This document shows positions 1 through 64,000 of a stretch of 64,000 bases of DNA, piece by piece (position 1 is the first letter of the stretch; the number at the start of each line of letters is the position of its first letter). The notes beneath the pieces were generated by a model, which worked only from the letters and a program-made list of their open reading frames with translations, searched no databases and was not told the origin of the DNA. Source of the DNA: Terriglobia bacterium (GTDB lineage: Bacteria > Acidobacteriota > Terriglobia > Acidiferrales > UBA7541); contig OY968796.1 in assembly GCA_963695545.1 (NCBI GenBank), forward strand, positions 2,656,001-2,720,000, read 5' to 3'. Made by a program: the position numbers and the translations under genes.

Positions 1-698
1 CTGATCTCCTGGTACAACACCTCGACGATGACCAAGTGGTTTGACCCGAATGAAATGCGCTATGACCTCTATCAGGCGCCGCACCCATGGGGTCCGTGGA
101 AACCCGTGAGTTCCTTTAGCGATCGCTTCATGGGGCCCAAGTATCATATGTATGGCCCCAGTCTGTGCGCGCGTTTTCAACAGACGCAAGGCGCGGACGT
201 CGAGATTCGCTCTTCACATCGGGCTGCCCGTTCACGGATGTCCCGATCACGCCATATAAAATGTGGCACATTCCCGTGCTCTTGAGAACCGCGCCCCTGC
301 CGAAGTCTGTATTCATTCCAGCTTCGGACAAGCAGATCAGCTACCAGGGAGTTTGGTTTCCGTGGACGACGGTGGAGGATCTTGAAGATCCTGAAAATCC
401 CGCCACGCAAGACGCGCTGCCGCGAGCTTCGCAGACCGCCGAAAGCGCTGCCGAATTGTCGTTCGACGGCCCGGGCGTCGAGTACGTCGCGCAGAAATCC
501 GATGGACAGGGCGGCGTGGATATCTATCTGGATGGTGTGCGCCAGGAGACTGCGAACTTGAATCTCAATGACTTTCCGGTTTTTTTCAATGTCGTTATTT
601 TCGCGCAGCACGGGCTGCCTCAGGGAAAACACGTGATCAGGATCGCGAACGCAAGCGGCGCGCGGGTCAATCTCGAAGGCTTTCGCGTATACGCATAA
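1..698 (+). pseudogene. 3' part of a carbohydrate-active protein (DUF4185/beta-propeller-like segment plus C-terminal CBM-like beta-sandwich), interrupted by a 1-nt frameshift near 205-208; could be a sequencing error
   Basis: Frame 1 is open from base 1 (..YQAPHPWGPWKPV..GADVEI); the protein-like sequence continues in frame 3 (SLFTSGCPF..VDIYLDGV..VNLEGFRVYA*). One extra T at GAGATTCGC joins them as VEISLFTSGC. Confidence 0.6.
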
Positions 699-719
699 CC
701 GCATCGTCAGGAGAAGCCG

Positions 720-2252
720 ATGAATATGAATCGAAGAGAATTTCTGGCCTCGGCCGCGGCCCTCGCCGCGGTCCGCGCGCGTCTCGGCCGGCCGCAATCG
801 CCGGAGCCATCGCACGGATTTCCGGCGTCGGTCTTGCGAAACGATTCCTCCTACGTTGAGGACCCGCCCGTTGCCGGCTACCACTGGGCTTCGGCCAGCG
901 CTTACGAAGCGTTCCAGGACATGAAGTTCGGCATTCGCATTCATTGGGGCATTTATTCCATCTGGCATCGCGGAGCGGAGTCGTGGCCGTTCCTGCCGAT
1001 GTCGTTCGATGACCGGCAGACCTACAACAGCCTTTACAAAACCTGGAACCCCGCGGGCTTCGACGCAGATGCGTGGATGGATGCATTCAAGGAAAGCGGC
1101 ATGAAGATGTTTGCCTTCACCACCAAGCACCATGAAGGTTTTTCGATGTTCGACACGAAGACCAGGGTCAAGAACCGCGCAAACTGGACGGCACCAGGCG
1201 GTCCGGCGATCGAATCGTGCGATCTCTCCTACTCGATCATGGAAACTCCGTTTCGCCGCGATGTCGTGAAGGAACTCTGCGACGCGGCGCACAAACGCGA
1301 CATCAAGATCGATCTCTACTTTTCTCATCCGGATTGGTATGACGCAGACTTCCGCCCGTACGTGCAGCATCCGCTGCAGGTTCCGTCCTCGGCGCAGTTG
1401 CAAATCCCGAGTGATATCGCGAGAACGCGGCAAATTTACGACGATCATGCGGTGATCGTTGCCGATCCAACCGATGCGGAAGTGACGCGCATGATGGAGC
1501 GGCATCGCGCGCAGCTTGTGGAGTTGCTTACCAACTATGGAAAGATCGACATGATGTGCCTGGACATGTATCTCGGTCCGCGCGTCTGGCCGGAGATGCG
1601 CAAGACGGTGCTGAAACTTCGCGAGATACAACCCGACGTGATGCTGCGCAATCGGGGCATCGGCGATTACGGCGATTACTACACGCCAGAGCGCGTGGTT
1701 CCCGGCTCGAAAGGATCCTCGGACAAGCCGTGGTTTTGTATTTATCCGCTTGGCACGGATTTCTCATATGAAGCCGACGCCTCGAAATACAAAGGCACGC
1801 AGTGGATTATTCAGAATCTCGCGGACACCGTGGCCAAAGGAGGCGGCCTGATGATCGGAGTCGGCCCCAGCGCGTACGGAGAATTTCACCCTGAGCCGAT
1901 CCGGCAAATGAAGGGCGTTGGCGCGTGGCTGAAGGTCAACGGCGAAGCCATCTACGCGACTCGCCCGCGCGACGGCACGGATTGGTCCGAAGGCGATTCG
2001 ATTCGCTACTCCAGATCGAAAGATCGCCGGTTCGTTTACGCGATCCTCACTCAATGGCCGGGGACACAACTGAAGTTGAAGTCCGTGCAGCCCAAAAGCG
2101 GTTCTGAAGTGACGCTCCTGGGATCGAACGCCGCGCTCACGTGGAACTTCGACTCCGCTCTCGGAACGACGATTACGCTGCCCGAAAGTTTGCAGCAGCC
2201 TGCAAACCGGCCGTGCGAATACGCCTGGTGCTTTAAGATCGAGGCGATCTAG
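720..2252 (+). CDS. Tat-exported alpha-L-fucosidase, GH29
   Basis: NRREFL twin-arginine signal; KFGIRIHWGIYS, FTTKHHEGF, LYFSHPDW, ELLTNYGKID and GAWLKVNGEAIYATRP motifs; AGGAG upstream. Confidence 0.9.
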   Translation: MNMNRREFLASAAALAAVRARLGRPQSPEPSHGFPASVLRNDSSYVEDPPVAGYHWASASAYEAFQDMKFGIRIHWGIYSIWHRGAESWPFLPMSFDDRQTYNSLYKTWNPAGFDADAWMDAFKESGMKMFAFTTKHHEGFSMFDTKTRVKNRANWTAPGGPAIESCDLSYSIMETPFRRDVVKELCDAAHKRDIKIDLYFSHPDWYDADFRPYVQHPLQVPSSAQLQIPSDIARTRQIYDDHAVIVADPTDAEVTRMMERHRAQLVELLTNYGKIDMMCLDMYLGPRVWPEMRKTVLKLREIQPDVMLRNRGIGDYGDYYTPERVVPGSKGSSDKPWFCIYPLGTDFSYEADASKYKGTQWIIQNLADTVAKGGGLMIGVGPSAYGEFHPEPIRQMKGVGAWLKVNGEAIYATRPRDGTDWSEGDSIRYSRSKDRRFVYAILTQWPGTQLKLKSVQPKSGSEVTLLGSNAALTWNFDSALGTTITLPESLQQPANRPCEYAWCFKIEAI

Positions 2253-2257
2253 GCGTC

Positions 2258-3391
2258 TCATTTCTTAGGAAACGCTTTCCCCAGAGCCGCGAGCTGATCG
2301 AGGAACGGCTGGGTGATCGTTCCGTCGAGTTCGACCGGAACGTCCCACGTGACGGAGCCGCCGTAATCCCTGATCACTTTGGTGTAGGCCAAGACTTGAT
2401 CCGTGGTGAAGCGAGGCGTGCCGCGGCCCCAGGTTTCCCCGAGAAAACTGAGCATGTGAATTTGCGTGCCGTCCACGCGGCCGTTCACTTGCCGCGTCAC
2501 GCTGACCAAATCAACTTTATTGATTTCGCCGGCGGTGAAATCCTCCTCGGGGCTCACTGAGAGGATGCGATATACCACGCCGGGATTGAACGCCACGCTC
2601 GAATCGGGGTTGCCCGCGCGCGCCGCAGCCGCGAAGCTCGCGAAATTCGGCGCGTTGGCGCCGCGATACATCGAATTGGGAAAGTAGCAGCCGTCGAACC
2701 ACCAGCCGACAACTTTCGTGCCCCAGCGTTTTGACCAATCGGCGATGATCATCTCCCACTTGCGCTGGAAATTCTTGTTTGGATACGGGCCGTTCAGCCA
2801 TTCAAGTGCGGCTTTGGCGTCATTGTCTTGGTTGGGCGCGCCGGAAGGGAGATAGACCATCAGCTTGATGTCGCGCCGGCGCAGCGGCTCGTAGAAATCC
2901 GCGATCAGATCCCGGCGCGAGCATTTGCTCGCCTCGATTCCGGTAATCTTGTCGTACACCGAATTCGGAGAAGCGTAGTAACCCGAGTTTTGGCCGATGC
3001 TGATCTGATAGTGGCCCGCGCCGACGGAATCAAGCCGCTTGGCCATGGCCTCGACGTCGAATCCATCCACGAGTCTGTTCCACACGTCGACGTTCATATC
3101 TAGGTTGTGGATTTTCGCCTGCCAGCCGGCGAGATAGTGCGTCATCACGCCCCAGCAGTAGCGCGGATCCTGCATCCACGCGGCGCGGCTTGATCCGGGA
3201 TAGAGCGCTTGCGGCGGCGGACCGACGTCAAGCGGCGGGGAGGAAACGGGATCGGCGGGTTTCGCGTCGGTTGGAGGCGACGTCTGCGAGCTGCCCGCGG
3301 AGGGAAATGCACGCAGGGGAAGAGCGCTCGCGGCCACAGCAGCGCTCGTACCGATCATCCAATCGCGGCGCGATATTTTCCTGAGGCCCAT
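2258..3391 (-). CDS. Tat-exported glycoside hydrolase, GH29/fucosidase-like TIM barrel
   Basis: SRRDWM Tat signal; RRDLIADF, IKLMVYLPS, RWGTKVVGWWFDG and AFNPG motifs; GGAG RBS upstream. Confidence 0.65.
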   Translation of the reverse strand: MGLRKISRRDWMIGTSAAVAASALPLRAFPSAGSSQTSPPTDAKPADPVSSPPLDVGPPPQALYPGSSRAAWMQDPRYCWGVMTHYLAGWQAKIHNLDMNVDVWNRLVDGFDVEAMAKRLDSVGAGHYQISIGQNSGYYASPNSVYDKITGIEASKCSRRDLIADFYEPLRRRDIKLMVYLPSGAPNQDNDAKAALEWLNGPYPNKNFQRKWEMIIADWSKRWGTKVVGWWFDGCYFPNSMYRGANAPNFASFAAAARAGNPDSSVAFNPGVVYRILSVSPEEDFTAGEINKVDLVSVTRQVNGRVDGTQIHMLSFLGETWGRGTPRFTTDQVLAYTKVIRDYGGSVTWDVPVELDGTITQPFLDQLAALGKAFPKK

Positions 3392-3640
3392 GGGTATTTG
3401 CTCCCATCTCGATCTGCACGAGAGACCCTTACTCGCGTGCCAGAGTCGGAAGACGTGCCGTCGCTATATAGAGACGCTGGGGGAGGCCGCGAACGTTTCG
3501 TATTTTCTGAAAGCTTCGTTTTGGAGTCTGAAACTTTCGATCTGCACCTTAAAAAGTTACGGGATTCGAGCGCGGACTTGTGATAAGCAGAGATGTTGCA
3601 AACTTCAGGGCCCTGCCCGGAACGGGACGGCGACGCGAGA

Positions 3641-6064
3641 ATGGACCGAGACCCCGGATCAATCGACAAATCGAAGAGAAGGAAAATTGTTCGAGTATCC
3701 TCATTGATCCTCGCTGCGGTCCTCGCCGCTCTCGCGATGTCGGGCGCGGGACTGAGCACGGCGCGCGCCTCGGAACTCGACGACGATTGGGCCGCAATCC
3801 AGAATTTCCTCGGTGGGCTGAAGGGCGTGGTCACCACGCCGCCCGAGGGAATTGTGAATCAGCGCTACAGCGCCGGCTTGCTTATGGGCAATGGCGATAT
3901 CGGCGTCGTCGCCGGCGATACGACTTCCGATCAGAAATTTTATTTCGGCAAGAACGATTTCTGGGGCACGGCGCCCGATAACACCCATCCCGAATACCGG
4001 CCGGGTGTGCTCTCTCTCGGCGGGCTCACGATCAGTTCGCCCACGCCGAGCCCCAATCCCGATGCCGTTTATCGCATGGAGCAGGACATCCTCCACGCGC
4101 AAGTGACCACCACGATGCAGCTGGGCAACACCGTGGTCACGATGCGCTCGTGGACCGCGGATACCGACAACGTGTTCATCACGGAATTTTCGAGCGCAGC
4201 CGGCAGCGCGGCCGTTCCGATCAACGTGCAGCTGTGGATTCCACCGAACAAAGTTTATCCCTATGCGAGCGGCGAATCGGATGGCGCTCTGTGGATCACG
4301 CGCACAAATAATTTCTCGGGCGCAAACGATTTCATCGCTCGCGCCGCCATTGCCGTGCGTTTGCTGGGCACGCAATTTTCATCTCCCACGACTGGCGACG
4401 GCACCGCCAGCGGCACTTTCACGCTCGCGCCCGGAGTGCCGGTTCGCCTGGTGGCCGTGTTTCGCAGCGACGCGCGCACCGGACCCGCCGGTCCGACGAC
4501 GGACGCTTTGAGGCAACAGGCGCTCGCAGCCGCGGCGAGATCGAACACACCTGCCGTCGATGCATTCTGGGCAGGGCACCTCGCGTTCTGGAAAAGCTAC
4601 TGGCTGCGCTCGTACGTTCGCGTTTACGACGACCTGCTCGAGAAGTATTACTACGGAGCGCTGTATGTGCTGGGCTCGTCGACGCGGCCACACAAATTTG
4701 TGCAGACTCCGATGTTTGGCCCGTGGGTGACGACCGATATGTCCAAGTGGGGCGCGCGGTATTTCGACAATTACAATGTGGAAGCGCCGTATTACGGAAT
4801 CTTTTCCGCGAATCGCCCGGATTGGATTTTGCCTTACACCAATTTCGTTTTCGCGGAAGAGCCGTTTCAGCAGAACTACACGGCGATTGCGGGTTACAAG
4901 GGCGTGGCGTACACGCGCAGTTTTCCGCCGTTCGATCAGTATGCTCCGCGACCCGCGCCGGTGTCGATCGCGGAGGGCAAGGACTACACCAGATTCGGCT
5001 CAAGCGCCGATCAGAAGTCCGACGGCACGTTCCTCACGATTCCGGCGATTTGGTATTGGGAGTACACGCGCGACGATGTCTATTTGAGGAAGCGTCTGTA
5101 TCCGCAGCTCAAGGCGCTGGATGCTTTTTGGCGCGATTTTATGGTTTGGGATGGCAAGCGCTACGTGATCGAGGGCAGTTCGGCGCACGAAGGGCTGCCG
5201 GTGGACACCAATCCCAATCTCGATCTCGGATTTTTCCGGAAAGTGGAGAAGACGCTGATTGAAGCGAGCGGCGTGCTGGGCGTCGATTCCAATATGGTGC
5301 CGGTGTGGCGCGACGTGCTCGCGAAGCTGAGCGCGTATCCCACCGAGACGTACAACGGCGTGGAAGTTTTCACCATCGCCGAAGTCGTGAACAACGACAG
5401 TCATCGAGTGTTTGAGCCGTCGGGACAGCCGATCGACATGGAAGGCGTGGTTTTCCCCGGCGAAGACCTGGCGGTCGGCGGCGATCCGAAACTTTTGAAG
5501 ATCGCGATGGACACGCTTACGCAGATGAATTCCTGGGGTTCGACGCCGGGCTCGAACAGCACCAACGGTTTCCAGAAGGAATTTCCGATCGCCGCGCGCG
5601 TTGGTTGGCCGGGCGACGATCTGCTGGTGAAACTTCGCGCGGCGATCCTTTATCACTGGCGCGAGAGCAACCTGACGGTGGCGCATCAATCCGGCGGCAT
5701 CGAAACGGCCGGCACGATGGAATGCATCGACTCGATGATGCTTCAGCACGAAAACGGCGTGCTGCGCATTTTCCCGGTGTGGCCGACCGACAAGGATGCG
5801 ATGTTCAAGCGGCTGCTGGCGAAGGGCGCGTTCGAGGTCTCGAGCGAAATGAAAAATGGGGCGATTCCTTACGTCGACATCACGAGCGAGAAGGGCGGGG
5901 AATTGACGATGCAGAATCCGTGGCCCGACGCGAAGCCGACGATCGAGCGAATCGATCCCGCGACGCGCGCGAAGATCGCTCGCGTGAGTTACACGATGGA
6001 TGCCGGCAATTTGGTATTCACGACCAAGCCCGGCGAACGATATTTGATCACGCCGCAACATTAA
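3641..6064 (+). CDS. Secreted GH95-like (alpha/alpha)6 glycoside hydrolase
   Basis: Signal peptide; LLMGNGDIG, HLAFWKSYW, NYNVEAPYY, MMLQHENGVLRIFPVWP and FKRLLAKGAFEVS motifs. ORF opens at 3593; ATG 3641 preferred, start uncertain. Confidence 0.7.
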   Translation: MDRDPGSIDKSKRRKIVRVSSLILAAVLAALAMSGAGLSTARASELDDDWAAIQNFLGGLKGVVTTPPEGIVNQRYSAGLLMGNGDIGVVAGDTTSDQKFYFGKNDFWGTAPDNTHPEYRPGVLSLGGLTISSPTPSPNPDAVYRMEQDILHAQVTTTMQLGNTVVTMRSWTADTDNVFITEFSSAAGSAAVPINVQLWIPPNKVYPYASGESDGALWITRTNNFSGANDFIARAAIAVRLLGTQFSSPTTGDGTASGTFTLAPGVPVRLVAVFRSDARTGPAGPTTDALRQQALAAAARSNTPAVDAFWAGHLAFWKSYWLRSYVRVYDDLLEKYYYGALYVLGSSTRPHKFVQTPMFGPWVTTDMSKWGARYFDNYNVEAPYYGIFSANRPDWILPYTNFVFAEEPFQQNYTAIAGYKGVAYTRSFPPFDQYAPRPAPVSIAEGKDYTRFGSSADQKSDGTFLTIPAIWYWEYTRDDVYLRKRLYPQLKALDAFWRDFMVWDGKRYVIEGSSAHEGLPVDTNPNLDLGFFRKVEKTLIEASGVLGVDSNMVPVWRDVLAKLSAYPTETYNGVEVFTIAEVVNNDSHRVFEPSGQPIDMEGVVFPGEDLAVGGDPKLLKIAMDTLTQMNSWGSTPGSNSTNGFQKEFPIAARVGWPGDDLLVKLRAAILYHWRESNLTVAHQSGGIETAGTMECIDSMMLQHENGVLRIFPVWPTDKDAMFKRLLAKGAFEVSSEMKNGAIPYVDITSEKGGELTMQNPWPDAKPTIERIDPATRAKIARVSYTMDAGNLVFTTKPGERYLITPQH

Positions 6065-6134
6065 GAAGCACCAGTGCGAACTGCGGAACTCACGAAATGA
6101 GTTTCAAGATGTGCTTCGGTGGGCCGAGAGCCCC

Positions 6135-6465
6135 CACCCCCGGGTACCCAGTTCGTAAAAAACTGTAATCAAAGGACTTCCAGGAAAAGTGTGACGTAGC
6201 AGTGCGCAATTGCCTGAAACTAAGAGGCTTACAGGATTTGCTTTGCTCTTTGTTTTCAATAAGATGCGCACACTTTTGGAGGAGTGTGGATCGAGCTGAA
6301 AACAAAAGGTTTGCAGGGTCGATTTTGTATCGAAAACCGCGGACGGAATGCGGATCGCGCGGGGAAATTGCCCACGGATTCAGCGGCGAGGATGTGCGTC
6401 CTCGTGTCATGCGCAAGCATAGCACAGTGGTATAACGCGTGTCAATTACTTTCTGGTTATTCGAA
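6135..6465 (-). repeat. Dispersed intergenic element, copy A (promoter, four degenerate repeat units, CACCCCCGG end)
   Basis: Same architecture and motifs as 48867-49187; see findings. Confidence 0.7.
6416..6445 (-). promoter_or_regulatory. sigma70-type promoter TTGACA-18-TATGCT with extended -10 TG
   Basis: Plus strand TGTCAA at 6440-6445 and AGCATA at 6416-6421; equivalent motif in the second copy. Confidence 0.6.
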
Positions 6466-6509
6466 CAGGTCGGCCATGCGATCATGCGCCTGCGGCGGAC
6501 ACACTGATC

Positions 6510-6549
6510 AAAAACGCGAAGCGGCCCGAGCTTCCGGGCCGCTTCGCGT
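6510..6549 (-). terminator. Intrinsic terminator of the TonB receptor gene
   Basis: 15-bp stem ACGCGAAGCGGCCCG/CGGGCCGCTTCGCGT with an A-run at 6510-6514 (U tail on minus strand), about 20 nt past the stop codon. Confidence 0.85.
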
Positions 6550-6570
6550 GTTCGGGGTTGGGGTGAAAGG

Positions 6571-9500
6571 TTAGAACGCGAACTTCACGGCCATCTGCAA
6601 TTCGCGTGGCGTGCTGGCAATCGCCTGAATCGCAGCCGCGGTTCCGTAGCTGATTGTGCCGCTACTGAACGAGGGAGCGATGCTCGGCGCGCTGGTGCCG
6701 CCCGTGGACCCGGGAATGGCCCAGACCACATGGTTGAACACGTTGAAGGCCTCGAAGCGGAATTGCAGCGTCTTGGTGTCGCTCAGTCGGAAGTTCTTCA
6801 GCAGCGAGAAGTCCACGTCGTTGAAGTTCTGCGATCGCAAGCTGCCGATCTGCAAGGTGCCGAAGCCGTAGCCGGGTCCAACGGTCGGCGAGGCGGGACT
6901 GATATAGCACGCCGGGTTGAACCACTCTGTGAGCGTGCCTTTGGGAACAGCGCAGTTCGGCAAGAGATCCGGACGGCTGTAACCGGTGATGGATTCCGCG
7001 GAATTGGTCAGGTTCGCCGGATCGGTGCTGGTGGGCGCGTCGCCTGCGATCGAAGCCGGCACGCAACTTGTGGTTACCGGAGTCGTGGCGTCGGGCGCGC
7101 AAAGATTGCTGGCACCGCCCCAGGTTGGGTTGAACGCCTGACCCGAGCGAGCCAGGAAGGAGAAGTTGGTCTCCCAATTCCCGACGATCCAGGATAGCAG
7201 CCCGTGGTTCACCCACTTTTCTCCGCGGCCAAAGGGCAGGTCGTAGACCGCGCTCCAATTGAAGAGTTGCGGAATGTCGTAGGCGCAGGGTCCATACGAG
7301 AGAGATTGGTTGAAGAAATACTCGTAGGGCGCGCCTTCTCCGCCGTTCTCAGCATTGAACTGTCCGTTGGCATTGCCAAGGCACCTCGACCATGTATACG
7401 CGATGAGTGTTTCGAGTCCGTGCGAAAAGCGCTTCTGGTATTGGGCTTGAAGCGCGTTGTAGTTAGAGGAGCCGGTACTCTCGGCGTAGTTTAATGCCTG
7501 AGCGAACGGCATGTACTCCGTCTGGTTGATTTGCGCCTGGGTCAACGGCGTGGTCGGGCAGGTGAAGCCCTGATTCGCGTTGTTCTCGCAGAACGGGCCG
7601 CCTTGCGGGTAGTTGATCTTGCAGCACCAATCGAGCCGCGCGGTTTTGCTTCCGACGTAGGCCACCGAGAACATCGAGGAAGCGGTCAACTGGCGCTCGA
7701 TTTGGAGGTTCCATTGCTGCGAACGCGGGTCGCTATAGTTCGGAGCGTTGGTGTAGCCGCCGAACGTGGAACCCCACGGTGTGGGCGCGATGACGATCGG
7801 CAGGCTTCCGCTCAAACCCTGCAGATTGGAGGTGCTGTACCCGCCGTAAGGGCCGCAAGAGGCGGTGCTGTAACAAATCGGGTTGACCGTCGGCGAAGGT
7901 GCGGCATTTTGCTCGGCGGTGTTCAGCGTGTCGGAAACACCTCGCGTCCAGGGCCAGACGGAGCCCTGAAGCGTGTTTTCTGCGTACTGACTGCGGTAGC
8001 TGATCGTGTCGTAGTAGATGCCATAGCCGACGCGCAGAACGGTGTTGTGCGTGAACTGCCAGGCGAGCCCAAGCCGCGGGCCGACGTTGTCGCTAATGGC
8101 CTTCAGCGCCGGTTGATTGCTTCCGGAGAACGAAATGTTGTTGAGCGTGTTGTAGGTGACGCCGCCGACGGTGACATTGAATGCCGCGTTAGAGCTTGAG
8201 AGCCCACCGGGGACGCACGGTGGAGCGACGGTGGTCGTGCAACCGGTGGAATACGCAGCGGTGTCCGCGGATCCGATGACGAACTGCTTGGCCGGGTAGT
8301 TGTAGGCGTTGATGGTCTCGCCGTCGCTGACCAACAGATATACCGGCGGGACGTAGTCATAACGCAGACCGATATTCACCGTGAGTGTCGGCTTGATGTG
8401 CCAGTTGTCCTGGGCGAAAAAGCCGATAGGCTCCATGGCGACGTGAACTTCTTCCAGCTGTGGCACGTTCACCGTGAACGCGGAAGGAAGATCAAGAAGC
8501 ATCGAAGCCAGGCCGTTGCCCTCGGCGCCGGAGCACGCGAAGTTTCCGGAACTGTTCGTCGGGCAGGTGTCGCTGGCACTGGAACTGAACTGCTCGTAGA
8601 GGTTGGTCTCGAGGCGATTCTCGTAGAGATATTCGCCGCCGAACTTGAAATTGTGATTGCCGTGGATCCAGGTCACGGTGGCGTTGAAATCGTGTTCTGG
8701 ATTCGCGCGATGCTCCGGGCCCACGTTGCCGATCACCGTGGGATAGCCGCTGGCCGGGCTCAAATAAAATCCATCGGTGGAGGAGAGCCCTGAGAAACCG
8801 GCGGTCGATTCGGGACCGTCGCCGGCCGAGTTGGTCTGATTGACCACGACGGGGCGCGAGTTGATGCCTCCGCGGACGGACAGAATCAGGTTGGGCGTGA
8901 AGACGTGGTCCCAAGCGCCGCCGATGTTCCAAGTATGGTAAGGACTGGGCGCAAGGGAGGTGGTTCCGGCAACGATTGACGTCGTGGTGTCCCACATCAT
9001 GTAGGCCCTGCCCATGATGGTGTCGTGGTTCCCGAAGTGCTCGTCAATGCGGGCGTCCATGTTGCTGTTGAGGTCGGTCTTGGGACGCGAGTCCAGGCAA
9101 TTGTCCACGGCAGAGGCGTAATTGGGCGTGAAGGAGCAGTTCGCGAATTCCGGCGCGGTGTAGGCCTTGATCACGGATGCGAGCTTGGTGTCGATCAGAG
9201 CCGCGGGAATCACGTTGCACGGAAAGCCGGCCATCTGTACGCCATAGCCGGAAGTGCCGAACGTCGCGGCCGGGTTCACCAGCGGCTCGGGCGTGGTGCC
9301 GCCCGATGCGGTGCACTGAAAGGGAATCGCCGAACTCGGGGAACTCTCCGCGAATGGATTGTAAAGCTGATTCGGAGTTACGCCGGTTTTGGTGGAATTT
9401 ACGGAGCCGACAAGTTCCGGCGTAACCGTTCCGCTGAAGTCACCAGAAAGTTCCTGGGTGGTCGGATCGATCGTGAAACTGTTGGTGGGCTGCGAGAAAT

Positions 9501-10539
9501 GCCAGCCTTCATATGCGAGGAAGAAGAACATTTTGCTTTTGCGAATCGGGCCGCCCACCATGCCGCCGTATTCGTTGATCGAGTATCCGAGTGGAGAAAC
9601 AGGTGTGCCGGAAAGTTGAGCTGCGGTTTCGGTTCCCGCAGCAACGGCCGCCGCGCCCGCCGGGCATGTCGCCGCGGTGCAGAATCCGTTGAACGGGTTG
9701 CGCGCGTCGAAAATATTGCTGCGCGCAAAATCCCAGGCCGCGCCATGGAGTTCATTGGTGCCAGACTTGGTGACGATGTTCACGACAGCACCGAGAACGT
9801 TGCCGTACTGCGGATCGTCGTTGTGGCCCTGCAACTTCACTTCCTGGACGGTGTCCGTGATCGGGGGCACGGACCAACCGCCGCCGCGATCGTCGGTATC
9901 GATAATTCCATCCATGTAGAACGCATTGGAGCGGTTTCCGGCGCCGTTCACCGCGGGCCGATAGACGATGGTGTTTGGAATTCCGATGTTGCCGCCATCG
10001 GCGCTGCCGATGCCGTTTCCGCCCTGCGCGGTGTTCACGGGGCTGACGCCGGGTTGGAGAATCAGGAGTTCGGTGAAGTTGCGGCCGTTGAGCGGCAACT
10101 CGTGCAGAGATTCCTCGTCAAGAAGCGTGCCGAGCTCGGTGCTCGAACTCTGAATCATCTGGCCGATAGCCGAAGCGCTGACGGTCACGGTTTCGGTTGG
10201 AGCCCCGACCTCCAAAGTCAGTTTCTCGGTGAGGGTCTGGTTCACGTCCAATGGGAAGATAGGCAGAGCGAGCGTCTTGAATCCTGTCCTCTCCACCGTC
10301 AGGACGTAGCTGCCGGGCAAAAGATTGATGATCGTAAACGCGCCATCGCTGTTGGTGATTTTTTCGCTGGTAACGTTCGTCGCTACGTTGGTGATTTTAA
10401 CCGTGGCACCGGGAACAATTGCACCCGAACTGTCCAATACGGTGCCGGTGACGGTGGCTGTCGGCGTCTGGGCGTATAGGCCGGTACAGACGAACAGCAC
10501 CGCGGCAGCGAGCAACATCACTGACTTACATGAACGCAT
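6571..10539 (-). CDS. TonB-dependent receptor, Oar-like, with carboxypeptidase-regulatory-like N-terminal domain
   Basis: Signal peptide; GTVLDSSGAIVPGATV, LPLNGRNFTEL, VTKSGTNELHG, GPRLGLAW, LQFRFEAFNVFNH, terminal PRELQMAVKFAF; GGAGG RBS. Confidence 0.93.
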   Translation of the reverse strand: MRSCKSVMLLAAAVLFVCTGLYAQTPTATVTGTVLDSSGAIVPGATVKITNVATNVTSEKITNSDGAFTIINLLPGSYVLTVERTGFKTLALPIFPLDVNQTLTEKLTLEVGAPTETVTVSASAIGQMIQSSSTELGTLLDEESLHELPLNGRNFTELLILQPGVSPVNTAQGGNGIGSADGGNIGIPNTIVYRPAVNGAGNRSNAFYMDGIIDTDDRGGGWSVPPITDTVQEVKLQGHNDDPQYGNVLGAVVNIVTKSGTNELHGAAWDFARSNIFDARNPFNGFCTAATCPAGAAAVAAGTETAAQLSGTPVSPLGYSINEYGGMVGGPIRKSKMFFFLAYEGWHFSQPTNSFTIDPTTQELSGDFSGTVTPELVGSVNSTKTGVTPNQLYNPFAESSPSSAIPFQCTASGGTTPEPLVNPAATFGTSGYGVQMAGFPCNVIPAALIDTKLASVIKAYTAPEFANCSFTPNYASAVDNCLDSRPKTDLNSNMDARIDEHFGNHDTIMGRAYMMWDTTTSIVAGTTSLAPSPYHTWNIGGAWDHVFTPNLILSVRGGINSRPVVVNQTNSAGDGPESTAGFSGLSSTDGFYLSPASGYPTVIGNVGPEHRANPEHDFNATVTWIHGNHNFKFGGEYLYENRLETNLYEQFSSSASDTCPTNSSGNFACSGAEGNGLASMLLDLPSAFTVNVPQLEEVHVAMEPIGFFAQDNWHIKPTLTVNIGLRYDYVPPVYLLVSDGETINAYNYPAKQFVIGSADTAAYSTGCTTTVAPPCVPGGLSSSNAAFNVTVGGVTYNTLNNISFSGSNQPALKAISDNVGPRLGLAWQFTHNTVLRVGYGIYYDTISYRSQYAENTLQGSVWPWTRGVSDTLNTAEQNAAPSPTVNPICYSTASCGPYGGYSTSNLQGLSGSLPIVIAPTPWGSTFGGYTNAPNYSDPRSQQWNLQIERQLTASSMFSVAYVGSKTARLDWCCKINYPQGGPFCENNANQGFTCPTTPLTQAQINQTEYMPFAQALNYAESTGSSNYNALQAQYQKRFSHGLETLIAYTWSRCLGNANGQFNAENGGEGAPYEYFFNQSLSYGPCAYDIPQLFNWSAVYDLPFGRGEKWVNHGLLSWIVGNWETNFSFLARSGQAFNPTWGGASNLCAPDATTPVTTSCVPASIAGDAPTSTDPANLTNSAESITGYSRPDLLPNCAVPKGTLTEWFNPACYISPASPTVGPGYGFGTLQIGSLRSQNFNDVDFSLLKNFRLSDTKTLQFRFEAFNVFNHVVWAIPGSTGGTSAPSIAPSFSSGTISYGTAAAIQAIASTPRELQMAVKFAF

Positions 10540-10811
10540 CGAAGCCTCCTTGCTTCACTTCATCGGATCGCAACTTGGATCCACCCCGATACCGCTCGAT
10601 CAAATTTCGCGCTAAAGAACAACAGTTGAAAAGTGTGTTTCAGCGCTTGAAACAACACGTTCAGCGGTTCTTCCCGCCGGTTTTGCGATGCGGAAGAACC
10701 GGCCCCGGACAGCGAACGCGGTAATCAGGCGCTTGCTCGCACCCGCAGCCATTGCTAGAATCCGTCTCCTGGCCCGGCATGCGAGATACACACCCAACTT
10801 TTCTGGGGCGA

Positions 10812-10900
10812 AATCTAGTTCCGGTGACGCATGGTCCACAAGTTAATTGGGGATACCGTGGGGCTACTCGGAAGATACATGAAAGATACGCGGAAGATAC
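10812..10900 (-). promoter_or_regulatory. Operator/promoter upstream of the TonB receptor: five GTATC-like units at 11-bp period, CCCAATTAACTTGT, TAGATT -10-like box
   Basis: GATAC/GCTAC on plus strand at 10852, 10863, 10874, 10885, 10896; inverted copy at 12634-12722. Confidence 0.75.
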
Positions 10901-10974
10901 TTGCGGTGGTATATTGAGGGCCGATTTTGCCGATCGGAGCCGGTCTTGAGGCCGGGGCGAGAGCGTAGCGGGCT

Positions 10975-12447
10975 ATGAATATCACGCAAGCTCCTGGAAC
11001 CACAGAACTTGGCGGGCCTCCTCCCGAGGAGATTCAGAAGGAGTTAACCCGGCTTATCCATTCGAAAGCGTTTCGCCACTCGGCCGCCCTGCAGCGATTG
11101 TTACAGTACTTGATCGGCAGAGCCATCGAGGATCCCTTCGGGGACGTCAAGGAATACACCATCGGGACCGAGGTATTCGATCGAGGTCCCGGCTACGATC
11201 CCCAGACCGATACGATCGTCCGGGTTCAAATCCATCGATTGCGACTGAAAGTAAAGGAGTACTACGAATCGGAGGGGATCAACGACCCGATTTTCGTGGA
11301 CATTCCGAAGGGTCACTATATTCCCACGTTCGAGAGCCGGTCGGTTGCGGTTCCTAAGGCAAGCCAAACGAATGTCTCTGCCGAAACCATCACAACGCCT
11401 ATCGGGGGCCTTGACGCGGGTCCGAAGGAAGCGACACGCCCTGCATTTTTCACGCGAGGTGTTTTTCTGATCCCCGTGATCATGTTGATCTTTGCATCGG
11501 GAATTATTCTGGGCACGCGATGGGAACAGTCGCGGGTCTTGGCGACGAGCGATGCAATATCGAACCGCGCGGCATCAGCCGGCCTTGGCACGAGCGATGC
11601 GGCGGCGAGTTTCTGGAAAAGTTTTCTTGGCAGCGATTCTGCGCCGGTACTGGGATATGCGGACGCGGTCTATCTGGTTGACGGGGCGCAGGACCTGTTC
11701 CGATTCAGGCGCGGTGCGAGCGACAACCAAGGCACGCTGGTCGAACCTCATTTGGCTGAAGAATTCGCGTCCAGCCCATCGCTGGTCAAGCAGGCCGGTC
11801 CGCTGTATTACGAGGACGGCAACACGGGGACGGGAGATCTCGAAAGCGTCTTCGTCCTGACGCGGCTTTTCACGCAAATGGGCGTGCAAATGACGGTGAA
11901 GCGCTGCCGGCTGATGACCATAGACGACTTGAAGCAGCACGACGTCATTTTGCTGGGCTCGCCGGAGGAGAACGACGCGGTCGCGCAGCTGCCGCAGGTC
12001 GCGGATTTCGTGTGGACTCGACTAAATGTGCCCGGTCCGTGGAAGGGAGAATTCGTAAACAGCCATCCGCAACCGGGGGAGCGGCTTACGTACCAAACGG
12101 AACGCGATCCGAACACGCAGGAAGTGACGGCAGATTATGGCCTGATCACGCTTGAGCCGGGCGCGCTGCCGGGGCGATATATCGCAATTCTGGGCGGACT
12201 CGATACATCGGGCGTGGCGGGGTCGGCGCAATTCTTGACGTCGCCGTCACACATGTCCGAGCTGGAAGCGCGGCTGAAATCTCTTAGCGGGTGGGCGGGT
12301 GATGGTCCACCGCCGTCGTTTCAAGCGTTGCTGCGAGTGGCAGTGGAGAAAGGGCACGACGTTCTGGGAGTTCAACTAATAACCGTGCATCTGACGACCC
12401 CGGACAAAAACAGCGTGGGAACCACGCCGAACTCGGGCACTAAGTAG
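10975..12447 (+). CDS. Putative membrane-anchored one-component transcription regulator (N-terminal wHTH-like domain, one TM helix, extracytoplasmic domain)
   Basis: SKAFRHSAALQRLLQYL..KEYTIGTEVFDR..DTIVRVQIHRLRLKVKEYY..IPKGHYIPTF N-terminal domain; TM segment VFLIPVIMLIFASGIILG. Regulator function is inferred. Confidence 0.7.
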   Translation: MNITQAPGTTELGGPPPEEIQKELTRLIHSKAFRHSAALQRLLQYLIGRAIEDPFGDVKEYTIGTEVFDRGPGYDPQTDTIVRVQIHRLRLKVKEYYESEGINDPIFVDIPKGHYIPTFESRSVAVPKASQTNVSAETITTPIGGLDAGPKEATRPAFFTRGVFLIPVIMLIFASGIILGTRWEQSRVLATSDAISNRAASAGLGTSDAAASFWKSFLGSDSAPVLGYADAVYLVDGAQDLFRFRRGASDNQGTLVEPHLAEEFASSPSLVKQAGPLYYEDGNTGTGDLESVFVLTRLFTQMGVQMTVKRCRLMTIDDLKQHDVILLGSPEENDAVAQLPQVADFVWTRLNVPGPWKGEFVNSHPQPGERLTYQTERDPNTQEVTADYGLITLEPGALPGRYIAILGGLDTSGVAGSAQFLTSPSHMSELEARLKSLSGWAGDGPPPSFQALLRVAVEKGHDVLGVQLITVHLTTPDKNSVGTTPNSGTK

Positions 12448-12633
12448 CGGCAGTAAAACCGGTCTAGCCGGGCGAAAGAGCTAAGTTGTGGACTCCGGAA
12501 TTTGCCTCGCTGAGCTCTGTTATCTCTCTCGTTTATAGCGAATTAGACGCGATTGACGTAGGTCTGTGGCGACGCGTTGGCTCGCGGCGAAAACTGCGCT
12601 GCGTATGCGGAATAGCGCACTTCGGCGCGCGAA

Positions 12634-12722
12634 GTATCTCTCGCGTATCTATCGCGTATCTCCCGGGTATCCTAGCGGTATCCCCAATTAACTTGTAGGC
12701 CGTGGTCCACAAGAACTAAATT
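12634..12722 (+). promoter_or_regulatory. Operator/promoter upstream of the DUF5696 gene: five GTATC units at 11-bp period, CCCAATTAACTTGT, TAAATT -10-like box
   Basis: GTATC at 12634, 12645, 12656, 12667, 12678; 21 identical bp (CGGTATCCCCAATTAACTTGT) shared with the reverse complement of the 10.8-kb copy. Confidence 0.75.
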
Positions 12723-12902
12723 CCGCGCGCAAACCTGAGCGTGTCTCGCACCTTGAGCGATGGTGAACTTGGACGCGGGATCTTGTGCAGGCGGGCATTT
12801 GCTCGAAGCGTTCAACATTCTGGAGCGAATTCGGTAGAAAATTGCCCACGCGGGGGAAGCACCGGCCTGGCGCTCCTTATCCCCATTCGGCACGGGAGAT
12901 TC

Positions 12903-15095
12903 ATGATGCGGCACCGCGTTGTGTGGCTTTGCGCTCTGGCTTCTGTGTTGGCGGTCTTGCCTGCGGCGGCTCAGAACTCGCTGCAGCCTCCAGCGCAATC
13001 GCCTCCACAGACGCGCGCGCAATGGGGCGCACCGGACGTGAGCGTGACGCATGCCGCAGGGCAGTGGACGATCGCAGGGAAGAAAAATCAGGTCGTTTTG
13101 AACGAATCGGATCTGGCGGTCAGCGTTACGGCCGAGGGCGGTGTCACGTGGAAAATGAAGCCCTCGCAAGACGACGACATCCTGGTCGCTTCGCATGGCG
13201 AATTGTTTCACGTCGCGCTCAAGAGCGCGCACCACATCGAGATCGTTCCGTACGACACAGGCTACAAGACCGGCGTCAAGATCACGCTCTCCGATTTCCA
13301 CGAGAACGGAATGCTTTACAAGGGCCAGCCGCTTGATCTGGTGCTCTACCTCACGATCTGCCTCGAAAATCCGAATGAAGACCTGGTGATGACGGCTGTC
13401 GCGAGCGAGCACGAAGCCGACGTGCGCCTGCTCGATTGGCCGACGGCGATGGACGCCAGCGACGTTGACTTCACCGTGCTCTCGAATGGCGAAGGCACAC
13501 TGGTGCCGCGCACCTGGCCCACGAAATTTCTGCCCGACAATATTTTCACGGGCGACGGCGCCGCCGAGGACGCGAGCGTAATCGAAAGTCATCTGATCGA
13601 GTCGTGGTCGATGTCCTGGTGGGGCTTTGAGAAGGGCCCGGCGGCGATGATGGTGATCGTCGAAACGCCGGACGACGCGGCGTATCAATTCGAGCATCCC
13701 GCGGGCGGCCCAACCGTGATCGGTCCGCAGTGGCGCGATCAGCTGGGGCGCCTCGCGTATCCGCGCAGCGTGCGCATGTGTTTTTTTCCGACGGGCAATT
13801 ACGTCACGCTGGCGAAGCGCTACCGGCAATACGTGATCGACAGCGGACTATTCGTTTCGCTGAAGGAAAAAATCGCGCGGCAGCCGCTGGTCGCGAATCT
13901 GATCGGCGCGGGCCACGTGGGCGAGCAGGCGCTGCGCAATATCCGGCCCGGTGCGTGGCAATACGATCCCGATCATATCGACGTCGATTATCGCGTGAAC
14001 ACATTCGACGATCTGGCGAAGGGTTTGCAATACTGGAAAGATCAGGGCTTCAACAAAATGATCGTCACGTTGTCCGGATGGCCGTACTACGGCTACGACC
14101 GCCAGCATCCCAACGTTCTTCCGCCCGCCCCGCAGGCCGGCGGCTGGGATGGTTTGAAGCGCTTTTTCGACGCCGCGCTGGCGCTTGGCTACACGCCGAT
14201 GCTTCACGATCAGTATCGCGATTACTACACGGACGCGCCCTCGTGGGATCCGCAATTCGCCGTGCATGAAGAGGACACCATCACGCCGTCCACAACATTC
14301 CCCGGTTCGCGCTTTGAGCACTGGAAAGACGGCTACATTCCGATGATGGATCACTGGAACGGCGGCGCGCAGAGTTACATTACGCCGTCGCTGGTCCTCG
14401 GGAACGTGGTCAGCAATTACGAGCAGATGTTCGCGCACGGCATTCATCCGGAAGGCTCCGGCCTCGACGTCTTCGGCTACGTTCCGCCGGATCGCGATTT
14501 CAATCCCGAGCATCCCGCCACGCGCACCGACGGAATGAACGCGCGCGCGGCGGCATTCATCTGGGCGCGTGTACATCTGGGAATCGTCGGCACCGAAGCC
14601 GGTTCCGATTGGGTGATTCCTTATGTGGACATGTGCACGCCGCACGCGTTCGGCAAGGCAATTCCCGTGCCGCTTTACAACCTCGTCTATCACGATGCCA
14701 TCGTGACCACGACAACCGGCAACTCGATGTACAGCGTTCTGCTCGACGAGGGCATCAATATGACGCGGCCTAATCCGAACGCAGGCGCCGGCGGTCCCGG
14801 CGCCGCGCCCGGTGCGCCCGGCGCTGCGGTCCGCGCGCGCGGAGGCGCGACCGAAGCCGACGCCGCGCGCCGCGCCGCTTCGCACCCGACGTTCACCGAT
14901 CCCGCGCAAGTCCTGAAGCTCGAAAAAGACGCGTTGGCACTACAGGAACGCGTCGGCCTGCTGGAAATGACCAATCATGAATTTCTCGACAAGAATTATC
15001 GCGTCGAGCGCACCACGTTTTCCGACGGAACCACAGTCACGGTGGATTGGGACAAGATGACGTACGACATCAATCCGCCGCTTCCGGCTCAATAA
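12903..15095 (+). CDS. Secreted DUF5696 / GH129-like glycoside hydrolase
   Basis: GGGAGA RBS then MMRHR signal peptide (start 12903 or 12906); GNYVTLAKRYRQY, GWPYYGYDRQHP, AGGWDGLK, HDQYRDYY, VPLYNLVYHD and TTFSDGTTVTVD motifs. Confidence 0.7.
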   Translation: MMRHRVVWLCALASVLAVLPAAAQNSLQPPAQSPPQTRAQWGAPDVSVTHAAGQWTIAGKKNQVVLNESDLAVSVTAEGGVTWKMKPSQDDDILVASHGELFHVALKSAHHIEIVPYDTGYKTGVKITLSDFHENGMLYKGQPLDLVLYLTICLENPNEDLVMTAVASEHEADVRLLDWPTAMDASDVDFTVLSNGEGTLVPRTWPTKFLPDNIFTGDGAAEDASVIESHLIESWSMSWWGFEKGPAAMMVIVETPDDAAYQFEHPAGGPTVIGPQWRDQLGRLAYPRSVRMCFFPTGNYVTLAKRYRQYVIDSGLFVSLKEKIARQPLVANLIGAGHVGEQALRNIRPGAWQYDPDHIDVDYRVNTFDDLAKGLQYWKDQGFNKMIVTLSGWPYYGYDRQHPNVLPPAPQAGGWDGLKRFFDAALALGYTPMLHDQYRDYYTDAPSWDPQFAVHEEDTITPSTTFPGSRFEHWKDGYIPMMDHWNGGAQSYITPSLVLGNVVSNYEQMFAHGIHPEGSGLDVFGYVPPDRDFNPEHPATRTDGMNARAAAFIWARVHLGIVGTEAGSDWVIPYVDMCTPHAFGKAIPVPLYNLVYHDAIVTTTTGNSMYSVLLDEGINMTRPNPNAGAGGPGAAPGAPGAAVRARGGATEADAARRAASHPTFTDPAQVLKLEKDALALQERVGLLEMTNHEFLDKNYRVERTTFSDGTTVTVDWDKMTYDINPPLPAQ

Positions 15096-15153
15096 GTCGA
15101 GCCGTGGCCGCCGCTGGCGCTTGAGGCGGGACTGCATGAAGAAAAGGATGGCC

Positions 15154-16863
15154 ATGGACAACGCAAGCGATCACTCCCCGTCGAGACGCAAATGGCTGGG
15201 TATCGCAGCAGGGGCTTCGATAGGGTCGGGTATTCTGGCCGCCGCCGGCGCGGCCGCTGACCCGGCCAAGCGCGCTCCTTCCAACGACAGCGATCTCGGC
15301 GCGCGCGTCTACAACATCCGCGATTTCGGCGCCAAGGGCGACGGCTCGACGCTCGACACCGCCGCGGTGCAAGCCGCGATCGACGCCTGCACAAAAGATC
15401 AGGGCGGAACGGTGCTGGTTCCCGCGGGCGTGTTCGTGATCGGCACGGTCGAGCTCAAGAGCAACGTCACGCTGCGACTCGCGGCCTCCGCAAAATTGCT
15501 CGGCACGGCCGACGGCAAACAGTATCACGCCGCCGACGCGATCCCGCTCAGTGGCGATTCCACGCTCGGCGATGGAAACGTCGGGCTGATCTTCGCGGTG
15601 AAGGCCGACAACGTTACGATCGAAGGCCATGGCACGATCGACGGCCAGGGAGCGCAATTTCATTCGCCCACCCGCGGCGTTCTGCCGCCCGCCGGCATCG
15701 GCGGCGACAATCGCCCGTACCATCTGTTGTTCTATCAGTGCAAGAACCTGACGCTGCGCGACATTTTTCTGAACGACAGCGCGTATCATTCGGTGCGCAT
15801 TATCGAAAGCACCTTCGTGAAGGCCGACGGCCTGCGCATCTACAATCGTGTGAACGGCAACAACGACGGCTTTCACTTTATTAGTTGCCAGCACGTACAC
15901 GTCAGCAACTGCACGGTGCAATCCCAGGACGATGCCTGCGCTCTTTTCGGCAGCTGCAAATTCATCACCATTACGAATTCTTCGTTCAGCACGCGCTGGT
16001 CGGTTTTTCGCTTTGGCGGCGGTGAAGCCGAAAATATCGCCATCTCCAATTGCCTGATTTACGAAACCTACGGCTGCCCGATCAAGATGCGCTGCGGTCC
16101 GAATTCGCGCTTTGAAAATATCTCGTTCTCCAACCTGGTGATGACCAACGTCACCGGCCCTATTTCCATCGGCCTCGGCGATCCGCCACGCCGCCCTGGG
16201 GCGGCCTCCGCTTCCGAGACAGGCATGGCCCCGGGCATTCCGGGTATCGTGCGCAACATTTCTTTCAGCGGAATTCTGGCCACCGTGGTGGTCCCCACCC
16301 AAGTTCCCGGCGTGCCTTTCACGAGCGACTACAATCCGGGCGAAATAAAATCCTGCATCTCGCTGAATGGAGCGGGAGAGAACTTCATCGAGAACATTCG
16401 CTTCGACGATGTCCACGTGACCTTCGCCGGCGGCGGCACCGCGACGGATGCCGCCGTCCGCGATGTGCCCAAGGTCGCCGGCGAATACTACGAAGCAGGT
16501 GTTTTCCCCGCGTATGGGATTTATGCGCGCCGGGTGCGGGGATTGTCTCTTTCCAACGTGCGCTTCGATGTGAGCGCGCCCGAGCTGCGGCCGGCCATCG
16601 TTTTCGACAACGTGGTGGACGCCGCCGTGAACGGTTTGAGCGCGCAAGGCAATTCCCAGTCCGAATCGCTGTTGCGCTTCATCGAAACGCGCGACGTCTT
16701 GCTGACTGCCTCTCGCGTGCTTACGCCATCCGGCGTGTTCCTGCAGGTCGAAGGCGCCGGCAGCAGGGACATCACCGTGGACGGTGGTGATTTGTCGAAA
16801 GCCGATGAAGCGCTGGCTTTCCGCGGCGATGCAACCGAAGACTCGGTGAAGCTCCGGAGCTAA
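15154..16863 (+). CDS. Tat-exported GH28 (pectin-lyase fold) glycoside hydrolase
   Basis: SRRKWL Tat signal; YNIRDFGAKGDGSTLDTAAVQAAIDAC, ELKSNVTL and NNDG..QDDA motifs. Start may be 15136, 15148 or 15154. Confidence 0.8.
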   Translation: MDNASDHSPSRRKWLGIAAGASIGSGILAAAGAAADPAKRAPSNDSDLGARVYNIRDFGAKGDGSTLDTAAVQAAIDACTKDQGGTVLVPAGVFVIGTVELKSNVTLRLAASAKLLGTADGKQYHAADAIPLSGDSTLGDGNVGLIFAVKADNVTIEGHGTIDGQGAQFHSPTRGVLPPAGIGGDNRPYHLLFYQCKNLTLRDIFLNDSAYHSVRIIESTFVKADGLRIYNRVNGNNDGFHFISCQHVHVSNCTVQSQDDACALFGSCKFITITNSSFSTRWSVFRFGGGEAENIAISNCLIYETYGCPIKMRCGPNSRFENISFSNLVMTNVTGPISIGLGDPPRRPGAASASETGMAPGIPGIVRNISFSGILATVVVPTQVPGVPFTSDYNPGEIKSCISLNGAGENFIENIRFDDVHVTFAGGGTATDAAVRDVPKVAGEYYEAGVFPAYGIYARRVRGLSLSNVRFDVSAPELRPAIVFDNVVDAAVNGLSAQGNSQSESLLRFIETRDVLLTASRVLTPSGVFLQVEGAGSRDITVDGGDLSKADEALAFRGDATEDSVKLRS

Positions 16864-16979
16864 ATTGACACGCTACAGGACGGGTTGGCAGCAGGCGCCG
16901 CTCAGCGCGGATATATTTGCGGCAGTGCGCCGAGTCTGCCGCACTCGACGCCGAGCCGACTCCGCGCATTTTGTTGGTG

Positions 16980-17543
16980 CTAGGTCTTCGTCACTTTTCG
17001 CGCGCCGCCGCCGTGAGCATATTTTTTTGCATAACTTTTCAAAGCGTCTTTGATAATGGGATATGCGGTCTTCGCCGAGCCTATTTCTTCCACCTCAACC
17101 GTTTTGTTCTCGAGCTGCTTGTAGTCCTGGAAGAAGCGCCGCAGCGTCAGTAAATAGTGGGACGGTATCTGGCTCGCTTCTTTATACCCGTTGAACTCCG
17201 GGTCCTGCGTTGCGACGGAAATAATTTTGTGGTCCATCGCGCCGGAGTCCACCATGGTCATCAAACCGACGGTGCGCGCGTGGATGACGGCCAGCGGAAC
17301 CACTCCTTCCTGGCAAAGCACGAGCACATCCAAAGGATCGCCGTCTTCTGCCAGAGTTTGCGGAATGAAACCGTAATTGGCGGGGTAGTAGACCGCGGAA
17401 TACAGAATTCGATCGACACGGATGAGTCCGCTCGATTTGTCGAGTTCGTATTTCACATTCGATCCCCGCGGGATTTCGATTACCGCGTCGAACTCTTCCG
17501 GGACGTTGTCGCCGGGCTTCAGGTCATGCCAAGGATGTACCAT
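16980..17543 (-). CDS. ppa: Inorganic pyrophosphatase, family I
   Basis: HPWHD, IEIPRGSNVKYELDK, YPANYGFIPQT, DGDPLD and FFQDYKQLENK motifs; GGAGA RBS. Confidence 0.93.
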   Translation of the reverse strand: MVHPWHDLKPGDNVPEEFDAVIEIPRGSNVKYELDKSSGLIRVDRILYSAVYYPANYGFIPQTLAEDGDPLDVLVLCQEGVVPLAVIHARTVGLMTMVDSGAMDHKIISVATQDPEFNGYKEASQIPSHYLLTLRRFFQDYKQLENKTVEVEEIGSAKTAYPIIKDALKSYAKKYAHGGGARKVTKT

Positions 17544-17811
17544 GCATTTATCTCCCGACTGAATTTTCGCACAACTCCGAACGCAACCACCAACCCAATC
17601 CAAGCCCCGCCCTGAGTCTTTCTTGTCCTGCCGCGCATCTCCTTCATCATGCGCTGACCGAGAAAGGCGACAGGAAAGTCATGCGCAGATTCGTGCGCGG
17701 GGCAGTTCCCGCCGTCTCCCGGGCTCGCCGATGAAAACGGTTTTGGAACGAATCGCGTCTTGGGTATGATTCGTGCGTCGTATTTTGCGCGCCGCGCGAG
17801 GGGGTCTCGAG

Positions 17812-18285
17812 TTGCGACGATCGGGCTGGTTACTCCGGCTTGAATTGCCCAGCGATCCCGAAATCTTATCCGTCGTGCGCAGCGCTGTGACGCGCCTGAC
17901 TGAAGAGATGGGCTTTCCCGCTGCGGATTCCAGAGCCGTAACGCGCGCCGTCGACGAGGCTTTGGCTAACGTCATCCGCCACGCGTACGGCGGCCGGGTG
18001 GGCCAGTCCATCGAACTGCTGTGCCGCCGTGTTCAAAATCGATTCTGCGGCGCGAAGCGAGCCGGGCTGGAAATCGTGCTGATCGATAATGGCGCCGCCG
18101 CGGACCGCAAGAAACTTTGTGGACGTTCTTTCGAAGACGTTCGGCCTGGCGGTTTGGGAATGCATTTCATTCAGGATGGAGTGGACGTAATGCAGTACAA
18201 AACCCACGGCCGCAGAAATTGGCTTCGTCTCGTGAAGTATCTGCCCGACGCGGAATCGGAACCCAAGATCGCGAAAGGAGAGTAA
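17812..18285 (+). CDS. RsbW-like anti-sigma factor / Ser-Thr kinase (HATPase_c_2)
   Basis: AVDEALANVIRHAY, DNG and RPGGLGMHFI motifs. ORF opens at 17773; TTG 17812 follows GAGGGG. Confidence 0.8.
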   Translation: MRRSGWLLRLELPSDPEILSVVRSAVTRLTEEMGFPAADSRAVTRAVDEALANVIRHAYGGRVGQSIELLCRRVQNRFCGAKRAGLEIVLIDNGAAADRKKLCGRSFEDVRPGGLGMHFIQDGVDVMQYKTHGRRNWLRLVKYLPDAESEPKIAKGE

Positions 18286-18288
18286 CTG

Positions 18289-18621
18289 GTGCAAATCTCA
18301 GCGCGCCGCCTGGACAAGACGACGATTTTCGATGTTTCCGGCGACATCGATCTGGCGCATTCAGGCGAGGTTCGCCGCGTGGTGCTTGTGGAGTTTCGCG
18401 AGAAGCGCACGCCCAAGGTGCTCCTCAATTTAATCGAAGTGAATTACATCGACAGTTCCGGCGTGGCGTCGCTGGTGGAAGGCCTCAAAGCGTCTCGAGA
18501 CGTCGGCTCGCGCCTGATCTTGTTCGGCCTTAGCCCCATCGCGCGTGAAGTGTTGCAGCTCTCGAGACTTCTGACGATCTTTGAAATCTACGACACCGAA
18601 GAAAAGGCCCTGGAGGCCTAA
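18289..18621 (+). CDS. STAS-domain anti-sigma factor antagonist (RsbV/SpoIIAA-like)
   Basis: VSGDIDL, YIDSSGVASLV phospho-Ser motif, FEIYDTEEKAL; AGGAG RBS. Confidence 0.9.
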   Translation: MQISARRLDKTTIFDVSGDIDLAHSGEVRRVVLVEFREKRTPKVLLNLIEVNYIDSSGVASLVEGLKASRDVGSRLILFGLSPIAREVLQLSRLLTIFEIYDTEEKALEA

Positions 18622-18658
18622 CGTTGCGTGACGCACGCATTGCGGAGCTGCGCTGATC

Positions 18659-19459
18659 ATGGTGGATTTCGTCGCGCAAATCGGCGAGACGGTCACGGAT
18701 TCTCTCGCCTACGTGGGCGCGCTCACGGCTTTGGCGGGCCGCGCCGCGTATTACGCGTTTATCGGCCCTTTTCGGGGGAAGCCGCTGCGTTGGCAGGCGG
18801 CCGTTTCTCAGGCCACGGAGATTGGTGTTCGGGCGCTGCCCATACTCTCGCTGATCACGTTTTTCATCGGATTGATCTTGGCGCTACAAAGCGGATACGA
18901 GCTGCGCAAGTTGGGGGCCTTGAGTTATGTGCCGGGCGCCGTCGCCATTTCCGTGACGCGCGAGCTCGGCCCGCTGATCACGGCCATTCTTGTGATCGGC
19001 CGATCCGGTTCGGCGTTCGCCGCGGAGCTTGGGACCATGCGAATCACCGAAGAGATCGACGCGCTCGAGACCATGGCCATCGAACCGGTGGACTTCCTGG
19101 TGACGCCGAAATTCATGGCCATGATCGTGATGATGCCGTGCTTGACCATGTGGTCGAACGCCATGGGCATTCTGGGTGGTTCACTGTTCGGCGTGACGCT
19201 CGGCGAATTCACCTGGGACCGATATATGCGCGCGTCGGTCGAGGCTCTCTATCTGCCCGACATCTCGCTTGGCCTGCTCAAGAGCGTCATGTTTGGGATC
19301 GCGATTACCGCGGTGGGTTGTTACGAGGGGCTTTCCACCACCGGAGGCGCCGAGCAGATTGGGCGATCGACAACCCAGGCGGTGGTGATTTCCATTTTCT
19401 CGGTGATCGCCGTGGACCTTGTTTTCACGGCCATTTTCTTTTTCGTATCCGGTCACTAG
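18659..19459 (+). CDS. mlaE: MlaE-family ABC transporter permease
   Basis: RELGPLITAILVIGRSGSAFAAELGTMRITEEIDALETM; GGAEQIGRSTTQAVV. Confidence 0.9.
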   Translation: MVDFVAQIGETVTDSLAYVGALTALAGRAAYYAFIGPFRGKPLRWQAAVSQATEIGVRALPILSLITFFIGLILALQSGYELRKLGALSYVPGAVAISVTRELGPLITAILVIGRSGSAFAAELGTMRITEEIDALETMAIEPVDFLVTPKFMAMIVMMPCLTMWSNAMGILGGSLFGVTLGEFTWDRYMRASVEALYLPDISLGLLKSVMFGIAITAVGCYEGLSTTGGAEQIGRSTTQAVVISIFSVIAVDLVFTAIFFFVSGH

Positions 19460-19479
19460 ACGGCCGTCGGAGCTGAGAT

Positions 19480-20337
19480 ATGCCAGACGAGAAAACAGAT
19501 TCCGCGCAAGCAGGGCCGGTCATCTCCGTGAAGGATCTTCGCGTAAAGTACGGAGAGCAGGAGATTCTGCACGGCATCAACTTTGACGTCGCGCGCTCGG
19601 AAACGCTGGTGATTCTGGGCGGCTCGGGCTCGGGGAAGAGCACGCTGCTGCGCGCGCTCGTGGGTCTCGAAAAACCCAGCGCGGGGCAGATTTGGATGAA
19701 GGGCCAGGACATCGCTGCAATTTCGCACGCGGAGCTAGACGAAATCCGCAAAAAAATCGGCATGTCGTTTCAGGGCGGCGCGCTGTTTGGATCGATGACC
19801 GTCGGAGAAAACGTGGCGCTCCCGCTGCGCGAACACACCACGCTCGAAGATTCGACCATCGAAATCATCGTTCGGCTGAAACTCGATCAGGTGGGCCTGG
19901 CGGGATTTGAGGACTATATGCCCGCGGAGCTGAGCGGCGGAATGCAAAAACGCGCGGCGGTGGCGCGCGCGTTGTCGATGGATTCGGAGATATTGTTCTT
20001 CGATGAGCCGTCGGCGGGGCTGGACCCGATCATCGCCGCCGGCATCGATCATCTGATTCTCCAGCTCAAGAAGGCGTTTCACATGACCATGATCGTCGTG
20101 ACGCACGAGCTGGCGAGCGCGTTCCTGATCGCCGACCGCATGATGCTGATCGACAAAGGGAACATCGAGGCCTACGGCACGCCCGAGGAGATGCGCACCA
20201 GCACGCAGCCGCGCGTGCGGCAATTTCTGGATCGCGTGGCTGAACCGGAAGTTTCGCAAGAGATGGATTATCTTCAGATGTTGACCGAAAGTCACCGCGA
20301 CGCGGGTCGCATGGCGGGATGGAGGCGGGGGACATGA
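19480..20337 (+). CDS. mlaF: MlaF-family ABC transporter ATP-binding protein
   Basis: Walker A GGSGSGKS, LSGGMQKR, FFDEPSAGLDP, VVTHE. Confidence 0.9.
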   Translation: MPDEKTDSAQAGPVISVKDLRVKYGEQEILHGINFDVARSETLVILGGSGSGKSTLLRALVGLEKPSAGQIWMKGQDIAAISHAELDEIRKKIGMSFQGGALFGSMTVGENVALPLREHTTLEDSTIEIIVRLKLDQVGLAGFEDYMPAELSGGMQKRAAVARALSMDSEILFFDEPSAGLDPIIAAGIDHLILQLKKAFHMTMIVVTHELASAFLIADRMMLIDKGNIEAYGTPEEMRTSTQPRVRQFLDRVAEPEVSQEMDYLQMLTESHRDAGRMAGWRRGT

Positions 20338-21305
20338 CGCAAGCGAAACGCGAGCAAGTGATGGTCGGGGCGTTTGTGATCGTCGCCGTGGTGTTGCTGG
20401 TGGGCACGGTATTCGCCGTGGGCGGAATTTCCGGCCGCCAGGTTAAGACGTACCGCACTTATTTCGCTTTTGCCGGCGGAATCGAGCCGGGGACTGCGGT
20501 GCGCTATTCGGGCGGCCCGAAAGTCGGCCGCGTGGAAAAAATGCGCATCGATCCGCAAGATCCGTCGCGCATTGAAATGACTTTCAGCGTTGACGCGGAC
20601 CTGCCGGTGAAGACGGACAGTCACATCAAAATCATGGCGCTGACGCCGCTCGGCGACAATCACGTCGAGGTTATGCCCGGCACGCCCGGGGCCGCCGAGG
20701 CGCCGGCGGGTTCGCTATTGCCGTCCGACGCGTACGTGGATATCAACTCCGTGCTGGCGCAGGTCCAAAACGTCGCGCCGCAGGCGCAGCAACTTATCGC
20801 GAACCTCAATGATCGTGTGGTCGAGCTTAAGGTTACCCTGAGCCGCGTCGACGACCTGCTGAACGATCAGAATCGAGGGAATCTCTCCGCGGTGATCGCC
20901 CAGTCGCGCGGAATCATCGAAGAGAATCGTCCCGCGCTGAAATCCACTCTCGCGCATCTGAACGACGTGAGCGCGCGATTGCAGCCTGTGCTGGACGACC
21001 TCCAGAAGACTTCGGCTCAGGCCAATTTGACGCTCGCGCACGTGGACGCCACGATCGGCGAAAATCGCCCGGATCTACATGCGGCGATTGTTGAGTTGCG
21101 CCAGTCGCTCGCGACCGTAACGAGTCTTACCGCTCAGCTGAACCAAACCGCCGATGTAAATTCCGACAACATCGATGAGCTGCTCGAAAATTTCCGCGAT
21201 GTCAGCGAGAACCTCAAGGAAATTACGGACACCATCAAAGCGCGGCCCTATCTGTTGATTCGCTCGAACCCTCCGCCTGAACACAAGCCAGGCGAACAAC
21301 GATGA
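20334..21305 (+). CDS. mlaD: MlaD/MCE-domain protein with long helical C-terminus
   Basis: N-terminal TM helix, GGIEPGTAVRYSGG..VGRV, PLGDNHVEVMPG; ATGA overlap with the upstream gene. Confidence 0.85.
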   Translation: MTQAKREQVMVGAFVIVAVVLLVGTVFAVGGISGRQVKTYRTYFAFAGGIEPGTAVRYSGGPKVGRVEKMRIDPQDPSRIEMTFSVDADLPVKTDSHIKIMALTPLGDNHVEVMPGTPGAAEAPAGSLLPSDAYVDINSVLAQVQNVAPQAQQLIANLNDRVVELKVTLSRVDDLLNDQNRGNLSAVIAQSRGIIEENRPALKSTLAHLNDVSARLQPVLDDLQKTSAQANLTLAHVDATIGENRPDLHAAIVELRQSLATVTSLTAQLNQTADVNSDNIDELLENFRDVSENLKEITDTIKARPYLLIRSNPPPEHKPGEQR

Positions 21306-21346
21306 ACCCGAACGGGCAGTCGAAACTGCGTGAGGGAGGTTTCGCA

Positions 21347-21958
21347 ATGAGAACCAGAGCGACGGTGATTGTGCTCGCCATAATCGTGGGAGGCATCTGC
21401 GGCTGCGGCTCTATACCGCAGACCAAGTACTACCAGCTTAATCCTCCGAGCGAACCTAATTCAGCTGCCGTCGCGAATCCATTTCCGGTCACGTTGCTGG
21501 TGGGTCCGCTCAAAGCTTCGCATCTTTATCGCGAAGACCGGCTCGTTTACGCAACCGACAGCGAGGAAATGGGCACTTACGACGTTCACCGCTGGGCGGA
21601 GCCTCCCACCGAAATGATTCAGGAGCTGCTGTGGCGTTCTCTGAGGGCCTCGCACCAGTATCGCGGTGTCTCCATGTTGTCCAGCAGTTCCCACGGAGAT
21701 TTCTTGCTGGACGGGAATCTATATGACTTCAAGGAAATTTCCGGCAGCACGCTCACCGCTCGCGTGAGTTTGGAATTGCAACTCCGCGACATGAAAACAG
21801 GCGCCATCGTGTGGACCCACGCTTACGCTCATGATGAACCAGTCAGCGGCAAGACCGTGTCCGACGTGGTTGCTGCGCTCGATCAAAATACGCACGACTT
21901 CGTGAGCGATGCCGAAGCCAGCTTGAGCGAATATTTTGCCGCGCATCCCACTCGGTAG
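21347..21958 (+). CDS. PqiC-like ABC transport auxiliary lipoprotein
   Basis: GGAGG RBS, lipobox ICGC, TKYYQL and HRWAEPP motifs; follows the MCE gene. Confidence 0.8.
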   Translation: MRTRATVIVLAIIVGGICGCGSIPQTKYYQLNPPSEPNSAAVANPFPVTLLVGPLKASHLYREDRLVYATDSEEMGTYDVHRWAEPPTEMIQELLWRSLRASHQYRGVSMLSSSSHGDFLLDGNLYDFKEISGSTLTARVSLELQLRDMKTGAIVWTHAYAHDEPVSGKTVSDVVAALDQNTHDFVSDAEASLSEYFAAHPTR

Positions 21959-22036
21959 TGTTGGGGCGCGCATTCGATTGTTTCATGAAGCGCGGAATCT
22001 TCAAGATTTGCCGCGCGCTTCGCAAAGAGAGCTTCC

Positions 22037-23182
22037 GTGAGCGATATACAACCTGAATGGGTCGTGCATGTTCGCGACGTTCTGGAGCTGCTGAATCAGG
22101 GCGTGATCATTAGCGACGAATGCCCGCGCGTGGTCTACACAAATTCTCTTTTCCTGGAGATGGTTGGCCGCAGCGCCGACGAACTCGTCGGGCGGTACGT
22201 CAAAGATCTGTTCCCATCCGAAGACGTCCCGTGGCTGCTGCACCAAATCGAAGTCGGAAGAACTCAAGGTCAGAATCGATTTGAATTCTATTTGCCGCAT
22301 GCCTCCGGAGCCCGCCTGCCCGTGGTCATCGCCGCGCGGCAACTCGAGGATCCCGATGGGCGCATCTTTGCGATCGTGACCTTCACCGATATCACCGAGC
22401 AGAAGAGCGCGGAGATGGAACTGCGGCGGGCAAATACGTTGCTCGAATCGCGCGAACGCGCTCTGGACGAAGACCTGCTCCTCGCGGCGCGCGTTCAGCA
22501 AAGCCTCGCCCCCCAAAGTCTCGTTTGGACCACCGCGTCGGTAGAAACGTACTATCAGGCCGCGCGGACCATTGGCGGCGATTATGGCGTGGTCGCGCCC
22601 GGCGACGACTATCTCACGCTGATGGTTTGCGACGTTTCCGGGCACGGAATCGGATCGGCGCTTGTCGCCAACCGAATTTACACAGAGACCGTTTCGCTCA
22701 TCGAGGCCGGCGAGGCGCTCACGCCGATGTTGCAGCACCTCAACCGATTTGTTCTGCAGAACCTGGGAAGTTCCGTGATGTACTTCACGGTAGCCGCCGC
22801 GCGATTGCGCCGCGATGGATGTCAGCTCGAATTTTCCGCCGCCGGACATCCGCCCGCGATGATCTTTCGCCGGGGCCAAGCGCCGCGGTTTCTCGAGTCA
22901 ACCAGCACCATTCTCGGGTGCTTCCCCGACGCAGTTGGCCCAGACTCGGCCGTGAGGATTACTCTCGAAGCAGGCGACCGCCTCATGCTCTACACGGATG
23001 GCTTCACGGAGACCTTCAATTCCCGGCGCGAGATGCTGGGCGTCAATGGCCTCGCCGAAATCGCGCTTGAAGCGTCCACCTTGCCGCTTCCGGAGATGAA
23101 GCAGCAAATCCTCGATCGCGTCACTGCCTGGCGAAGCGGTCCCGCCGCCGACGACATGTCTCTTATTCTCGTCGAAGTCTGA
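22037..23182 (+). CDS. PAS + SpoIIE/PP2C phosphatase (RsbP/RsbU-like)
   Basis: PAS ending DITEQK; IGGDY, CDVSGHG, AAGHPP, LYTDG and ADDMS motifs. Confidence 0.9.
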   Translation: MSDIQPEWVVHVRDVLELLNQGVIISDECPRVVYTNSLFLEMVGRSADELVGRYVKDLFPSEDVPWLLHQIEVGRTQGQNRFEFYLPHASGARLPVVIAARQLEDPDGRIFAIVTFTDITEQKSAEMELRRANTLLESRERALDEDLLLAARVQQSLAPQSLVWTTASVETYYQAARTIGGDYGVVAPGDDYLTLMVCDVSGHGIGSALVANRIYTETVSLIEAGEALTPMLQHLNRFVLQNLGSSVMYFTVAAARLRRDGCQLEFSAAGHPPAMIFRRGQAPRFLESTSTILGCFPDAVGPDSAVRITLEAGDRLMLYTDGFTETFNSRREMLGVNGLAEIALEASTLPLPEMKQQILDRVTAWRSGPAADDMSLILVEV

Positions 23183-23335
23183 TCGCAGAAGGGTCCGCGT
23201 CGACTATTTCCCCCATCGGCGCGCGTCTTGAAACTTTCGGTGACCGCGCGACGACTCCGCCTTCGATTGACATTCGCATATCGCAAGCATAGGCTCCCGC
23301 TCAGCATCTGACTTCTTTTCCGTGGAGGAACCTCG

Positions 23336-23893
23336 ATGAATACGTCCACGATAGCAAGCGACGCAAGGCAGGTCACAGGCTGGTCGATTGCGGTTAGTCT
23401 TCTGCTGATTCTCGCGGGAATTTTGGCCATTGGACTTCCGATAGCGGCGGGATTCGCTGTCAGCATCGTGGTGGGCTGGCTCTTGGTGTTTTGCGGGGTG
23501 ATTCATCTGGTCTTTGCCTGGCACATTCGCTCAGTTGGCGGTGTCATTTGGCAGGTCTTGCTAGGCGCGCTCTATATCGGCATCGGCGTCTTCATACTGA
23601 TTCACCCGCTCGCCGCTTTGGTTACGCTGACGCTGGCCCTTGCCATCTACTTGTTCGCCGAAGGCCTGCTCGAGCTGATCCTGGCGTTTCAGGTTCGCCC
23701 ACAGCAGGGCTGGGGATGGCTGCTGTTCGACGGCGTCGTCACGCTGTTTCTCGCCGTTCTTATTTGGAGGGGCTGGCCCAGAAGTACGGACTGGGTGATC
23801 GGAATGCTCGTGGGAATCAGCATGATTTTCAGCGGAGTCACGCGTCTGATGCTTTCGCTCGCTGCGCGTAGCCTTGTGCCACGGTCAGTCTGA
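23336..23893 (+). CDS. HdeD/DUF308 family membrane protein
   Basis: About six TM helices; GWGWLLFDGVVTL and WVIGMLVGISMIFSG; GGAGG RBS. Confidence 0.8.
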   Translation: MNTSTIASDARQVTGWSIAVSLLLILAGILAIGLPIAAGFAVSIVVGWLLVFCGVIHLVFAWHIRSVGGVIWQVLLGALYIGIGVFILIHPLAALVTLTLALAIYLFAEGLLELILAFQVRPQQGWGWLLFDGVVTLFLAVLIWRGWPRSTDWVIGMLVGISMIFSGVTRLMLSLAARSLVPRSV

Positions 23894-24139
23894 GATTTCC
23901 GCCGAGGAACCTCGATCAACGCAGTTCAGAAGTTCCCTGGCACGCTCGGCGGTTAAGTCGCGGAAGCCGCGGCGTCGCCTTCCTTGGCGCCGCGACATTT
24001 GTTCTCGAGTCGCGGCGCTCTCTGAACCTCCGGGTCGGCTTCGCGCGAAGTTGTATCCGTGTAAAATCTCGAACGAAACCGTCGTTAATCTCAGTTAAAA
24101 TATCTGGTATAGTCCGGTTTACTGCCTTGGATTGCGTCT

Positions 24140-25594
24140 GTGCGCCCCGTGCACGCCGTCGATAGTGTCGGGGAATCGAACGACACCGAGAGGGAATCGC
24201 AGTTGGCCGAAGGACCACTTTCCAGAGTGCCCGCCTCAGGGGCCACCCAAGCGGATCTGGTCATCACTCACGAGGACGTTGATCGTGCGCATGACCGCGT
24301 GCGTGTTTCCGCGGCGCGCGCCCAGCGCGGTGTCTTCCCCAGGTTCCGTCTGCTGTGGTTGCTCGTTGGCCCCGGAATTCTGGTCATGCTGGGAGAGAAC
24401 GACGGCCCCAGCATGCTTTCCTACGCCGCGACGGGCGCAAAATTTGGAATCGGTTTCTTCATTCCCTTTGTGGTGCTCACGTTCTGCATGGCGGTCGTCG
24501 TGCAGGAAATGACCATGCGCCTGGGTTCCGCAACTCATCGCGGCCATGCGGAATTAATTTTTGACCGCTTCGGGCCGTTCTGGGGCTGGTTCTCGATGCT
24601 CGACCTCGGCGTCGGCAATTTCCTGACGCTCATCACCGAATTCATCGCCATCCGCGCCGGCCTGGGATTTTTTGGCGTGCCCGCGTGGGCCGCTGTTCTC
24701 AGCGCGTTCGTGTTCTTGTGTCTGGCGGTGATCACTCACCGTTATTGGACCTGGGAACGAACTCTGCTCGCCATCGCCGTATTCAATCTCGTTTTCGTTC
24801 CAGTCGCACTGCTCACGCACCCGAATTGGCACTCGGTCGGCCACGCCCTCATCACCTGGAAGCCGTTCCCCGGCGGATTGAGCCAGGACACTCTGATCAT
24901 CATGCTCGCGGACATCGGCGCGACCGTGACCCCGTGGATGCTTTTCTTTCAGCAGAGTGCAACAGTTGACAAAGGGCTCACGCGGAAAGATATCAATCTC
25001 GGCCGCATCGATACGATCGTCGGCGCCGCTCTGGCCGCGATCGCCGCGGTCGCCACGATTCTGGCGACGGCCCCGTTGTTCGCTCACCACATGAATGCCG
25101 ATAGCTTTCAGGCCGCCGAATTCGCGCAGGCACTAAGGCCATTAATCGGCCGATTCGGCGCGGCACTGTTCGCGCTCGGCATCGTCGAAGCCGGCATGGT
25201 CGCCTCGGTCACTATTTCTACTTCCTCCGCCTATGCGTTTGGAGAAGTGGCGCGCAGACCGCACAGCCTCAATCTGCCCATGGCCGAGGGAAAGCCTTTC
25301 TACTCCGTGTTATTTCTCTGTGCCGCAATCGCCGGTGGAATTGTCTTGATCCCCGGGCTTCCGCTCGTGTCCGTCGTCCTACTCGTCAACGTGGTCGCAG
25401 TGCTGGCCATGCCGCCCGCGCTGGTATTTCTGTTCATGCTCGCGAACGACCGCGAAATCATGGGCGATCTCGTGAGCCCCACTTGGGCGAACGCGCTGGC
25501 CACCGGCGTAGTCGTTTTTCTAACTCTCGCCGGTATACTCTTCGGCATCAGCGTGATTGCACCGAATTTCTTCGCGTTTCTAGGCGCAAGGTAG
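24140..25594 (+). CDS. NRAMP-family divalent metal transporter (start uncertain)
   Basis: GPGILVMLGENDGPS, VQEMTMRLG..HAELI, IGATVTPWMLFFQQS and NDREIMG motifs. Confidence 0.85.
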   Translation: MRPVHAVDSVGESNDTERESQLAEGPLSRVPASGATQADLVITHEDVDRAHDRVRVSAARAQRGVFPRFRLLWLLVGPGILVMLGENDGPSMLSYAATGAKFGIGFFIPFVVLTFCMAVVVQEMTMRLGSATHRGHAELIFDRFGPFWGWFSMLDLGVGNFLTLITEFIAIRAGLGFFGVPAWAAVLSAFVFLCLAVITHRYWTWERTLLAIAVFNLVFVPVALLTHPNWHSVGHALITWKPFPGGLSQDTLIIMLADIGATVTPWMLFFQQSATVDKGLTRKDINLGRIDTIVGAALAAIAAVATILATAPLFAHHMNADSFQAAEFAQALRPLIGRFGAALFALGIVEAGMVASVTISTSSAYAFGEVARRPHSLNLPMAEGKPFYSVLFLCAAIAGGIVLIPGLPLVSVVLLVNVVAVLAMPPALVFLFMLANDREIMGDLVSPTWANALATGVVVFLTLAGILFGISVIAPNFFAFLGAR

Positions 25595-25606
25595 GAGCAT
25601 CGCAGA

Positions 25607-25825
25607 ATGACCTCAACGGACAAACCCCGCGCCTCGATCACTTCTTCCGACCAAGCGCTGGTTCTCTCGTCGCTTGAGCGCGATCAACTTGCCGGCCTGA
25701 GAAAGCGCGTCATTCCCAGACGCCACCTTAAGGGGTTTGAAAAATTCATCATCTGGTCTCTCCGAATCTATCTCCTCTTCATGATGGCCGTGGTTATCTA
25801 CCAAGTGTGGATTGGAACGCGTTAA
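25607..25825 (+). CDS. Small single-TM membrane protein (72 aa)
   Basis: AGGAG RBS directly after the NRAMP stop codon; C-terminal hydrophobic helix. Confidence 0.65.
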   Translation: MTSTDKPRASITSSDQALVLSSLERDQLAGLRKRVIPRRHLKGFEKFIIWSLRIYLLFMMAVVIYQVWIGTR

Positions 25826-26350
25826 TCCCGAGAATTTGCGGGCGCTCGGCCGTGCTCCCCACGCTGTCCGTAACGCGACAGTTTCCTTCCTGATGCGGTG
25901 CAATAGTTCAGCTGCGAGATCGCCTCGACATCTGTGCGTGATCGCCGGTACCTGAAGAGAATGTGATAGGCCGCGAGCGACGAGGAAATCGTCGAAACGA
26001 CCCGTCAGAATTCCTCTAAATTCATGAGAATGAAACATTGGGGCCGCAACCGTTTGACTTTCATTTGAGTCAAATGGGAGGGCAACGCTGCGGCGCCTTG
26101 CTCGTTCGGACGGCCTCGCAGAAAAGGCACGCCTCCGGGATTCGCGGCTTGCGCCGCGCCGAGCGTCACGCGCGCCGTTGGGCTAAAATCAGGACGCTAG
26201 ACAGCGTGGAGGCAAGATCGTGAACGACAATCCATTGACACAATTGGGTTCGCTCGGGCAAACCATGCAGCTCGATTACATCCGGCGCGATCTGATCTCC
26301 CGCGCCGGATTCCGCCGTGTGATCCGGTCAGCGGCGTCCTTGAGGGCCTC

Positions 26351-28078
26351 GTGAAAATCAGCCCTCTCGCCGGCAAGCCCGCGCCAGAATCGATTCTGGT
26401 GAATGTTCCCAAACTCGTCACGGCCTATTACACCGAGATCCCCGATCCGTCCGTGCCCGCCCAGCGGGTTGCCTTCGGCACATCCGGGCATCGAGGCTCC
26501 GCTTTCGATAAATCTTTCAACGAGTGGCACATCCTCGCCATCAGCCAGGCCATTTGTCTCTATCGAAAAAAGCAAAATATTGACGGTCCACTCTTCCTTG
26601 GCATGGACACACACGCGCTCTCGGTGCCCGCGCTTGCGAGCGCGCTTGAAGTCTTGGCGGCCAACGGCGTGGAAGTGATGATCGCGGTGGGCGACGAATA
26701 CACACCCACGCCAGCGATTTCCCACGCGATCCTGACGTACAACCACGGCCGCAAAGCCGGACTCGCCGACGGCATCGTCATCACTCCGTCGCACAATCCG
26801 CCCGAAGATGGCGGCTTCAAGTACAACCCACCCAACGGCGGACCGGCAGAAGAGACCATCACGAATTGGATCGAAGCGAAAGCCAACGAATTCCTCGAAG
26901 CTGGACTCCAAGGCGTCAAGCGCATTCCTTACGAGAAGGCTCTTAGCGCCTCCACCACGCATCGCCACGACTATCTCAACACCTACATTGACGATCTCGC
27001 CTCAGTGCTGGATTTCGACGCGATTCGCGCATCAAAGCTGCACCTGGGCGTCGATCCGCTCGGCGGCGCCGGTGTCCATTACTGGCCGCGAATCGCCGAA
27101 CGCTATCGCTTGGATCTCACGGTAGTCAGCGAAACTGTCGACCCCACGTTCCGCTTCATGACCGTCGACTGGGATGGCCGCATACGCATGGACCCTTCCT
27201 CGGTCTATGCCATGCAACGCTTGATCGGAATGAAGGACCGCTTCGATCTCTCTTTCGCCTGCGACACCGATCACGATCGCCATGGCATCGTCGCCAAGAG
27301 CGTTGGATTGATGCCGCCCAATCATTATCTGTCTGTTGCTATCTTTTACCTTTTCCAGCATCGCCCGGAGTGGCGCAAGGAAGCCGCCGTCGGCAAGACC
27401 GTCGTGAGCAGCGCGATGATCGATCGCGTCACCGCGAAACTTGGCCGCAAGCTCTACGAAGTTCCGGTCGGCTTCAAATGGTTTGTCGATGGCTTGCTTG
27501 ATGGCTCGCTCGGCTTTGGCGGTGAAGAAAGCGCCGGCGCCTCGTTCTCGCGCCTCGACGGCACGGTTTGGACCACGGACAAAGACGGCATCGTCCCGGC
27601 TCTCCTCTCGGCGGAAATCACGGCTCGCATGGGCCGCGATCCCGGCGAAATCTACCAGGATCTCACGCGCGAGTTTGGCGACCCTGCTTACGATCGCGTC
27701 GATGCGCCCGCCACTCCCGAACAAAAGGAACTTCTGGCGAAACTCTCGCCCCAGCAAGTGAAGATCACGGATCTCGCGGGCGAAAAAATCCAGACGATCC
27801 TTACGAATGCGCCCGGCAATGGCGCGCCCATTGGCGGATTGAAGGCCATCGCCGCAAGCGGCTGGTTCGCCGCGCGCCCGTCAGGCACCGAAAATATCTA
27901 CAAGGTCTACGCCGAGAGTTTTCAAGGCGCCGACCACCTGCGCCGCATCCTTGACGAAGCCCAGAAGATCGTCAACGATGCTTTGGCCGCCGTGCCCGCG
28001 CCGAAGCAAGGCTCAGAGCAGGGCAAAGATGGCGCGCCTCCGGCAGTTCGTCAGCAGGCTGCGGGCGAAACGAAATAA
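26351..28078 (+). CDS. pgm: Phosphoglucomutase (alpha-D-glucose phosphate-specific)
   Basis: FGTSGHRGS, ITPSHNPP, CDTDHDRH, GGEESAG and RPSGTE motifs. Confidence 0.95.
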   Translation: MKISPLAGKPAPESILVNVPKLVTAYYTEIPDPSVPAQRVAFGTSGHRGSAFDKSFNEWHILAISQAICLYRKKQNIDGPLFLGMDTHALSVPALASALEVLAANGVEVMIAVGDEYTPTPAISHAILTYNHGRKAGLADGIVITPSHNPPEDGGFKYNPPNGGPAEETITNWIEAKANEFLEAGLQGVKRIPYEKALSASTTHRHDYLNTYIDDLASVLDFDAIRASKLHLGVDPLGGAGVHYWPRIAERYRLDLTVVSETVDPTFRFMTVDWDGRIRMDPSSVYAMQRLIGMKDRFDLSFACDTDHDRHGIVAKSVGLMPPNHYLSVAIFYLFQHRPEWRKEAAVGKTVVSSAMIDRVTAKLGRKLYEVPVGFKWFVDGLLDGSLGFGGEESAGASFSRLDGTVWTTDKDGIVPALLSAEITARMGRDPGEIYQDLTREFGDPAYDRVDAPATPEQKELLAKLSPQQVKITDLAGEKIQTILTNAPGNGAPIGGLKAIAASGWFAARPSGTENIYKVYAESFQGADHLRRILDEAQKIVNDALAAVPAPKQGSEQGKDGAPPAVRQQAAGETK

Positions 28079-28151
28079 GATTCGCGTCACGAAGAATGCA
28101 TCAGCAGATGCGCTTGAACACTCGGTCCTGAACGAACCCGGAGCAGAAGCC

Positions 28152-30695
28152 ATGAGCGAGGAAACACCCGCCAGAAGCTTGATCAATAAATTTCTACCCG
28201 TGGATGTGCCCGGATTCGATTCGCTCGCAGAACTTGCACTTGATCTGCGCTGGTCGTGGACCCGCGCCACCGATGAACTTTGGCGCACGCTCGATCCCGT
28301 GCTCTGGGAACTCACGCAAAATCCTTGGGTCGTGCTGCAAACGGCGTCGCGCGAACGAATCGAGCGCATGCTGGCGGATCCCGCTTTTCGCAAGAACCTT
28401 GACGATTTGCTCCACGCCAAGCGCCTCGCTGCTGCTACGCCCGCGTGGTTTCAGCAGGCGCATACGCAATCACCTTTGACTTGCGTCGCGTACTTCAGCA
28501 TGGAATTCATGTTGAGCGAAGCGCTCCCAATTTATTCCGGAGGACTCGGAAATGTCGCCGGCGATCAACTCAAAGCCGCCAGCGATTTGGGCGTCCCGGT
28601 GGTTGGCGTCGGCCTGCTCTATCAGCAAGGATATTTCCGCCAAGTGATCGATAAAAGCGGAGCGCAACAGGCCCTTTACCCCTACAACGATCCCGGACAA
28701 TTGCCGATCACGCCGGTGCGCCTTCCGAACGGCGAATGGTTGCGCCTGGAGCTCGCTCTGCCTGGCTATTCGGTCTGGGCGCGCGCCTGGCAGGTTCAGG
28801 TCGGTCGAGCCAAGCTCTACCTGCTCGATAGCAATGACGACGCGACCTTTCCCACTCATCGCGGCATTGCGAGCGAACTCTACGGTGGCGGTCCGGAGCT
28901 GCGCCTGCAACAGGAACTCCTTCTCGGCATTGGCGGCTGGCGCATGCTCGGCGCGCTGGGCATCAAGCCGGAAGTGTGCCATTTGAACGAAGGCCACGCG
29001 GCCTTCGCCACGCTCGAGCGCGCTAGAAATTTCATGGAGGAAAATGCGCAGCCGTTTGAGGTCGCGCTGGCCGCCACGCGAGCGGGCAACCTCTTCACCA
29101 CGCACACTGCGGTGGCCGCCGGCTTTGATCGTTTCACGCCCGATCTGATCGAAAAATATCTCAAACACTACTCCGAGACGAAACTCGGCATATCGCTCCG
29201 CGATTTCTTGGCTCTCGGCCGCGAAAATCCCGACGACCCGTCCGAGACTTTCAACATGGCCTATCTCGCAATCCGAGGCAGCCATGCTGTGAATGGCGTG
29301 AGTCGCCTGCACGGAGAAGTGAGCCGCCGCCTCTTTGAACCTCTTTTCCCGCGCTGGCCGCAGGACGAAGTGCCCGTCGGTCACGTGACCAACGGCGTGC
29401 ACATGCCCACATGGGATTCTCCGGTCGCCCACGATCTCTGGACCGAGGCCTGCGGAAAAGACCATTGGCAAGGGCCGATAGAATGCCTCGAGCCGAAAAT
29501 TCGCAAAATCTCCGACGCCAAGCTCTGGCAATTACGCACCGCCTCCAGCAAGGCTCTTGTTGAATATGCCCGCGATCGATTGTCCCGGCAGTTGGCTGCC
29601 AGAGATTTCCCGCCCGACGCGGTCGAGCGCGCCAAGCACCTGTTCGATCCCAACATTCTGACGCTCGGCTTCGCGCGGCGCTTCGCCACGTACAAGCGAC
29701 CCAACCTCCTTTTGCGCGATCGCGATCGTCTGCTCCGCCTATTGAGCAATTCCGAGCGCCCCGTGCAACTGATCATCGCCGGAAAGGCGCATCCCGCGGA
29801 CCAGGCCGGCCAGGCCCTCGTTCAAGAATGGGTTCTTTTCATTCGTCGGCCCGAAGTTCGCCCCCACGCAATCTTCCTCAGCGATTACGACATGGAGTTG
29901 ACGCAACAATTGGTTCAGGGCGTCGACGTCTGGATCAACACGCCGCGCCGGCCCTGGGAAGCTTGCGGCACGAGCGGCATGAAGGTGCTCGTCAACGGCG
30001 GCATTAACCTCTCCGAATTGGATGGCTGGTGGGCCGAGGCATACGCGCCTGCAGTGGGCTGGGCAATTGGCGACGGCCAAGAGCACGGCGATGATCCCGC
30101 CTGGGACGCGGCCGACGCCGAAAGTCTTTACGAGCGCCTCGAGCGCGAGGTAATCCCGGAATTTTACACACGAGACGCGAGCGGCATTCCCACCGCATGG
30201 GTCAATCGCATGCGTGAAAGCATGGCGCAACTGACGCCGCGTTTTTCCGCGCACCGCGCGGTTCACGAATACACCGAGCAACGCTACGTCCCTGCTGCTA
30301 ACGCCTACCAGGAGCGCGCCGCGAATAAAGGCGCGGTGGGCAAGCAAATCGCGGATTGGGAGCACAACCTCGAACAGAAATGGTCCGCGCTGCGCTTCGG
30401 CGAAGTGAACGTTCAAACGCAAGGCGACCAGTATCTCTTTCACGTCCAGGTCTTTCTCAACGATCTCGATCCGCAGGCGGTGCGCGTTGAACTTTACGCG
30501 GACGGAACGAGCGGCGGCGATCCCGTGCGCCAGGAAATGAAGTGCGCGCGACAAATTGCCGAATCCCACGCCTGCGTTTTTCAGGCGGCCGTGCCCGCCA
30601 CGCGTCCGGCGAGTGACTACACGCCGCGCTTGATTCCTTATCATTCCGGAGTGGCCGTGCCCTTGGAGACCGCTCGAATCATTTGGCAGCGATAA
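28152..30695 (+). CDS. glgP: Alpha-glucan (glycogen) phosphorylase
   Basis: AYFSMEF, YSGGLG, HLNEGHAAF, GFARRFATYKR and EACGTSGMK (PLP lysine) motifs. Confidence 0.93.
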   Translation: MSEETPARSLINKFLPVDVPGFDSLAELALDLRWSWTRATDELWRTLDPVLWELTQNPWVVLQTASRERIERMLADPAFRKNLDDLLHAKRLAAATPAWFQQAHTQSPLTCVAYFSMEFMLSEALPIYSGGLGNVAGDQLKAASDLGVPVVGVGLLYQQGYFRQVIDKSGAQQALYPYNDPGQLPITPVRLPNGEWLRLELALPGYSVWARAWQVQVGRAKLYLLDSNDDATFPTHRGIASELYGGGPELRLQQELLLGIGGWRMLGALGIKPEVCHLNEGHAAFATLERARNFMEENAQPFEVALAATRAGNLFTTHTAVAAGFDRFTPDLIEKYLKHYSETKLGISLRDFLALGRENPDDPSETFNMAYLAIRGSHAVNGVSRLHGEVSRRLFEPLFPRWPQDEVPVGHVTNGVHMPTWDSPVAHDLWTEACGKDHWQGPIECLEPKIRKISDAKLWQLRTASSKALVEYARDRLSRQLAARDFPPDAVERAKHLFDPNILTLGFARRFATYKRPNLLLRDRDRLLRLLSNSERPVQLIIAGKAHPADQAGQALVQEWVLFIRRPEVRPHAIFLSDYDMELTQQLVQGVDVWINTPRRPWEACGTSGMKVLVNGGINLSELDGWWAEAYAPAVGWAIGDGQEHGDDPAWDAADAESLYERLEREVIPEFYTRDASGIPTAWVNRMRESMAQLTPRFSAHRAVHEYTEQRYVPAANAYQERAANKGAVGKQIADWEHNLEQKWSALRFGEVNVQTQGDQYLFHVQVFLNDLDPQAVRVELYADGTSGGDPVRQEMKCARQIAESHACVFQAAVPATRPASDYTPRLIPYHSGVAVPLETARIIWQR

Positions 30696-30707
30696 AGAAC
30701 TGACAAA

Positions 30708-32885
30708 ATGACCAAACCCCCCGAACGCGATTTGCCGGGTTACATCTCGGAACTTTCCGAGCGCGGCGACCTGGACGAGGGCTCTCCGCTGCCCTTGGGT
30801 ACGGAAGAAACGGCGGGCGGCGTAAATTTCGCCATTTTCAGCCGCCACGCCACGCGGGTTCGATTGGAATTGTTTGATTATCCCGGCGACGCATCTCCCG
30901 CCCGGGCAATCGATCTGGATCCAGCGCGCAATCGCACCGGTGACGTTTGGCACGTCTGGGTGAAGGGAATCGACCGCGGACAACTCTATGGTTATCGCGT
31001 CGATGGCCCCTACGAACCCAGCGCGGGACATCGCTTCAATCCTAAGAAACTTCTGCTTGATCCCCGCGCCACTGCTATTTCGCGCCCGCCCTCTTGGGAT
31101 TTTCCATCAGCGCTTGGATACGATCCGTCCTCGCCGGATCTCGATTTGACCCCTTCGACGCAGGATAATTCCGCGTCCATGCCGAAATGCGTTTTTGTCA
31201 ACGATCTCTTCGAGTGGAATGGAGACGAGCCGCTCCGTCATTCGTGGTCGAAGACCGTCATTTACGAAATGCATGTTCGCGGTTTTACGATTAATCCCAA
31301 TTCCGGCGCGGAACATCGCGGAACTTATCGCGGCGTGACGGAAAAAATTCCTTACCTCAAATCCATCGGAGTGACTGCCGTAGAGTTGATGCCTGTTCTC
31401 GAGTTTAACGAATCGTCGGTGACGCGCACGAATCCGCAATCCGGTCAGCGTCTCTGCAATTACTGGGGCTACGATCCGATTGTCTTCTTGGCGCCCAAAG
31501 CCTCCTACAGCAGCGCGGGCGGCGTGGGCCAGCAGAAATTGGAATTCAAGGAAATGGTCCGCGCCCTTCATAGCGCCGGCATCGAAGTGATTCTGGACAT
31601 GGTCTTCAACCACACGGCGGAGGGAAATGAGCTGGGCCCCACGCTCTGCTTCCGAGGCCTCGACAATGTCATCGGCTACATGCTCGCGGACGACAAACGC
31701 TACTACAGGGACTACACCGGCACAGGCAACACCGTCAATGCCAATCACCCCGTGGTGCGCGACCACATCCTGGAAGCCCTTCGTTACTGGACGGTCGAAA
31801 TGCACGTCGATGGATATCGTTTTGACTTGGCCGCCGTGCTCGGCCGCGGGCGAACAGGAAACTTGCTTCGGAATCCGCCGCTCCTGGCGGTAATCGCGGA
31901 GGATCCGGTCTTGCGCGATGTGAAGCTCATCGCCGAAGCCTGGGACGCCGCCGGTGCCTACGAGGTCGGCAGTTTCGCACAGCGGCGCTGGGCCGAATGG
32001 AACGGCCGGTACCGCGACGATATCCGGCGTTTCTGGCGCGGCGACGACGGCATGCTCGGTACATTCGCCAGCCGCATCTGCGGCAGTTCCGACATCTATA
32101 CCAAGTCCCGCAAAGGTCCCGAGGGCAGCATCAACTACGTCACGTGCCACGACGGTTTCACTCTGAATGATCTCGTCAGCTACAGTTGCAAGCACAACGA
32201 AGCCAACGGAGAAAACAACCGCGACGGCACGGATGCCAACTACAGCCAGAACTACGGCACCGAAGGCGAAACCCGAGACGCCGAAATCGAGGCGCTGCGG
32301 AATCGCCAGATCAAGAATTTCCTTTTGACCCTGTTTATCTCCCGCGGCATCCCCATGCTGCTCGGTGGCGACGAATTTCGCCGCACGCAATCCGGCAATA
32401 ACAATGCCTACTGCCAGGACAACGAAATGAGCTGGCATGATTGGGACTGCGTCAAGAAGCACGAGGAAATCTTTCGCTTCACGCAGGGCATGATCGCTTT
32501 TCGCAGCGCGCATCCCGTCCTGAGCGAGGAACATTTCTACACCGACACGGACATTCATTGGTTTGGTCCGCAAGGCGGATTGCCCAACTGGACCGATCCG
32601 CAAGATAAAATATTCGGCTGCTTGATTCCGGAAGACGCGGACGGCGCTCTTTTCCTTATGTTCAACGCCGGCACCACTGAAACCGAATTCAATCTGCCTC
32701 CGCCCCCTCAGGACCTCCGCTGGTATCGAGCAATCGATACTTCCGCCGCCACGCCGCAGGACTTGCTCGCGCCGGGCCAGGAACCGCTGGTGGATCACTC
32801 AAAACCATATCGTCTGGAATCGCGCACCAGCGCGATACTTCTGGCGCGCAAGCCGGGCCCCGTCGCAGGAGGCGCGTCCGCATGA
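30708..32885 (+). CDS. glgX: Glycogen debranching enzyme / isoamylase
   Basis: GVNFAIFSRHA, NYWGYDP, VFNHTAEG, DGYRFDLA, IAEAWD and QSGNNNAYCQDN motifs. Confidence 0.95.
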   Translation: MTKPPERDLPGYISELSERGDLDEGSPLPLGTEETAGGVNFAIFSRHATRVRLELFDYPGDASPARAIDLDPARNRTGDVWHVWVKGIDRGQLYGYRVDGPYEPSAGHRFNPKKLLLDPRATAISRPPSWDFPSALGYDPSSPDLDLTPSTQDNSASMPKCVFVNDLFEWNGDEPLRHSWSKTVIYEMHVRGFTINPNSGAEHRGTYRGVTEKIPYLKSIGVTAVELMPVLEFNESSVTRTNPQSGQRLCNYWGYDPIVFLAPKASYSSAGGVGQQKLEFKEMVRALHSAGIEVILDMVFNHTAEGNELGPTLCFRGLDNVIGYMLADDKRYYRDYTGTGNTVNANHPVVRDHILEALRYWTVEMHVDGYRFDLAAVLGRGRTGNLLRNPPLLAVIAEDPVLRDVKLIAEAWDAAGAYEVGSFAQRRWAEWNGRYRDDIRRFWRGDDGMLGTFASRICGSSDIYTKSRKGPEGSINYVTCHDGFTLNDLVSYSCKHNEANGENNRDGTDANYSQNYGTEGETRDAEIEALRNRQIKNFLLTLFISRGIPMLLGGDEFRRTQSGNNNAYCQDNEMSWHDWDCVKKHEEIFRFTQGMIAFRSAHPVLSEEHFYTDTDIHWFGPQGGLPNWTDPQDKIFGCLIPEDADGALFLMFNAGTTETEFNLPPPPQDLRWYRAIDTSAATPQDLLAPGQEPLVDHSKPYRLESRTSAILLARKPGPVAGGASA

Positions 32886-34483
32886 GCGAAAGATCCTCCG
32901 GCGTGCTTTTACATCTGACCTCGCTTTCCAATCCCTGCCCCATCGGTGATCTGGGCCCCGCGGCAAACGCCTTTGCGGATTTCTTGGCCGCCAGTGGACA
33001 GCGTTGGTGGCAAATGCTTCCGATCGGTCCGATCGGTGAAGGCGACTCGCCTTACCAATCGCTTTCGGCCTTTGCAGGCAGTCCGCTTCTGCTGAGTCTC
33101 GATCGGTTGGTCGAGCACGGATTTCTCGGACGGCCCGATATCGAGATTCCTGTTTCCGCGGAAAAAGGAAAGGTGGACTATCCCGCCGCGGCGCGCTTGA
33201 AGTTGCCGCTGTTGAAAAAGGCGTTCGACAATTTCGAGAGCCGGGCAAACGGCAGCGGTCAATCCGAATTCGATGCGTTTGTCCGCGCGGAGTCGTTCTG
33301 GCTCGACGATTTTGCGCTGTTCTCGGCGATCCAGACCAAAGAGGGCACTTCCGATTGGACGCGATGGAGCCAAGAGTTGCGAACGCGCGAGCCAGATGCC
33401 GTCACTGGCGCGCGGAAATCTTTCGCCGAAGATATTCGATGCCATCAATTCGTGCAGTGGCAATTCTCCGTGCAGTGGAAGGAGTTCAGGTCCTACTGCG
33501 CTTCCAAAGGAGTATCGCTGATCGGCGATGTACCTTTGTTCGTTGCGCACCACAGCGCCGACGTCTGGGCCCATCCCGGATTTTTCAAATTGGACGCCGA
33601 TGGCAAACCCACTGTGGTCGCGGGAGTTCCTCCCGATTATTTTTCCGCGACGGGCCAGGTTTGGGGCGTGCCGGTGTACCGCTGGGATGCGCTCGCAGCG
33701 CAAAACTACGGCTGGTGGATCGAACGCCTGCGCTCGGCTCTCGCGCGGTTTGACGTGAATCGGCTGGATCATTTCATCGGCTTTGTCCGCACCTATGAAG
33801 TGCCTGCAAAGGACGCGACCGCGGTGAACGGGCACTATCAACCTGGCGGAGGCGCTGCCTTTTTCAACGCTGCGCGCGAGGCACTCGGGACATTACCTTT
33901 CATCGCGGATGATCTCGGCGCCATCACACCGGAAGTCGTGGCTTTGATGGATCAGCTTCAATTTCCGGGCACGCGCGTGCTCCAATTTGAGCTGGCCTCG
34001 ATTCTGCAAACGAATTCGGGTCAGCCGGAACAATTTCCGGCGAGATCGGTCGTCTATACCGGAACCCACGACAACGACACGACGGCGGGTTGGTTTCAGA
34101 AATTGCCGGAAGATCAGCGCAAAGCTCTGCAACAGAAGCTGGGAGTAGATAGCCAGGATATTGTTTGGGCCATGATTCGTGAGGCCATGGCTTCGCAGTC
34201 CGACACCGCAATCATTCCTGTGCAAGATCTCTTGGGGCTCGGAACCGAGGCGCGCATGAATTTCCCTGGAATTGCGGAAGGGAATTGGAAGTGGCGCCTG
34301 ACGGATGGCGCGCTCACGCCGGAGATTGCGCAAAAGCTGCGAAGCGTCACGACGACGTGCGCGCGCCTGGCGAGTGGTGATTCCCACCCTGATTCTCGCC
34401 GTCAGGCGGAAGTCCCGCGCGACGGATCGCGCAGCGAGCCTGCGAACTCTTCGAGCGAACAGGCCGCCGGAGCGGAGAGCTAG
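32882..34483 (+). CDS. malQ: 4-alpha-glucanotransferase (GH77)
   Basis: RSSGVLLHLTSL, WWQMLP, AGVPPDYFS, RLDHFIG, YTGTHDNDT and RMNFPG..GNWKWR motifs. Confidence 0.93.
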   Translation: MSERSSGVLLHLTSLSNPCPIGDLGPAANAFADFLAASGQRWWQMLPIGPIGEGDSPYQSLSAFAGSPLLLSLDRLVEHGFLGRPDIEIPVSAEKGKVDYPAAARLKLPLLKKAFDNFESRANGSGQSEFDAFVRAESFWLDDFALFSAIQTKEGTSDWTRWSQELRTREPDAVTGARKSFAEDIRCHQFVQWQFSVQWKEFRSYCASKGVSLIGDVPLFVAHHSADVWAHPGFFKLDADGKPTVVAGVPPDYFSATGQVWGVPVYRWDALAAQNYGWWIERLRSALARFDVNRLDHFIGFVRTYEVPAKDATAVNGHYQPGGGAAFFNAAREALGTLPFIADDLGAITPEVVALMDQLQFPGTRVLQFELASILQTNSGQPEQFPARSVVYTGTHDNDTTAGWFQKLPEDQRKALQQKLGVDSQDIVWAMIREAMASQSDTAIIPVQDLLGLGTEARMNFPGIAEGNWKWRLTDGALTPEIAQKLRSVTTTCARLASGDSHPDSRRQAEVPRDGSRSEPANSSSEQAAGAES

Positions 34484-34584
34484 CCGCGCGCAAAACGGGG
34501 AATAGAGATCGTCGCGAATCGATGACAAATAAGCATTCGCGGCAATACGAGATTGGTCTTAACTGGAACAAGGAGAATTGAATC

Positions 34585-36978
34585 ATGAAAACAGAAACAC
34601 TTTCGCTGGCGGTTTCCCCAACTCTTTCCCCGGACCTGCTCCACAAAATTGATGCCTACTGGCGCGCCGCCAACTATGTGTCGGTCGGCCAAATCTATCT
34701 CTACGACAATCCGCTCCTGAAAGAGCCGCTGAAACTGTCGCACGTGAAGCCGCTGGTGGTCGGGCACTGGGGCACGGTGCCGGGCCAGAACTTCATCTAC
34801 GTGCACCTGAACCGGGTCATCAAGAAGTATGACCTGAATATGTTTTACATCGCTGGCCCCGGTCACGGTGGCGCGGCGCTGGTTGGCAACGTCTACCTCG
34901 AAGGCACATGGAGCGAAGTTTATCCGAACGTCACCCAGAATGAGGCCGGACTCAAGGAGCTGTTCAAACAATTCTCGTTTCCCGGCGGAATTTCAAGCCA
35001 CGTCGCGCCGACGACGCCGGGGTCGATTCACGAAGGCGGCGAGTTGGGGTATTCGCTCAGCCACGCCTTCGGAGCTGCGTTCGATAATCCCGACCTGATC
35101 GTCGCCTGCATCATCGGCGACGGCGAATCGGAAACGGCTTCCTTGGCGACGTCGTGGCAGTCCAACAAGTTTCTCGATCCGGTTACCGACGGCGCGGTGC
35201 TTCCGATACTGCACTTAAATGGCTACAAGATCAGCAATCCGACTGTTCTGGCCCGGATCGAACATGAGGAACTGGAGCAATTTCTAAAAGGTTGTGGCTG
35301 GACTCCTTATTTCGTCGAAGGCGATGAGCCGGAAAAGATGCACGAACTGATGGCCAGCACCATGGAAGCGGCAATCGAAGACATCCGGCAAATCCAAAGC
35401 AACGCGCGCACCAAGAACGACGCCGCTCGGCCGCGCTGGCCAATGATCGTCCTCAAGTCGCCCAAAGGCTGGACGGGACCGAAATTCGTCGATGGTCTGC
35501 AAATCGAAGGCACCTTCCGATCGCACCAGGTGCCGCTCCTGGTGGATCCGGAGCATCCCGATCACGTTAAGCTGCTCGAAAACTGGATGAAAAGTTACAA
35601 GGCCGAGGAACTGTTTGATGAAAACGGGCGGCTCATTCCGGAATTGGCCGAACTCGCGCCGAAGGGCGACCGCCGCATGGGCTCCAATCCGCATGCCAAT
35701 GGCGGAATTCTCCTGCACGATCTGCGCATGCCTGACTTTCACGTTCACGCCGTGAATGTGCCTTCGCCCGGCGCCGTCACCGCTGAAGATACGCTCGTGC
35801 TCGGCAGTTTCCTGCGCGACGTCGCCAAGCTGAATCAGGATAAGCGTAATTTTCGTATCTTCGGGCCCGATGAAACAGTCTCGAATCTTCTGGGCGCGGT
35901 TTTTGAAGTCACCAACCGTCAGTGGGACGCGAGGAAAGTAGACAACGACGAATTCCTCGCACCCGCCGGACGCGTGCTGGATTCGATGCTCAGCGAGAAT
36001 CAGTGCGAAGGTTGGCTCGAAGGCTATCTTCTGACCGGGCGGCACGGCCTCTTCAATAGTTACGAGGCTTTCATTCGCATCATCGACTCGATGTTCAGCC
36101 AGCACGCCAAGTGGCTGAAGGTTTGCCTTGAACTTCCGTGGCGTCGAAAAATCTCCTCGCTGAACTATCTGCTCGCTTCCCACGTCTGGCAGCAGGATCA
36201 CAACGGCTTCACGCACCAGGATCCCGGTTTTCTGGATCACGTCGTCAACAAAAAAGCCGACGTCGTGCGCGTTTACCTTCCGGCCGACGCCAATTGCCTG
36301 TTGTCGGTTTTCGATCACTGCCTGCGCAGCCGCAATTACGTGAACGTCGTGGTTGCCGGCAAGCATGCGCTCCCACAGTGGCTCACCATGGACGAGGCGG
36401 TGGTGCACTGCACCGAAGGAATTGGCATCTGGCAATGGGCCAGCAACGATCAAGGCTCCGAGCCGGACGTGGTAATGGCCTGCTGCGGAGACACCCCTAC
36501 GCTTGAGATTTTGGCCGCTGTTTCCATCCTCCGCGAGAAACTGCCCGAGCTGAAAATTCGTGTGGTCAATGTCGTCGATCTCATGAAACTGCAGCCGTCC
36601 ACGGAGCATCCTCACGGGCTGAACGAACGGGACTACGATTCGCTTTTCACCAAAGATAAACACATTATCTTCGGTTTTCACGGATACCCCTGGCTTGTTC
36701 ACCGGCTGACCTACCGCCGCACGAACCGCAACCTCCACGTCCGCGGTTACAAGGAAGAGGGCACCATCACGACTCCCTTTGACATGCGGGTGCAGAACGA
36801 CCTCGACCGATTCCACCTCGTGCAAGACGTCGTGGATCGCCTTCCGCATTTGGGTTCCAAGGGCGCCTACCTGAAGCAGGAAATGCGCGACAAGCTCATC
36901 GAGCACAAACATTACATCGATAAGCACGGCCAGGACCTGCCGGAAATCCGCAACTGGAAGTGGAGCGATCCCAAATGA
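34585..36978 (+). CDS. xfp: Phosphoketolase (XFP family)
   Basis: [44 protein letters not shown] and [13 protein letters not shown] motifs; AAGGAG RBS. Confidence 0.95.
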
Positions 36979-37130
36979 GCGCGCAAGAGGTTGTAAACAC
37001 CGCCCTGCGTTTTAGTCGGGGGGGCGCCCATCGCACGCTGATCGGCAGTGCCGGCCTGAACGTCGACCAGTTTCTGGCCATCGCCCCGGCGGGGATCAGC
37101 GAGTCGCAAATAAAAGGAGAAGCAGCATGA
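36975..37130 (+). pseudogene. 51-codon ORF coupled to xfp and pgi; probable deletion remnant (aldolase-like start fused to TPI-like end)
   Basis: [51 protein letters not shown], with ATGA overlaps at both ends. Confidence 0.45.
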
Positions 37131-38761
37131 CCGCAACCGGACAACTCACCGCACGCGCAGCCTGGAAGGCGCTTGAGGCCCATTATCCGAAGATGCGGGA
37201 CCTGCATCTGAGAAAACTTTTCGCGGACGACCCTGCGCGCGGCGAGCGCATGGCGGTCGATGCCGTCGGCATCTACTTCGACTATTCCAAGCATCGCATC
37301 ACCGATGAGACGCTCACGCTCTTGTTGCAGTTGGCGAAGGAGTCCGGACTGCGCGCCCGCATCGACGCGATGTTTCGTGGCGACAAAATCAATGTCACCG
37401 AGAAGCGTGCCGTCCTACATGTGGCCCTGCGCGCTCCGAAGGGGGAATCGATTGTCCTCGACGGCGAAGATGTCGTGCCCGAAGTGCATGCGGTCCTCGA
37501 CAAAATGGCTGCGTTCTCGAATCGCGTGCGCAGCGGCGATTGGAAGGGCCACACCGGAAAACGCATCCGCAATGTGATCAATATCGGCATCGGCGGATCC
37601 GATCTCGGCCCGGTGATGGCCTACGAAGCGCTGCGCTATTACAGCCAGCGCGACATGACTTTCCGCTTCGTCTCCAACGTCGATGGCACCGATTTCGCCG
37701 AGGCCACGCGCGATCTCGACGCAGCCGAGACGCTTTTCATCATTTCGTCGAAAACATTCACGACGCTCGAGACCATGACCAACGCGCATACGGCGCGCGA
37801 TTGGTCGCTCGCGACTTTGAAAGATGATGCCGCTGTCGCGAAACATTTCGTCGCCGTCTCCACCAACGCCGCCGAGGTGGAGAAATTCGGCATCGACACC
37901 GCGAACATGTTCGAGTTCTGGGATTGGGTCGGCGGCCGCTACTCGATGGATTCGGCGATCGGCCTCTCTACAATGCTGGCCATCGGTCCCGACAATTTCC
38001 GAGACATGCTCGACGGCTTCCATCAGATGGACGAGCATTTTCGCTCCACGCCCTTCGAGCGGAATTTGCCCGTGATCATGGGATTGCTCGGCGTCTGGTA
38101 CAACAATTTCTTCGGCGCGCAAACCGTCGCGGTTCTGCCCTACGAGCAGTACCTCAAGCGTTTCCCCGCATACCTCCAGCAGTTGACCATGGAGAGCAAC
38201 GGCAAGCACGTCACGCTCGAGGGCGCCGAGGTCACCTGGCAAACCGGGCCAATTTACTGGGGCGAGCCCGGCACCAACGGCCAGCATTCTTTTTATCAAC
38301 TGATTCATCAGGGCACCAAGCTCATCCCCTGCGATTTCATCGGGTTTTGCGAAACGCTCAACCCCCTGGGCCGCCACCACGATCTGCTGATGGCCAACGT
38401 GTTTGCCCAGGCCGAGGCGCTGGCGTTTGGCAAAACGTCGCAGCAAGTCGAAGCCGAGGGCACGCCCGCGTGGCTCGCGCCGCACAAAACTTTCGAGGGC
38501 AATCGCCCCACGAGCACGATCCTCCTCGATCGATTGACTCCGACGTCGCTCGGAAAACTCGTCGCGCTATATGAACACAGCGTCTTCACTCAAGGCACCA
38601 TCTGGAACATCGATTCGTTCGACCAGTGGGGCGTCGAATTGGGTAAAGCGCTGGCCGTGCGCATCATTCCCGAACTCGAGTCCGGTGCTGCGGCCCAACT
38701 GAAACACGATAGCTCCACCAATACGCTCATCAGTCGTTATAAGAAATCCAAGACTCCGTGA
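37127..38761 (+). CDS. pgi: Glucose-6-phosphate isomerase
   Basis: [46 protein letters not shown] and [10 protein letters not shown] motifs. Confidence 0.96.
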
Positions 38762-38828
38762 GCGCGATCTCAAATTTCCCGCTGCCCGCGCCGCTCGCCG
38801 CTCAAGAAAGACAGGAGGAACATTCATT

Positions 38829-41450
38829 ATGAAATCCATTGCCGATCAGCCCAGAGCTCCGGGAGCACAGTCGATTCCAAAGCCTGATGCGCCCCACCCG
38901 AAAGACGATCTGAAAACTCTGCCACTGGCGCAAGTCGAGAAAGAGCTGGGATCATCGCCAGGCGGCCTCAGCCAAGCTGAAGCGCAGAATCGTCTCACGC
39001 AGTACGGCCCGAATGAAATTGCGGAAAAGAAATCCAACCTCTTCCTGAAGTTCCTCTCGTATTTCTGGGGTCCCATCCCCTGGATGATCGAAGGGGCGGT
39101 GATTCTGTCGGGAGTCGTCCGGCACTGGCTGGATTTCTTCATCATTCTCTTTCTGCTCTTTTCCAACGCCTTGGTCGCATTTTGGGAAGAACATCAAGCG
39201 GGCAACGAAATTGCTGCGTTGCGGGCCAAGCTGGCCAGCAAGGCTCGGGTTCTGCGAGATGGAAAGTGGGTCACTCCGGTCGCGCGCGAATTGGTGCCGG
39301 GCGACGTCATCCGTTTGTGCCTCGGCGATATCGTGCCCGCCGACGCGCGCTTGCTCGCCGGCGATCCCGTGCAGGTAGATCAGTCCGCGTTAACCGGCGA
39401 ATCTCTGCCCGCGACGCGCAAACCCGGCGACGCTGTGTTTTCGGGCTCGATTCTCAAGCGCGGCGAAGCCGACGCGCTGGTTTACGCCACGGGCGCGAAA
39501 ACTTACTTCGGCAAGACCGCACAACTGGTCGAAGAGGCGACTACCGTCAGCCATTTCCAGCGTGCCGTGCTCAAAATTGGCGATTACCTGATCGCTCTCG
39601 CGGTAGCGTTAGTCGCGGTGATTGTTACCGTTGCGCTCTTCCGTCACGATCCAATCCTCAGCACGCTGGAGTTCGCTTTGGTCCTTCTGGTGGCCGCGAT
39701 TCCGGTGGCCATGCCCACTGTGCTTTCAGTCACCATGGCCGTCGGAGCGCGTCTGCTTGCAAAAAAACAGGCGATTGTCACCAAACTGTCGGCGATCGAG
39801 GAACTCGCTGGCGTGGATGTGCTGTGCTCTGACAAGACCGGCACCCTTACCCAGAACAAGCTGACACTGGGCGATCCGTTCTGCGCGAACAATGTGCCCG
39901 CCGATCAGATCATTCTTTGGGCCGCCCTCGCTTCGCGCGCGGAAGATAAGGACACGATCGACCTCGCTGTGATCGGCGGCGTGAAGGGCGATAACGCGCT
40001 GAAAACCTTTCAAGTACTCCACTTCCAGCCGTTCGACCCGGTGCATAAGCGCACCGAAGCCACCGTCAAGGGCGCGGACGGAAAACAGTTTTTTGTGGCC
40101 AAAGGCGCGCCGCAGGTGATTCTGGCAATGTCCACTAACGCCGGCGAGGTTAAGCCCGCCGTAGAGACAGCCGTCAATGAGTTTGCCGGACGCGGCTTCC
40201 GTTCCCTGGGCGTGGCCCGCGCGGATCAGGAAAATCAGTGGCAGTTTGTTGGCGTGTTGCCGATGTTCGATCCGCCGCGCGAGCAAGCCAAAGCCACTAT
40301 CGCAAGCGCCCAGAAGATGGGCGTGAGCGTGAAGATGGTTACCGGCGACCAATTGGCGATCGCACAGGAAACGGCCCGCCAATTAGGGATGGGCACGAAC
40401 ATCCTTGATGCCACCGTGCTGCGCGGTTCCAAGAATCCACAGTCACCGCAGTCGGTGACCGCCATCGAAAAAGCGGACGGTTTCGCTCAAGTATTTCCCG
40501 AAGACAAGTACAACATAGTCGACGTCCTGCAAAAGCACGGCCACATGGTCGGCATGACCGGCGACGGCGTCAACGACGCCCCTGCGCTGAAGAAAGCGGA
40601 TTGCGGCATCGCGGTTTCCGGCGCCACCGACGCGGCTCGTGCGGCGGCGTCCATCGTTCTGCTGGCGCCCGGCCTCTCGGTAATCATCGACGCGATCATG
40701 GAGAGCCGCCGCATCTTCCAGCGCATGAATAGCTACGCGATCTACCGCATCGCCGAGACGCTGCGCGTGCTGTTCTTCATGACGCTCGCGATCCTGGTCT
40801 TCAACTTCTATCCGGTGACCGCGGTGATGATCGTGATGATCGCGGTGCTCAATGATGGAGCCATCCTCTCCATTGCGTATGACAATGTTCATTACAAGGA
40901 CAAGCCCGAGGCCTGGAACATGCGCCTGGTGCTCGGAATTTCAACCGTCCTGGGCGTCATGGGCGTCATAGCCGCGTTCGGATTGTTTTATCTTGGCGAG
41001 CGCGTTTTTCACCTGGACCACGGCCGCATCCAAACGTTGATGTATCTGAAGCTTTCCGTAGCCGGACACTTGACCATTTTCCTCACGCGGACGCGCGGGC
41101 CGTTCTGGTCCATCCGTCCGGCGCGGATCCTGTGGGTTGCGGTGCTCGGCACGCAAACTGTGGCCACCCTGATCGCAGTTTACGGATTGTTTATGACGCC
41201 GCTCGGCTGGCGTTGGGCAGGATTCGTTTGGGGATACGCGCTGATATGGGCTCTCGTAAACGATCGCGTGAAGCTGCTCGCGTATCGGATTTTTGATCCT
41301 GTGAAAGCCGCACCTTCGGCCAAGAAGCAGCTCGACCTTACGCCGCAGATCGCGGCGCGGGCCTATGAGCTTTACCAGCAGCGAGTCCATGGCGAAAGCC
41401 AGGCCGATCAAGACTGGCATGAGGCGGAGCGCGAAATTAAGAAAACTTAA
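38829..41450 (+). CDS. Plasma-membrane proton-efflux P-type ATPase (P3A) with C-terminal DUF2934-like tail
   Basis: DQSALTGES, IPVAMPTVLSVTMA, CSDKTGTLT, FQPFDPVHKRT, KGAP, TGDGVNDAPALKKAD and NDG (TM6 Asp) motifs. Confidence 0.92.
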   Translation: MKSIADQPRAPGAQSIPKPDAPHPKDDLKTLPLAQVEKELGSSPGGLSQAEAQNRLTQYGPNEIAEKKSNLFLKFLSYFWGPIPWMIEGAVILSGVVRHWLDFFIILFLLFSNALVAFWEEHQAGNEIAALRAKLASKARVLRDGKWVTPVARELVPGDVIRLCLGDIVPADARLLAGDPVQVDQSALTGESLPATRKPGDAVFSGSILKRGEADALVYATGAKTYFGKTAQLVEEATTVSHFQRAVLKIGDYLIALAVALVAVIVTVALFRHDPILSTLEFALVLLVAAIPVAMPTVLSVTMAVGARLLAKKQAIVTKLSAIEELAGVDVLCSDKTGTLTQNKLTLGDPFCANNVPADQIILWAALASRAEDKDTIDLAVIGGVKGDNALKTFQVLHFQPFDPVHKRTEATVKGADGKQFFVAKGAPQVILAMSTNAGEVKPAVETAVNEFAGRGFRSLGVARADQENQWQFVGVLPMFDPPREQAKATIASAQKMGVSVKMVTGDQLAIAQETARQLGMGTNILDATVLRGSKNPQSPQSVTAIEKADGFAQVFPEDKYNIVDVLQKHGHMVGMTGDGVNDAPALKKADCGIAVSGATDAARAAASIVLLAPGLSVIIDAIMESRRIFQRMNSYAIYRIAETLRVLFFMTLAILVFNFYPVTAVMIVMIAVLNDGAILSIAYDNVHYKDKPEAWNMRLVLGISTVLGVMGVIAAFGLFYLGERVFHLDHGRIQTLMYLKLSVAGHLTIFLTRTRGPFWSIRPARILWVAVLGTQTVATLIAVYGLFMTPLGWRWAGFVWGYALIWALVNDRVKLLAYRIFDPVKAAPSAKKQLDLTPQIAARAYELYQQRVHGESQADQDWHEAEREIKKT

Positions 41451-41519
41451 AACTAGCCGTGACGCGATTTCAAGCAGGCGGGAAGCGGCGTTGCCGCTTT
41501 TCAGAAAATGGAGAATCAC

Positions 41520-42551
41520 ATGGAACTGGGAATGATCGGGCTGGGCCGAATGGGAACCAATATGGTGCGACGCCTGCGGAAGGCCGGCCATCAGTGTGTT
41601 GTCTATGACGTTCAAGCGGAAGCCGTGCAAGCGCTCGCCAAAGAGGGAGCGATCGGCGCGACGTCGCTTGAAGATTTCACGAAGAGACTGAAATCCCCGC
41701 GCGCGATCTGGATGATGGTGCCGGCTGCCGTGGTCGATCCGACGCTCGCGACTCTTGTCCCGTTGCTCGAACGCGACGACGTGGTTATCGATGGCGGCAA
41801 CTCCTACTATCATGATGACCTCCGCCGCGCCGGCGAATTGAAACCCAAGGGCATCCACTACGTCGACGTGGGAACCAGCGGCGGCGTGTGGGGCTCGGAG
41901 CGCGGATACTGTTTGATGATCGGCGGTGAACAATCCGTCGTCCAGCGCATCGATCCCATCTTCGCCGCGCTCGCCCCCAACATCGACGAAGCGCCGCGCA
42001 CGCCGGGCCGCGAAAAACTCGGCGGCACCGCCGAACACGGCTATCTGCACTGCGGTCCGAGCGGCGCGGGCCACTTCGTCAAAATGGTCCACAACGGCAT
42101 CGAGTACGGCATGATGGCCGCCTACGCGGAAGGTTTGAACATCCTTCATCATGCCAACGCCGGAAAACAGAAGCGCACCGTCGATGCCGAGACCACGCCG
42201 CTGCGCCACCCCGAGCTCTATCTGTACGACTTAAATCTCGCCGACATCGCCGAGGTCTGGCGCCGCGGGAGCGTCATCGCCTCGTGGCTGCTCGATCTCG
42301 CGGCCATCGCGCTCCTCGATAGCCCGGACCTCGGGAAGTACGCCGGCCGCGTGTCTGACTCGGGCGAAGGCCGCTGGACGATCGAGGCGGCCATCGACGA
42401 ATCGGTTCCGGCGCCGGTCCTGAGCGCCGCGCTGTACGAGCGCTTCAGTTCGCGCGGCGAGGCCGACTTCGCCGACAAGTTGTTGTCCGCGCTTCGTTTC
42501 CAATTCGGCGGCCACAAGGAAAAAGCCGACGTGCAGAAGGCAGGTGGCTAA
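41520..42551 (+). CDS. gnd: Decarboxylating 6-phosphogluconate dehydrogenase (short type)
   Basis: [45 protein letters not shown] and FGGH motifs. Confidence 0.93.
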
Positions 42552-42672
42552 TCACCGCCTCGCGCCGCGCGCCATGGCGTTCCGCCAATCGCACCGTTGT
42601 TTTCGATTGTCTAAGTAGCGCGCGGCGCCTCGAGTGCGGCGTTTCGCAAGACTCACGCGCCAAGTTGAAACC

Positions 42673-43980
42673 ATGAGCAGCCAGAAGTTGACCGTCGATG
42701 CCGAGCTGGAAAAGCTTCAGCGCGATTCGTTCAAATATTTCTTGCATGAGGCGAATCAAGCCAACGGGCTGGTGATCGACAAAAACGAAGCGGGCTCGCC
42801 TGCGAGCATCGCCGCCGTCGGCTTTGCGCTTGCGTGTTACCCGGTGGCCGTTGAGCGCGGATTTATGCCGCGCGCCGCGGCGATCGAGCGAACGCTCGCG
42901 ACACTGCGTTTTTTTTGGAACAGCCCGCAAGGCCCCGAACCGGACGCGACCGGCTATCGCGGCTTTTATTATCATTTTCTCGACATGCACACCGCCCGGC
43001 GCGCCTGGCAGTGCGAGCTGTCCACAGTGGACAGCGGCTTTCTGCTGGCCGGTGCATTGGCCGCTGGAATTTATTTTTCCGCCGACACGCCGGACGAAAG
43101 CGAAATTCGCACGCTGGCCGACGCGCTCTACCGGCGCGCGGACTGGAATTGGGCGCAAGACGGCGGCGCAACGGTAACGCACGGCTGGAAACCTGAAGGC
43201 GGATTTCTGAAGTATCGCTGGCAAGGCTACGACGAGGCGCTGTTGTTGTACGTCCTCGGCCTCGGCTCGCCGACTTTTCCGCTGCCCGAAGGAAGCTATT
43301 CGGCGTGGGCTTCCACTTATCAGTGGGGAAAGTATTGCAGACAAGATTATCTTTACGCCGGACCGCTGTTCACGCACCAGCTTTCGCATGTGTGGATCGA
43401 TTTTCGCGGCATCCAGGACGCGTTCATGCGCGAGAAGGGCATCGACTATTTTGAGAACAGCCGCCGCGCAACTTACGCCCAGCAGCGATACGCGATCGAG
43501 AATCCACTCAAGTTCGCAGGCTATGGCCGCAATTGCTGGGGAATTACCGCAGGCGACGGCCCCGGCCCGGCCACGATTAAGGTAAATGGGATCGTGCGCC
43601 AATTCTTCGATTACGAGGGACGCGGCGTGCCCTACGGACCTGACGATGGAACGATCGCGCCGTGGGCGGTGGTCGCGTCGCTGCCGTTCGCGCCCGAGAT
43701 CGTGTTGCCCGCGCTCGACCACTACATTCACCGGGCTAAATTGGCCGAACATAACTCCTACGGCTTCAGAGCGTCTTTCAACCTGACGTTCCCCCAAAAG
43801 GTTCATGACGAGCGCGGCTGGATTTCGCGATGGCACTTTGGGATCAATCAAGGTCCGATCGTTTTGATGATCGAAAATTATCGGACGGGATTGTTGTGGC
43901 AATTGATGCGAAGCTGTCCCTACATCGCGAGCGGCTTGCGCCGCGCGGATTTTCGCGGTGGCTGGCTGCAAGCATTGTGA
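42673..43980 (+). CDS. Glucoamylase-like / GH144-like (beta-1,2-glucanase family) protein, cytoplasmic
   Basis: SIAAVGFAL, GYRGFYYHFLD, ELSTVD, GYDEALLLY, GPLFTHQ and GINQGPIVLMIENYRTG motifs. Confidence 0.8.
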   Translation: MSSQKLTVDAELEKLQRDSFKYFLHEANQANGLVIDKNEAGSPASIAAVGFALACYPVAVERGFMPRAAAIERTLATLRFFWNSPQGPEPDATGYRGFYYHFLDMHTARRAWQCELSTVDSGFLLAGALAAGIYFSADTPDESEIRTLADALYRRADWNWAQDGGATVTHGWKPEGGFLKYRWQGYDEALLLYVLGLGSPTFPLPEGSYSAWASTYQWGKYCRQDYLYAGPLFTHQLSHVWIDFRGIQDAFMREKGIDYFENSRRATYAQQRYAIENPLKFAGYGRNCWGITAGDGPGPATIKVNGIVRQFFDYEGRGVPYGPDDGTIAPWAVVASLPFAPEIVLPALDHYIHRAKLAEHNSYGFRASFNLTFPQKVHDERGWISRWHFGINQGPIVLMIENYRTGLLWQLMRSCPYIASGLRRADFRGGWLQAL

Positions 43981-44073
43981 GGTGAATTTGGTGCGATAAT
44001 CATGCTGACGATTTCGGATGGGCAGGCAGTGGGACAAATTTGGGCCGTGAATCCGTAAGCGAGGGCATTCCCC

Positions 44074-46503
44074 ATGGCCAATTTTTGGCGCGACACTGTT
44101 CACGGTTTTCGTCTGCTGCGAAAAAATCCCGCGTTTGCCTGCGTCGCGATCCTGGCGCTGGCGCTCGGCATCGGCGCCAACACGGCGATCTTCAGCGTGG
44201 TGTACGGCGCGATGCTGGCTCCTCTTCCGTACCCTGATCCCGACAGACTTATGGTAGTGTGGTCCACGACGCAAGGGAATCACACCGAGGTTTCTCCCGC
44301 CGATTTTCTGGACTGGAAACGCGACAATACCGTGTTCGAGTCCCTGGTAGCCCTGACTTTTGGTCGGGTCACTCTGTCCGACTCGACCGGCGCGGAACAG
44401 GTCTCGATTTCGTACGGGACACCTGACAACCACAATACATTCGGAGAACGAATGGTGCGGGGACGCGATTTCCTGCCGGAAGAAGGCGAGCCGGGCAAGG
44501 ATCACGTTACCGTTCTCAGCTACGAATTGTGGCGGGATCGCTTCGGCAGCGATCCGAATATTCTCGGTAAAACCATTCGACTCGACCGCGAGCCGTACAC
44601 CGTGATCGGTGTAAGTCAACCTGCGCCTACCGACCGCGAAAGGAAGGGACTGGGCGTGCCCCTTTCCTTCCCGCCAGAACAGATCCGGCGTGACAATCAC
44701 TATCTGATCGTGGAGGGCCGGCTGAAGCCGGGCGTAAGCGTCGCGCAGGCCAACGCGGAAATGGCGGCGATCGTTCAGCACATTGACGAGACCTATCCCG
44801 AATCGAGCAAGGGCTGGGGCGTTCAAGTGGTACCGCTCAAGAATGCGTGGCTGGACCCCAACCTGCGTGCGAGTCTCTTGTTGCTTATGGTTGCGGTGGG
44901 ATTCGTCCTGTTGATCGCATGCACGAACGTCGCGAATCTGCTGCTTGCGCAGGGCGTAGCGCGCCAGAGAGAAATTGCCGTACGTGGCGCGCTGGGAGCC
45001 ACGCGCGGTCAAGTGATTCGACAGTTCCTTACGGAAAGCTTGTGGCTGGCGGCGATCGGTGCGGGCCTGGGCATCGCTCTGGCGTGGGCGCTCATAAAAA
45101 TTGTGATGGCGTTGGTCCCGCGCTACACGTTGCCGATGGACAAGCCGATTGGTTTGCAGTACCCCGTTTTGCTGTTTAGCCTGGCAATCACGGTGCTTTC
45201 GAGCGTGCTGTTCGGGTCCGCGCCCGCATGGCAGGCTTCGCGCCTGAATTTGAGCGATGCACTGAAGGAAGGAGGACGCTCGGCCGTCGGCACGCGCCGG
45301 CATTGGCTGCGTCGCGCGCTGGTTGTGACGGAGTTTGCGCTCGCGCTCACACTGCTGGCCGGCGGCGGAATGGCGATTCATAGTTTTTGGAAACTGGCGA
45401 ACGTGGATCTCGGTTTCCGGAAGGACCACGTGCTCACGTTTTATCTTCCCTTGCGGCGGGGCGAACTTAAGGCTCCGGAACAAATCGAAACTTACTATCG
45501 CCAGTTCCTGGACAAAATCTCGGCGCTGCCGGGTGTAACGTCCGAGTCGGCCGCGACGGGGATGCCTGTGTACGGCCCGGGATTTGACGGCATGCCTTTT
45601 AGCATCGCAGGCCAGGCGGCTGGCGAATCTTCGTCGCAGCCGGTCGTCGGTTTCAGTATGGTGACACCGGCTTACTTCGATACCTTTGGGATTCGCATCG
45701 ATCGAGGCCGCGCTTTCACCGAGGAAGACACTGCGGGAAGCGCCCGCGTCGCTATCGTCAGCGAGCAGTTCGTAAAACGATACCTTTCCGGTCGCGATCC
45801 GCTGACTGAGATCGTCAACGCTGGCCAACCTGTCGTCGGCGCCATGCAACCAGGTCCGCCCGTCGCATGGCAAATCGTGGGGGTCAGCCACGACGTCCGA
45901 AATCGCGGCGTACGGAACGAGGACCTCCCCGAAATGTACGTGCCATTTTGGCAATGTCCTTGGCCTTGGGCGGTTATGGCTGTGCGCACGGCGAGCGATC
46001 CGGCTAGCTTGAGCGAGGGCATCGCCAGCATCGTGCATTCCACGGATCCCGATCTGGCGATGGCTGAGGTGATGACCATGGACCAGCTGGTAGATGAATC
46101 CATGGATTCGGAGCGCTTTGAAGCATTGTTGTTCGGAAGCTTTAGCGGAGTGGCGCTGCTGCTGGCGGCGCTGGGAATTTATGGCGTGATGGCGTTCGAG
46201 GTGGAGCAGCGAACGCACGAAATTGGATTGCGGATGGCGCTGGGCGCGGGGCGCGCGGAGGTGCTCGCGCTTATATTGAAGGACGGGATGATCCAGGCGA
46301 TTGCCGGACTCGCGTTGGGATTCGTGGGCGCATTTTTTGTGGGGCGGGCGATGCAAAGCCGGTTGTATGGGATTGGCGCGATCGATCCGGTCGCGCTCGG
46401 CGGAGTGGCGGCGGTGCTGCTGGCCGCGGCGCTGCTCGCATGTTACGTGCCCGCGCGGCGTGCGACGAAAGTCGATCCGATGGTGGCGTTGCGCGAAGAG
46501 TGA
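44074..46503 (+). CDS. ADOP-type duplicated ABC permease (MacB/FtsX-like)
   Basis: LALGIGANTAIFSVV, LLIACTNVANLLLA, REIAVRGALGA, RTHEIGLRMALGA and PARRATKVDPMVALR motifs. Confidence 0.92.
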   Translation: MANFWRDTVHGFRLLRKNPAFACVAILALALGIGANTAIFSVVYGAMLAPLPYPDPDRLMVVWSTTQGNHTEVSPADFLDWKRDNTVFESLVALTFGRVTLSDSTGAEQVSISYGTPDNHNTFGERMVRGRDFLPEEGEPGKDHVTVLSYELWRDRFGSDPNILGKTIRLDREPYTVIGVSQPAPTDRERKGLGVPLSFPPEQIRRDNHYLIVEGRLKPGVSVAQANAEMAAIVQHIDETYPESSKGWGVQVVPLKNAWLDPNLRASLLLLMVAVGFVLLIACTNVANLLLAQGVARQREIAVRGALGATRGQVIRQFLTESLWLAAIGAGLGIALAWALIKIVMALVPRYTLPMDKPIGLQYPVLLFSLAITVLSSVLFGSAPAWQASRLNLSDALKEGGRSAVGTRRHWLRRALVVTEFALALTLLAGGGMAIHSFWKLANVDLGFRKDHVLTFYLPLRRGELKAPEQIETYYRQFLDKISALPGVTSESAATGMPVYGPGFDGMPFSIAGQAAGESSSQPVVGFSMVTPAYFDTFGIRIDRGRAFTEEDTAGSARVAIVSEQFVKRYLSGRDPLTEIVNAGQPVVGAMQPGPPVAWQIVGVSHDVRNRGVRNEDLPEMYVPFWQCPWPWAVMAVRTASDPASLSEGIASIVHSTDPDLAMAEVMTMDQLVDESMDSERFEALLFGSFSGVALLLAALGIYGVMAFEVEQRTHEIGLRMALGAGRAEVLALILKDGMIQAIAGLALGFVGAFFVGRAMQSRLYGIGAIDPVALGGVAAVLLAAALLACYVPARRATKVDPMVALREE

Positions 46504-46571
46504 CGCTTCGCGGATTGGCCGGAGCCCGCGCGAAATATTTTCGCGCGCCTCGAGTTGGAACATCGTTCGCA

Positions 46572-48722
46572 TCAGGCCGAATACATGGCGGCGACCTCAT
46601 AGTCGAGAACACTGGGGATCACAAACCCGATCACGTTGCCGGTTTGACAGAAGGGAATTGATTTTTCGGCGCGAAGCAACTCGACGCGCGAGACGTTTCT
46701 GCCGGCGGGCAACGTCATGCTAACGCGCTGTTCGCCGATGGGGTAGAAATTGCGTATCCAGCCTTTGTGCGCGTGGGGATTCGTGTAGTTGAGAATGTGA
46801 ACGGCGAAGCCTGCGTCTGTTTCCCATGCAAAAGTTTCAATGATGCCATCGCCTTGAACTTGCACGGGCGAATTTCCATTGCTGACCCAGCGGATGGAAT
46901 TTTGAATCAGGCGGCTTAGATCGGTATTGCCGGATCGCCACATGGTGCGCTCGATGTCGCTGGGGAAATAGACGAGGCGGCTGGCGCCGGATTGCTTCAC
47001 GATGATGGCGGGGTCGTTCGTTTTCGGTATGGGTGGATAAGAAAGTTCGGGAGGATATGCGACATACGCGGGCACTACCGTTAAGACGGGATTATCCACC
47101 GGCGCGATGGGTAGAAGAAATTCGGCGCCGGGAATCCAATCGGTGTTCGCGAAGCCGTCGAGGATTTCGTGGCTGCGTTCGATGCGCGCGAGAAATCCAT
47201 TTCCAGTGGAGGTTTTCGGAAGGCCGAGGTTTTGGATACCAAAAACATCGGCTAGTCCGAAATCCGGGCGGCGTTCATTCTGATCTGTATACATGCTGGT
47301 TTCAAATGAGGCGAGCAGGGAGCCGCCGGCCGCAACGAAATCGCGGAGCTGCTGGCACTGGGCGTCGCTCAAGAGCGCGATGTTGGGCAGAAGCAGCGCA
47401 TTGTACTTTTTTAGATTTTCGGCGGCGAGATCGTCCTCGTGCACGAAATCGAAAAGGAAACGGCCTTCGAGTAATGCGTAGTAAAGACCTTGGACGGACT
47501 GGGCGGCGTCTCCTTCTCCCGGCGATTGATAGAACAACTGGGTGCGCTGACCCATGACGACGGCGATGTTCGCGATGGAGCGTTTGTTTTTGAAATGGCG
47601 ATCGTGTTGGGCGATCCAATCGAAGTGAGCGCGGCCAGGCTCTTGCCAGCGGCGATCGGCGCCGAGTCCATCTTCTGCGCCGATGAAGTGATACCAGGGC
47701 ACCATTCCGCTGGCGAGGGCTTCATTCATCCACATGCGCGCTTCGTTCGGAGATTTTGCGATGTTTCTCCAGCGCGGAGTTCCGGTGGACCAGGCGGCGA
47801 CGACGTTGGTGCTGCTGCGGCCCTTCATGATGGCGTTACAGACGCGCCCTTGGAGTGAGCAGCCCCAGATCGGAGCGGCGTCACCACCGCGGCCCTGATT
47901 ATCGCAATTGAACCAATCGGCGAGGCCTTCGACTGCTTTCAGATTTGGACCGCACTTGATGGCGCCGCCCATATTCGCGAAGAAAAGATTTTCCGGGCGC
48001 TTCTCTTTGGCGATTCCGTCGTAGAGGCGCCACAAGTAGACGAAGCGCTCGTTGAATTTGTCCCAATACGCGGGGGTGCGCGGCGCGGGCAGATTCTTGC
48101 ATTGATCGCAATAACAGACGGGCAACTGGCCGATGGGAGGCCAGGCATTGGTGAAAATTCCGTCTATGTCGTACCGTGAATTCACTTCGCGCATGATCGC
48201 GGGAATGTAGTCGGTGAAATAGCTTGTGAACATGCAGGTCTGATAGAGCCGGGGATCTTCGGTGTGTTGCAGGGGATTGCCCTGCGGATCGCGCTTGAAC
48301 CATTTGGGGTGGGCTTTGAGGGCGTCCTCCCAATTCAGGTCCGGGCTCATGCGCGCGACGACGCGGATGTTTCGTTTTTTCGCGGCGGAGCAGCATTCGC
48401 CGAAGAAATCGCGGTCGTTTAGATATTTGCCTCTGCGGTGGAAGGGAACCGCGGTGGGATAGAACGCGAGGATTCCGGTGACGCTGATGAGCACGGCGTC
48501 AACTTTCAGGCTGGCCCAATAATCGGCCCATTCCTCCACGTTCATGACGGCGGGATCGTGCTCGGTCATATTGAGCTGGCCGATGCGGCGGATGTTTTGA
48601 TGCCACGGCGCCGTGGGAGAATCAGGGCCTTGCGCGAAGAGATCAGCGGGCAGGGAAGCGGCAGCCGCGGCCGCGGCCGAAAGTGCCATGAAGTCACGAC
48701 GATTAATTTCCACGGGTTTCAC
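46572..48722 (-). CDS. Tat-exported putative glycoside hydrolase (GHL6-like TIM barrel plus beta-galactosidase trimerisation/GATase-like domain)
   Basis: GTG start with AGGA RBS; NRRDFM Tat signal; YDIDGIFTN and LLLPNIALLSDAQCQQLRDFVAAGGSLLASFETS motifs. Confidence 0.7.
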   Translation of the reverse strand: MKPVEINRRDFMALSAAAAAAASLPADLFAQGPDSPTAPWHQNIRRIGQLNMTEHDPAVMNVEEWADYWASLKVDAVLISVTGILAFYPTAVPFHRRGKYLNDRDFFGECCSAAKKRNIRVVARMSPDLNWEDALKAHPKWFKRDPQGNPLQHTEDPRLYQTCMFTSYFTDYIPAIMREVNSRYDIDGIFTNAWPPIGQLPVCYCDQCKNLPAPRTPAYWDKFNERFVYLWRLYDGIAKEKRPENLFFANMGGAIKCGPNLKAVEGLADWFNCDNQGRGGDAAPIWGCSLQGRVCNAIMKGRSSTNVVAAWSTGTPRWRNIAKSPNEARMWMNEALASGMVPWYHFIGAEDGLGADRRWQEPGRAHFDWIAQHDRHFKNKRSIANIAVVMGQRTQLFYQSPGEGDAAQSVQGLYYALLEGRFLFDFVHEDDLAAENLKKYNALLLPNIALLSDAQCQQLRDFVAAGGSLLASFETSMYTDQNERRPDFGLADVFGIQNLGLPKTSTGNGFLARIERSHEILDGFANTDWIPGAEFLLPIAPVDNPVLTVVPAYVAYPPELSYPPIPKTNDPAIIVKQSGASRLVYFPSDIERTMWRSGNTDLSRLIQNSIRWVSNGNSPVQVQGDGIIETFAWETDAGFAVHILNYTNPHAHKGWIRNFYPIGEQRVSMTLPAGRNVSRVELLRAEKSIPFCQTGNVIGFVIPSVLDYEVAAMYSA

Positions 48723-48866
48723 CGTCCTGTTGCGTCAGCGAGATTTGTAAACCGGCAGAATCGCCCGGCGGGATTCTTGTATCACAGCGGGCGAGGGGGG
48801 TAATCCATCTTGCGTAGCATGGCGCCAAATTGGCCGGACGGTGGGTCGCCCCGAGGGGCGTATATA

Positions 48867-49187
48867 CACCCCCGGTATATTTTGCGAAAGTATTGAAAAT
48901 GCAGGGTTTGCAGGGAAAGAGTGCGGATGAGTGTGAAAAGGCAAGGAGTTAAAAGCCATGCTTTTCAGTGAGTTGCGCACTCTTTTGCAATCGATTGAAA
49001 ACAAAGATGCTTGCAGGGGGGCTCTGAGTGCTAAGAGTGCAGATTTGCGGTGCGATCGGCGCAGGGCGAGACGTGCTTCGGGGCACAACGAGAGTTGCGC
49101 GGAGGGCAATTCGAATTGAATTCGGGCGAACACGAAGCAGGATAGCATGCGTGTGTAGAAGTGTCAATAACTAAATAAGTATTCGAA
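48867..49187 (-). repeat. Dispersed intergenic element, copy B
   Basis: Same order of motifs as 6135-6465; see findings. Confidence 0.7.
49139..49167 (-). promoter_or_regulatory. sigma70-type promoter TTGACA-17-TATCCT with extended -10 TG
   Basis: Plus strand TGTCAA at 49162-49167 and AGGATA at 49139-49144. Confidence 0.6.
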
Positions 49188-49513
49188 ATAATTTCCACAG
49201 GGCGGCGACAACCGGGCGGCGGTAGGTTTTCGGACGGAGCGCGTTCGGCCGGCCCGCGTGCGGACGACGAGGCGCGGCGAAGCCCGGGGGAAATTTCGGA
49301 TATGTGGGCGGGCGGGGCGGTGATAGTATAACGATCCAAAGGACTTGTGTGGCCTGGAAGCGGGCGCGTCAGATAGGGTGCTGACGGCCGGCGGAGTGTC
49401 CTGGCGAAGCGAGCCGGGGAATGCGGAACTCGGACCGCGGCAATTTGATGCTGCGGGTGCCACCGTATGTGCCTCGAAGCACGGGCACAGGCGCCGCGAA
49501 GGCTGCAAGTCAC

Positions 49514-52495
49514 ATGAATCGAAAAGCAATGCCACGGACTACGTCGATCTGTGCGTTTGCGCTTGTGCTGGCCGTTGCGGTTTCCATTCCGCTACATGCA
49601 TTTCCCATTCGATCGCTGCCGGACGGCTATACGCGCCGGGTGTGGCAGATGTCGGACGGCCTGCCGGAAAATACGGTGCAGGCGTTTGCGCAGACGCCCG
49701 ATCACTACCTCTGGATCGGAACCACCGGCGGCCTGGTGCGCTTCGACGGCGACCGGTTTGTGATTTTCACGCGCGAAAATACCCACGAAATCCACGACAA
49801 CAGCATTTTCTCGCTGATGGTGGCGCAGGACGGCGGGCTCTGGGCGGGCACCGATGGCGGAGGCGTGTTTCGCTACAAGGATGGGGCGTTCCGTTCCTAC
49901 ACGGAAGCGGACGGGCTGGGCGACCTGCATGTTCGCGTGGTGTATCAGGATCACACGGGCACGATTTGGGCGGGGACGGACGCGGGCCTATTTCGATTGG
50001 ACGGCGATCGCTTCACGCGGATCGATGGCCAAGGAAACGTTCCGAGCCTGGCTGTGCACGGTATGCGCGAGGATCATCTGGGAAGGCTGTGGGTGGGCGG
50101 ATCGAAGCTGCTGATGATTGAGGGCAACAATTGCCGCGAATTTTCGCTGAGCGGCGGGCCGAGCGCGAGCCGCGTGAAATCCATTTTCGAGACGAGCGAT
50201 GGGACCGTGTGGGTGGGGACGGTGGCGGGTCTCTCGAGGATGCTGCCTGGAGAGGGGCATTTTGAAGAAGTGCCGGGAATCACGAGCACGGTTCGCGTGC
50301 TGAGACAGGACCGCGACGGCACGTTATGGATCGGGAGCATCGGCGCGGGACTGATGCGCTATCAAGACGGCAGCTTCAGTTCCGTGGCGACGCCGGACGA
50401 TCCGCCGAGCAGCACGGTGCTTTCGGTATTCGAGGATTCGGAACAAAACATTTGGGTGGGCTTGCAGACCGGACTGTTGCGGCTGAGCCGGACGTCGCTG
50501 AGCACGTTTCCGCTGCCGGGCGCGCAGAACGCGGATTTTGGCACGGTGTACGCGGATCGCGATGGGTCGTTGTGGGTGGCGGCGTCGCATTTGTATCGCA
50601 TCGAGCCGCGGCGCAATCGTTCGGTGGAAGTTCCCGACCCCGAGCCGGGAATGCGCGTGCGCTGCGTTTTCCGCGATCGCGCGGGCGATTGGTGGGTTGG
50701 CACCGAGGGGCACGGCGTGTTCCTGACGCGCGGAAGCGAGCACATCCATTACACCAAGGGAACGGGATTGGTGAACGACTTCGTGCGCGTGTTTCTGGAG
50801 AGCCGCGACGGCAGCGTGTGGATCGGCACGGATGAAGGCGTGAGCCGCTGGCACAACGGCGAATTCACGAATTATGAAATGAGCAATGGGCTTTCGTATT
50901 TCAGCATTCGCGCGCTGTTGCAGGATAGCCGCGACGACGTGTGGATCGGAACCGAGCAGGGCGTGAACCGCTGGCACGACGGGCAATTCGTGAGCGACGA
51001 CGTGACGCGCGCGCTGCACGACGACAAAGTGTGGACGATTCACGAGGACCGCGACGGAGGGTTGTGGTTCGGCACGCTGGGCGATGGATTGTTCCGCTGG
51101 CGCGATGGGAAGCTGACGCATTTCACGACCGAGCAGGGTCTGGCGAGCAACAGTATTTACGAAATTCTGGAAGACCCGCGCGGCACATTCTGGATGAGCG
51201 GGCCGGACGGAATTTCGTCGGTAGCGAGAAACGACCTGGATCAATTCGCGCGCGATCCGAAATTCCGCCCGGCGGTGACGCTGTATGGATTATCCGACGG
51301 GATCGAGGCCACGCAGATGCACGGCGGCGTGCAGCCGGCGGGATGCCTTACGGCGAACGGCGAAGTGTGGTTTCCAAGCAATCGCGGGCCGGTGAGGATC
51401 GAGCCGAATCAGACGCGGCCGGAGGGGCTCGCGCAGGTGGTGATCGAAAGCGTGCTGGTGGATGGACGCGAGACGGCGACGTCGGGGCAATTGGTTGTGC
51501 CGCCCGGACAGGGAAGACTGCAGATTGAATATGCCGCGATTCGATTGAGATCGCAGGAGCGCATTCGTTTTCGCTATCGACTGATCCCATTCGACCACGA
51601 GTGGATTGAGGCGTTGCAAAACCGCGTGGCGAATTACACCAATCTTCCTCCGGGCCAGTATCAATTTCAGGTGCAGGCGTTTGAGACGAATATGCCGGAG
51701 AAGGTGACGGACGCATCGTTGGGAATCGATTGGCGGCCGCACATTTACCGGACGCGATGGTTTCTTGGTCTGTGCGCGGCTGGAATTATCGCGCTCGCGT
51801 TTCTTTTTTTCCGAGTGCGGCTCGGGCAGGTGCACACCCGATTCGCCGCGGTGCTGGCGGAACGCAATCGCATCGCGCGAGAGATGCACGACACGGTGAT
51901 TCAGGGATGCACGAGCACTTCGGCACTGCTTGAGGCCGTGGTGTCGCTCGCGCCGAGCCTGGACGGCGAGACGCGCGCGTTGCTGGATTCGGCGCGCGAC
52001 CAAGTGCGATCAACGGTGGAGGAAGCGCGGGAGGCGGTGTGGAATTTGCGGCGCGGGGAACACGCGGCGCCGGAAATCGGTCCGCTGCTGGACGAAATCG
52101 CGCGGCAAGCGAGCCATCTTTCGCACGTGCCGGTGAAGTTCGACGCGCGCGGCAAGGCCGTGCCGCTCGATGGCGACGCGGAACACGTGCTGCTGATGGT
52201 GGCGCGCGAAGCGGTCTATAATGCCGTGCGGCACGCACAGCCAACGGAGGTGCGCATCAACGTGCACTTCGTGGGAGATTCGGCGCGGATCGAGGTGGCC
52301 GACGACGGCTGCGGATTCGATCCGGCGGCGGTGATGGTGCTCGAAGGCGCGCATTTTGGCCTGGTCGGAATGCGTGAACGTGTGGAAAGCGTGGGCGGGC
52401 GATTCAGCGTGGATAGCGCGGTGGCCAAGGGAACGCGGATTTGCGCCGAGGTTCCGGTTCGCGCGACGAACGGGAAAAAATGGGCAGCAGCGTAA
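49514..52495 (+). CDS. Sensor histidine kinase with beta-propeller (Reg_prop) repeats, Y_Y_Y domain and HisKA_3/HATPase
   Basis: Repeated DxxGxLWxGTxxG blades; NYTNLPPGQYQFQV; ERNRIAREMHDT; NAVRHA; DDGCGF; HFGLVGMRER. Start uncertain (49514 or 49529). Confidence 0.9.
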   Translation: MNRKAMPRTTSICAFALVLAVAVSIPLHAFPIRSLPDGYTRRVWQMSDGLPENTVQAFAQTPDHYLWIGTTGGLVRFDGDRFVIFTRENTHEIHDNSIFSLMVAQDGGLWAGTDGGGVFRYKDGAFRSYTEADGLGDLHVRVVYQDHTGTIWAGTDAGLFRLDGDRFTRIDGQGNVPSLAVHGMREDHLGRLWVGGSKLLMIEGNNCREFSLSGGPSASRVKSIFETSDGTVWVGTVAGLSRMLPGEGHFEEVPGITSTVRVLRQDRDGTLWIGSIGAGLMRYQDGSFSSVATPDDPPSSTVLSVFEDSEQNIWVGLQTGLLRLSRTSLSTFPLPGAQNADFGTVYADRDGSLWVAASHLYRIEPRRNRSVEVPDPEPGMRVRCVFRDRAGDWWVGTEGHGVFLTRGSEHIHYTKGTGLVNDFVRVFLESRDGSVWIGTDEGVSRWHNGEFTNYEMSNGLSYFSIRALLQDSRDDVWIGTEQGVNRWHDGQFVSDDVTRALHDDKVWTIHEDRDGGLWFGTLGDGLFRWRDGKLTHFTTEQGLASNSIYEILEDPRGTFWMSGPDGISSVARNDLDQFARDPKFRPAVTLYGLSDGIEATQMHGGVQPAGCLTANGEVWFPSNRGPVRIEPNQTRPEGLAQVVIESVLVDGRETATSGQLVVPPGQGRLQIEYAAIRLRSQERIRFRYRLIPFDHEWIEALQNRVANYTNLPPGQYQFQVQAFETNMPEKVTDASLGIDWRPHIYRTRWFLGLCAAGIIALAFLFFRVRLGQVHTRFAAVLAERNRIAREMHDTVIQGCTSTSALLEAVVSLAPSLDGETRALLDSARDQVRSTVEEAREAVWNLRRGEHAAPEIGPLLDEIARQASHLSHVPVKFDARGKAVPLDGDAEHVLLMVAREAVYNAVRHAQPTEVRINVHFVGDSARIEVADDGCGFDPAAVMVLEGAHFGLVGMRERVESVGGRFSVDSAVAKGTRICAEVPVRATNGKKWAAA

Positions 52496-52521
52496 AGACG
52501 CATCGAGCAGCGGAGATTCAT

Positions 52522-53151
52522 ATGACGACGCCGCAAAAAACAAGTGTGCTGGTGGTTGACGATCATCCGATCATGCGCCTGGGCGTGGCGGCAATCATCA
52601 ACGCGCAACACGATATGAAGGTGTGCGCGCATGTGGGCACGGGCGAAGAGGCGGTGGAGAGTTTCAAGAAGCTGCGCCCCGATATCACGCTGATGGATTT
52701 GCGCTTGCCGAAGATGAGCGGGCTTGAGGCGCTGCGCGCGATCCGGCGAATTGACGCGCATGCCCGGAGCATCGTGCTTACAACGTATGAAGGCGACGAA
52801 GACATTCATCAGGCGATTGCGGCCGGGGCGCTCGGATACATCATCAAGGGAATGTCGCACGAGACGCTGGTGAACGCGCTGCGCAAGGTGCGTTCTGGGA
52901 TGCGATTTCTGCCGCCGCCGGTGGTGCGCAGCTTGGCCGACCGCACGCCGAATTCGGATCTGAGCCCGCGGGAACGGGAAGTACTCTCGCTGATCGTGCA
53001 CGGCAGGACCAACAAGGAAATTGCCAGCGCGCTGGGGATCACCGAGGCCACGGTGAAGTGCCACGTGAGCGTGATCCTTCTGCAGTTGGGCGTGACGGAC
53101 CGAACGCAGGCGGCCATGGAGGCCCTGCATCGGGGCCTAGAGCACCTTTAG
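52522..53151 (+). CDS. NarL/LuxR-family response regulator
   Basis: VVDDH, MDLRLP and LSPREREVL..TNKEIA..TVKCHV motifs; GGAGA RBS. Confidence 0.93.
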   Translation: MTTPQKTSVLVVDDHPIMRLGVAAIINAQHDMKVCAHVGTGEEAVESFKKLRPDITLMDLRLPKMSGLEALRAIRRIDAHARSIVLTTYEGDEDIHQAIAAGALGYIIKGMSHETLVNALRKVRSGMRFLPPPVVRSLADRTPNSDLSPREREVLSLIVHGRTNKEIASALGITEATVKCHVSVILLQLGVTDRTQAAMEALHRGLEHL

Positions 53152-53181
53152 GCAGCAAATTAGAGCGTTTCGAGCTTGATT

Positions 53182-53199
53182 ATCCTACCTTAGTCGGAT
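53182..53199. promoter_or_regulatory. Candidate response-regulator binding palindrome ATCCTAC-N4-GTCGGAT
   Basis: 6/7 inverted repeat between the NarL-type regulator and the GH35 gene. Confidence 0.35.
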
Positions 53200-53253
53200 T
53201 TCCGTGAGGCATCGCTCGGGTAGAGTTGGCGGCGACGCATGCCCTGACTCGAC

Positions 53254-55737
53254 ATGAAATCACTCCTGCGGATTTGCATTCCCCTCGTTTTGCTTCTTGC
53301 GATCGGGCCTGTAACAAGGCGCGGTGTGTTCGCGCAACCGGAATCGCCGGTGGCGTCGGCGCCGGCGGTGGTGATCGATGCTTCGAAAGCGGCTGCGCCG
53401 CCGCAGCCGTTGTGGTTCGCCGTGGGCGGACGGTCAGCCGGAGGCGAAACGCTTGGCGCGAACAGCCGGTATCTTCTGCGCGATGGGAAGCCGTGGTTTC
53501 CGGTGATGGGAGAATTTCAATTTTCGCGCTATCCCGAAAATGAATGGGAAGACGAAATACTGAAGATGAAGGCCGGAGGGATCCAGATCGTTTCGACGTA
53601 TGTTTTCTGGATTCACGTTGAAGAGATCGAGGGGCAATTCGATTGGACGGGGCAGCGGAGTCTGCGCCGATTTGTCGAGCTCTGCCGGAAACACGGAATG
53701 TATGTGTGGGTGCGCATCGGGCCGTGGGATCACGGCGAAGCGCGCAACGGAGGATTTCCGGACTGGCTGGTGAGCAACGGCCAGCCGACGCGACAGATCG
53801 ATCCCGTCTACCTTCGGCATGTGAGCCAGCTGTACGATCAGATCGGCGAACAGTTGCGCGGGCTGCTATGGAGGGACGGCGGGCCGGTGATCGGAGTGCA
53901 GCTCGAGAACGAATACCACGAGCGCGGTCCCGGCAAGGGCGCGGATTACATCATGGCGCTGCGGAAACTCGCGCTGCAGGCTGGATTAAACGTGCCGTTC
54001 TTTACGGTGACGGGATGGGACGATGCGGTGATTCCGCCGGACGACTTTCTTCCGGTCTTCGGGGGATACGAGGACGCGTTCTGGAGCCGAAGCATCGAAG
54101 AACTTCCTCCGAACTCAAATTATTTTTTTACGCCGATTCGGCGAGATGAGGATGTGGGCGACGATCTGCAGTCGAAGCACGCCGATATCGACGCGCTCGA
54201 TGCGCGTTATCCGTTCCTGACGGCGGAAATGGGCGGAGGGATGGAAACGTCGTATCACCGCCGGCCGCTGATTGCGGCGGACGATATTGCGGCGATGGAG
54301 GTGACGAAGCTCGGGTCGGGCGTTTCGCTTTACGGATACTACATGTTTCAGGGAGGAACGAATCCCGAGGGTAAACTGACAACTCTTGAGGAATCGCAGG
54401 CCACTGGATATCCAAACGACTTGCCGGTGAAGTCGTATGATTTTCAGGCGCCGCTGGGAGAGTTTGGTCAGTTGCACGATTCGTTTCGCGCGCTGAAGAT
54501 ATTCCATTTGTTCCTTGGCGATTTCGGAACGAGCCTCGCGCCGATGACGCCGTATTTCCCCGAGACAGTGCCCGCGAGTAAAGCTGACACCGCGACGCCG
54601 CGGGTTGCGGCGCGCATGCAGGGCGATCGCGGATTCATATTCATCAACAATTACCAGCGGCTTCATCCGCTGCCTGCGAGGGTGAATTTTCAAGTGAAGC
54701 TCGAAACGTCGTCGGGCGCGATCGAAATTCCGCGCGAGCCGGTGAACATTCCGAGTGGAGCGTATACGATTTGGCCCGTCAATCTCGATCTGGGGCCGGC
54801 GGTGCTTCGGTATGCAACCGCGCAACCACTTTGCCGGCTGCGCGAGCAGAACACATTCGTATTTTTCGCCTGGCCGGGCGTTGCACCCGAATTTGCGATC
54901 GAGGAGAAAGGCGGCAGCTCGATTAATGCTCCTCACGCGCAACTTGCGCGAAGCCAGGGAGCTGCGATTGTGTCTGGGATCGAGCCGGGGACTGGGAATG
55001 CGATCGAAATTCGGGATCGAACGGGCGAGGCCACTCGAATCATTGTTCTTTCGCGAGAGCAGGCTCTCGACGCGTGGAAAGTTTCTCTTGCGGGGCGTGA
55101 GCGGCTGATTCTATCGGTTGCAGATTTATTTTTCGATGGAGATCGCATGCATTTACGCGCAAGCGATCCCGCGCTGCTTGAGGCTGGATTTTTTCCGGCG
55201 TGGGCTCGGCCGCCCGCGGGATTCGTGGACGCTGGCCGTGATGGCGTTTTCGAGCGCTACGCGGTGTCGCCACGGCCGGCGTCGCTCGATGTTACGGCTT
55301 CGGTGCAGGAATCAGATCAGGGCGACGACGATCCGCCTCCGGCCAGGATCGGCCACGGAGTGGCGATGGCTCCAGACGAGGCAGAGTTTGACAACGCTCC
55401 GCGTTGGACGATTCGCGTTCCGGGCGCGGTGGCGCCGAACGACATGCTTTTGAGTGTCCAGTATGAAGGCGATATCGCACGGCTTTATGCGGGCGGAAAG
55501 CTCTTCACGGACAATTTTTACAACGGGTCCGCGTGGGAGATCGGACTTCAGCGATTTTCGGCACAGCAACTGGAGCAGGGGCTCGAGTTGCGTATCCTTC
55601 CGCTGCGCAAGGACACCCCGATCTATCTCCCCGCTGGGGCGCGCCCCACGTTTCCGGCGTCCGGAGAAATTGCGAAGCTGCTTAGCGTGCGCGTGATTCC
55701 GGAATACGAAGTGGTGAGGGATTTGGGACATGAATAG
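53254..55737 (+). CDS. Beta-galactosidase, GH35
   Basis: Signal peptide; GEFQFSR, KMKAGG..TYVFWIH, GGPVIGVQLENEY, YYMFQGGTN and YDFQAPLGEFG motifs. Confidence 0.88.
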   Translation: MKSLLRICIPLVLLLAIGPVTRRGVFAQPESPVASAPAVVIDASKAAAPPQPLWFAVGGRSAGGETLGANSRYLLRDGKPWFPVMGEFQFSRYPENEWEDEILKMKAGGIQIVSTYVFWIHVEEIEGQFDWTGQRSLRRFVELCRKHGMYVWVRIGPWDHGEARNGGFPDWLVSNGQPTRQIDPVYLRHVSQLYDQIGEQLRGLLWRDGGPVIGVQLENEYHERGPGKGADYIMALRKLALQAGLNVPFFTVTGWDDAVIPPDDFLPVFGGYEDAFWSRSIEELPPNSNYFFTPIRRDEDVGDDLQSKHADIDALDARYPFLTAEMGGGMETSYHRRPLIAADDIAAMEVTKLGSGVSLYGYYMFQGGTNPEGKLTTLEESQATGYPNDLPVKSYDFQAPLGEFGQLHDSFRALKIFHLFLGDFGTSLAPMTPYFPETVPASKADTATPRVAARMQGDRGFIFINNYQRLHPLPARVNFQVKLETSSGAIEIPREPVNIPSGAYTIWPVNLDLGPAVLRYATAQPLCRLREQNTFVFFAWPGVAPEFAIEEKGGSSINAPHAQLARSQGAAIVSGIEPGTGNAIEIRDRTGEATRIIVLSREQALDAWKVSLAGRERLILSVADLFFDGDRMHLRASDPALLEAGFFPAWARPPAGFVDAGRDGVFERYAVSPRPASLDVTASVQESDQGDDDPPPARIGHGVAMAPDEAEFDNAPRWTIRVPGAVAPNDMLLSVQYEGDIARLYAGGKLFTDNFYNGSAWEIGLQRFSAQQLEQGLELRILPLRKDTPIYLPAGARPTFPASGEIAKLLSVRVIPEYEVVRDLGHE

Positions 55738-56785
55738 AGGCAGATGGCTGATGCACGTCATTTCGGCGGCGGTCCTCACGCTGTTTCTTGGCGCCGGCGC
55801 TCGGGCGCAAAGTTCCGAATACGCAGTCGGCGCCGACGTATCTTTCCTGAAAGCGGCGGAGGACGGCGGGAAAGTATTTAAGGATAACGGCCAGACCAAG
55901 CCCGCGCTCGAAATTCTGAAAGATCATGGATACAACTGGGTTCGACTGCGCGTGTTCAACGCGCCGAAGGAACTCCCCAACAATCTGCAGTACACCATCG
56001 CTCTTGCGCAGGAGGCAAAGGCGCTGGGCTTTCATATTCTCCTCGATTTTCATTATTCCGATACCTGGGCCGATCCGGGCAAGCAATTTATCCCCGTTGC
56101 TTGGCAGGGCATGACGCACGCGCAGCTCGTGCAAGCGGTGTTTGAGTACACGCGCGACACGATCACGTCAATGCGCACGGCGGGCGTGCTGCCGGACATG
56201 GTTCAGGTCGGCAATGAGATCACGAACGGGATGCTCTGGCCCGACGGCAAGCTCCCGGACAATTGGGACAATTTTGCGGACTTCATTCAAGCAGGCATTG
56301 CCGGCGTGCGCGCTGGCAGCGGCAACGGGCCGATGCCGCGAATCATGATTCACATCGACCGCGGCGGCGATATGATTCGCACCAAGCAATTCTTCGACAA
56401 GCTCAACTCCTACCACGTGCCCTACGACGTTATCGGGCAATCGTACTATCCCTGGTGGCAGGGCAGCCTGAACGATTTGCGCGCAAATTTGCTTTTTATG
56501 GCGCGCGAGTACAAAAAGCCGATCATCGTCGTGGAATCGGCGTATTCATCGGCTCCGGCGAACTATAAGAACAAGGCCGGACCGTTCCCGGAAACGCCCG
56601 ACGGGCAAGCGCAGTTTCTCGATGAGTTGAATCGCGTGGTACAAGAAACGCCGGATGGACTGGGCGCGGGCGTGTTGTGGTGGGAACCGGCCGTGGCTGG
56701 ATCGCTCGGTTCGCGCGGATTCTTCGACGCCGACGGCAACGCGCTTCCCGTGATTCGCGTCTTCGACAAATTCACGCTGCACTAA
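55730..56785 (+). CDS. Arabinogalactan endo-1,4-beta-galactanase, GH53
   Basis: GADVSF, VRLRVF, LLDFHYSDTWADPGKQ, VQVGNEI, SYYPWW and WWEPA motifs. Confidence 0.93.
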   Translation: MNRGRWLMHVISAAVLTLFLGAGARAQSSEYAVGADVSFLKAAEDGGKVFKDNGQTKPALEILKDHGYNWVRLRVFNAPKELPNNLQYTIALAQEAKALGFHILLDFHYSDTWADPGKQFIPVAWQGMTHAQLVQAVFEYTRDTITSMRTAGVLPDMVQVGNEITNGMLWPDGKLPDNWDNFADFIQAGIAGVRAGSGNGPMPRIMIHIDRGGDMIRTKQFFDKLNSYHVPYDVIGQSYYPWWQGSLNDLRANLLFMAREYKKPIIVVESAYSSAPANYKNKAGPFPETPDGQAQFLDELNRVVQETPDGLGAGVLWWEPAVAGSLGSRGFFDADGNALPVIRVFDKFTLH

Positions 56786-56814
56786 ATCGAATGGGGGAGA
56801 TGGAGCGGGCGTCG

Positions 56815-58128
56815 CTATTGTGAGGAGTCTGGAGTAGTGGGAGCATCGGACGCATCGGGCGTTACGTCTTTATCTCCTTGCGGGTGTTTTTTCATCTCCA
56901 TGTAGATCTGTCTTACCTGATCCTTGGTTTCTTTGATCTCTTCAAATAATTTCAATTCCTTCGCCGCGTCATCGGGCATGTTGAGCCGCTTGTAGACCGT
57001 GCTCAGCCGGTAGTGGGCTTCGCCGTTCAGTGGATCGGCCGCAACCGCCATGCGCAAGTATTTCAGCGCGTCCTCTGGCTTGCCGAGGAGCATTAGCACG
57101 TGGCCAAGGCCGAGTTGCGCGTCCACGCTCGCTGGATTCATTGCGAACGCGCGCTGGTAATGCGTGTAGGCGCCCGGCGTATCCGATTGAATCAAGGCGA
57201 TGGCGCCCAACTCGGATTCGATGTTGGCGTTGTCTCCTTCGGTCTGAATAGCGTCTTCGAGTTCCTTTTGCGCCTCGGCCTGCGCGTCCGGTTTCGACGG
57301 CGCGGATTCAAGGATCGCTTCGGCCAATTCGTAGCGCACTCCAGGCATGTGCGGATCCAATTCGAGGCATTTTCTGTAATGCTCGATCGCGCCATCGGCG
57401 TCGCCCTCGTTCACCAGGTGCTCGGCGATCACTTGCTGCATGCGCGCCGATCCCGGGGCAACGATCGTCAACTTATTGAGCGTATCGTCGGCCATGTCGG
57501 CGTACACGAGCTGCGCGAAGTACAGGATGTCCACGTTGTCGGGATCGGCGGCGAGCAGCGATTGCACCATGCTCACAGTATGATCGAGGTCGCCCTGCTG
57601 GTAGTACAACTCGGCAAGTTCCATGCCGACCTGCGTTCGCAGATGCTTCTCCGTAAGCTTCGGATAGACGCTTTCAAGCGTCGCCTTGCCCGAGCTGCGG
57701 CCCATGCGAATCTCGCAGATGCCCAGCATGGCCTTGGTCTTCACGAGCGATGGCTCAATAGCTAGCGCGCGCTGGAAATCCGGGGCCGCGCTCTGACAAT
57801 CTCCTTCGAGGAAGCGCACGGCGCCGCGATTGGTAAGGGCCGCCGCGTTCTTGGGATCGATAGCCAGCACGGCATCGAACTCCTGAAGCGCGGCGTTCGC
57901 ATCGTTTGCCTGCAAGTCCTGAGCCGCTTTGCGAAAGTGATCCTGAATCTCCGCAGCGTGCGAAGGGCCGGTCTGCGCGGCCGAGAGCGCGAGAGCGCTT
58001 CCGAGAAGCAAGAGGATCAGGGCGAGTGGCCCGGCGAAGAGACGTGCCATGCGTTTCGCGGCGGCAGCTAAAGAAACGTCGATATCAAATGCAGGTTCGT
58101 TACCGTTCGAAGAAATTTGTTTTTTCAT
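56815..58128 (-). CDS. Exported tetratricopeptide-repeat protein
   Basis: Hydrophobic signal segment then repeated TPR helices (LAIDPKNAAAL, LELDP, ADPLNGEAHYRLS). Start may be the internal Met (MARLF). Confidence 0.8.
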   Translation of the reverse strand: MKKQISSNGNEPAFDIDVSLAAAAKRMARLFAGPLALILLLLGSALALSAAQTGPSHAAEIQDHFRKAAQDLQANDANAALQEFDAVLAIDPKNAAALTNRGAVRFLEGDCQSAAPDFQRALAIEPSLVKTKAMLGICEIRMGRSSGKATLESVYPKLTEKHLRTQVGMELAELYYQQGDLDHTVSMVQSLLAADPDNVDILYFAQLVYADMADDTLNKLTIVAPGSARMQQVIAEHLVNEGDADGAIEHYRKCLELDPHMPGVRYELAEAILESAPSKPDAQAEAQKELEDAIQTEGDNANIESELGAIALIQSDTPGAYTHYQRAFAMNPASVDAQLGLGHVLMLLGKPEDALKYLRMAVAADPLNGEAHYRLSTVYKRLNMPDDAAKELKLFEEIKETKDQVRQIYMEMKKHPQGDKDVTPDASDAPTTPDSSQ

Positions 58129-58296
58129 GGGAGAGCGAGGCCTGCCGCTAGATTTCGTCGGGCGACTTGCAAGAACGATTCCGCCGTCTCTCGATCACGA
58201 CCTCACCATATCACAGCGTGCAAATCGGAGTGGGCAGAAATTCCGCGCGAGATCGCCACACAAGGCATCGCACAAAATATCCTGCTTTGCCGGCGC

Positions 58297-58345
58297 AAAA
58301 AAAACTGCGGGGTGCGGAAGGGAGGCTTTCTTCCGCACCCCGCAG
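58297..58345 (-). terminator. Intrinsic terminator of the second TonB receptor gene
   Basis: Stem CTGCGGGGTGCGGAAG/CTTCCGCACCCCGCAG with an A8 run at 58297-58304. Confidence 0.88.
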
Positions 58346-58376
58346 GCTTGGGGTGGTACGAACTCAATCCCGACGC

Positions 58377-61300
58377 TCAGAACGTGAAGTGAGCGCCGAT
58401 CTGGACGTCGCGTGGGCCGCCGGTGACGCCGGTGATTGTGCCAGCCGAGCAGTCGGCCAAGAAGAGACCGGCGTTAGGATGGCCCGCTGGACACGCTGAC
58501 GATCCAACGGCAACGTTGTCATCCGGGTTGCTAAAGTTCGGATGATTGAACACGTTTGTGATGTCAGCCCTGATTTGAAGGCTCATGCCCTCGCGCCAGT
58601 GAAGTGGGAAGTCCTTCGAGACGCTGAAGTCCACGTCGCTGAAGTGCGGCCCGATCAGCGTGTCGCGTCCGACATCCCCGAAGGTTCCAGGCGCTGGATT
58701 GGTGAACGCAGCGGGGTTGAACCACTGCGAGTGTAGGCCAAGGTTTGACGGACTCCCGATGTTCGGGTTGCCCACCACGTTGGCGAAAAGTGTGGACCCG
58801 GCGCCATTGTTGGGAACGCCGGCGTTTAGGGAGTCTTGGAGGCCCGGATCAATCGCATCCTGACCGCTGCCGATCGTTGCCGTCTCCGGAGTCCCGGTGT
58901 GCCACTGGAAGAGACTGGAGACGCGCCAGCCGCCGACGATCTCGTCCAGCACACCGTGAAGTACGAATTGCCGACCGCTGCCGAAGGGCACTTCCCAGAC
59001 GATTTGACCGGTCACGGTATCAGCCGCATTGAAGCTAGACAGGCCGTAGTTGGCGATTGGGCTGAATGCATTCTGATAGGTACCAATGTTCGACCCGTGC
59101 CCGCCGCCGGTGCCGGTATCGAGCGATTTGGACCAGGCATAATTGGCCAGGAAGCTGAAGCCGTACGATGCCCTCTTTTGCGCGCGTATTTGCAGGGCGT
59201 TGTAGTTCGACCATCCGTCGTAGTTCTCGGCCACAATGGACTCGTATTGCGGCACAGGGCCCACGCAGTTCTGGTTGACGTTCGTCATGATGCCCTTGAC
59301 GGGTTCGTTGATTACCGGGCAGCTTGTGCCCAACTCGTTGAGTGGGGCCTGATCGGTATCCGTTTGGAAGTTCTCGTGCGTTCCGCGGGTGTAGACGTAG
59401 CCAGCATCCACCATGACGCCACCCATGAACTGATGCTGAATATCCAGCAGCCATTCCGACACGTAGCTCGTCGGTTCGTACCGCGGGTAATCCTCGACAC
59501 CTTGGTAGTTGAGTACCCCAGGATTTAGGCTCGCAAGCGTCGCGATCTGGAACGTACCGGCGGGCGGTCCAACATCCAGCTTGAATGCTGGCGTGCCAGG
59601 AGTGGACTCCGTGGGCGCGGTTCCCTGTAAGTAGTCGCCCGAGAAAAATGCAGCAGTTGCGCCGTCGGTGTAATTCTCCGCATCGCGTGGCGCGATGAAG
59701 ACGCCGTAGCTCGCCCGGATGGCCCAGTTTTGGCCGGGGGACCAAGCGATACCGATCCGGGGCGCGAACTCCCTGTAGTCGGAATTTTGGATCTTATCCA
59801 AGTAGGGCGTTGTTCCCCCGGTTGCCGTGTCGCCAGACCCGCCAAGGAGAACTGCTCCCTGAGCGCCGAGCGAGCATGTAAGGGCGGTTTGGTTGCACGT
59901 GTACGCCGTGGGATTAGGCAGGTTCGGGTCGTACGTGCCGAACTCGTTGAAGGAGACACCCCAGCCGGACTGTATCTGCCAGCGGAGGCCGAGGTTGAGC
60001 GTCACGTGAGAGGAGACTTTGAAGTCGTCGCCCAGGAACACACCGGAGGTCCAGTTGTGCTCACTTTCCTGGGGATCGCTGGTTACGAACCATTGATCGA
60101 CATCGCCTAGGACGAAGTCGGCGTAAGAGTTTCCGGTAACGTTTCCATTGAATCCGAAGGCGCCGGATTCGGAAGCACCCCAGTTGTTGTAGTTCTGATA
60201 GAACTTGTCGAACTCGCCGCCGACCTTGATGGTGTGCCTGCCGCGAATGAGCGTGAGGATATCCGAAAACGTGTAGGTTCCCTGGCCGAGGATGGCATTG
60301 ATATTGCCATTGCCACCTGCACCGCCCGAACCGACGTTAGTGGAGCCCTGCACCCCCAAATTGATCGCGCCATTTCCCGAGCTCGGCTCGATAACAACTT
60401 CGGGAAACTGGTTGTAGGGAGCATTGGAGCCGTAGGCCGGCTCAAGGCCAAGCGTCGTCGGAGTGCCCTTGTTCCAGGAGTATGGAAGGTAGGCGTCGTA
60501 CTCGCGCTCCGCCCCCGCACGAAATTCGTTCAGCGCGGTCGGGCTGATCGTCCAGGTTTCCGTCAATTGCCCGGTCAGGTTGTAATTGTTCGCCGTTTCG
60601 AACCCCGACGCGAGGCTGGGGTAGAGAGGATCGGCGGGGATATCCGTCACGAAAGCGGGGTAATAGTTCAAGCTAAACGAGACCTTCTGTTTGCTCGAGA
60701 TGTTGTAATCGAGCTTGCCCTCGTACCACGTATTCGTATTTTTGTTAGAAGCGGTATAGAGAAAATTATCGTTCGCCGGACAGGTAGGTGAGCTGGGGCA
60801 TCCACTAATCCATCCCGCAGCGGTTGCTGGGGGGAAGTAGGTCTGAAGATTTTTGGCTACGGTGGAGAAGTCCGTCGTCGGAATCGAAGTGGTCGTGCAG
60901 CCCGTGCATCCTGCAGGAACAGTGGTGAGCGGCTGACCGGTGAAATTCCCGGCTTCCATGGCAGTGGTCGGATAACTATATTCAGTTGGCGTCCCTGGGC
61001 TGACCGAGGGGTTGTATTGGTAGGCGAAAAAGAAAAACAATTTGTTCTTTAGGATCGGCCCGCCGACGGTCCCGCCATACAAGTTATAGTGCGTTACGGA
61101 CTTGTGTCCCGGCGTAGCTCCGTAAGTGGCGGCATTGAACACGGTGTTTTGGTCGTAAAGAAAACCGCTGCCATGCCACTGGTTCGTTCCGCTCTTGGTG
61201 ACCGCGTTAAACGCACTGAGAGCGTTGCCATACTCCGGACCGGAATTGGCTGTATTCATGCTGATTTCGGCAATCGTGTCGACAGGTACGATATTGTTGC

Positions 61301-61937
61301 TGCCATTGAAATCTCTTGGAGAGGTCGCATTCGACCCGTCGATCGTAAAGCCCATGTTGTATCCCTGGGTGCCGTTGACTCCCGCTCCTTGGCCGTTGGC
61401 TGCGCCTGACCCGCCGCCGTTATTGATGCCCGGAGAGAGTTCAACCAGCGCGTTGCGCCAATCCGCGCCAATGATCGGCGAGGCTTGAACCGCCGCAGTA
61501 TTCAGGTCCACGTGTTGCTCGGTAGTTTCCGTCTCTACCAGCGGCGCGGCGCTTGTGACCACGACTTCCTGCGTGGCCGTGCCGACCTGCAGCGTGCCAT
61601 CAACTTCCAGCGTTTCGATTTCGAGCTTAATCCCCTGGCGGACGAGATCTCGAAACCCCTGCTTCGAGAACGTGACCGTATAGCTGCCCGGCGCGAGGAA
61701 TGGAACGTCGTACAGACCGTTAGCATTCGTTGCTGACGGCGTGACGACGCCCGTCGCCACGTTCTGAATGGAGACGGTAGCGTCCGGCACCACGGCGCCA
61801 GAGGAGTCCGTCACCGATCCTTTGAGTTCACCCGTGATGGATTGTTGTGCCCTTACCAAGGCAGGTGTCAACGCTACCGCCAACAGCAACAACAAACACG
61901 CGCGACCATAGCTTGCAAACTTCTTCTGACTCTGCAT
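58377..61937 (-). CDS. TonB-dependent receptor, Oar-like
   Basis: GGAGG RBS; signal peptide; GSVTDSSGAVVPDATV, VTKSGTNQWHG, FAPRIGIAW, NVFNHPNF, terminal PRDVQIGAHFTF. Confidence 0.92.
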   Translation of the reverse strand: MQSQKKFASYGRACLLLLLAVALTPALVRAQQSITGELKGSVTDSSGAVVPDATVSIQNVATGVVTPSATNANGLYDVPFLAPGSYTVTFSKQGFRDLVRQGIKLEIETLEVDGTLQVGTATQEVVVTSAAPLVETETTEQHVDLNTAAVQASPIIGADWRNALVELSPGINNGGGSGAANGQGAGVNGTQGYNMGFTIDGSNATSPRDFNGSNNIVPVDTIAEISMNTANSGPEYGNALSAFNAVTKSGTNQWHGSGFLYDQNTVFNAATYGATPGHKSVTHYNLYGGTVGGPILKNKLFFFFAYQYNPSVSPGTPTEYSYPTTAMEAGNFTGQPLTTVPAGCTGCTTTSIPTTDFSTVAKNLQTYFPPATAAGWISGCPSSPTCPANDNFLYTASNKNTNTWYEGKLDYNISSKQKVSFSLNYYPAFVTDIPADPLYPSLASGFETANNYNLTGQLTETWTISPTALNEFRAGAEREYDAYLPYSWNKGTPTTLGLEPAYGSNAPYNQFPEVVIEPSSGNGAINLGVQGSTNVGSGGAGGNGNINAILGQGTYTFSDILTLIRGRHTIKVGGEFDKFYQNYNNWGASESGAFGFNGNVTGNSYADFVLGDVDQWFVTSDPQESEHNWTSGVFLGDDFKVSSHVTLNLGLRWQIQSGWGVSFNEFGTYDPNLPNPTAYTCNQTALTCSLGAQGAVLLGGSGDTATGGTTPYLDKIQNSDYREFAPRIGIAWSPGQNWAIRASYGVFIAPRDAENYTDGATAAFFSGDYLQGTAPTESTPGTPAFKLDVGPPAGTFQIATLASLNPGVLNYQGVEDYPRYEPTSYVSEWLLDIQHQFMGGVMVDAGYVYTRGTHENFQTDTDQAPLNELGTSCPVINEPVKGIMTNVNQNCVGPVPQYESIVAENYDGWSNYNALQIRAQKRASYGFSFLANYAWSKSLDTGTGGGHGSNIGTYQNAFSPIANYGLSSFNAADTVTGQIVWEVPFGSGRQFVLHGVLDEIVGGWRVSSLFQWHTGTPETATIGSGQDAIDPGLQDSLNAGVPNNGAGSTLFANVVGNPNIGSPSNLGLHSQWFNPAAFTNPAPGTFGDVGRDTLIGPHFSDVDFSVSKDFPLHWREGMSLQIRADITNVFNHPNFSNPDDNVAVGSSACPAGHPNAGLFLADCSAGTITGVTGGPRDVQIGAHFTF

Positions 61938-62383
61938 CGAGCCTCCCAAGCGCATGCCCATCAAGACCGCAAATTTAGGGTCGACAAGGATAGGACAGCG
62001 CACTTACCCCGAAACTCCGCGGATACTAGTCCCGAACTGGGGCAGCATAAATCAGACAAAAGTAGGACTGGGCAAAGAAAAACAGTACTTTCGCATTATC
62101 GCCATTCCGCCGGGATTGCCGGCCTTTCTCACCGAAAAGCGCCCCGTGCTGACGCCAATATTCTGATCGACGCGTCGCGCGGGCTGACCGGGAAATCGCA
62201 GATTGCGGGCGGTTTAGCGATTCTTTCGCCTTTTGTTCGTTTCTTGTCGTCCCAACGGATGGCGATCGCCAAGATGGGGCGTTTTGGAGCCCGGCAGTTG
62301 CGCTTTCGCCTACCGTCTGACGTGCGACGCCGCCCCGGATGCGCTGGGACGCGGGAATACTGCGCGGGGCATTCCGGCTGCGG

Positions 62384-64000
62384 CTAGATCGTTTCCGCTG
62401 GCGCGGCAGTCAGTGTGAGAATCGCGGTCTGCGAGCCGAGACGTGGGTGCTTCGCGGTCAGGCGCACCGTGCCGGCGATTTCCTTGGCGCGAACCCAGAC
62501 GGCGCCCGTCCCACCAATCAGGGAAAACGGATTGTCACCGATCAGTTCTGCGGGGCCTTCAAGAGTGAAAACCACCGGATCGTTGGCATAGGTTCGCACT
62601 GCGCCGAACTCATCGGTTACGCGCAAGACCACGCGCGTAGTGTCAGCGCCGTCCGCCATCAGCTTCAGGTCATCCGGCAGCAATAGAAACTTGCTGTCGA
62701 CGCCCCTTCCGGACAACGATTTCGAGATCACCTGTTTTCCCGCGAGATAGCCGTCGATCCGCAGGTCGCCCCATCCAGCGCGAAACTTGCTGACGTCGAG
62801 AACGAACGGCGGATATTCCAGATTGGCGAACTCCGCGCGATCCGCATCGAGTTCGGCCAGCGGCATCCACGGATTTGTTTCGACGCTGCCCGCGCGCGTG
62901 AAAATCTTCAGATGATCGCAGTTGGAACAAATCACAGCTTTGGAGAAGCCGACGGATTCATCGCCGCGCGCCCAATGAAACGCCGGTTCGAGCACAATTT
63001 CCTCCGCCGGATCGCATTGCGATTTGTAAAAGCCTCCGGCGGGTTTCGGCTCGCGGAAGATGTCCGCAACACCGTGGTAACAGATGCGATCGCCGGAGCC
63101 GAAGTTCGCGTGCGTGTTGTAATCGAAGGCGCACCAGCCGATGCCTCCAGCGTACTGCGGATCGGAGGCAAGCTGATTGTGGATTCGCGCGTGGCGCAAG
63201 GTGTGTTCGCGCTGGCGCTCGTCGTCATCGGTGGTCTTCGTGGGAAAAGTGTGGCCGACAAATTCGGTATTCAGATAGCGCGGATGGTTCGGCGCTCTCA
63301 ATGGGAACCCGAAATCGTTTATCGTAAAAACGTCTTCGAGAAATTCCGATGCAGCGAAATTCCGGATTCCTCCGGTTTGGCGCGTTCCATCGAGCGCGTG
63401 CGCCAGCGCATTGGTCCGCGTATAGAAATCGTGATCATCCCTCGATTCGTTGATGCGCACGCCCCACAGAATGATCGCGGGATGATTCCAGTCGCGGCGA
63501 ATCATGCGGCCAACGTTGTCGACCGCGGCGTCCTTCCATCCTTCATCGCCAATATGTTGCCAGCCGGGGATCTCTTCGAGCACCAGCAGGCCAATTTCGT
63601 CGCAGCAATCCAGGAAGTGGCGCGACTGCGGATAATGCGACGTGCGTACGATATTGCAGTGCAGTTGCTCGCGCAGAATCTTCGCGTCCTGTCGCTGCAC
63701 GCGCGCCGGCATAGCCTGGCCAACGAATGGAAATGTCTCGTGACGATCGAGTCCGCGCAACTTGATGATGTTGCCGTTCAGCGAAAAGCCGTGATCGGTG
63801 AAGGTCGCGTCGCGGAATCCGATGCGCCGCGTATCTTCATCAATCGCCCGCCCCGAGCGCACCAGGCGCACATGAACTGTGTAGAGTTGGCGCTGCTCGA
63901 GATCCCACAGCTGTACATTGGCCAGGCCGGTGATCGAAACAGTGTGTCGCGCCGGATCGTTCATGGTCTCCGTGCTCGCGTATACGGGCGCGGGCGTGAC
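62384..64000 (-). CDS. GH2 beta-galactosidase-like protein, 5' end outside the window
   Basis: IGFR, LRGLDRHE, RTSHYP, RRDWNHPAIILWGVRINE and IGWCAFDYNT motifs; frame open to the window edge. Confidence 0.9.
   Translation of the reverse strand, partial: VTPAPVYASTETMNDPARHTVSITGLANVQLWDLEQRQLYTVHVRLVRSGRAIDEDTRRIGFRDATFTDHGFSLNGNIIKLRGLDRHETFPFVGQAMPARVQRQDAKILREQLHCNIVRTSHYPQSRHFLDCCDEIGLLVLEEIPGWQHIGDEGWKDAAVDNVGRMIRRDWNHPAIILWGVRINESRDDHDFYTRTNALAHALDGTRQTGGIRNFAASEFLEDVFTINDFGFPLRAPNHPRYLNTEFVGHTFPTKTTDDDERQREHTLRHARIHNQLASDPQYAGGIGWCAFDYNTHANFGSGDRICYHGVADIFREPKPAGGFYKSQCDPAEEIVLEPAFHWARGDESVGFSKAVICSNCDHLKIFTRAGSVETNPWMPLAELDADRAEFANLEYPPFVLDVSKFRAGWGDLRIDGYLAGKQVISKSLSGRGVDSKFLLLPDDLKLMADGADTTRVVLRVTDEFGAVRTYANDPVVFTLEGPAELIGDNPFSLIGGTGAVWVRAKEIAGTVRLTAKHPRLGSQTAILTLTAAPAETI

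Follow-up and report, generated by a model that had tools for sequence, protein, structure and literature searches.

Dispersed promoter-array cassettes in an acidobacterial genome and their possible role as packaging-start sites for a phage-derived gene cluster

The genome of this bacterium (G000, a single contig of 4.16 Mb) contains about 113 copies of one cassette, made up of TTCGAA boxes, a strong sigma-70 promoter, a start codon at the predicted +1, a rigid repeat array and a GC dyad end. The analysis established the anatomy, copy number and spacing of the cassettes, the selection for an open frame, the sites shared between species, a partner gene, the tail which its product shares with the product of a phage-like cluster, and the vertical inheritance of that cluster. 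By analogy with the TerS of SaPIs, we propose with moderate confidence that the cassettes are packaging-start sites and that the partner protein is a substitute small terminase which would recruit the cluster's terminase. A wider proposal, put forward more tentatively, is that more than 100 start cassettes, placed about one capsid-load apart, form a self-propagating grid that steers an acidobacterial GTA, the cassettes being an integrase-free satellite of that GTA.

Anatomy and copy number of the cassettes

An initial annotation of the window, i.e. the whole 64-kb stretch of DNA that was analysed, had described two copies (A and B) of a dispersed element. Both loci were re-checked and every feature was recovered: the left-end site (6135-6146 in A, 48867-48877 in B), the TTGACA -35 hexamer on the minus strand (6440-6445 and 49162-49167), the -10 hexamer (6416-6421 and 49139-49144; extended TG, 10 of 12 consensus matches), TATTCGAA located 12 bp beyond the -35 hexamer (6458-6465 and 49180-49187), the four array units and the terminator of the TonB gene (6514-6549). 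Shuffled sequence yields 0.4 promoter sites of this quality per region. Copies A and B are related above chance: nhmmer with copy B as the sole query retrieved copy A with E=1.4e-6. The count of two copies had to be revised to 114 loci in the genome, and the promoter of copy A, which had been thought to have no gene to drive, is followed by a leaderless ORF that crosses the whole element, as it does in copy B. This ORF, the genome-wide spacing, a second array type and a partner gene tied to a phage-derived packaging cluster had not been mentioned. The features of the two copies are as follows.

Copy A, 6458-6465, minus strand: TTCGAA operator-like box 12 bp upstream of the -35, possibly a LexA-type half-site
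Copy A, 6416-6445, minus strand: sigma-70-type promoter, TTGACA-18-TATGCT with extended TG
Copy A, 6090-6410, minus strand: leaderless ORF of 106 aa, ATG 5 nt past the -10 hexamer
Copy A, 6320-6407, minus strand: variable C-rich segment, which determines the reading frame of the array
Copy A, 6151-6318, unstranded: type-I repeat array, dyad arms at 6198-6206 and 6267-6275
Copy A, 6135-6146, unstranded: GC-rich dyad end site (TACCCGGGGGTG on the transcript strand)
Outside the cassette, 6514-6549, minus strand: terminator of the upstream TonB-dependent receptor gene
Copy B, 49180-49200, minus strand: composite box TATTCGAA...TTTCCACAG
Copy B, 49139-49167, minus strand: promoter, TTGACA-17-TATCCT with extended TG
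Copy B, 48735-49133, minus strand: leaderless ORF of 132 aa, GTG start, array frame different from that of copy A
Copy B, 49110-49125, unstranded: second TTCGAA box, just within the transcript
Copy B, 48880-49017, unstranded: type-I repeat array, dyad arms at 48917-48925 and 48976-48984, 50-bp spacer
Copy B, 48867-48877, unstranded: GC-rich dyad end site

The leaderless ORF of copy A covers the variable region and the array as well as the end site, and has no Pfam match. The GC-rich dyad at the end of copy A is a candidate cut or initiation site. The host site of copy A (720-10539 of the window) reads as an ordinary glycan-use locus with glycoside-hydrolase-like genes and a TonB-dependent receptor.

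An iterated array model detected 90 arrays in G000 with E<1e-5. The union of all searches gave the 114 loci, 57 on each strand, a number which includes the second half of one IS-split copy and two promoter-only matches; no replichore or strand bias was found among them. The same promoter was paired with 85 of 91 type-I arrays, at a distance of 240-700 bp, and some 20 further promoters drive arrays of a second type (type-II), ending in a similar GC site. Arrays are diverged, with a median nearest-neighbour identity of 75% (n=81). The cassettes measure 240-700 bp and carry at most one extra gene each, most being gene-less.

A strict promoter pattern search of 151 genomes showed that the cassette is present across the family of this bacterium, with 0 to 77 matches per genome and genome-specific promoter subfamilies; the reversed control gave mostly 0-4 and at most 8 matches per genome. 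BLASTN with the element found it in 5/5 genomes of the same genus and 0/35 others, and the range beyond the genus is therefore based on the pattern and protein searches. IMG/VR contained neither the partner gene nor the exact type-II unit; its 33 promoter-pattern matches, none with an array, were judged to be due to chance. In the open full-text literature, no description of the repeat, of the partner family or of an acidobacterial GTA was found; the accessible part of a report on acidobacterial prophages (PMC5900883) mentions neither the repeat nor the partner family.

Insertion sequences were seen in some arrays. Three of five IS1595-like transposase genes are located inside type-II arrays, with short duplications at two, and a fourth at a lone unit-like site (G000:C1 247.5 kb, 343.6 kb, 3686-3689 kb and 2003.3 kb); in G106 (L261) an array is also interrupted by an IS. 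Other short multi-copy repeats found genus-wide occur at L033 (~4300-4335) and L037 (~7765-7820 and 11180-11230).

A SINE-like retroelement was also considered and rejected: no RVT_1 match was found in G000 (94% complete), and nearly all copies keep the promoter and operator upstream of +1.

The open reading frame and the repeat array

An ATG or GTG codon was found exactly 5 nt past the -10 hexamer in 102 of 105 promoters. The -35 and -10 positions were set without reference to the start codon; the HMM used to find the loci covered the start-codon position, however, so that an independent control was needed. Among 31 other TTGAC-TGYTA promoters, one had a start codon at that position and it proved to be a missed cassette.

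Of 83 type-I copies, 78 kept the frame set by the start codon open as far as the end site, compared with 19 and 13 copies for the shifted frames and 0-1 for the antisense frames; in-frame stop triplets numbered 7, against 118 and 168 in the shifted frames. The same was found in G003 and G004 taken together (open in 22/26 copies, shifted frames in 0 and 0; 26 of 60 loci had a scorable end) and in G106 (24/25, shifted frames 1 and 6; 25 of 29 loci scorable). The fixed array is read in one frame in 36 copies and in another in 29; the remaining frame, which contains stops, is never used. With two different frames in use there is no common peptide. Openness did not depend on the next gene (same-strand in 74 of 105 copies): the frame was open in 24/25 copies facing a convergent gene and in 54/58 followed by a co-directional one. 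Past the end site it continued into convergent genes for a median of 1193 nt, compared with 77 and 103 nt for the other frames (n=27). No enrichment of in-frame fusions to downstream genes was detected (10 versus 11 and 7, of 65).

These sequence comparisons indicate that the unit is selected for keeping an open reading frame, its protein sequence not being conserved. We infer that the selected trait is unbroken translation across a C-rich transcript, transcription itself being presumed. Translation shields bacterial transcripts from Rho. To our knowledge no pac site has been found to be under selection for a long open frame, which speaks against the packaging reading discussed below.

A distance of 49 or 50 bp separates the two dyad arms in 68 of 76 copies, copy A being a 60-bp variant. 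The arms showed no covariation, with 0 double changes at arm positions among 68 copies. The positions between them include conserved mismatches (C-C, T-T, C-C and A-A), most inner positions being unpaired, and the median folding z-score was -1.1 (24 copies, against mononucleotide shuffles). No Rfam match was obtained in the 64-kb window at the gathering score, in agreement with the initial annotation, which had recognised no named family. The structured RNA reading was dropped because the dyad does not covary.

A structured ncRNA family, one of the interpretations first offered, or a family of small functional peptides could still be argued from the promoter which nearly all copies possess, from the 10-bp perfect dyad and from the start codon at +1. 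The near-invariant arms without compensatory change, the internal mismatches, the weak folding and the selection for an open frame speak against an RNA, and the use of two array frames speaks against a peptide; as the primary function either is very improbable and largely refuted. The rest of that interpretation fared better: a stand-alone unit with its own promoter and non-autonomous behaviour were both supported, and the array is probably a protein-binding one. It was not identified as an array of IHF sites, for which the consensus is WATCARNNNNTTR: 7 of 330 unit cores agreed with it strictly and 113 under relaxed conditions.

The motif TTCGAATA is largely confined to the cassettes, 147 of its 176 occurrences in the genome being within 200 nt of a cassette start. 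In the cassette promoters, N7 was the commonest half-site spacing (39/105), other spacings giving 5-30 and shuffles 4.5. The acidobacterial LexA box is GTTC-N7-GTTC, and the lexA promoter of G000 contains ATTC-N7-ATTC. A genome-wide scan for a LexA-type box was unspecific, and for this reason LexA control of the cassette promoters is put forward only as a lead. A composite TTCGAA...TTCCACAG box was also seen upstream of genes read from sequence as recG and dnaB (G000:C1:757238 and 811426), which suggests that it may be the site of a host regulator.

Placement of the cassettes in the chromosome and between species

The mean gap between cassettes is 36.5 kb. The coefficient of variation (CV) of the gaps was 0.564, compared with 0.983±0.088 for random intergenic placement, and none of 20,000 draws gave a value as low. 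Pairs less than 25 kb apart numbered 31, where 77.5 were expected, and the exclusion was equal for both orientations. Some 98% of G000 is within 40 kb of a cassette. In the second complete genome, G106, the CV was 0.79 (p=0.14, not significant) for a strict subset of 29 copies. The largest cassette-free stretch of G000 (G000:C1:2218668-2358993, 141 kb) has lexA inside it.

Shared sites were analysed for 30 of the 50 G003 matches and 30 of the 34 G004 matches. Among the matches that had an orthologous flank, a G000 cassette was found within 1.5 kb for 21/28 (G003) and 12/25 (G004), where about 8% would be expected by chance, and 20 of the 21 and 12 of the 12 shared sites, respectively, had the same orientation. 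The orthologous copy was the best BLAST match in only 3/21 and 1/12 cases, in a 105-copy database which lacked one (G003) and three (G004) of the orthologous G000 copies. At least five G003 sites carried the other array type, as assigned by a rough classifier. The ligA site (gene read from sequence) is filled in G000 and G003 and occupied by different DNA in G004, and G001, G002 and G005 have an empty site. Cassettes often occupy equivalent positions in sister species and yet differ in content.

These patterns could also come from a DNA transposable element that is non-autonomous and depends on a host transposase acting in trans, such as a REP-associated HUH enzyme, with the partner protein as a targeting or regulatory adaptor and the spacing as target immunity. 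We consider this unlikely. The variation from 0 to 77 strict matches with genome-specific promoter subfamilies, the empty sites at ligA, L099 and L120, and an exclusion that disregards orientation would all agree with such an element, as would REP-like repeats located within 280 nt upstream of 16/105 copies (17/654 control gaps) and a RAYT-like gene, read from sequence, about 1.3 kb from one copy. However, terminal inverted repeats and a sharp common 5' end are absent, the two ends of the cassette (promoter boxes and GC dyad) being unrelated to each other; the alignments viewed, of species only about 80% identical, showed no target duplication; and no full cassette contains a recognisable enzyme. 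Shared sites with the same orientation in two other species would be unusual for random insertion, and the terminase-like tail described below would be left unexplained.

At L037:1843-3624 (G000 ~1198.8-1200.6 kb) a RAYT-like HUH transposase gene is located between REP-like repeats, ahead of a gene pair that may consist of a bacterial toxin C-terminal domain and its immunity gene. The group stands directly before a cassette and is absent from this position in G001.

We regard as rather improbable a domesticated host network, in which binding sites of the zinc-finger protein would organise the nucleoid or give stress-inducible read-through and their contents would turn over by gene conversion. 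Conserved sites, even spacing, the prevalence of same-strand next genes and the similar composite box upstream of the recG- and dnaB-like genes all suit it, but strict promoter matches are almost absent from many genera of the family, which lack the partner gene as well. Also against it, the frame is open alike before convergent and co-directional genes, and in-frame fusions are not enriched.

The partner gene, the phage-like cluster and known systems

Four G000 cassettes are followed by a Shine-Dalgarno sequence and the ATG of a gene of one family, coding for 139-170 aa; these are its only strong members in G000. The product, here named the partner protein, has a CCCH finger and a helical hairpin. 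The family comprises 664 matches and 2,676 representatives, and its relatives belong to Acidobacteriota, Terriglobia and Candidatus Acidiferrum/Acidiferrales. The gene was present in 57 of the 151 genomes in 1-13 copies, a lower bound obtained by scoring 25 candidates per genome. Among 31 GTDB partner loci with at least 400 nt upstream, the cassette promoter preceded the gene in 10, compared with 0 of 25 control windows; an end-like motif was found at 26 of the 31, a count made without control windows. The gene occurs in 28/30 genomes with at least five strict promoter matches and in 29/121 others, related genomes not being independent. One high-copy genome, G149 of genus g9, has 20 strict promoter matches and no partner gene was found in it; it is the only one of this kind.

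No convincing Pfam or PHROG family could be assigned to the partner protein, and no TerS family was among the matches of 86 members. Its predicted fold (pLDDT 75.8) gave nothing at E<=0.001 against BFVD and PDB, and is still compatible with a TerS fold; the best VIA Z score was 6.1, to generic helical hairpins.

G000 has one phage-like cluster of roughly 30 kb with a single TerL (G000:C1:3386666-3418384, L189-L191). TerL, the major head protein and the endolysin were identified by family matches and the portal by position only; a rep-like gene is adjacent (E=3e-4). PF03237 finds a single TerL in G000, whose proteins gave no match to the PF03354 terminase. Of the 151 genomes, 103 contain the cluster, and capsid and TerL were each present in 97, nearly always once. 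Capsid identity was 74-92% in most genomes. In a tree of the 30 best-scoring of the 97 capsid sequences each of five genera formed one clade (supports 97-100), and silent changes outnumbered amino-acid changes (89:23, 123:25, 124:29 and 50:2). The flanking genes are common to four genera and different in g9, and none of the five tyrosine recombinases of G000 is near the cluster. By these comparisons the cluster is a single-copy, vertically inherited locus at a fixed position and under purifying selection, as is characteristic of a GTA.

A small gene of the cluster codes for 92 aa in G000, where it is located downstream of the capsid gene; its short product has no zinc finger and shares its C-terminal tail with partner P0001. 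Eleven other genomes gave a match, and nine of them have the gene within about 1 kb upstream of terL (seven read, two placed by coordinates); of the remaining two, one is displaced as in G000 and one is probably spurious. PHROGs gave nothing useful. The nearest Atlas clusters of the small gene include tailed-phage proteins (0.95; two of the top three), and among named families DUF5681 is the closest. DUF5681 clusters are Atlas neighbours of both the small gene and the partner, and DUF5681 is a structure neighbour of the partner too. In one phage genome, re-oriented to start at terL, a DUF5681 gene is CDS 88 at 46.9-47.4 kb, which may correspond to a TerS position (PMC8954984).

Profile-profile comparison of the partner and the small gene aligned 18 columns (E=2.4e-5, probability 75.6), the homology being confined to the tail. 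With the pattern used, 99/266 partner homologues had the tail motif, as did nine of the 3160 proteins called in G000, three of which are partner or cluster genes; partner P0002 of G000 has an acidic tail instead. The TerS of RcGTA has no specific DNA-binding domain (PMC7947584). In lambda it is the C-terminal part of TerS that binds and recruits TerL (PMC6739421), and pac SaPIs redirect the TerL of the helper by means of a LexA-controlled TerS of their own (PMC5052747).

By this analogy, the packaging-start reading would operate as follows. The cassette would be transcribed, perhaps under LexA, and translation of the leader ORF, in whichever frame, would keep RNA polymerase moving across and past the array (anti-Rho). 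The zinc-finger protein would bind the arrays, and its tail, common to the putative small terminase of the cluster, would engage the cluster TerL, leading to cutting at the cassette and packing of the neighbouring host DNA. Copies without the gene, A and B among them, would rely on the partner protein in trans. In the grid version, each cassette would be armed by its own promoter and leader ORF, be served in trans by the swap-in small terminase and spread by biased packaging, so that the genome becomes tiled for transfer. In the packaging-start reading itself, DNA starting at a cassette would be transferred preferentially and recombine at orthologous flanks or at other cassettes, which would account both for the shared sites with different contents and for the local exclusion.

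Within genus g14, the cluster was present in 16/22 cassette-rich and 2/16 cassette-poor genomes (p=3e-4; related genomes not independent), in support of this reading. Against it, no association between cassettes and cluster was seen over the 151 genomes (23/30 versus 80/121, p=0.38), and 4 of 18 high-copy genomes (G018, G077, G096 and G157, all drafts) showed neither capsid nor TerL. In genus g9, the capsid was found in 41/49 genomes and the partner gene in 0/49. The restriction of the tail to a minority of partner homologues, the acidic tail of one G000 partner, a homology of the two families that is confined to the tail, the non-significant spacing of the strict G106 subset, the displacement of the small gene in G000 and an IS3 between the putative portal and the capsid gene in the same cluster are further difficulties, and the cluster loci scanned contained neither an array nor a promoter. 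One-way packaging does not obviously predict an orientation-blind exclusion, and the origin of new sites is unexplained by the packaging model. A cos-to-cos variant was rejected on the mixed orientations of the cassettes and on the PF04466/PF03237 domains of the TerL homologues.

Inducible origins of replication or amplification which feed the GTA-like cluster, with an iteron-like array, a DnaA-box-like TTTCCACAG, transcriptional activation and the partner as initiator adaptor, are in our judgement distinctly improbable. The tail indicates a terminase module rather than replication and no AT-rich unwinding element is apparent in the cassette sequences. The rigid repeats, the strong read-through selection and the rep-like gene adjoining the cluster are in favour of origins; the resemblance of the CCCH finger to the primase/MCM10 zinc finger (11/86 members, best E=2.4e-4; PDB E=0.027), which also favours them, is weak and generic.

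If the packaging-start reading is true, the cassettes would represent a GTA with discrete, heritable start sites together with a parasite of a GTA, neither of which was found in the literature searched. What keeps GTAs in genomes, and which DNA they carry, would become testable, and a large unrecognised route of gene exchange would exist in the abundant soil Acidobacteriota, given the number of genomes with the cluster. Even without packaging, more than 100 diverged copies repelling each other within 25 kb, an ORF selected as open without a conserved product, and sites common to species with different contents fit no family known to us. The cassette family also accounts for a class of spurious 'hypothetical proteins', and the partner brings to light a large protein family without Pfam assignment.

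On the features tested, the cassette appears to be outside the MITE, PICI, retroelement and Rfam families. It resembles MITEs, REPINs and BIMEs in being small, intergenic and non-autonomous and in its lineage-specific expansions, and differs from them in having neither terminal inverted repeats nor REP hairpin ends, in copies only about 75% identical to the nearest, in the promoter, start codon and open frame which are kept, and in mutual exclusion. DNA uptake sequences of Neisseria and Pasteurellaceae are short uptake motifs which can accumulate through biased transfer and recombination; for the cassette, the bias would act at packaging and the signal is a composite cassette. The pseudo-pac sites of P22, nine of which are reported for Salmonella (PMC11260489), direct packaging from the chromosome, as is proposed for the cassettes, and may be selected. 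Those sites are short look-alikes of the phage pac site, whereas the cassettes are 300-bp structured units equipped with a promoter, an open frame and a protein of their own; they outnumber the P22 sites more than tenfold and are overdispersed.

The cluster resembles RcGTA-type GTAs in its single copy, vertical inheritance, head and tail genes and TerL at a fixed locus, and in having, at the position of TerS, a short gene for which no DNA-binding domain is evident. Packaging by RcGTA is near-random and does not begin at discrete sites (PMC7947584); the system proposed here would have discrete dispersed start sites and a separate specificity protein. A parallel also exists with pac-type SaPIs and PICIs: an element-encoded TerS substitute would use the TerL of a helper, and operon I of SaPIs is LexA-controlled (PMC5052747 and PMC6739421). 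Unlike these elements, the cassette has no integrase, excisionase, replicon or att ends, the five tyrosine recombinases of G000 being located elsewhere; there are about 113 mostly gene-less cassettes per chromosome, the unit being 0.3-0.9 kb; the putative helper is a domesticated single-copy cluster; and the likeness of the partner to a putative TerS is in the tail. With these differences, the cassette probably acts as a dispersed and reduced counterpart of the SaPI packaging module.

Follow-up and report, generated by a model that had tools for sequence, protein, structure and literature searches.

How does a soil bacterium switch on the genes with which it takes up and breaks down a glycan? 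Acidobacteriota are abundant degraders of soil carbon, and for the polysaccharide utilisation loci of Bacteroidota membrane regulators such as SusR are familiar. In a literature search of main texts, in a collection with few subscription journals, we found no account of how the TonB-receptor/glycosidase loci of Acidobacteriota are switched. The question is raised by a 64,000-nucleotide stretch of a Terriglobia genome (OY968796.1:2656001-2720000; hereafter the window), where the genes for a TonB-dependent receptor and for two glycosidase-like proteins flank a gene of no named family. An initial annotation of this stretch, made from sequence alone, had proposed that the enclosed protein, P0001, controls both arms of the locus from two arrays of short repeats. 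The same search returned nothing on the P0001 family or its operators, some members of which could be included in File S1 of a survey that we consulted in part (PMC10269533).

The gene is indeed bracketed by inverted copies of one motif, for which some 90 bp had been claimed: a repeat finder delimits two arms (10808-10902 and 12632-12726) of 95 nt each that are 78% complementary. In blastn searches of the 4.16-Mb genome, the arms match each other with an E-value of 2e-15, the next best match lies at 0.9 and there is no third copy, the two arms pairing with each other only. Five GTATC-like units at an exact 11-bp period had been described for each copy, and all of their coordinates were right: on the plus strand, the left units read GATAC or GCTAC and start at 10852, 10863, 10874, 10885 and 10896, and the right units read GTATC and start at 12634, 12645, 12656, 12667 and 12678. 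Read towards the target, both arrays show the same order, namely five GTAKC units at 11 bp, then TTAAC 10 bp on, a -35 and a -10 element. The two copies are also oriented alike relative to the genes downstream, as had been noted, one facing the TonB receptor on the minus strand and the other the DUF5696 and GH28 genes on the plus strand. The block CCCAATTAACTTGT(G/A)G, which the initial annotation had placed correctly behind the units, is re-read here as a sixth unit, TTAAC, that lies 10 bp past the fifth (10846-10842 on the minus strand, 12688-12692 on the plus strand) and abuts the -35 hexamer. Apart from this sixth unit, the earlier description of the arrays had also missed that the left one overlaps the promoter of the regulator itself. 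The coordinates of all features are collected in Table 1.

Table 1. Features of the locus, in window coordinates.
Feature	Position	Strand	Basis and remarks
Putative target 1: TonB-dependent receptor, 1322 aa	6571..10539	-	Pfam OMP_b-brl_4, CarboxypepD_reg, TonB barrel
Predicted TonB receptor promoter	10812..10841	-	-35 TTGTGG (10841-10836), 18 bp, -10 TAGATT (10817-10812)
Candidate left operator array	10842..10900	-	Five GTAKC with 11-bp period, TTAAC 10 bp on; sequence, units conserved and spacers variable in close homologues
Predicted extended -10 promoter of the regulator	10907..10915	+	TG-G-TATATT; -35 region inside left array
Regulator gene, 490 aa (P0001)	10975..12447	+	ORF; AlphaFold model; no Pfam/NCBIfam family
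Predicted DNA-binding domain, aa 17-121	11023..11337	+	OmpR/PhoB-type winged helix; recognition helix aa 81-99
Single predicted transmembrane helix, aa 162-180	11458..11514	+	Hydropathy 2.53; helix in model
Predicted periplasmic sensor domain, aa 209-473	11599..12393	+	BcsB / GH67-GH84-GH115-GH20 accessory fold; predicted homodimer
Candidate right operator array	12634..12692	+	Five GTATC with 11-bp period, TTAAC 10 bp on; sequence, arm match, homologue matrix
Predicted glycosidase-pair promoter	12693..12722	+	-35 TTGTAG (12693-12698), 18 bp, -10 TAAATT (12717-12722)
Putative target 2: secreted DUF5696 protein	12903..15095	+	Pfam; weak GH129 hit; PDB 5wzn, E 9e-64
Putative target 3: GH28-like beta-helix protein, start codon uncertain	15121..16863	+	Pfam GH28, E 1e-24; PDB polygalacturonase-type matches

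Both array-linked promoters are predicted to be of the sigma70 type, with a -35 beginning TTG, an 18-bp spacer and a -10 of the form TARATT. A generic sigma70 promoter scan listed neither of them, because their -35 is weak. The predicted extended -10 element of the regulator gene is on the strand opposite to the left array, immediately beyond its distal unit; a perfect TGnTATAAT occupies this position in 9 of the 18 loci whose regulators are more than 50% identical, and three of the other loci end before the flank. Since polymerase at this promoter would overlap the left array, feedback on the regulator gene is likely, and the regulator thus likely governs its own expression.

A weight matrix trained on nothing but 109 sites from homologous loci gives the window's two sites scores of 68 and 67 and reaches 18 at best in the rest of the genome; with nothing above this value, the predicted regulon consists of the window's two promoters. 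The next two entries of the matrix scan are one-base shifts of these same two sites. A wider regulon was considered and dropped: by this matrix, there is no third operator site in the genome and none in front of the GH95-like and GH29 genes at 720-6064.

For comparison, we fetched 80 genome and 80 metagenome loci with homologues of P0001, which left 147 once identical proteins were removed. Arrays beside homologues, which the initial annotation had named as a check, are widespread: the array-plus-promoter module is found at 102 of the 147 loci, and at 88 of the 117 that have both flanks of at least 450 bp. Close homologues (more than 60% identical) have the same units in three to six copies with varying spacer letters, and the invariant units and variable spacers of 11 upstream and 12 downstream close sites form a footprint-like pattern. 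Distant homologues (41-48%) have longer and looser arrays of GTAAC, GAAAC, GTTTC and GTATC, which end in the same GTAAC-T register, followed by 17-18 bp and a [TC]ANNNT box. A pattern made of the last two units matches 138 times in 188,322 strand-bases of outward-facing flank versus 23 times in 2,751,948 others (about 88-fold denser), and a [TC]ANNNT -10 stands at 17-18 bp from 115 of the 138 proximal homologue sites versus 5 of the 23 elsewhere, figures that are descriptive and overstate independence, the pattern having been drawn up after viewing the flanks and the loci being kin.

The commonest layout is a single array before a TonB receptor; 91 of the 102 module-bearing loci are one-armed, and 11 have two arms like the window. 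The module moves with its target, being found upstream of the regulator gene in divergent loci and downstream of it in tandem loci. The pattern is absent at 45 of the 147 loci, many of which have short flanks, yet 29 of the 117 long-flank loci lack it as well. Fifteen of these 45 belong to a clade with the recognition helix VRVE (E for Q), and the 12 members of this clade that we looked at all keep the register with a variant array, whose units begin with C in 11 of them. An RNA element was also considered and rejected: between 10400 and 13100, Rfam gives no match at E <= 1, and it is the letters of the phased units, upstream of the promoter, that are conserved.

The genes faced by the module are mostly those of TonB receptors. 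Counting 101 first genes, with seven sites without a usable ORF and one duplicate reference left out, 79 have TonB-receptor domains, 5 are GH28, 1 is a glucuronoyl esterase, 4 fall into other families and 12 into none, 5 of the latter being homologues of the window's DUF5696 gene. The closest solved relative of the DUF5696 protein is an alpha-N-acetylgalactosaminidase (Table 1), which we take to be a member of GH129. The target receptors form at least three groups that are less than 55% identical, and nearly all of them carry an N-terminal CarboxypepD_reg extension. A close homologue of the GH28-like gene is present at 10 of the 19 loci above 50% identity versus 6 of 141 distant loci. It is kept in close loci even where the receptor is swapped.

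As for the regulator itself, the gene calls of the initial annotation held, both for the enclosed ORF and for its neighbours on either strand (Table 1), and so did its remark that the family is known as hypothetical proteins: neither Pfam nor NCBIfam has a family for it, whole P0001 has no match in Pfam, NCBIfam or the PDB (phmmer), a full-length profile gave chance matches only, and those of its 819 homologues (among 8000 scored candidates) that bear a name are 'hypothetical' proteins of Acidobacteriota. The ESM Atlas likewise contains Acidobacteriota clusters without names, and one cluster in which 22% of the members have Trans_reg_C, which serves as a lead only. A sample of 60 relatives yielded no full-length orthologue; homologues are present in the cultured genera Granulicella, Edaphobacter and Terriglobus. 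With a 120-sequence alignment, AlphaFold models the N-terminal domain and a second domain, at about 209-473, with confidence, and between them a disordered linker and a long helix (165-189). The proposed order of winged helix, membrane helix and periplasmic domain recurs in the model, where the winged helix is of the OmpR/PhoB type and an outer domain follows the one membrane helix. Hydropathy has one peak in 135 of 141 homologues, and lysine and arginine are richer before the membrane helix than after it in 93 homologues versus 16 with the reverse, so that an N-in, C-out topology is likely.

A fold comparison of the N-terminal residues had been suggested, and VIA and Foldseek both point to an OmpR/PhoB-type winged helix with middling scores. 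The domain is modelled with a pLDDT above 90 (94.5 when folded alone), and 13 of its top 15 VIA matches are OmpR/PhoB-type domains, superposing with Z 6-7.8 and an rmsd of 3-3.9 Å over 77-89 residues; the Z scores are 7.8 for PrrA, 7.0 for GlnR, 6.8 for PhoP, 6.6 for CpxR, 6.2 for CadC, 5.7 for TcpP and 5.0 for ToxR. Its top Foldseek match is SaeR (probability 0.97, E 0.1), with no Foldseek match at E <= 0.001 for either model, and the only PDB matches of a 26-sequence family profile are the DNA-binding domains of SaeR, with weak E-values of 0.7-0.9. The Pfam family Trans_reg_C (PF00486) scores 13.6 bits on P0001 against a cut-off of 26.2, and matches 6 of the 26 family members weakly and below cut-off (best E 0.0005). 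In the model, three helices and a hairpin form the OmpR/PhoB helix-turn-helix with its C-terminal wing, and a helix (aa 17-28) takes the place of the OmpR-type N-terminal beta-sheet, with no strands there. In SaeR, H198, R199 and R201 are critical for DNA (PMC5083920, available sections); by alignment, they appear to correspond to H87, R88 and R90 of P0001, which are nearly or fully invariant among the homologues. A profile of the domain finds 18,713 clusters (50% identity) at E <= 1e-10, and the domain occurs in 17 of 151 sampled genomes of the phylum, with up to 19 matches in one.

The outer domain is of a different kind. Its top VIA matches are BcsB (Z 11.3, rmsd 3.8 Å, 167 residues) and, at Z 6-9.5, accessory domains from the N-termini of GH67, GH84, GH115 and GH20 enzymes; the outer domains of ToxR and CadC are absent among the 50 VIA matches listed for it, which excludes nothing. 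The domains that do match, those of BcsB and the glycosidases, are non-catalytic accessory domains. The domain is predicted to form a homodimer with a score of 0.85 versus 0.00 for the best control; of known pairs, 20 of 30 attain the mark for this score, and of single chains 1 of 23; contacts agree between runs to at least 93%, at a pLDDT of at least 86. The predicted interface includes a conserved glycine loop (282-287), D236, R377 and T411, and our guess from the model is that a ligand site might lie there. Gene context and fold resemblance together make direct sugar sensing by this domain somewhat probable. Neighbouring genes yield no candidate for the ligand, which cannot be named from them because most neighbours in the distant clades have no Pfam family and the partner enzymes differ between clades.

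Covariation of the pentamer with the recognition helix had been named as a further check, and both do change between subfamilies, three clades in all. The genome has three paralogues that resemble P0001 in the N-terminal domain only; the one that was scanned has malectin domains outside. In its subfamily, with the helix VRVTAH, arrays of (C/T)TAAC/TTCAC at 11 bp stand in the same register to the -35 at 16 of 23 loci, and the GTAWC module is found at none of the 23. Of 19 loci there, 10 share a single 4-mer dyad with period 11, and no other period is found in more than one. In a third subfamily (helix VHARQ), 4 of 5 loci repeat TCAC with a period of 11, and no other period occurs; two further subfamilies of 11 and 6 loci have no shared 11-bp dyad (3 of 11 and 3 of 6). 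The phased array is hence common but not family-wide. Scanning 77 diverse paralogue loci for periodicity one sequence at a time, against 20 crude shuffles per locus, gave little information. On these sequence comparisons, we argue that the box belongs to the P0001-type protein, three clades being too few for a code.

We consider it likely that P0001 is a membrane-anchored one-component activator that acts from the flanking arrays in the manner of ToxR and CadC, a reading that the comparison of loci supports well and for which all those checks of the initial annotation that computation allows have turned out favourably. Its cytoplasmic winged helices would sit head-to-tail along the 11-bp-phased arrays, one per pentamer and all on one face of the DNA, and the promoter-proximal protomer would cover about -41 to -36 and recruit RNA polymerase to the weak -35. 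Array occupancy would then switch on the TonB receptor and the two glycosidase-like genes, and on the left side it would also block or tune the regulator's own extended -10 promoter. The position so assigned to the proximal protomer is that of the activating protomers of ToxR and TcpP, which cover -40 to -35 and -41 to -35, respectively, at their promoters (PMC12802830, in the parts accessible to us). The signal would, with somewhat better than even expectation, be a fragment from the breakdown of the glycan imported by the locus, and the periplasmic dimer would bind it.

Among the alternatives, the one that survives best leaves the operators as they are and concerns the signal: the protein would activate from the arrays, while its outer domain would sense envelope stress or a partner protein, for instance the N-terminal extension that the TonB receptor has in the periplasm, instead of a free sugar. 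Signalling across the envelope is exemplified by FecA-FecR, nearly all target receptors possess the extension in question, and the matching domains of BcsB, S-layer proteins and glycosidases are non-catalytic, with no sugar site identified. Nonetheless, outer domains 74-85% identical to that of P0001 adjoin receptors that are mutually only 25-29% identical, those loci retain the GH28-like gene at 71-74%, and paralogues carry malectin domains in the same position, all of which makes partner sensing rather unlikely.

It is less probable still that the same protein, on the same sites, is a repressor over the -35 that is released or cleaved upon the signal. Every unit lies upstream of the -35 and none over the spacer, the -10 or the start; the weak and variable -35 (TTG, TAG or TGG) fits an activator, and the proximal unit stands where activating ToxR and TcpP protomers do (PMC12802830, accessible parts). 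What a repressor would explain is that the last unit meets the -35 hexamer at its first base and that the array on the left extends over the upstream part of the regulator's own promoter, where a bound protein would most simply act as a repressor.

We regard it as very improbable that the arrays are bound by an unlinked response regulator of the OmpR family, with P0001 as a passenger. Pentamers of the GTAAC type at 11 bp do look like OmpR-family boxes, for instance that of SaeR (PMC5083920, available sections), and the gene is co-inherited with its flank; against this, the genome has no third matrix site, the box follows the P0001-type helix among paralogues of the same genome, and rearrangement leaves the module no more than 700 bp away from the gene. 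Finally, that the arms are the terminal inverted repeats of a gene-carrying mobile element, as inverted copies around a single ORF might suggest, is so strongly disfavoured as to be negligible, given that a search for the signs of such an element showed no duplication beyond the outer ends of the arms, no transposase or recombinase match for P0001 and a single such locus in the genome, that only 11 of the 102 module-bearing loci have both arms, and that unit number and distance to the gene vary with the phased letters alone conserved.

An activator on phased arrays invites comparison with known membrane regulators, and P0001 may work like ToxR, TcpP and CadC. As described in the accessible parts of the literature, ToxR and TcpP of Vibrio cholerae, known from the ompU and toxT promoters, resemble the P0001 model in the cytoplasmic winged helix, the one membrane helix and the periplasmic domain (PMC12802830, PMC10629549), and their protomers stand in tandem one turn apart with the nearest at about -41 to -35 (PMC12802830), a geometry that we infer here as well. 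By contrast, ToxR has an N-terminal beta-sheet (PMC10629549, in part), which the P0001 model lacks, and in the accounts that we could consult it reads DNA shape in loose AT-rich sites, whereas the arrays described here are sharp sequence repeats with unit numbers up to six or more. Co-component systems such as ToxR/ToxS and VtrA/VtrC have an adjacent gene in the same orientation, directly downstream, for a small periplasmic partner (bioRxiv 2022.04.08.487670, in part), and no gene like that of ToxS or TcpH follows in the P0001 locus: the start of the next gene lies 456 bp downstream, past the array and promoter that belong to it, and that gene encodes a 730-aa glycosidase homologue. Also unlike ToxR and TcpP, P0001 has an outer domain that resembles BcsB and glycosidase domains, and its putative targets are glycan-uptake genes.

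CadC of Escherichia coli has the same single-chain layout of helix-turn-helix, membrane helix and periplasmic domain (bioRxiv 2022.04.08.487670; PMC11484849; both in part) and a DNA-binding domain that matches at Z 6.2, but differs in signal and targets, and P0001 stays below the PF00486 cut-off. In the strict sense, P0001 is therefore outside the ToxR/CadC family, being below PF00486 and having no sheet, no ToxS-like partner and a different-looking outer domain. SaeR, the top match by profile and Foldseek, likewise has a pentamer box at 11 bp and corresponding basic helix residues (PMC5083920, available sections); however, OmpR/PhoB response regulators of its type have a receiver and a kinase, whereas P0001 has neither, is membrane-anchored and faces longer arrays. 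The regulators of Bacteroidota polysaccharide utilisation loci resemble it in being inner-membrane sensor-regulators beside a TonB receptor and glycosidases (PMC10269533, in part), and the ecological role would be the same. Hybrid two-component systems differ in their kinase, receiver and propeller domains, none of which P0001 has; neither Pfam nor the model reveals histidine kinase or receiver domains in it, and its DNA-binding domain is N-terminal and OmpR-like.

Transmembrane transcription regulators, in the definition given in the consulted part of PMC10269533, have at least one transmembrane region as well as a predicted DNA-binding domain; P0001 has the former in its predicted membrane helix and the latter by fold prediction, the Pfam models of that survey staying below cut-off here. 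Since a domain below the Pfam cut-off nonetheless extends to 18,713 clusters, Pfam-based counts of membrane regulators such as this one have likely missed many.

Winged helices that are tethered to the membrane and bind phased repeats next to a weak -35 follow a well-known logic, and the P0001 system would be an undescribed relative of this familiar bacterial gene switch. It yields a gene family, a candidate operator, two predicted promoters and testable residues, and the homologues in cultured genera make the model testable. More tentatively, and as a joint reading that we hold to be possible though not quite probable, P0001 may be one of a very large, Pfam-invisible winged-helix superfamily that constitutes the main glycan-sensing switch of Acidobacteriota and an independent counterpart of the hybrid two-component systems of Bacteroides, each paralogue joining an exchangeable periplasmic sensor to a helix specific for its own pentamer array, and the BcsB/glycosidase accessory fold acting as a dimeric sugar receptor. 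If so, the latter would be an undescribed role for this fold, and the code that relates helix to box would allow the substrates and regulons of uncultured soil bacteria to be read from their sequences.

The winged helix of the window's regulator, P0001, recurs in the same genome in three paralogues. Each of them also has a membrane helix, and their outer domains are of the malectin type (one of the three was domain-scanned); at each, an array of the TTAAC type is directed at a divergent gene. For the paralogue at 2054311, the match to its relatives ends near residue 466, and the gene seems to be frameshifted close to its end.

The TonB receptor gene has a long leader, in which we noticed two perfect inverted arms of 7 bp each (TGTTTCA and TGAAACA, 5 bp apart). 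A palindrome, which we take to be of the LacI-operator type, is found at a comparable position in three homologous loci (L032, L033 and L117), and the arms in the window may represent a second, repressor-type control layer. A solitary, degenerate copy of the array unit (repeat family D2) precedes the right array by 114 bp.

The GH29, GH29-like and GH95-like genes that adjoin the receptor gene carry no operator module, and only the GH29-like one recurs, in one of 19 close loci. In 54 loci of the distant clade, a secreted protein of about 500 residues is encoded 3' of the receptor gene. Pfam and PDB searches returned no match for this protein and its relatives; it contains a DDGW motif reminiscent of GH27/GH36 enzymes and may therefore represent an undescribed glycosidase family. 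Another recurrent neighbour has a weak Pfam match to GH116 (DUF608), under the cut-off.

Coordinates of the genes and elements discussed in this section
Feature	Location	Strand	Remark
Winged-helix paralogues (L256-L258)	G000 C1:2054311, 2788871, 921939		three genes
GH29, GH29-like and GH95-like genes	window 720-6064		adjoin TonB receptor gene
Inverted arms	window 10636-10654
Degenerate array unit	window 12521-12540
ORF without Pfam family	window 42445-46572	-	1375 aa; beside GHL6-type glycosidase gene
Secreted neighbour (example)	L101:11051-13039
Neighbour with weak GH116 match	L048:231-2420, L086:11224-12573

Other subfamilies, named by their recognition helices, seem to have upstream motifs of their own. 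In the VTAxEIRK subfamily (L284-L294), a motif approximating TTRCnGYAA, followed by GAnCTTA, was recognized by eye in the upstream flanks of about seven of 11 loci; it differs from the phased arrays, seems to be common to the loci of this subfamily, and its arrangement would be inverted rather than direct. In the VTASDVRR subfamily, the upstream flanks of three of six loci (L023, L299 and L300; by eye) contain CTACCGTTAG and, downstream of it, CTAACGTTG. Finally, among the proteins of L002, L004, L011, L012 and L025, the P0001-type winged helix is found in fusion with cytoplasmic TolB-like/TPR regions (labelled by eye), stands nearly on its own, or is present twice within one protein. The winged-helix superfamily extends beyond membrane sensors.
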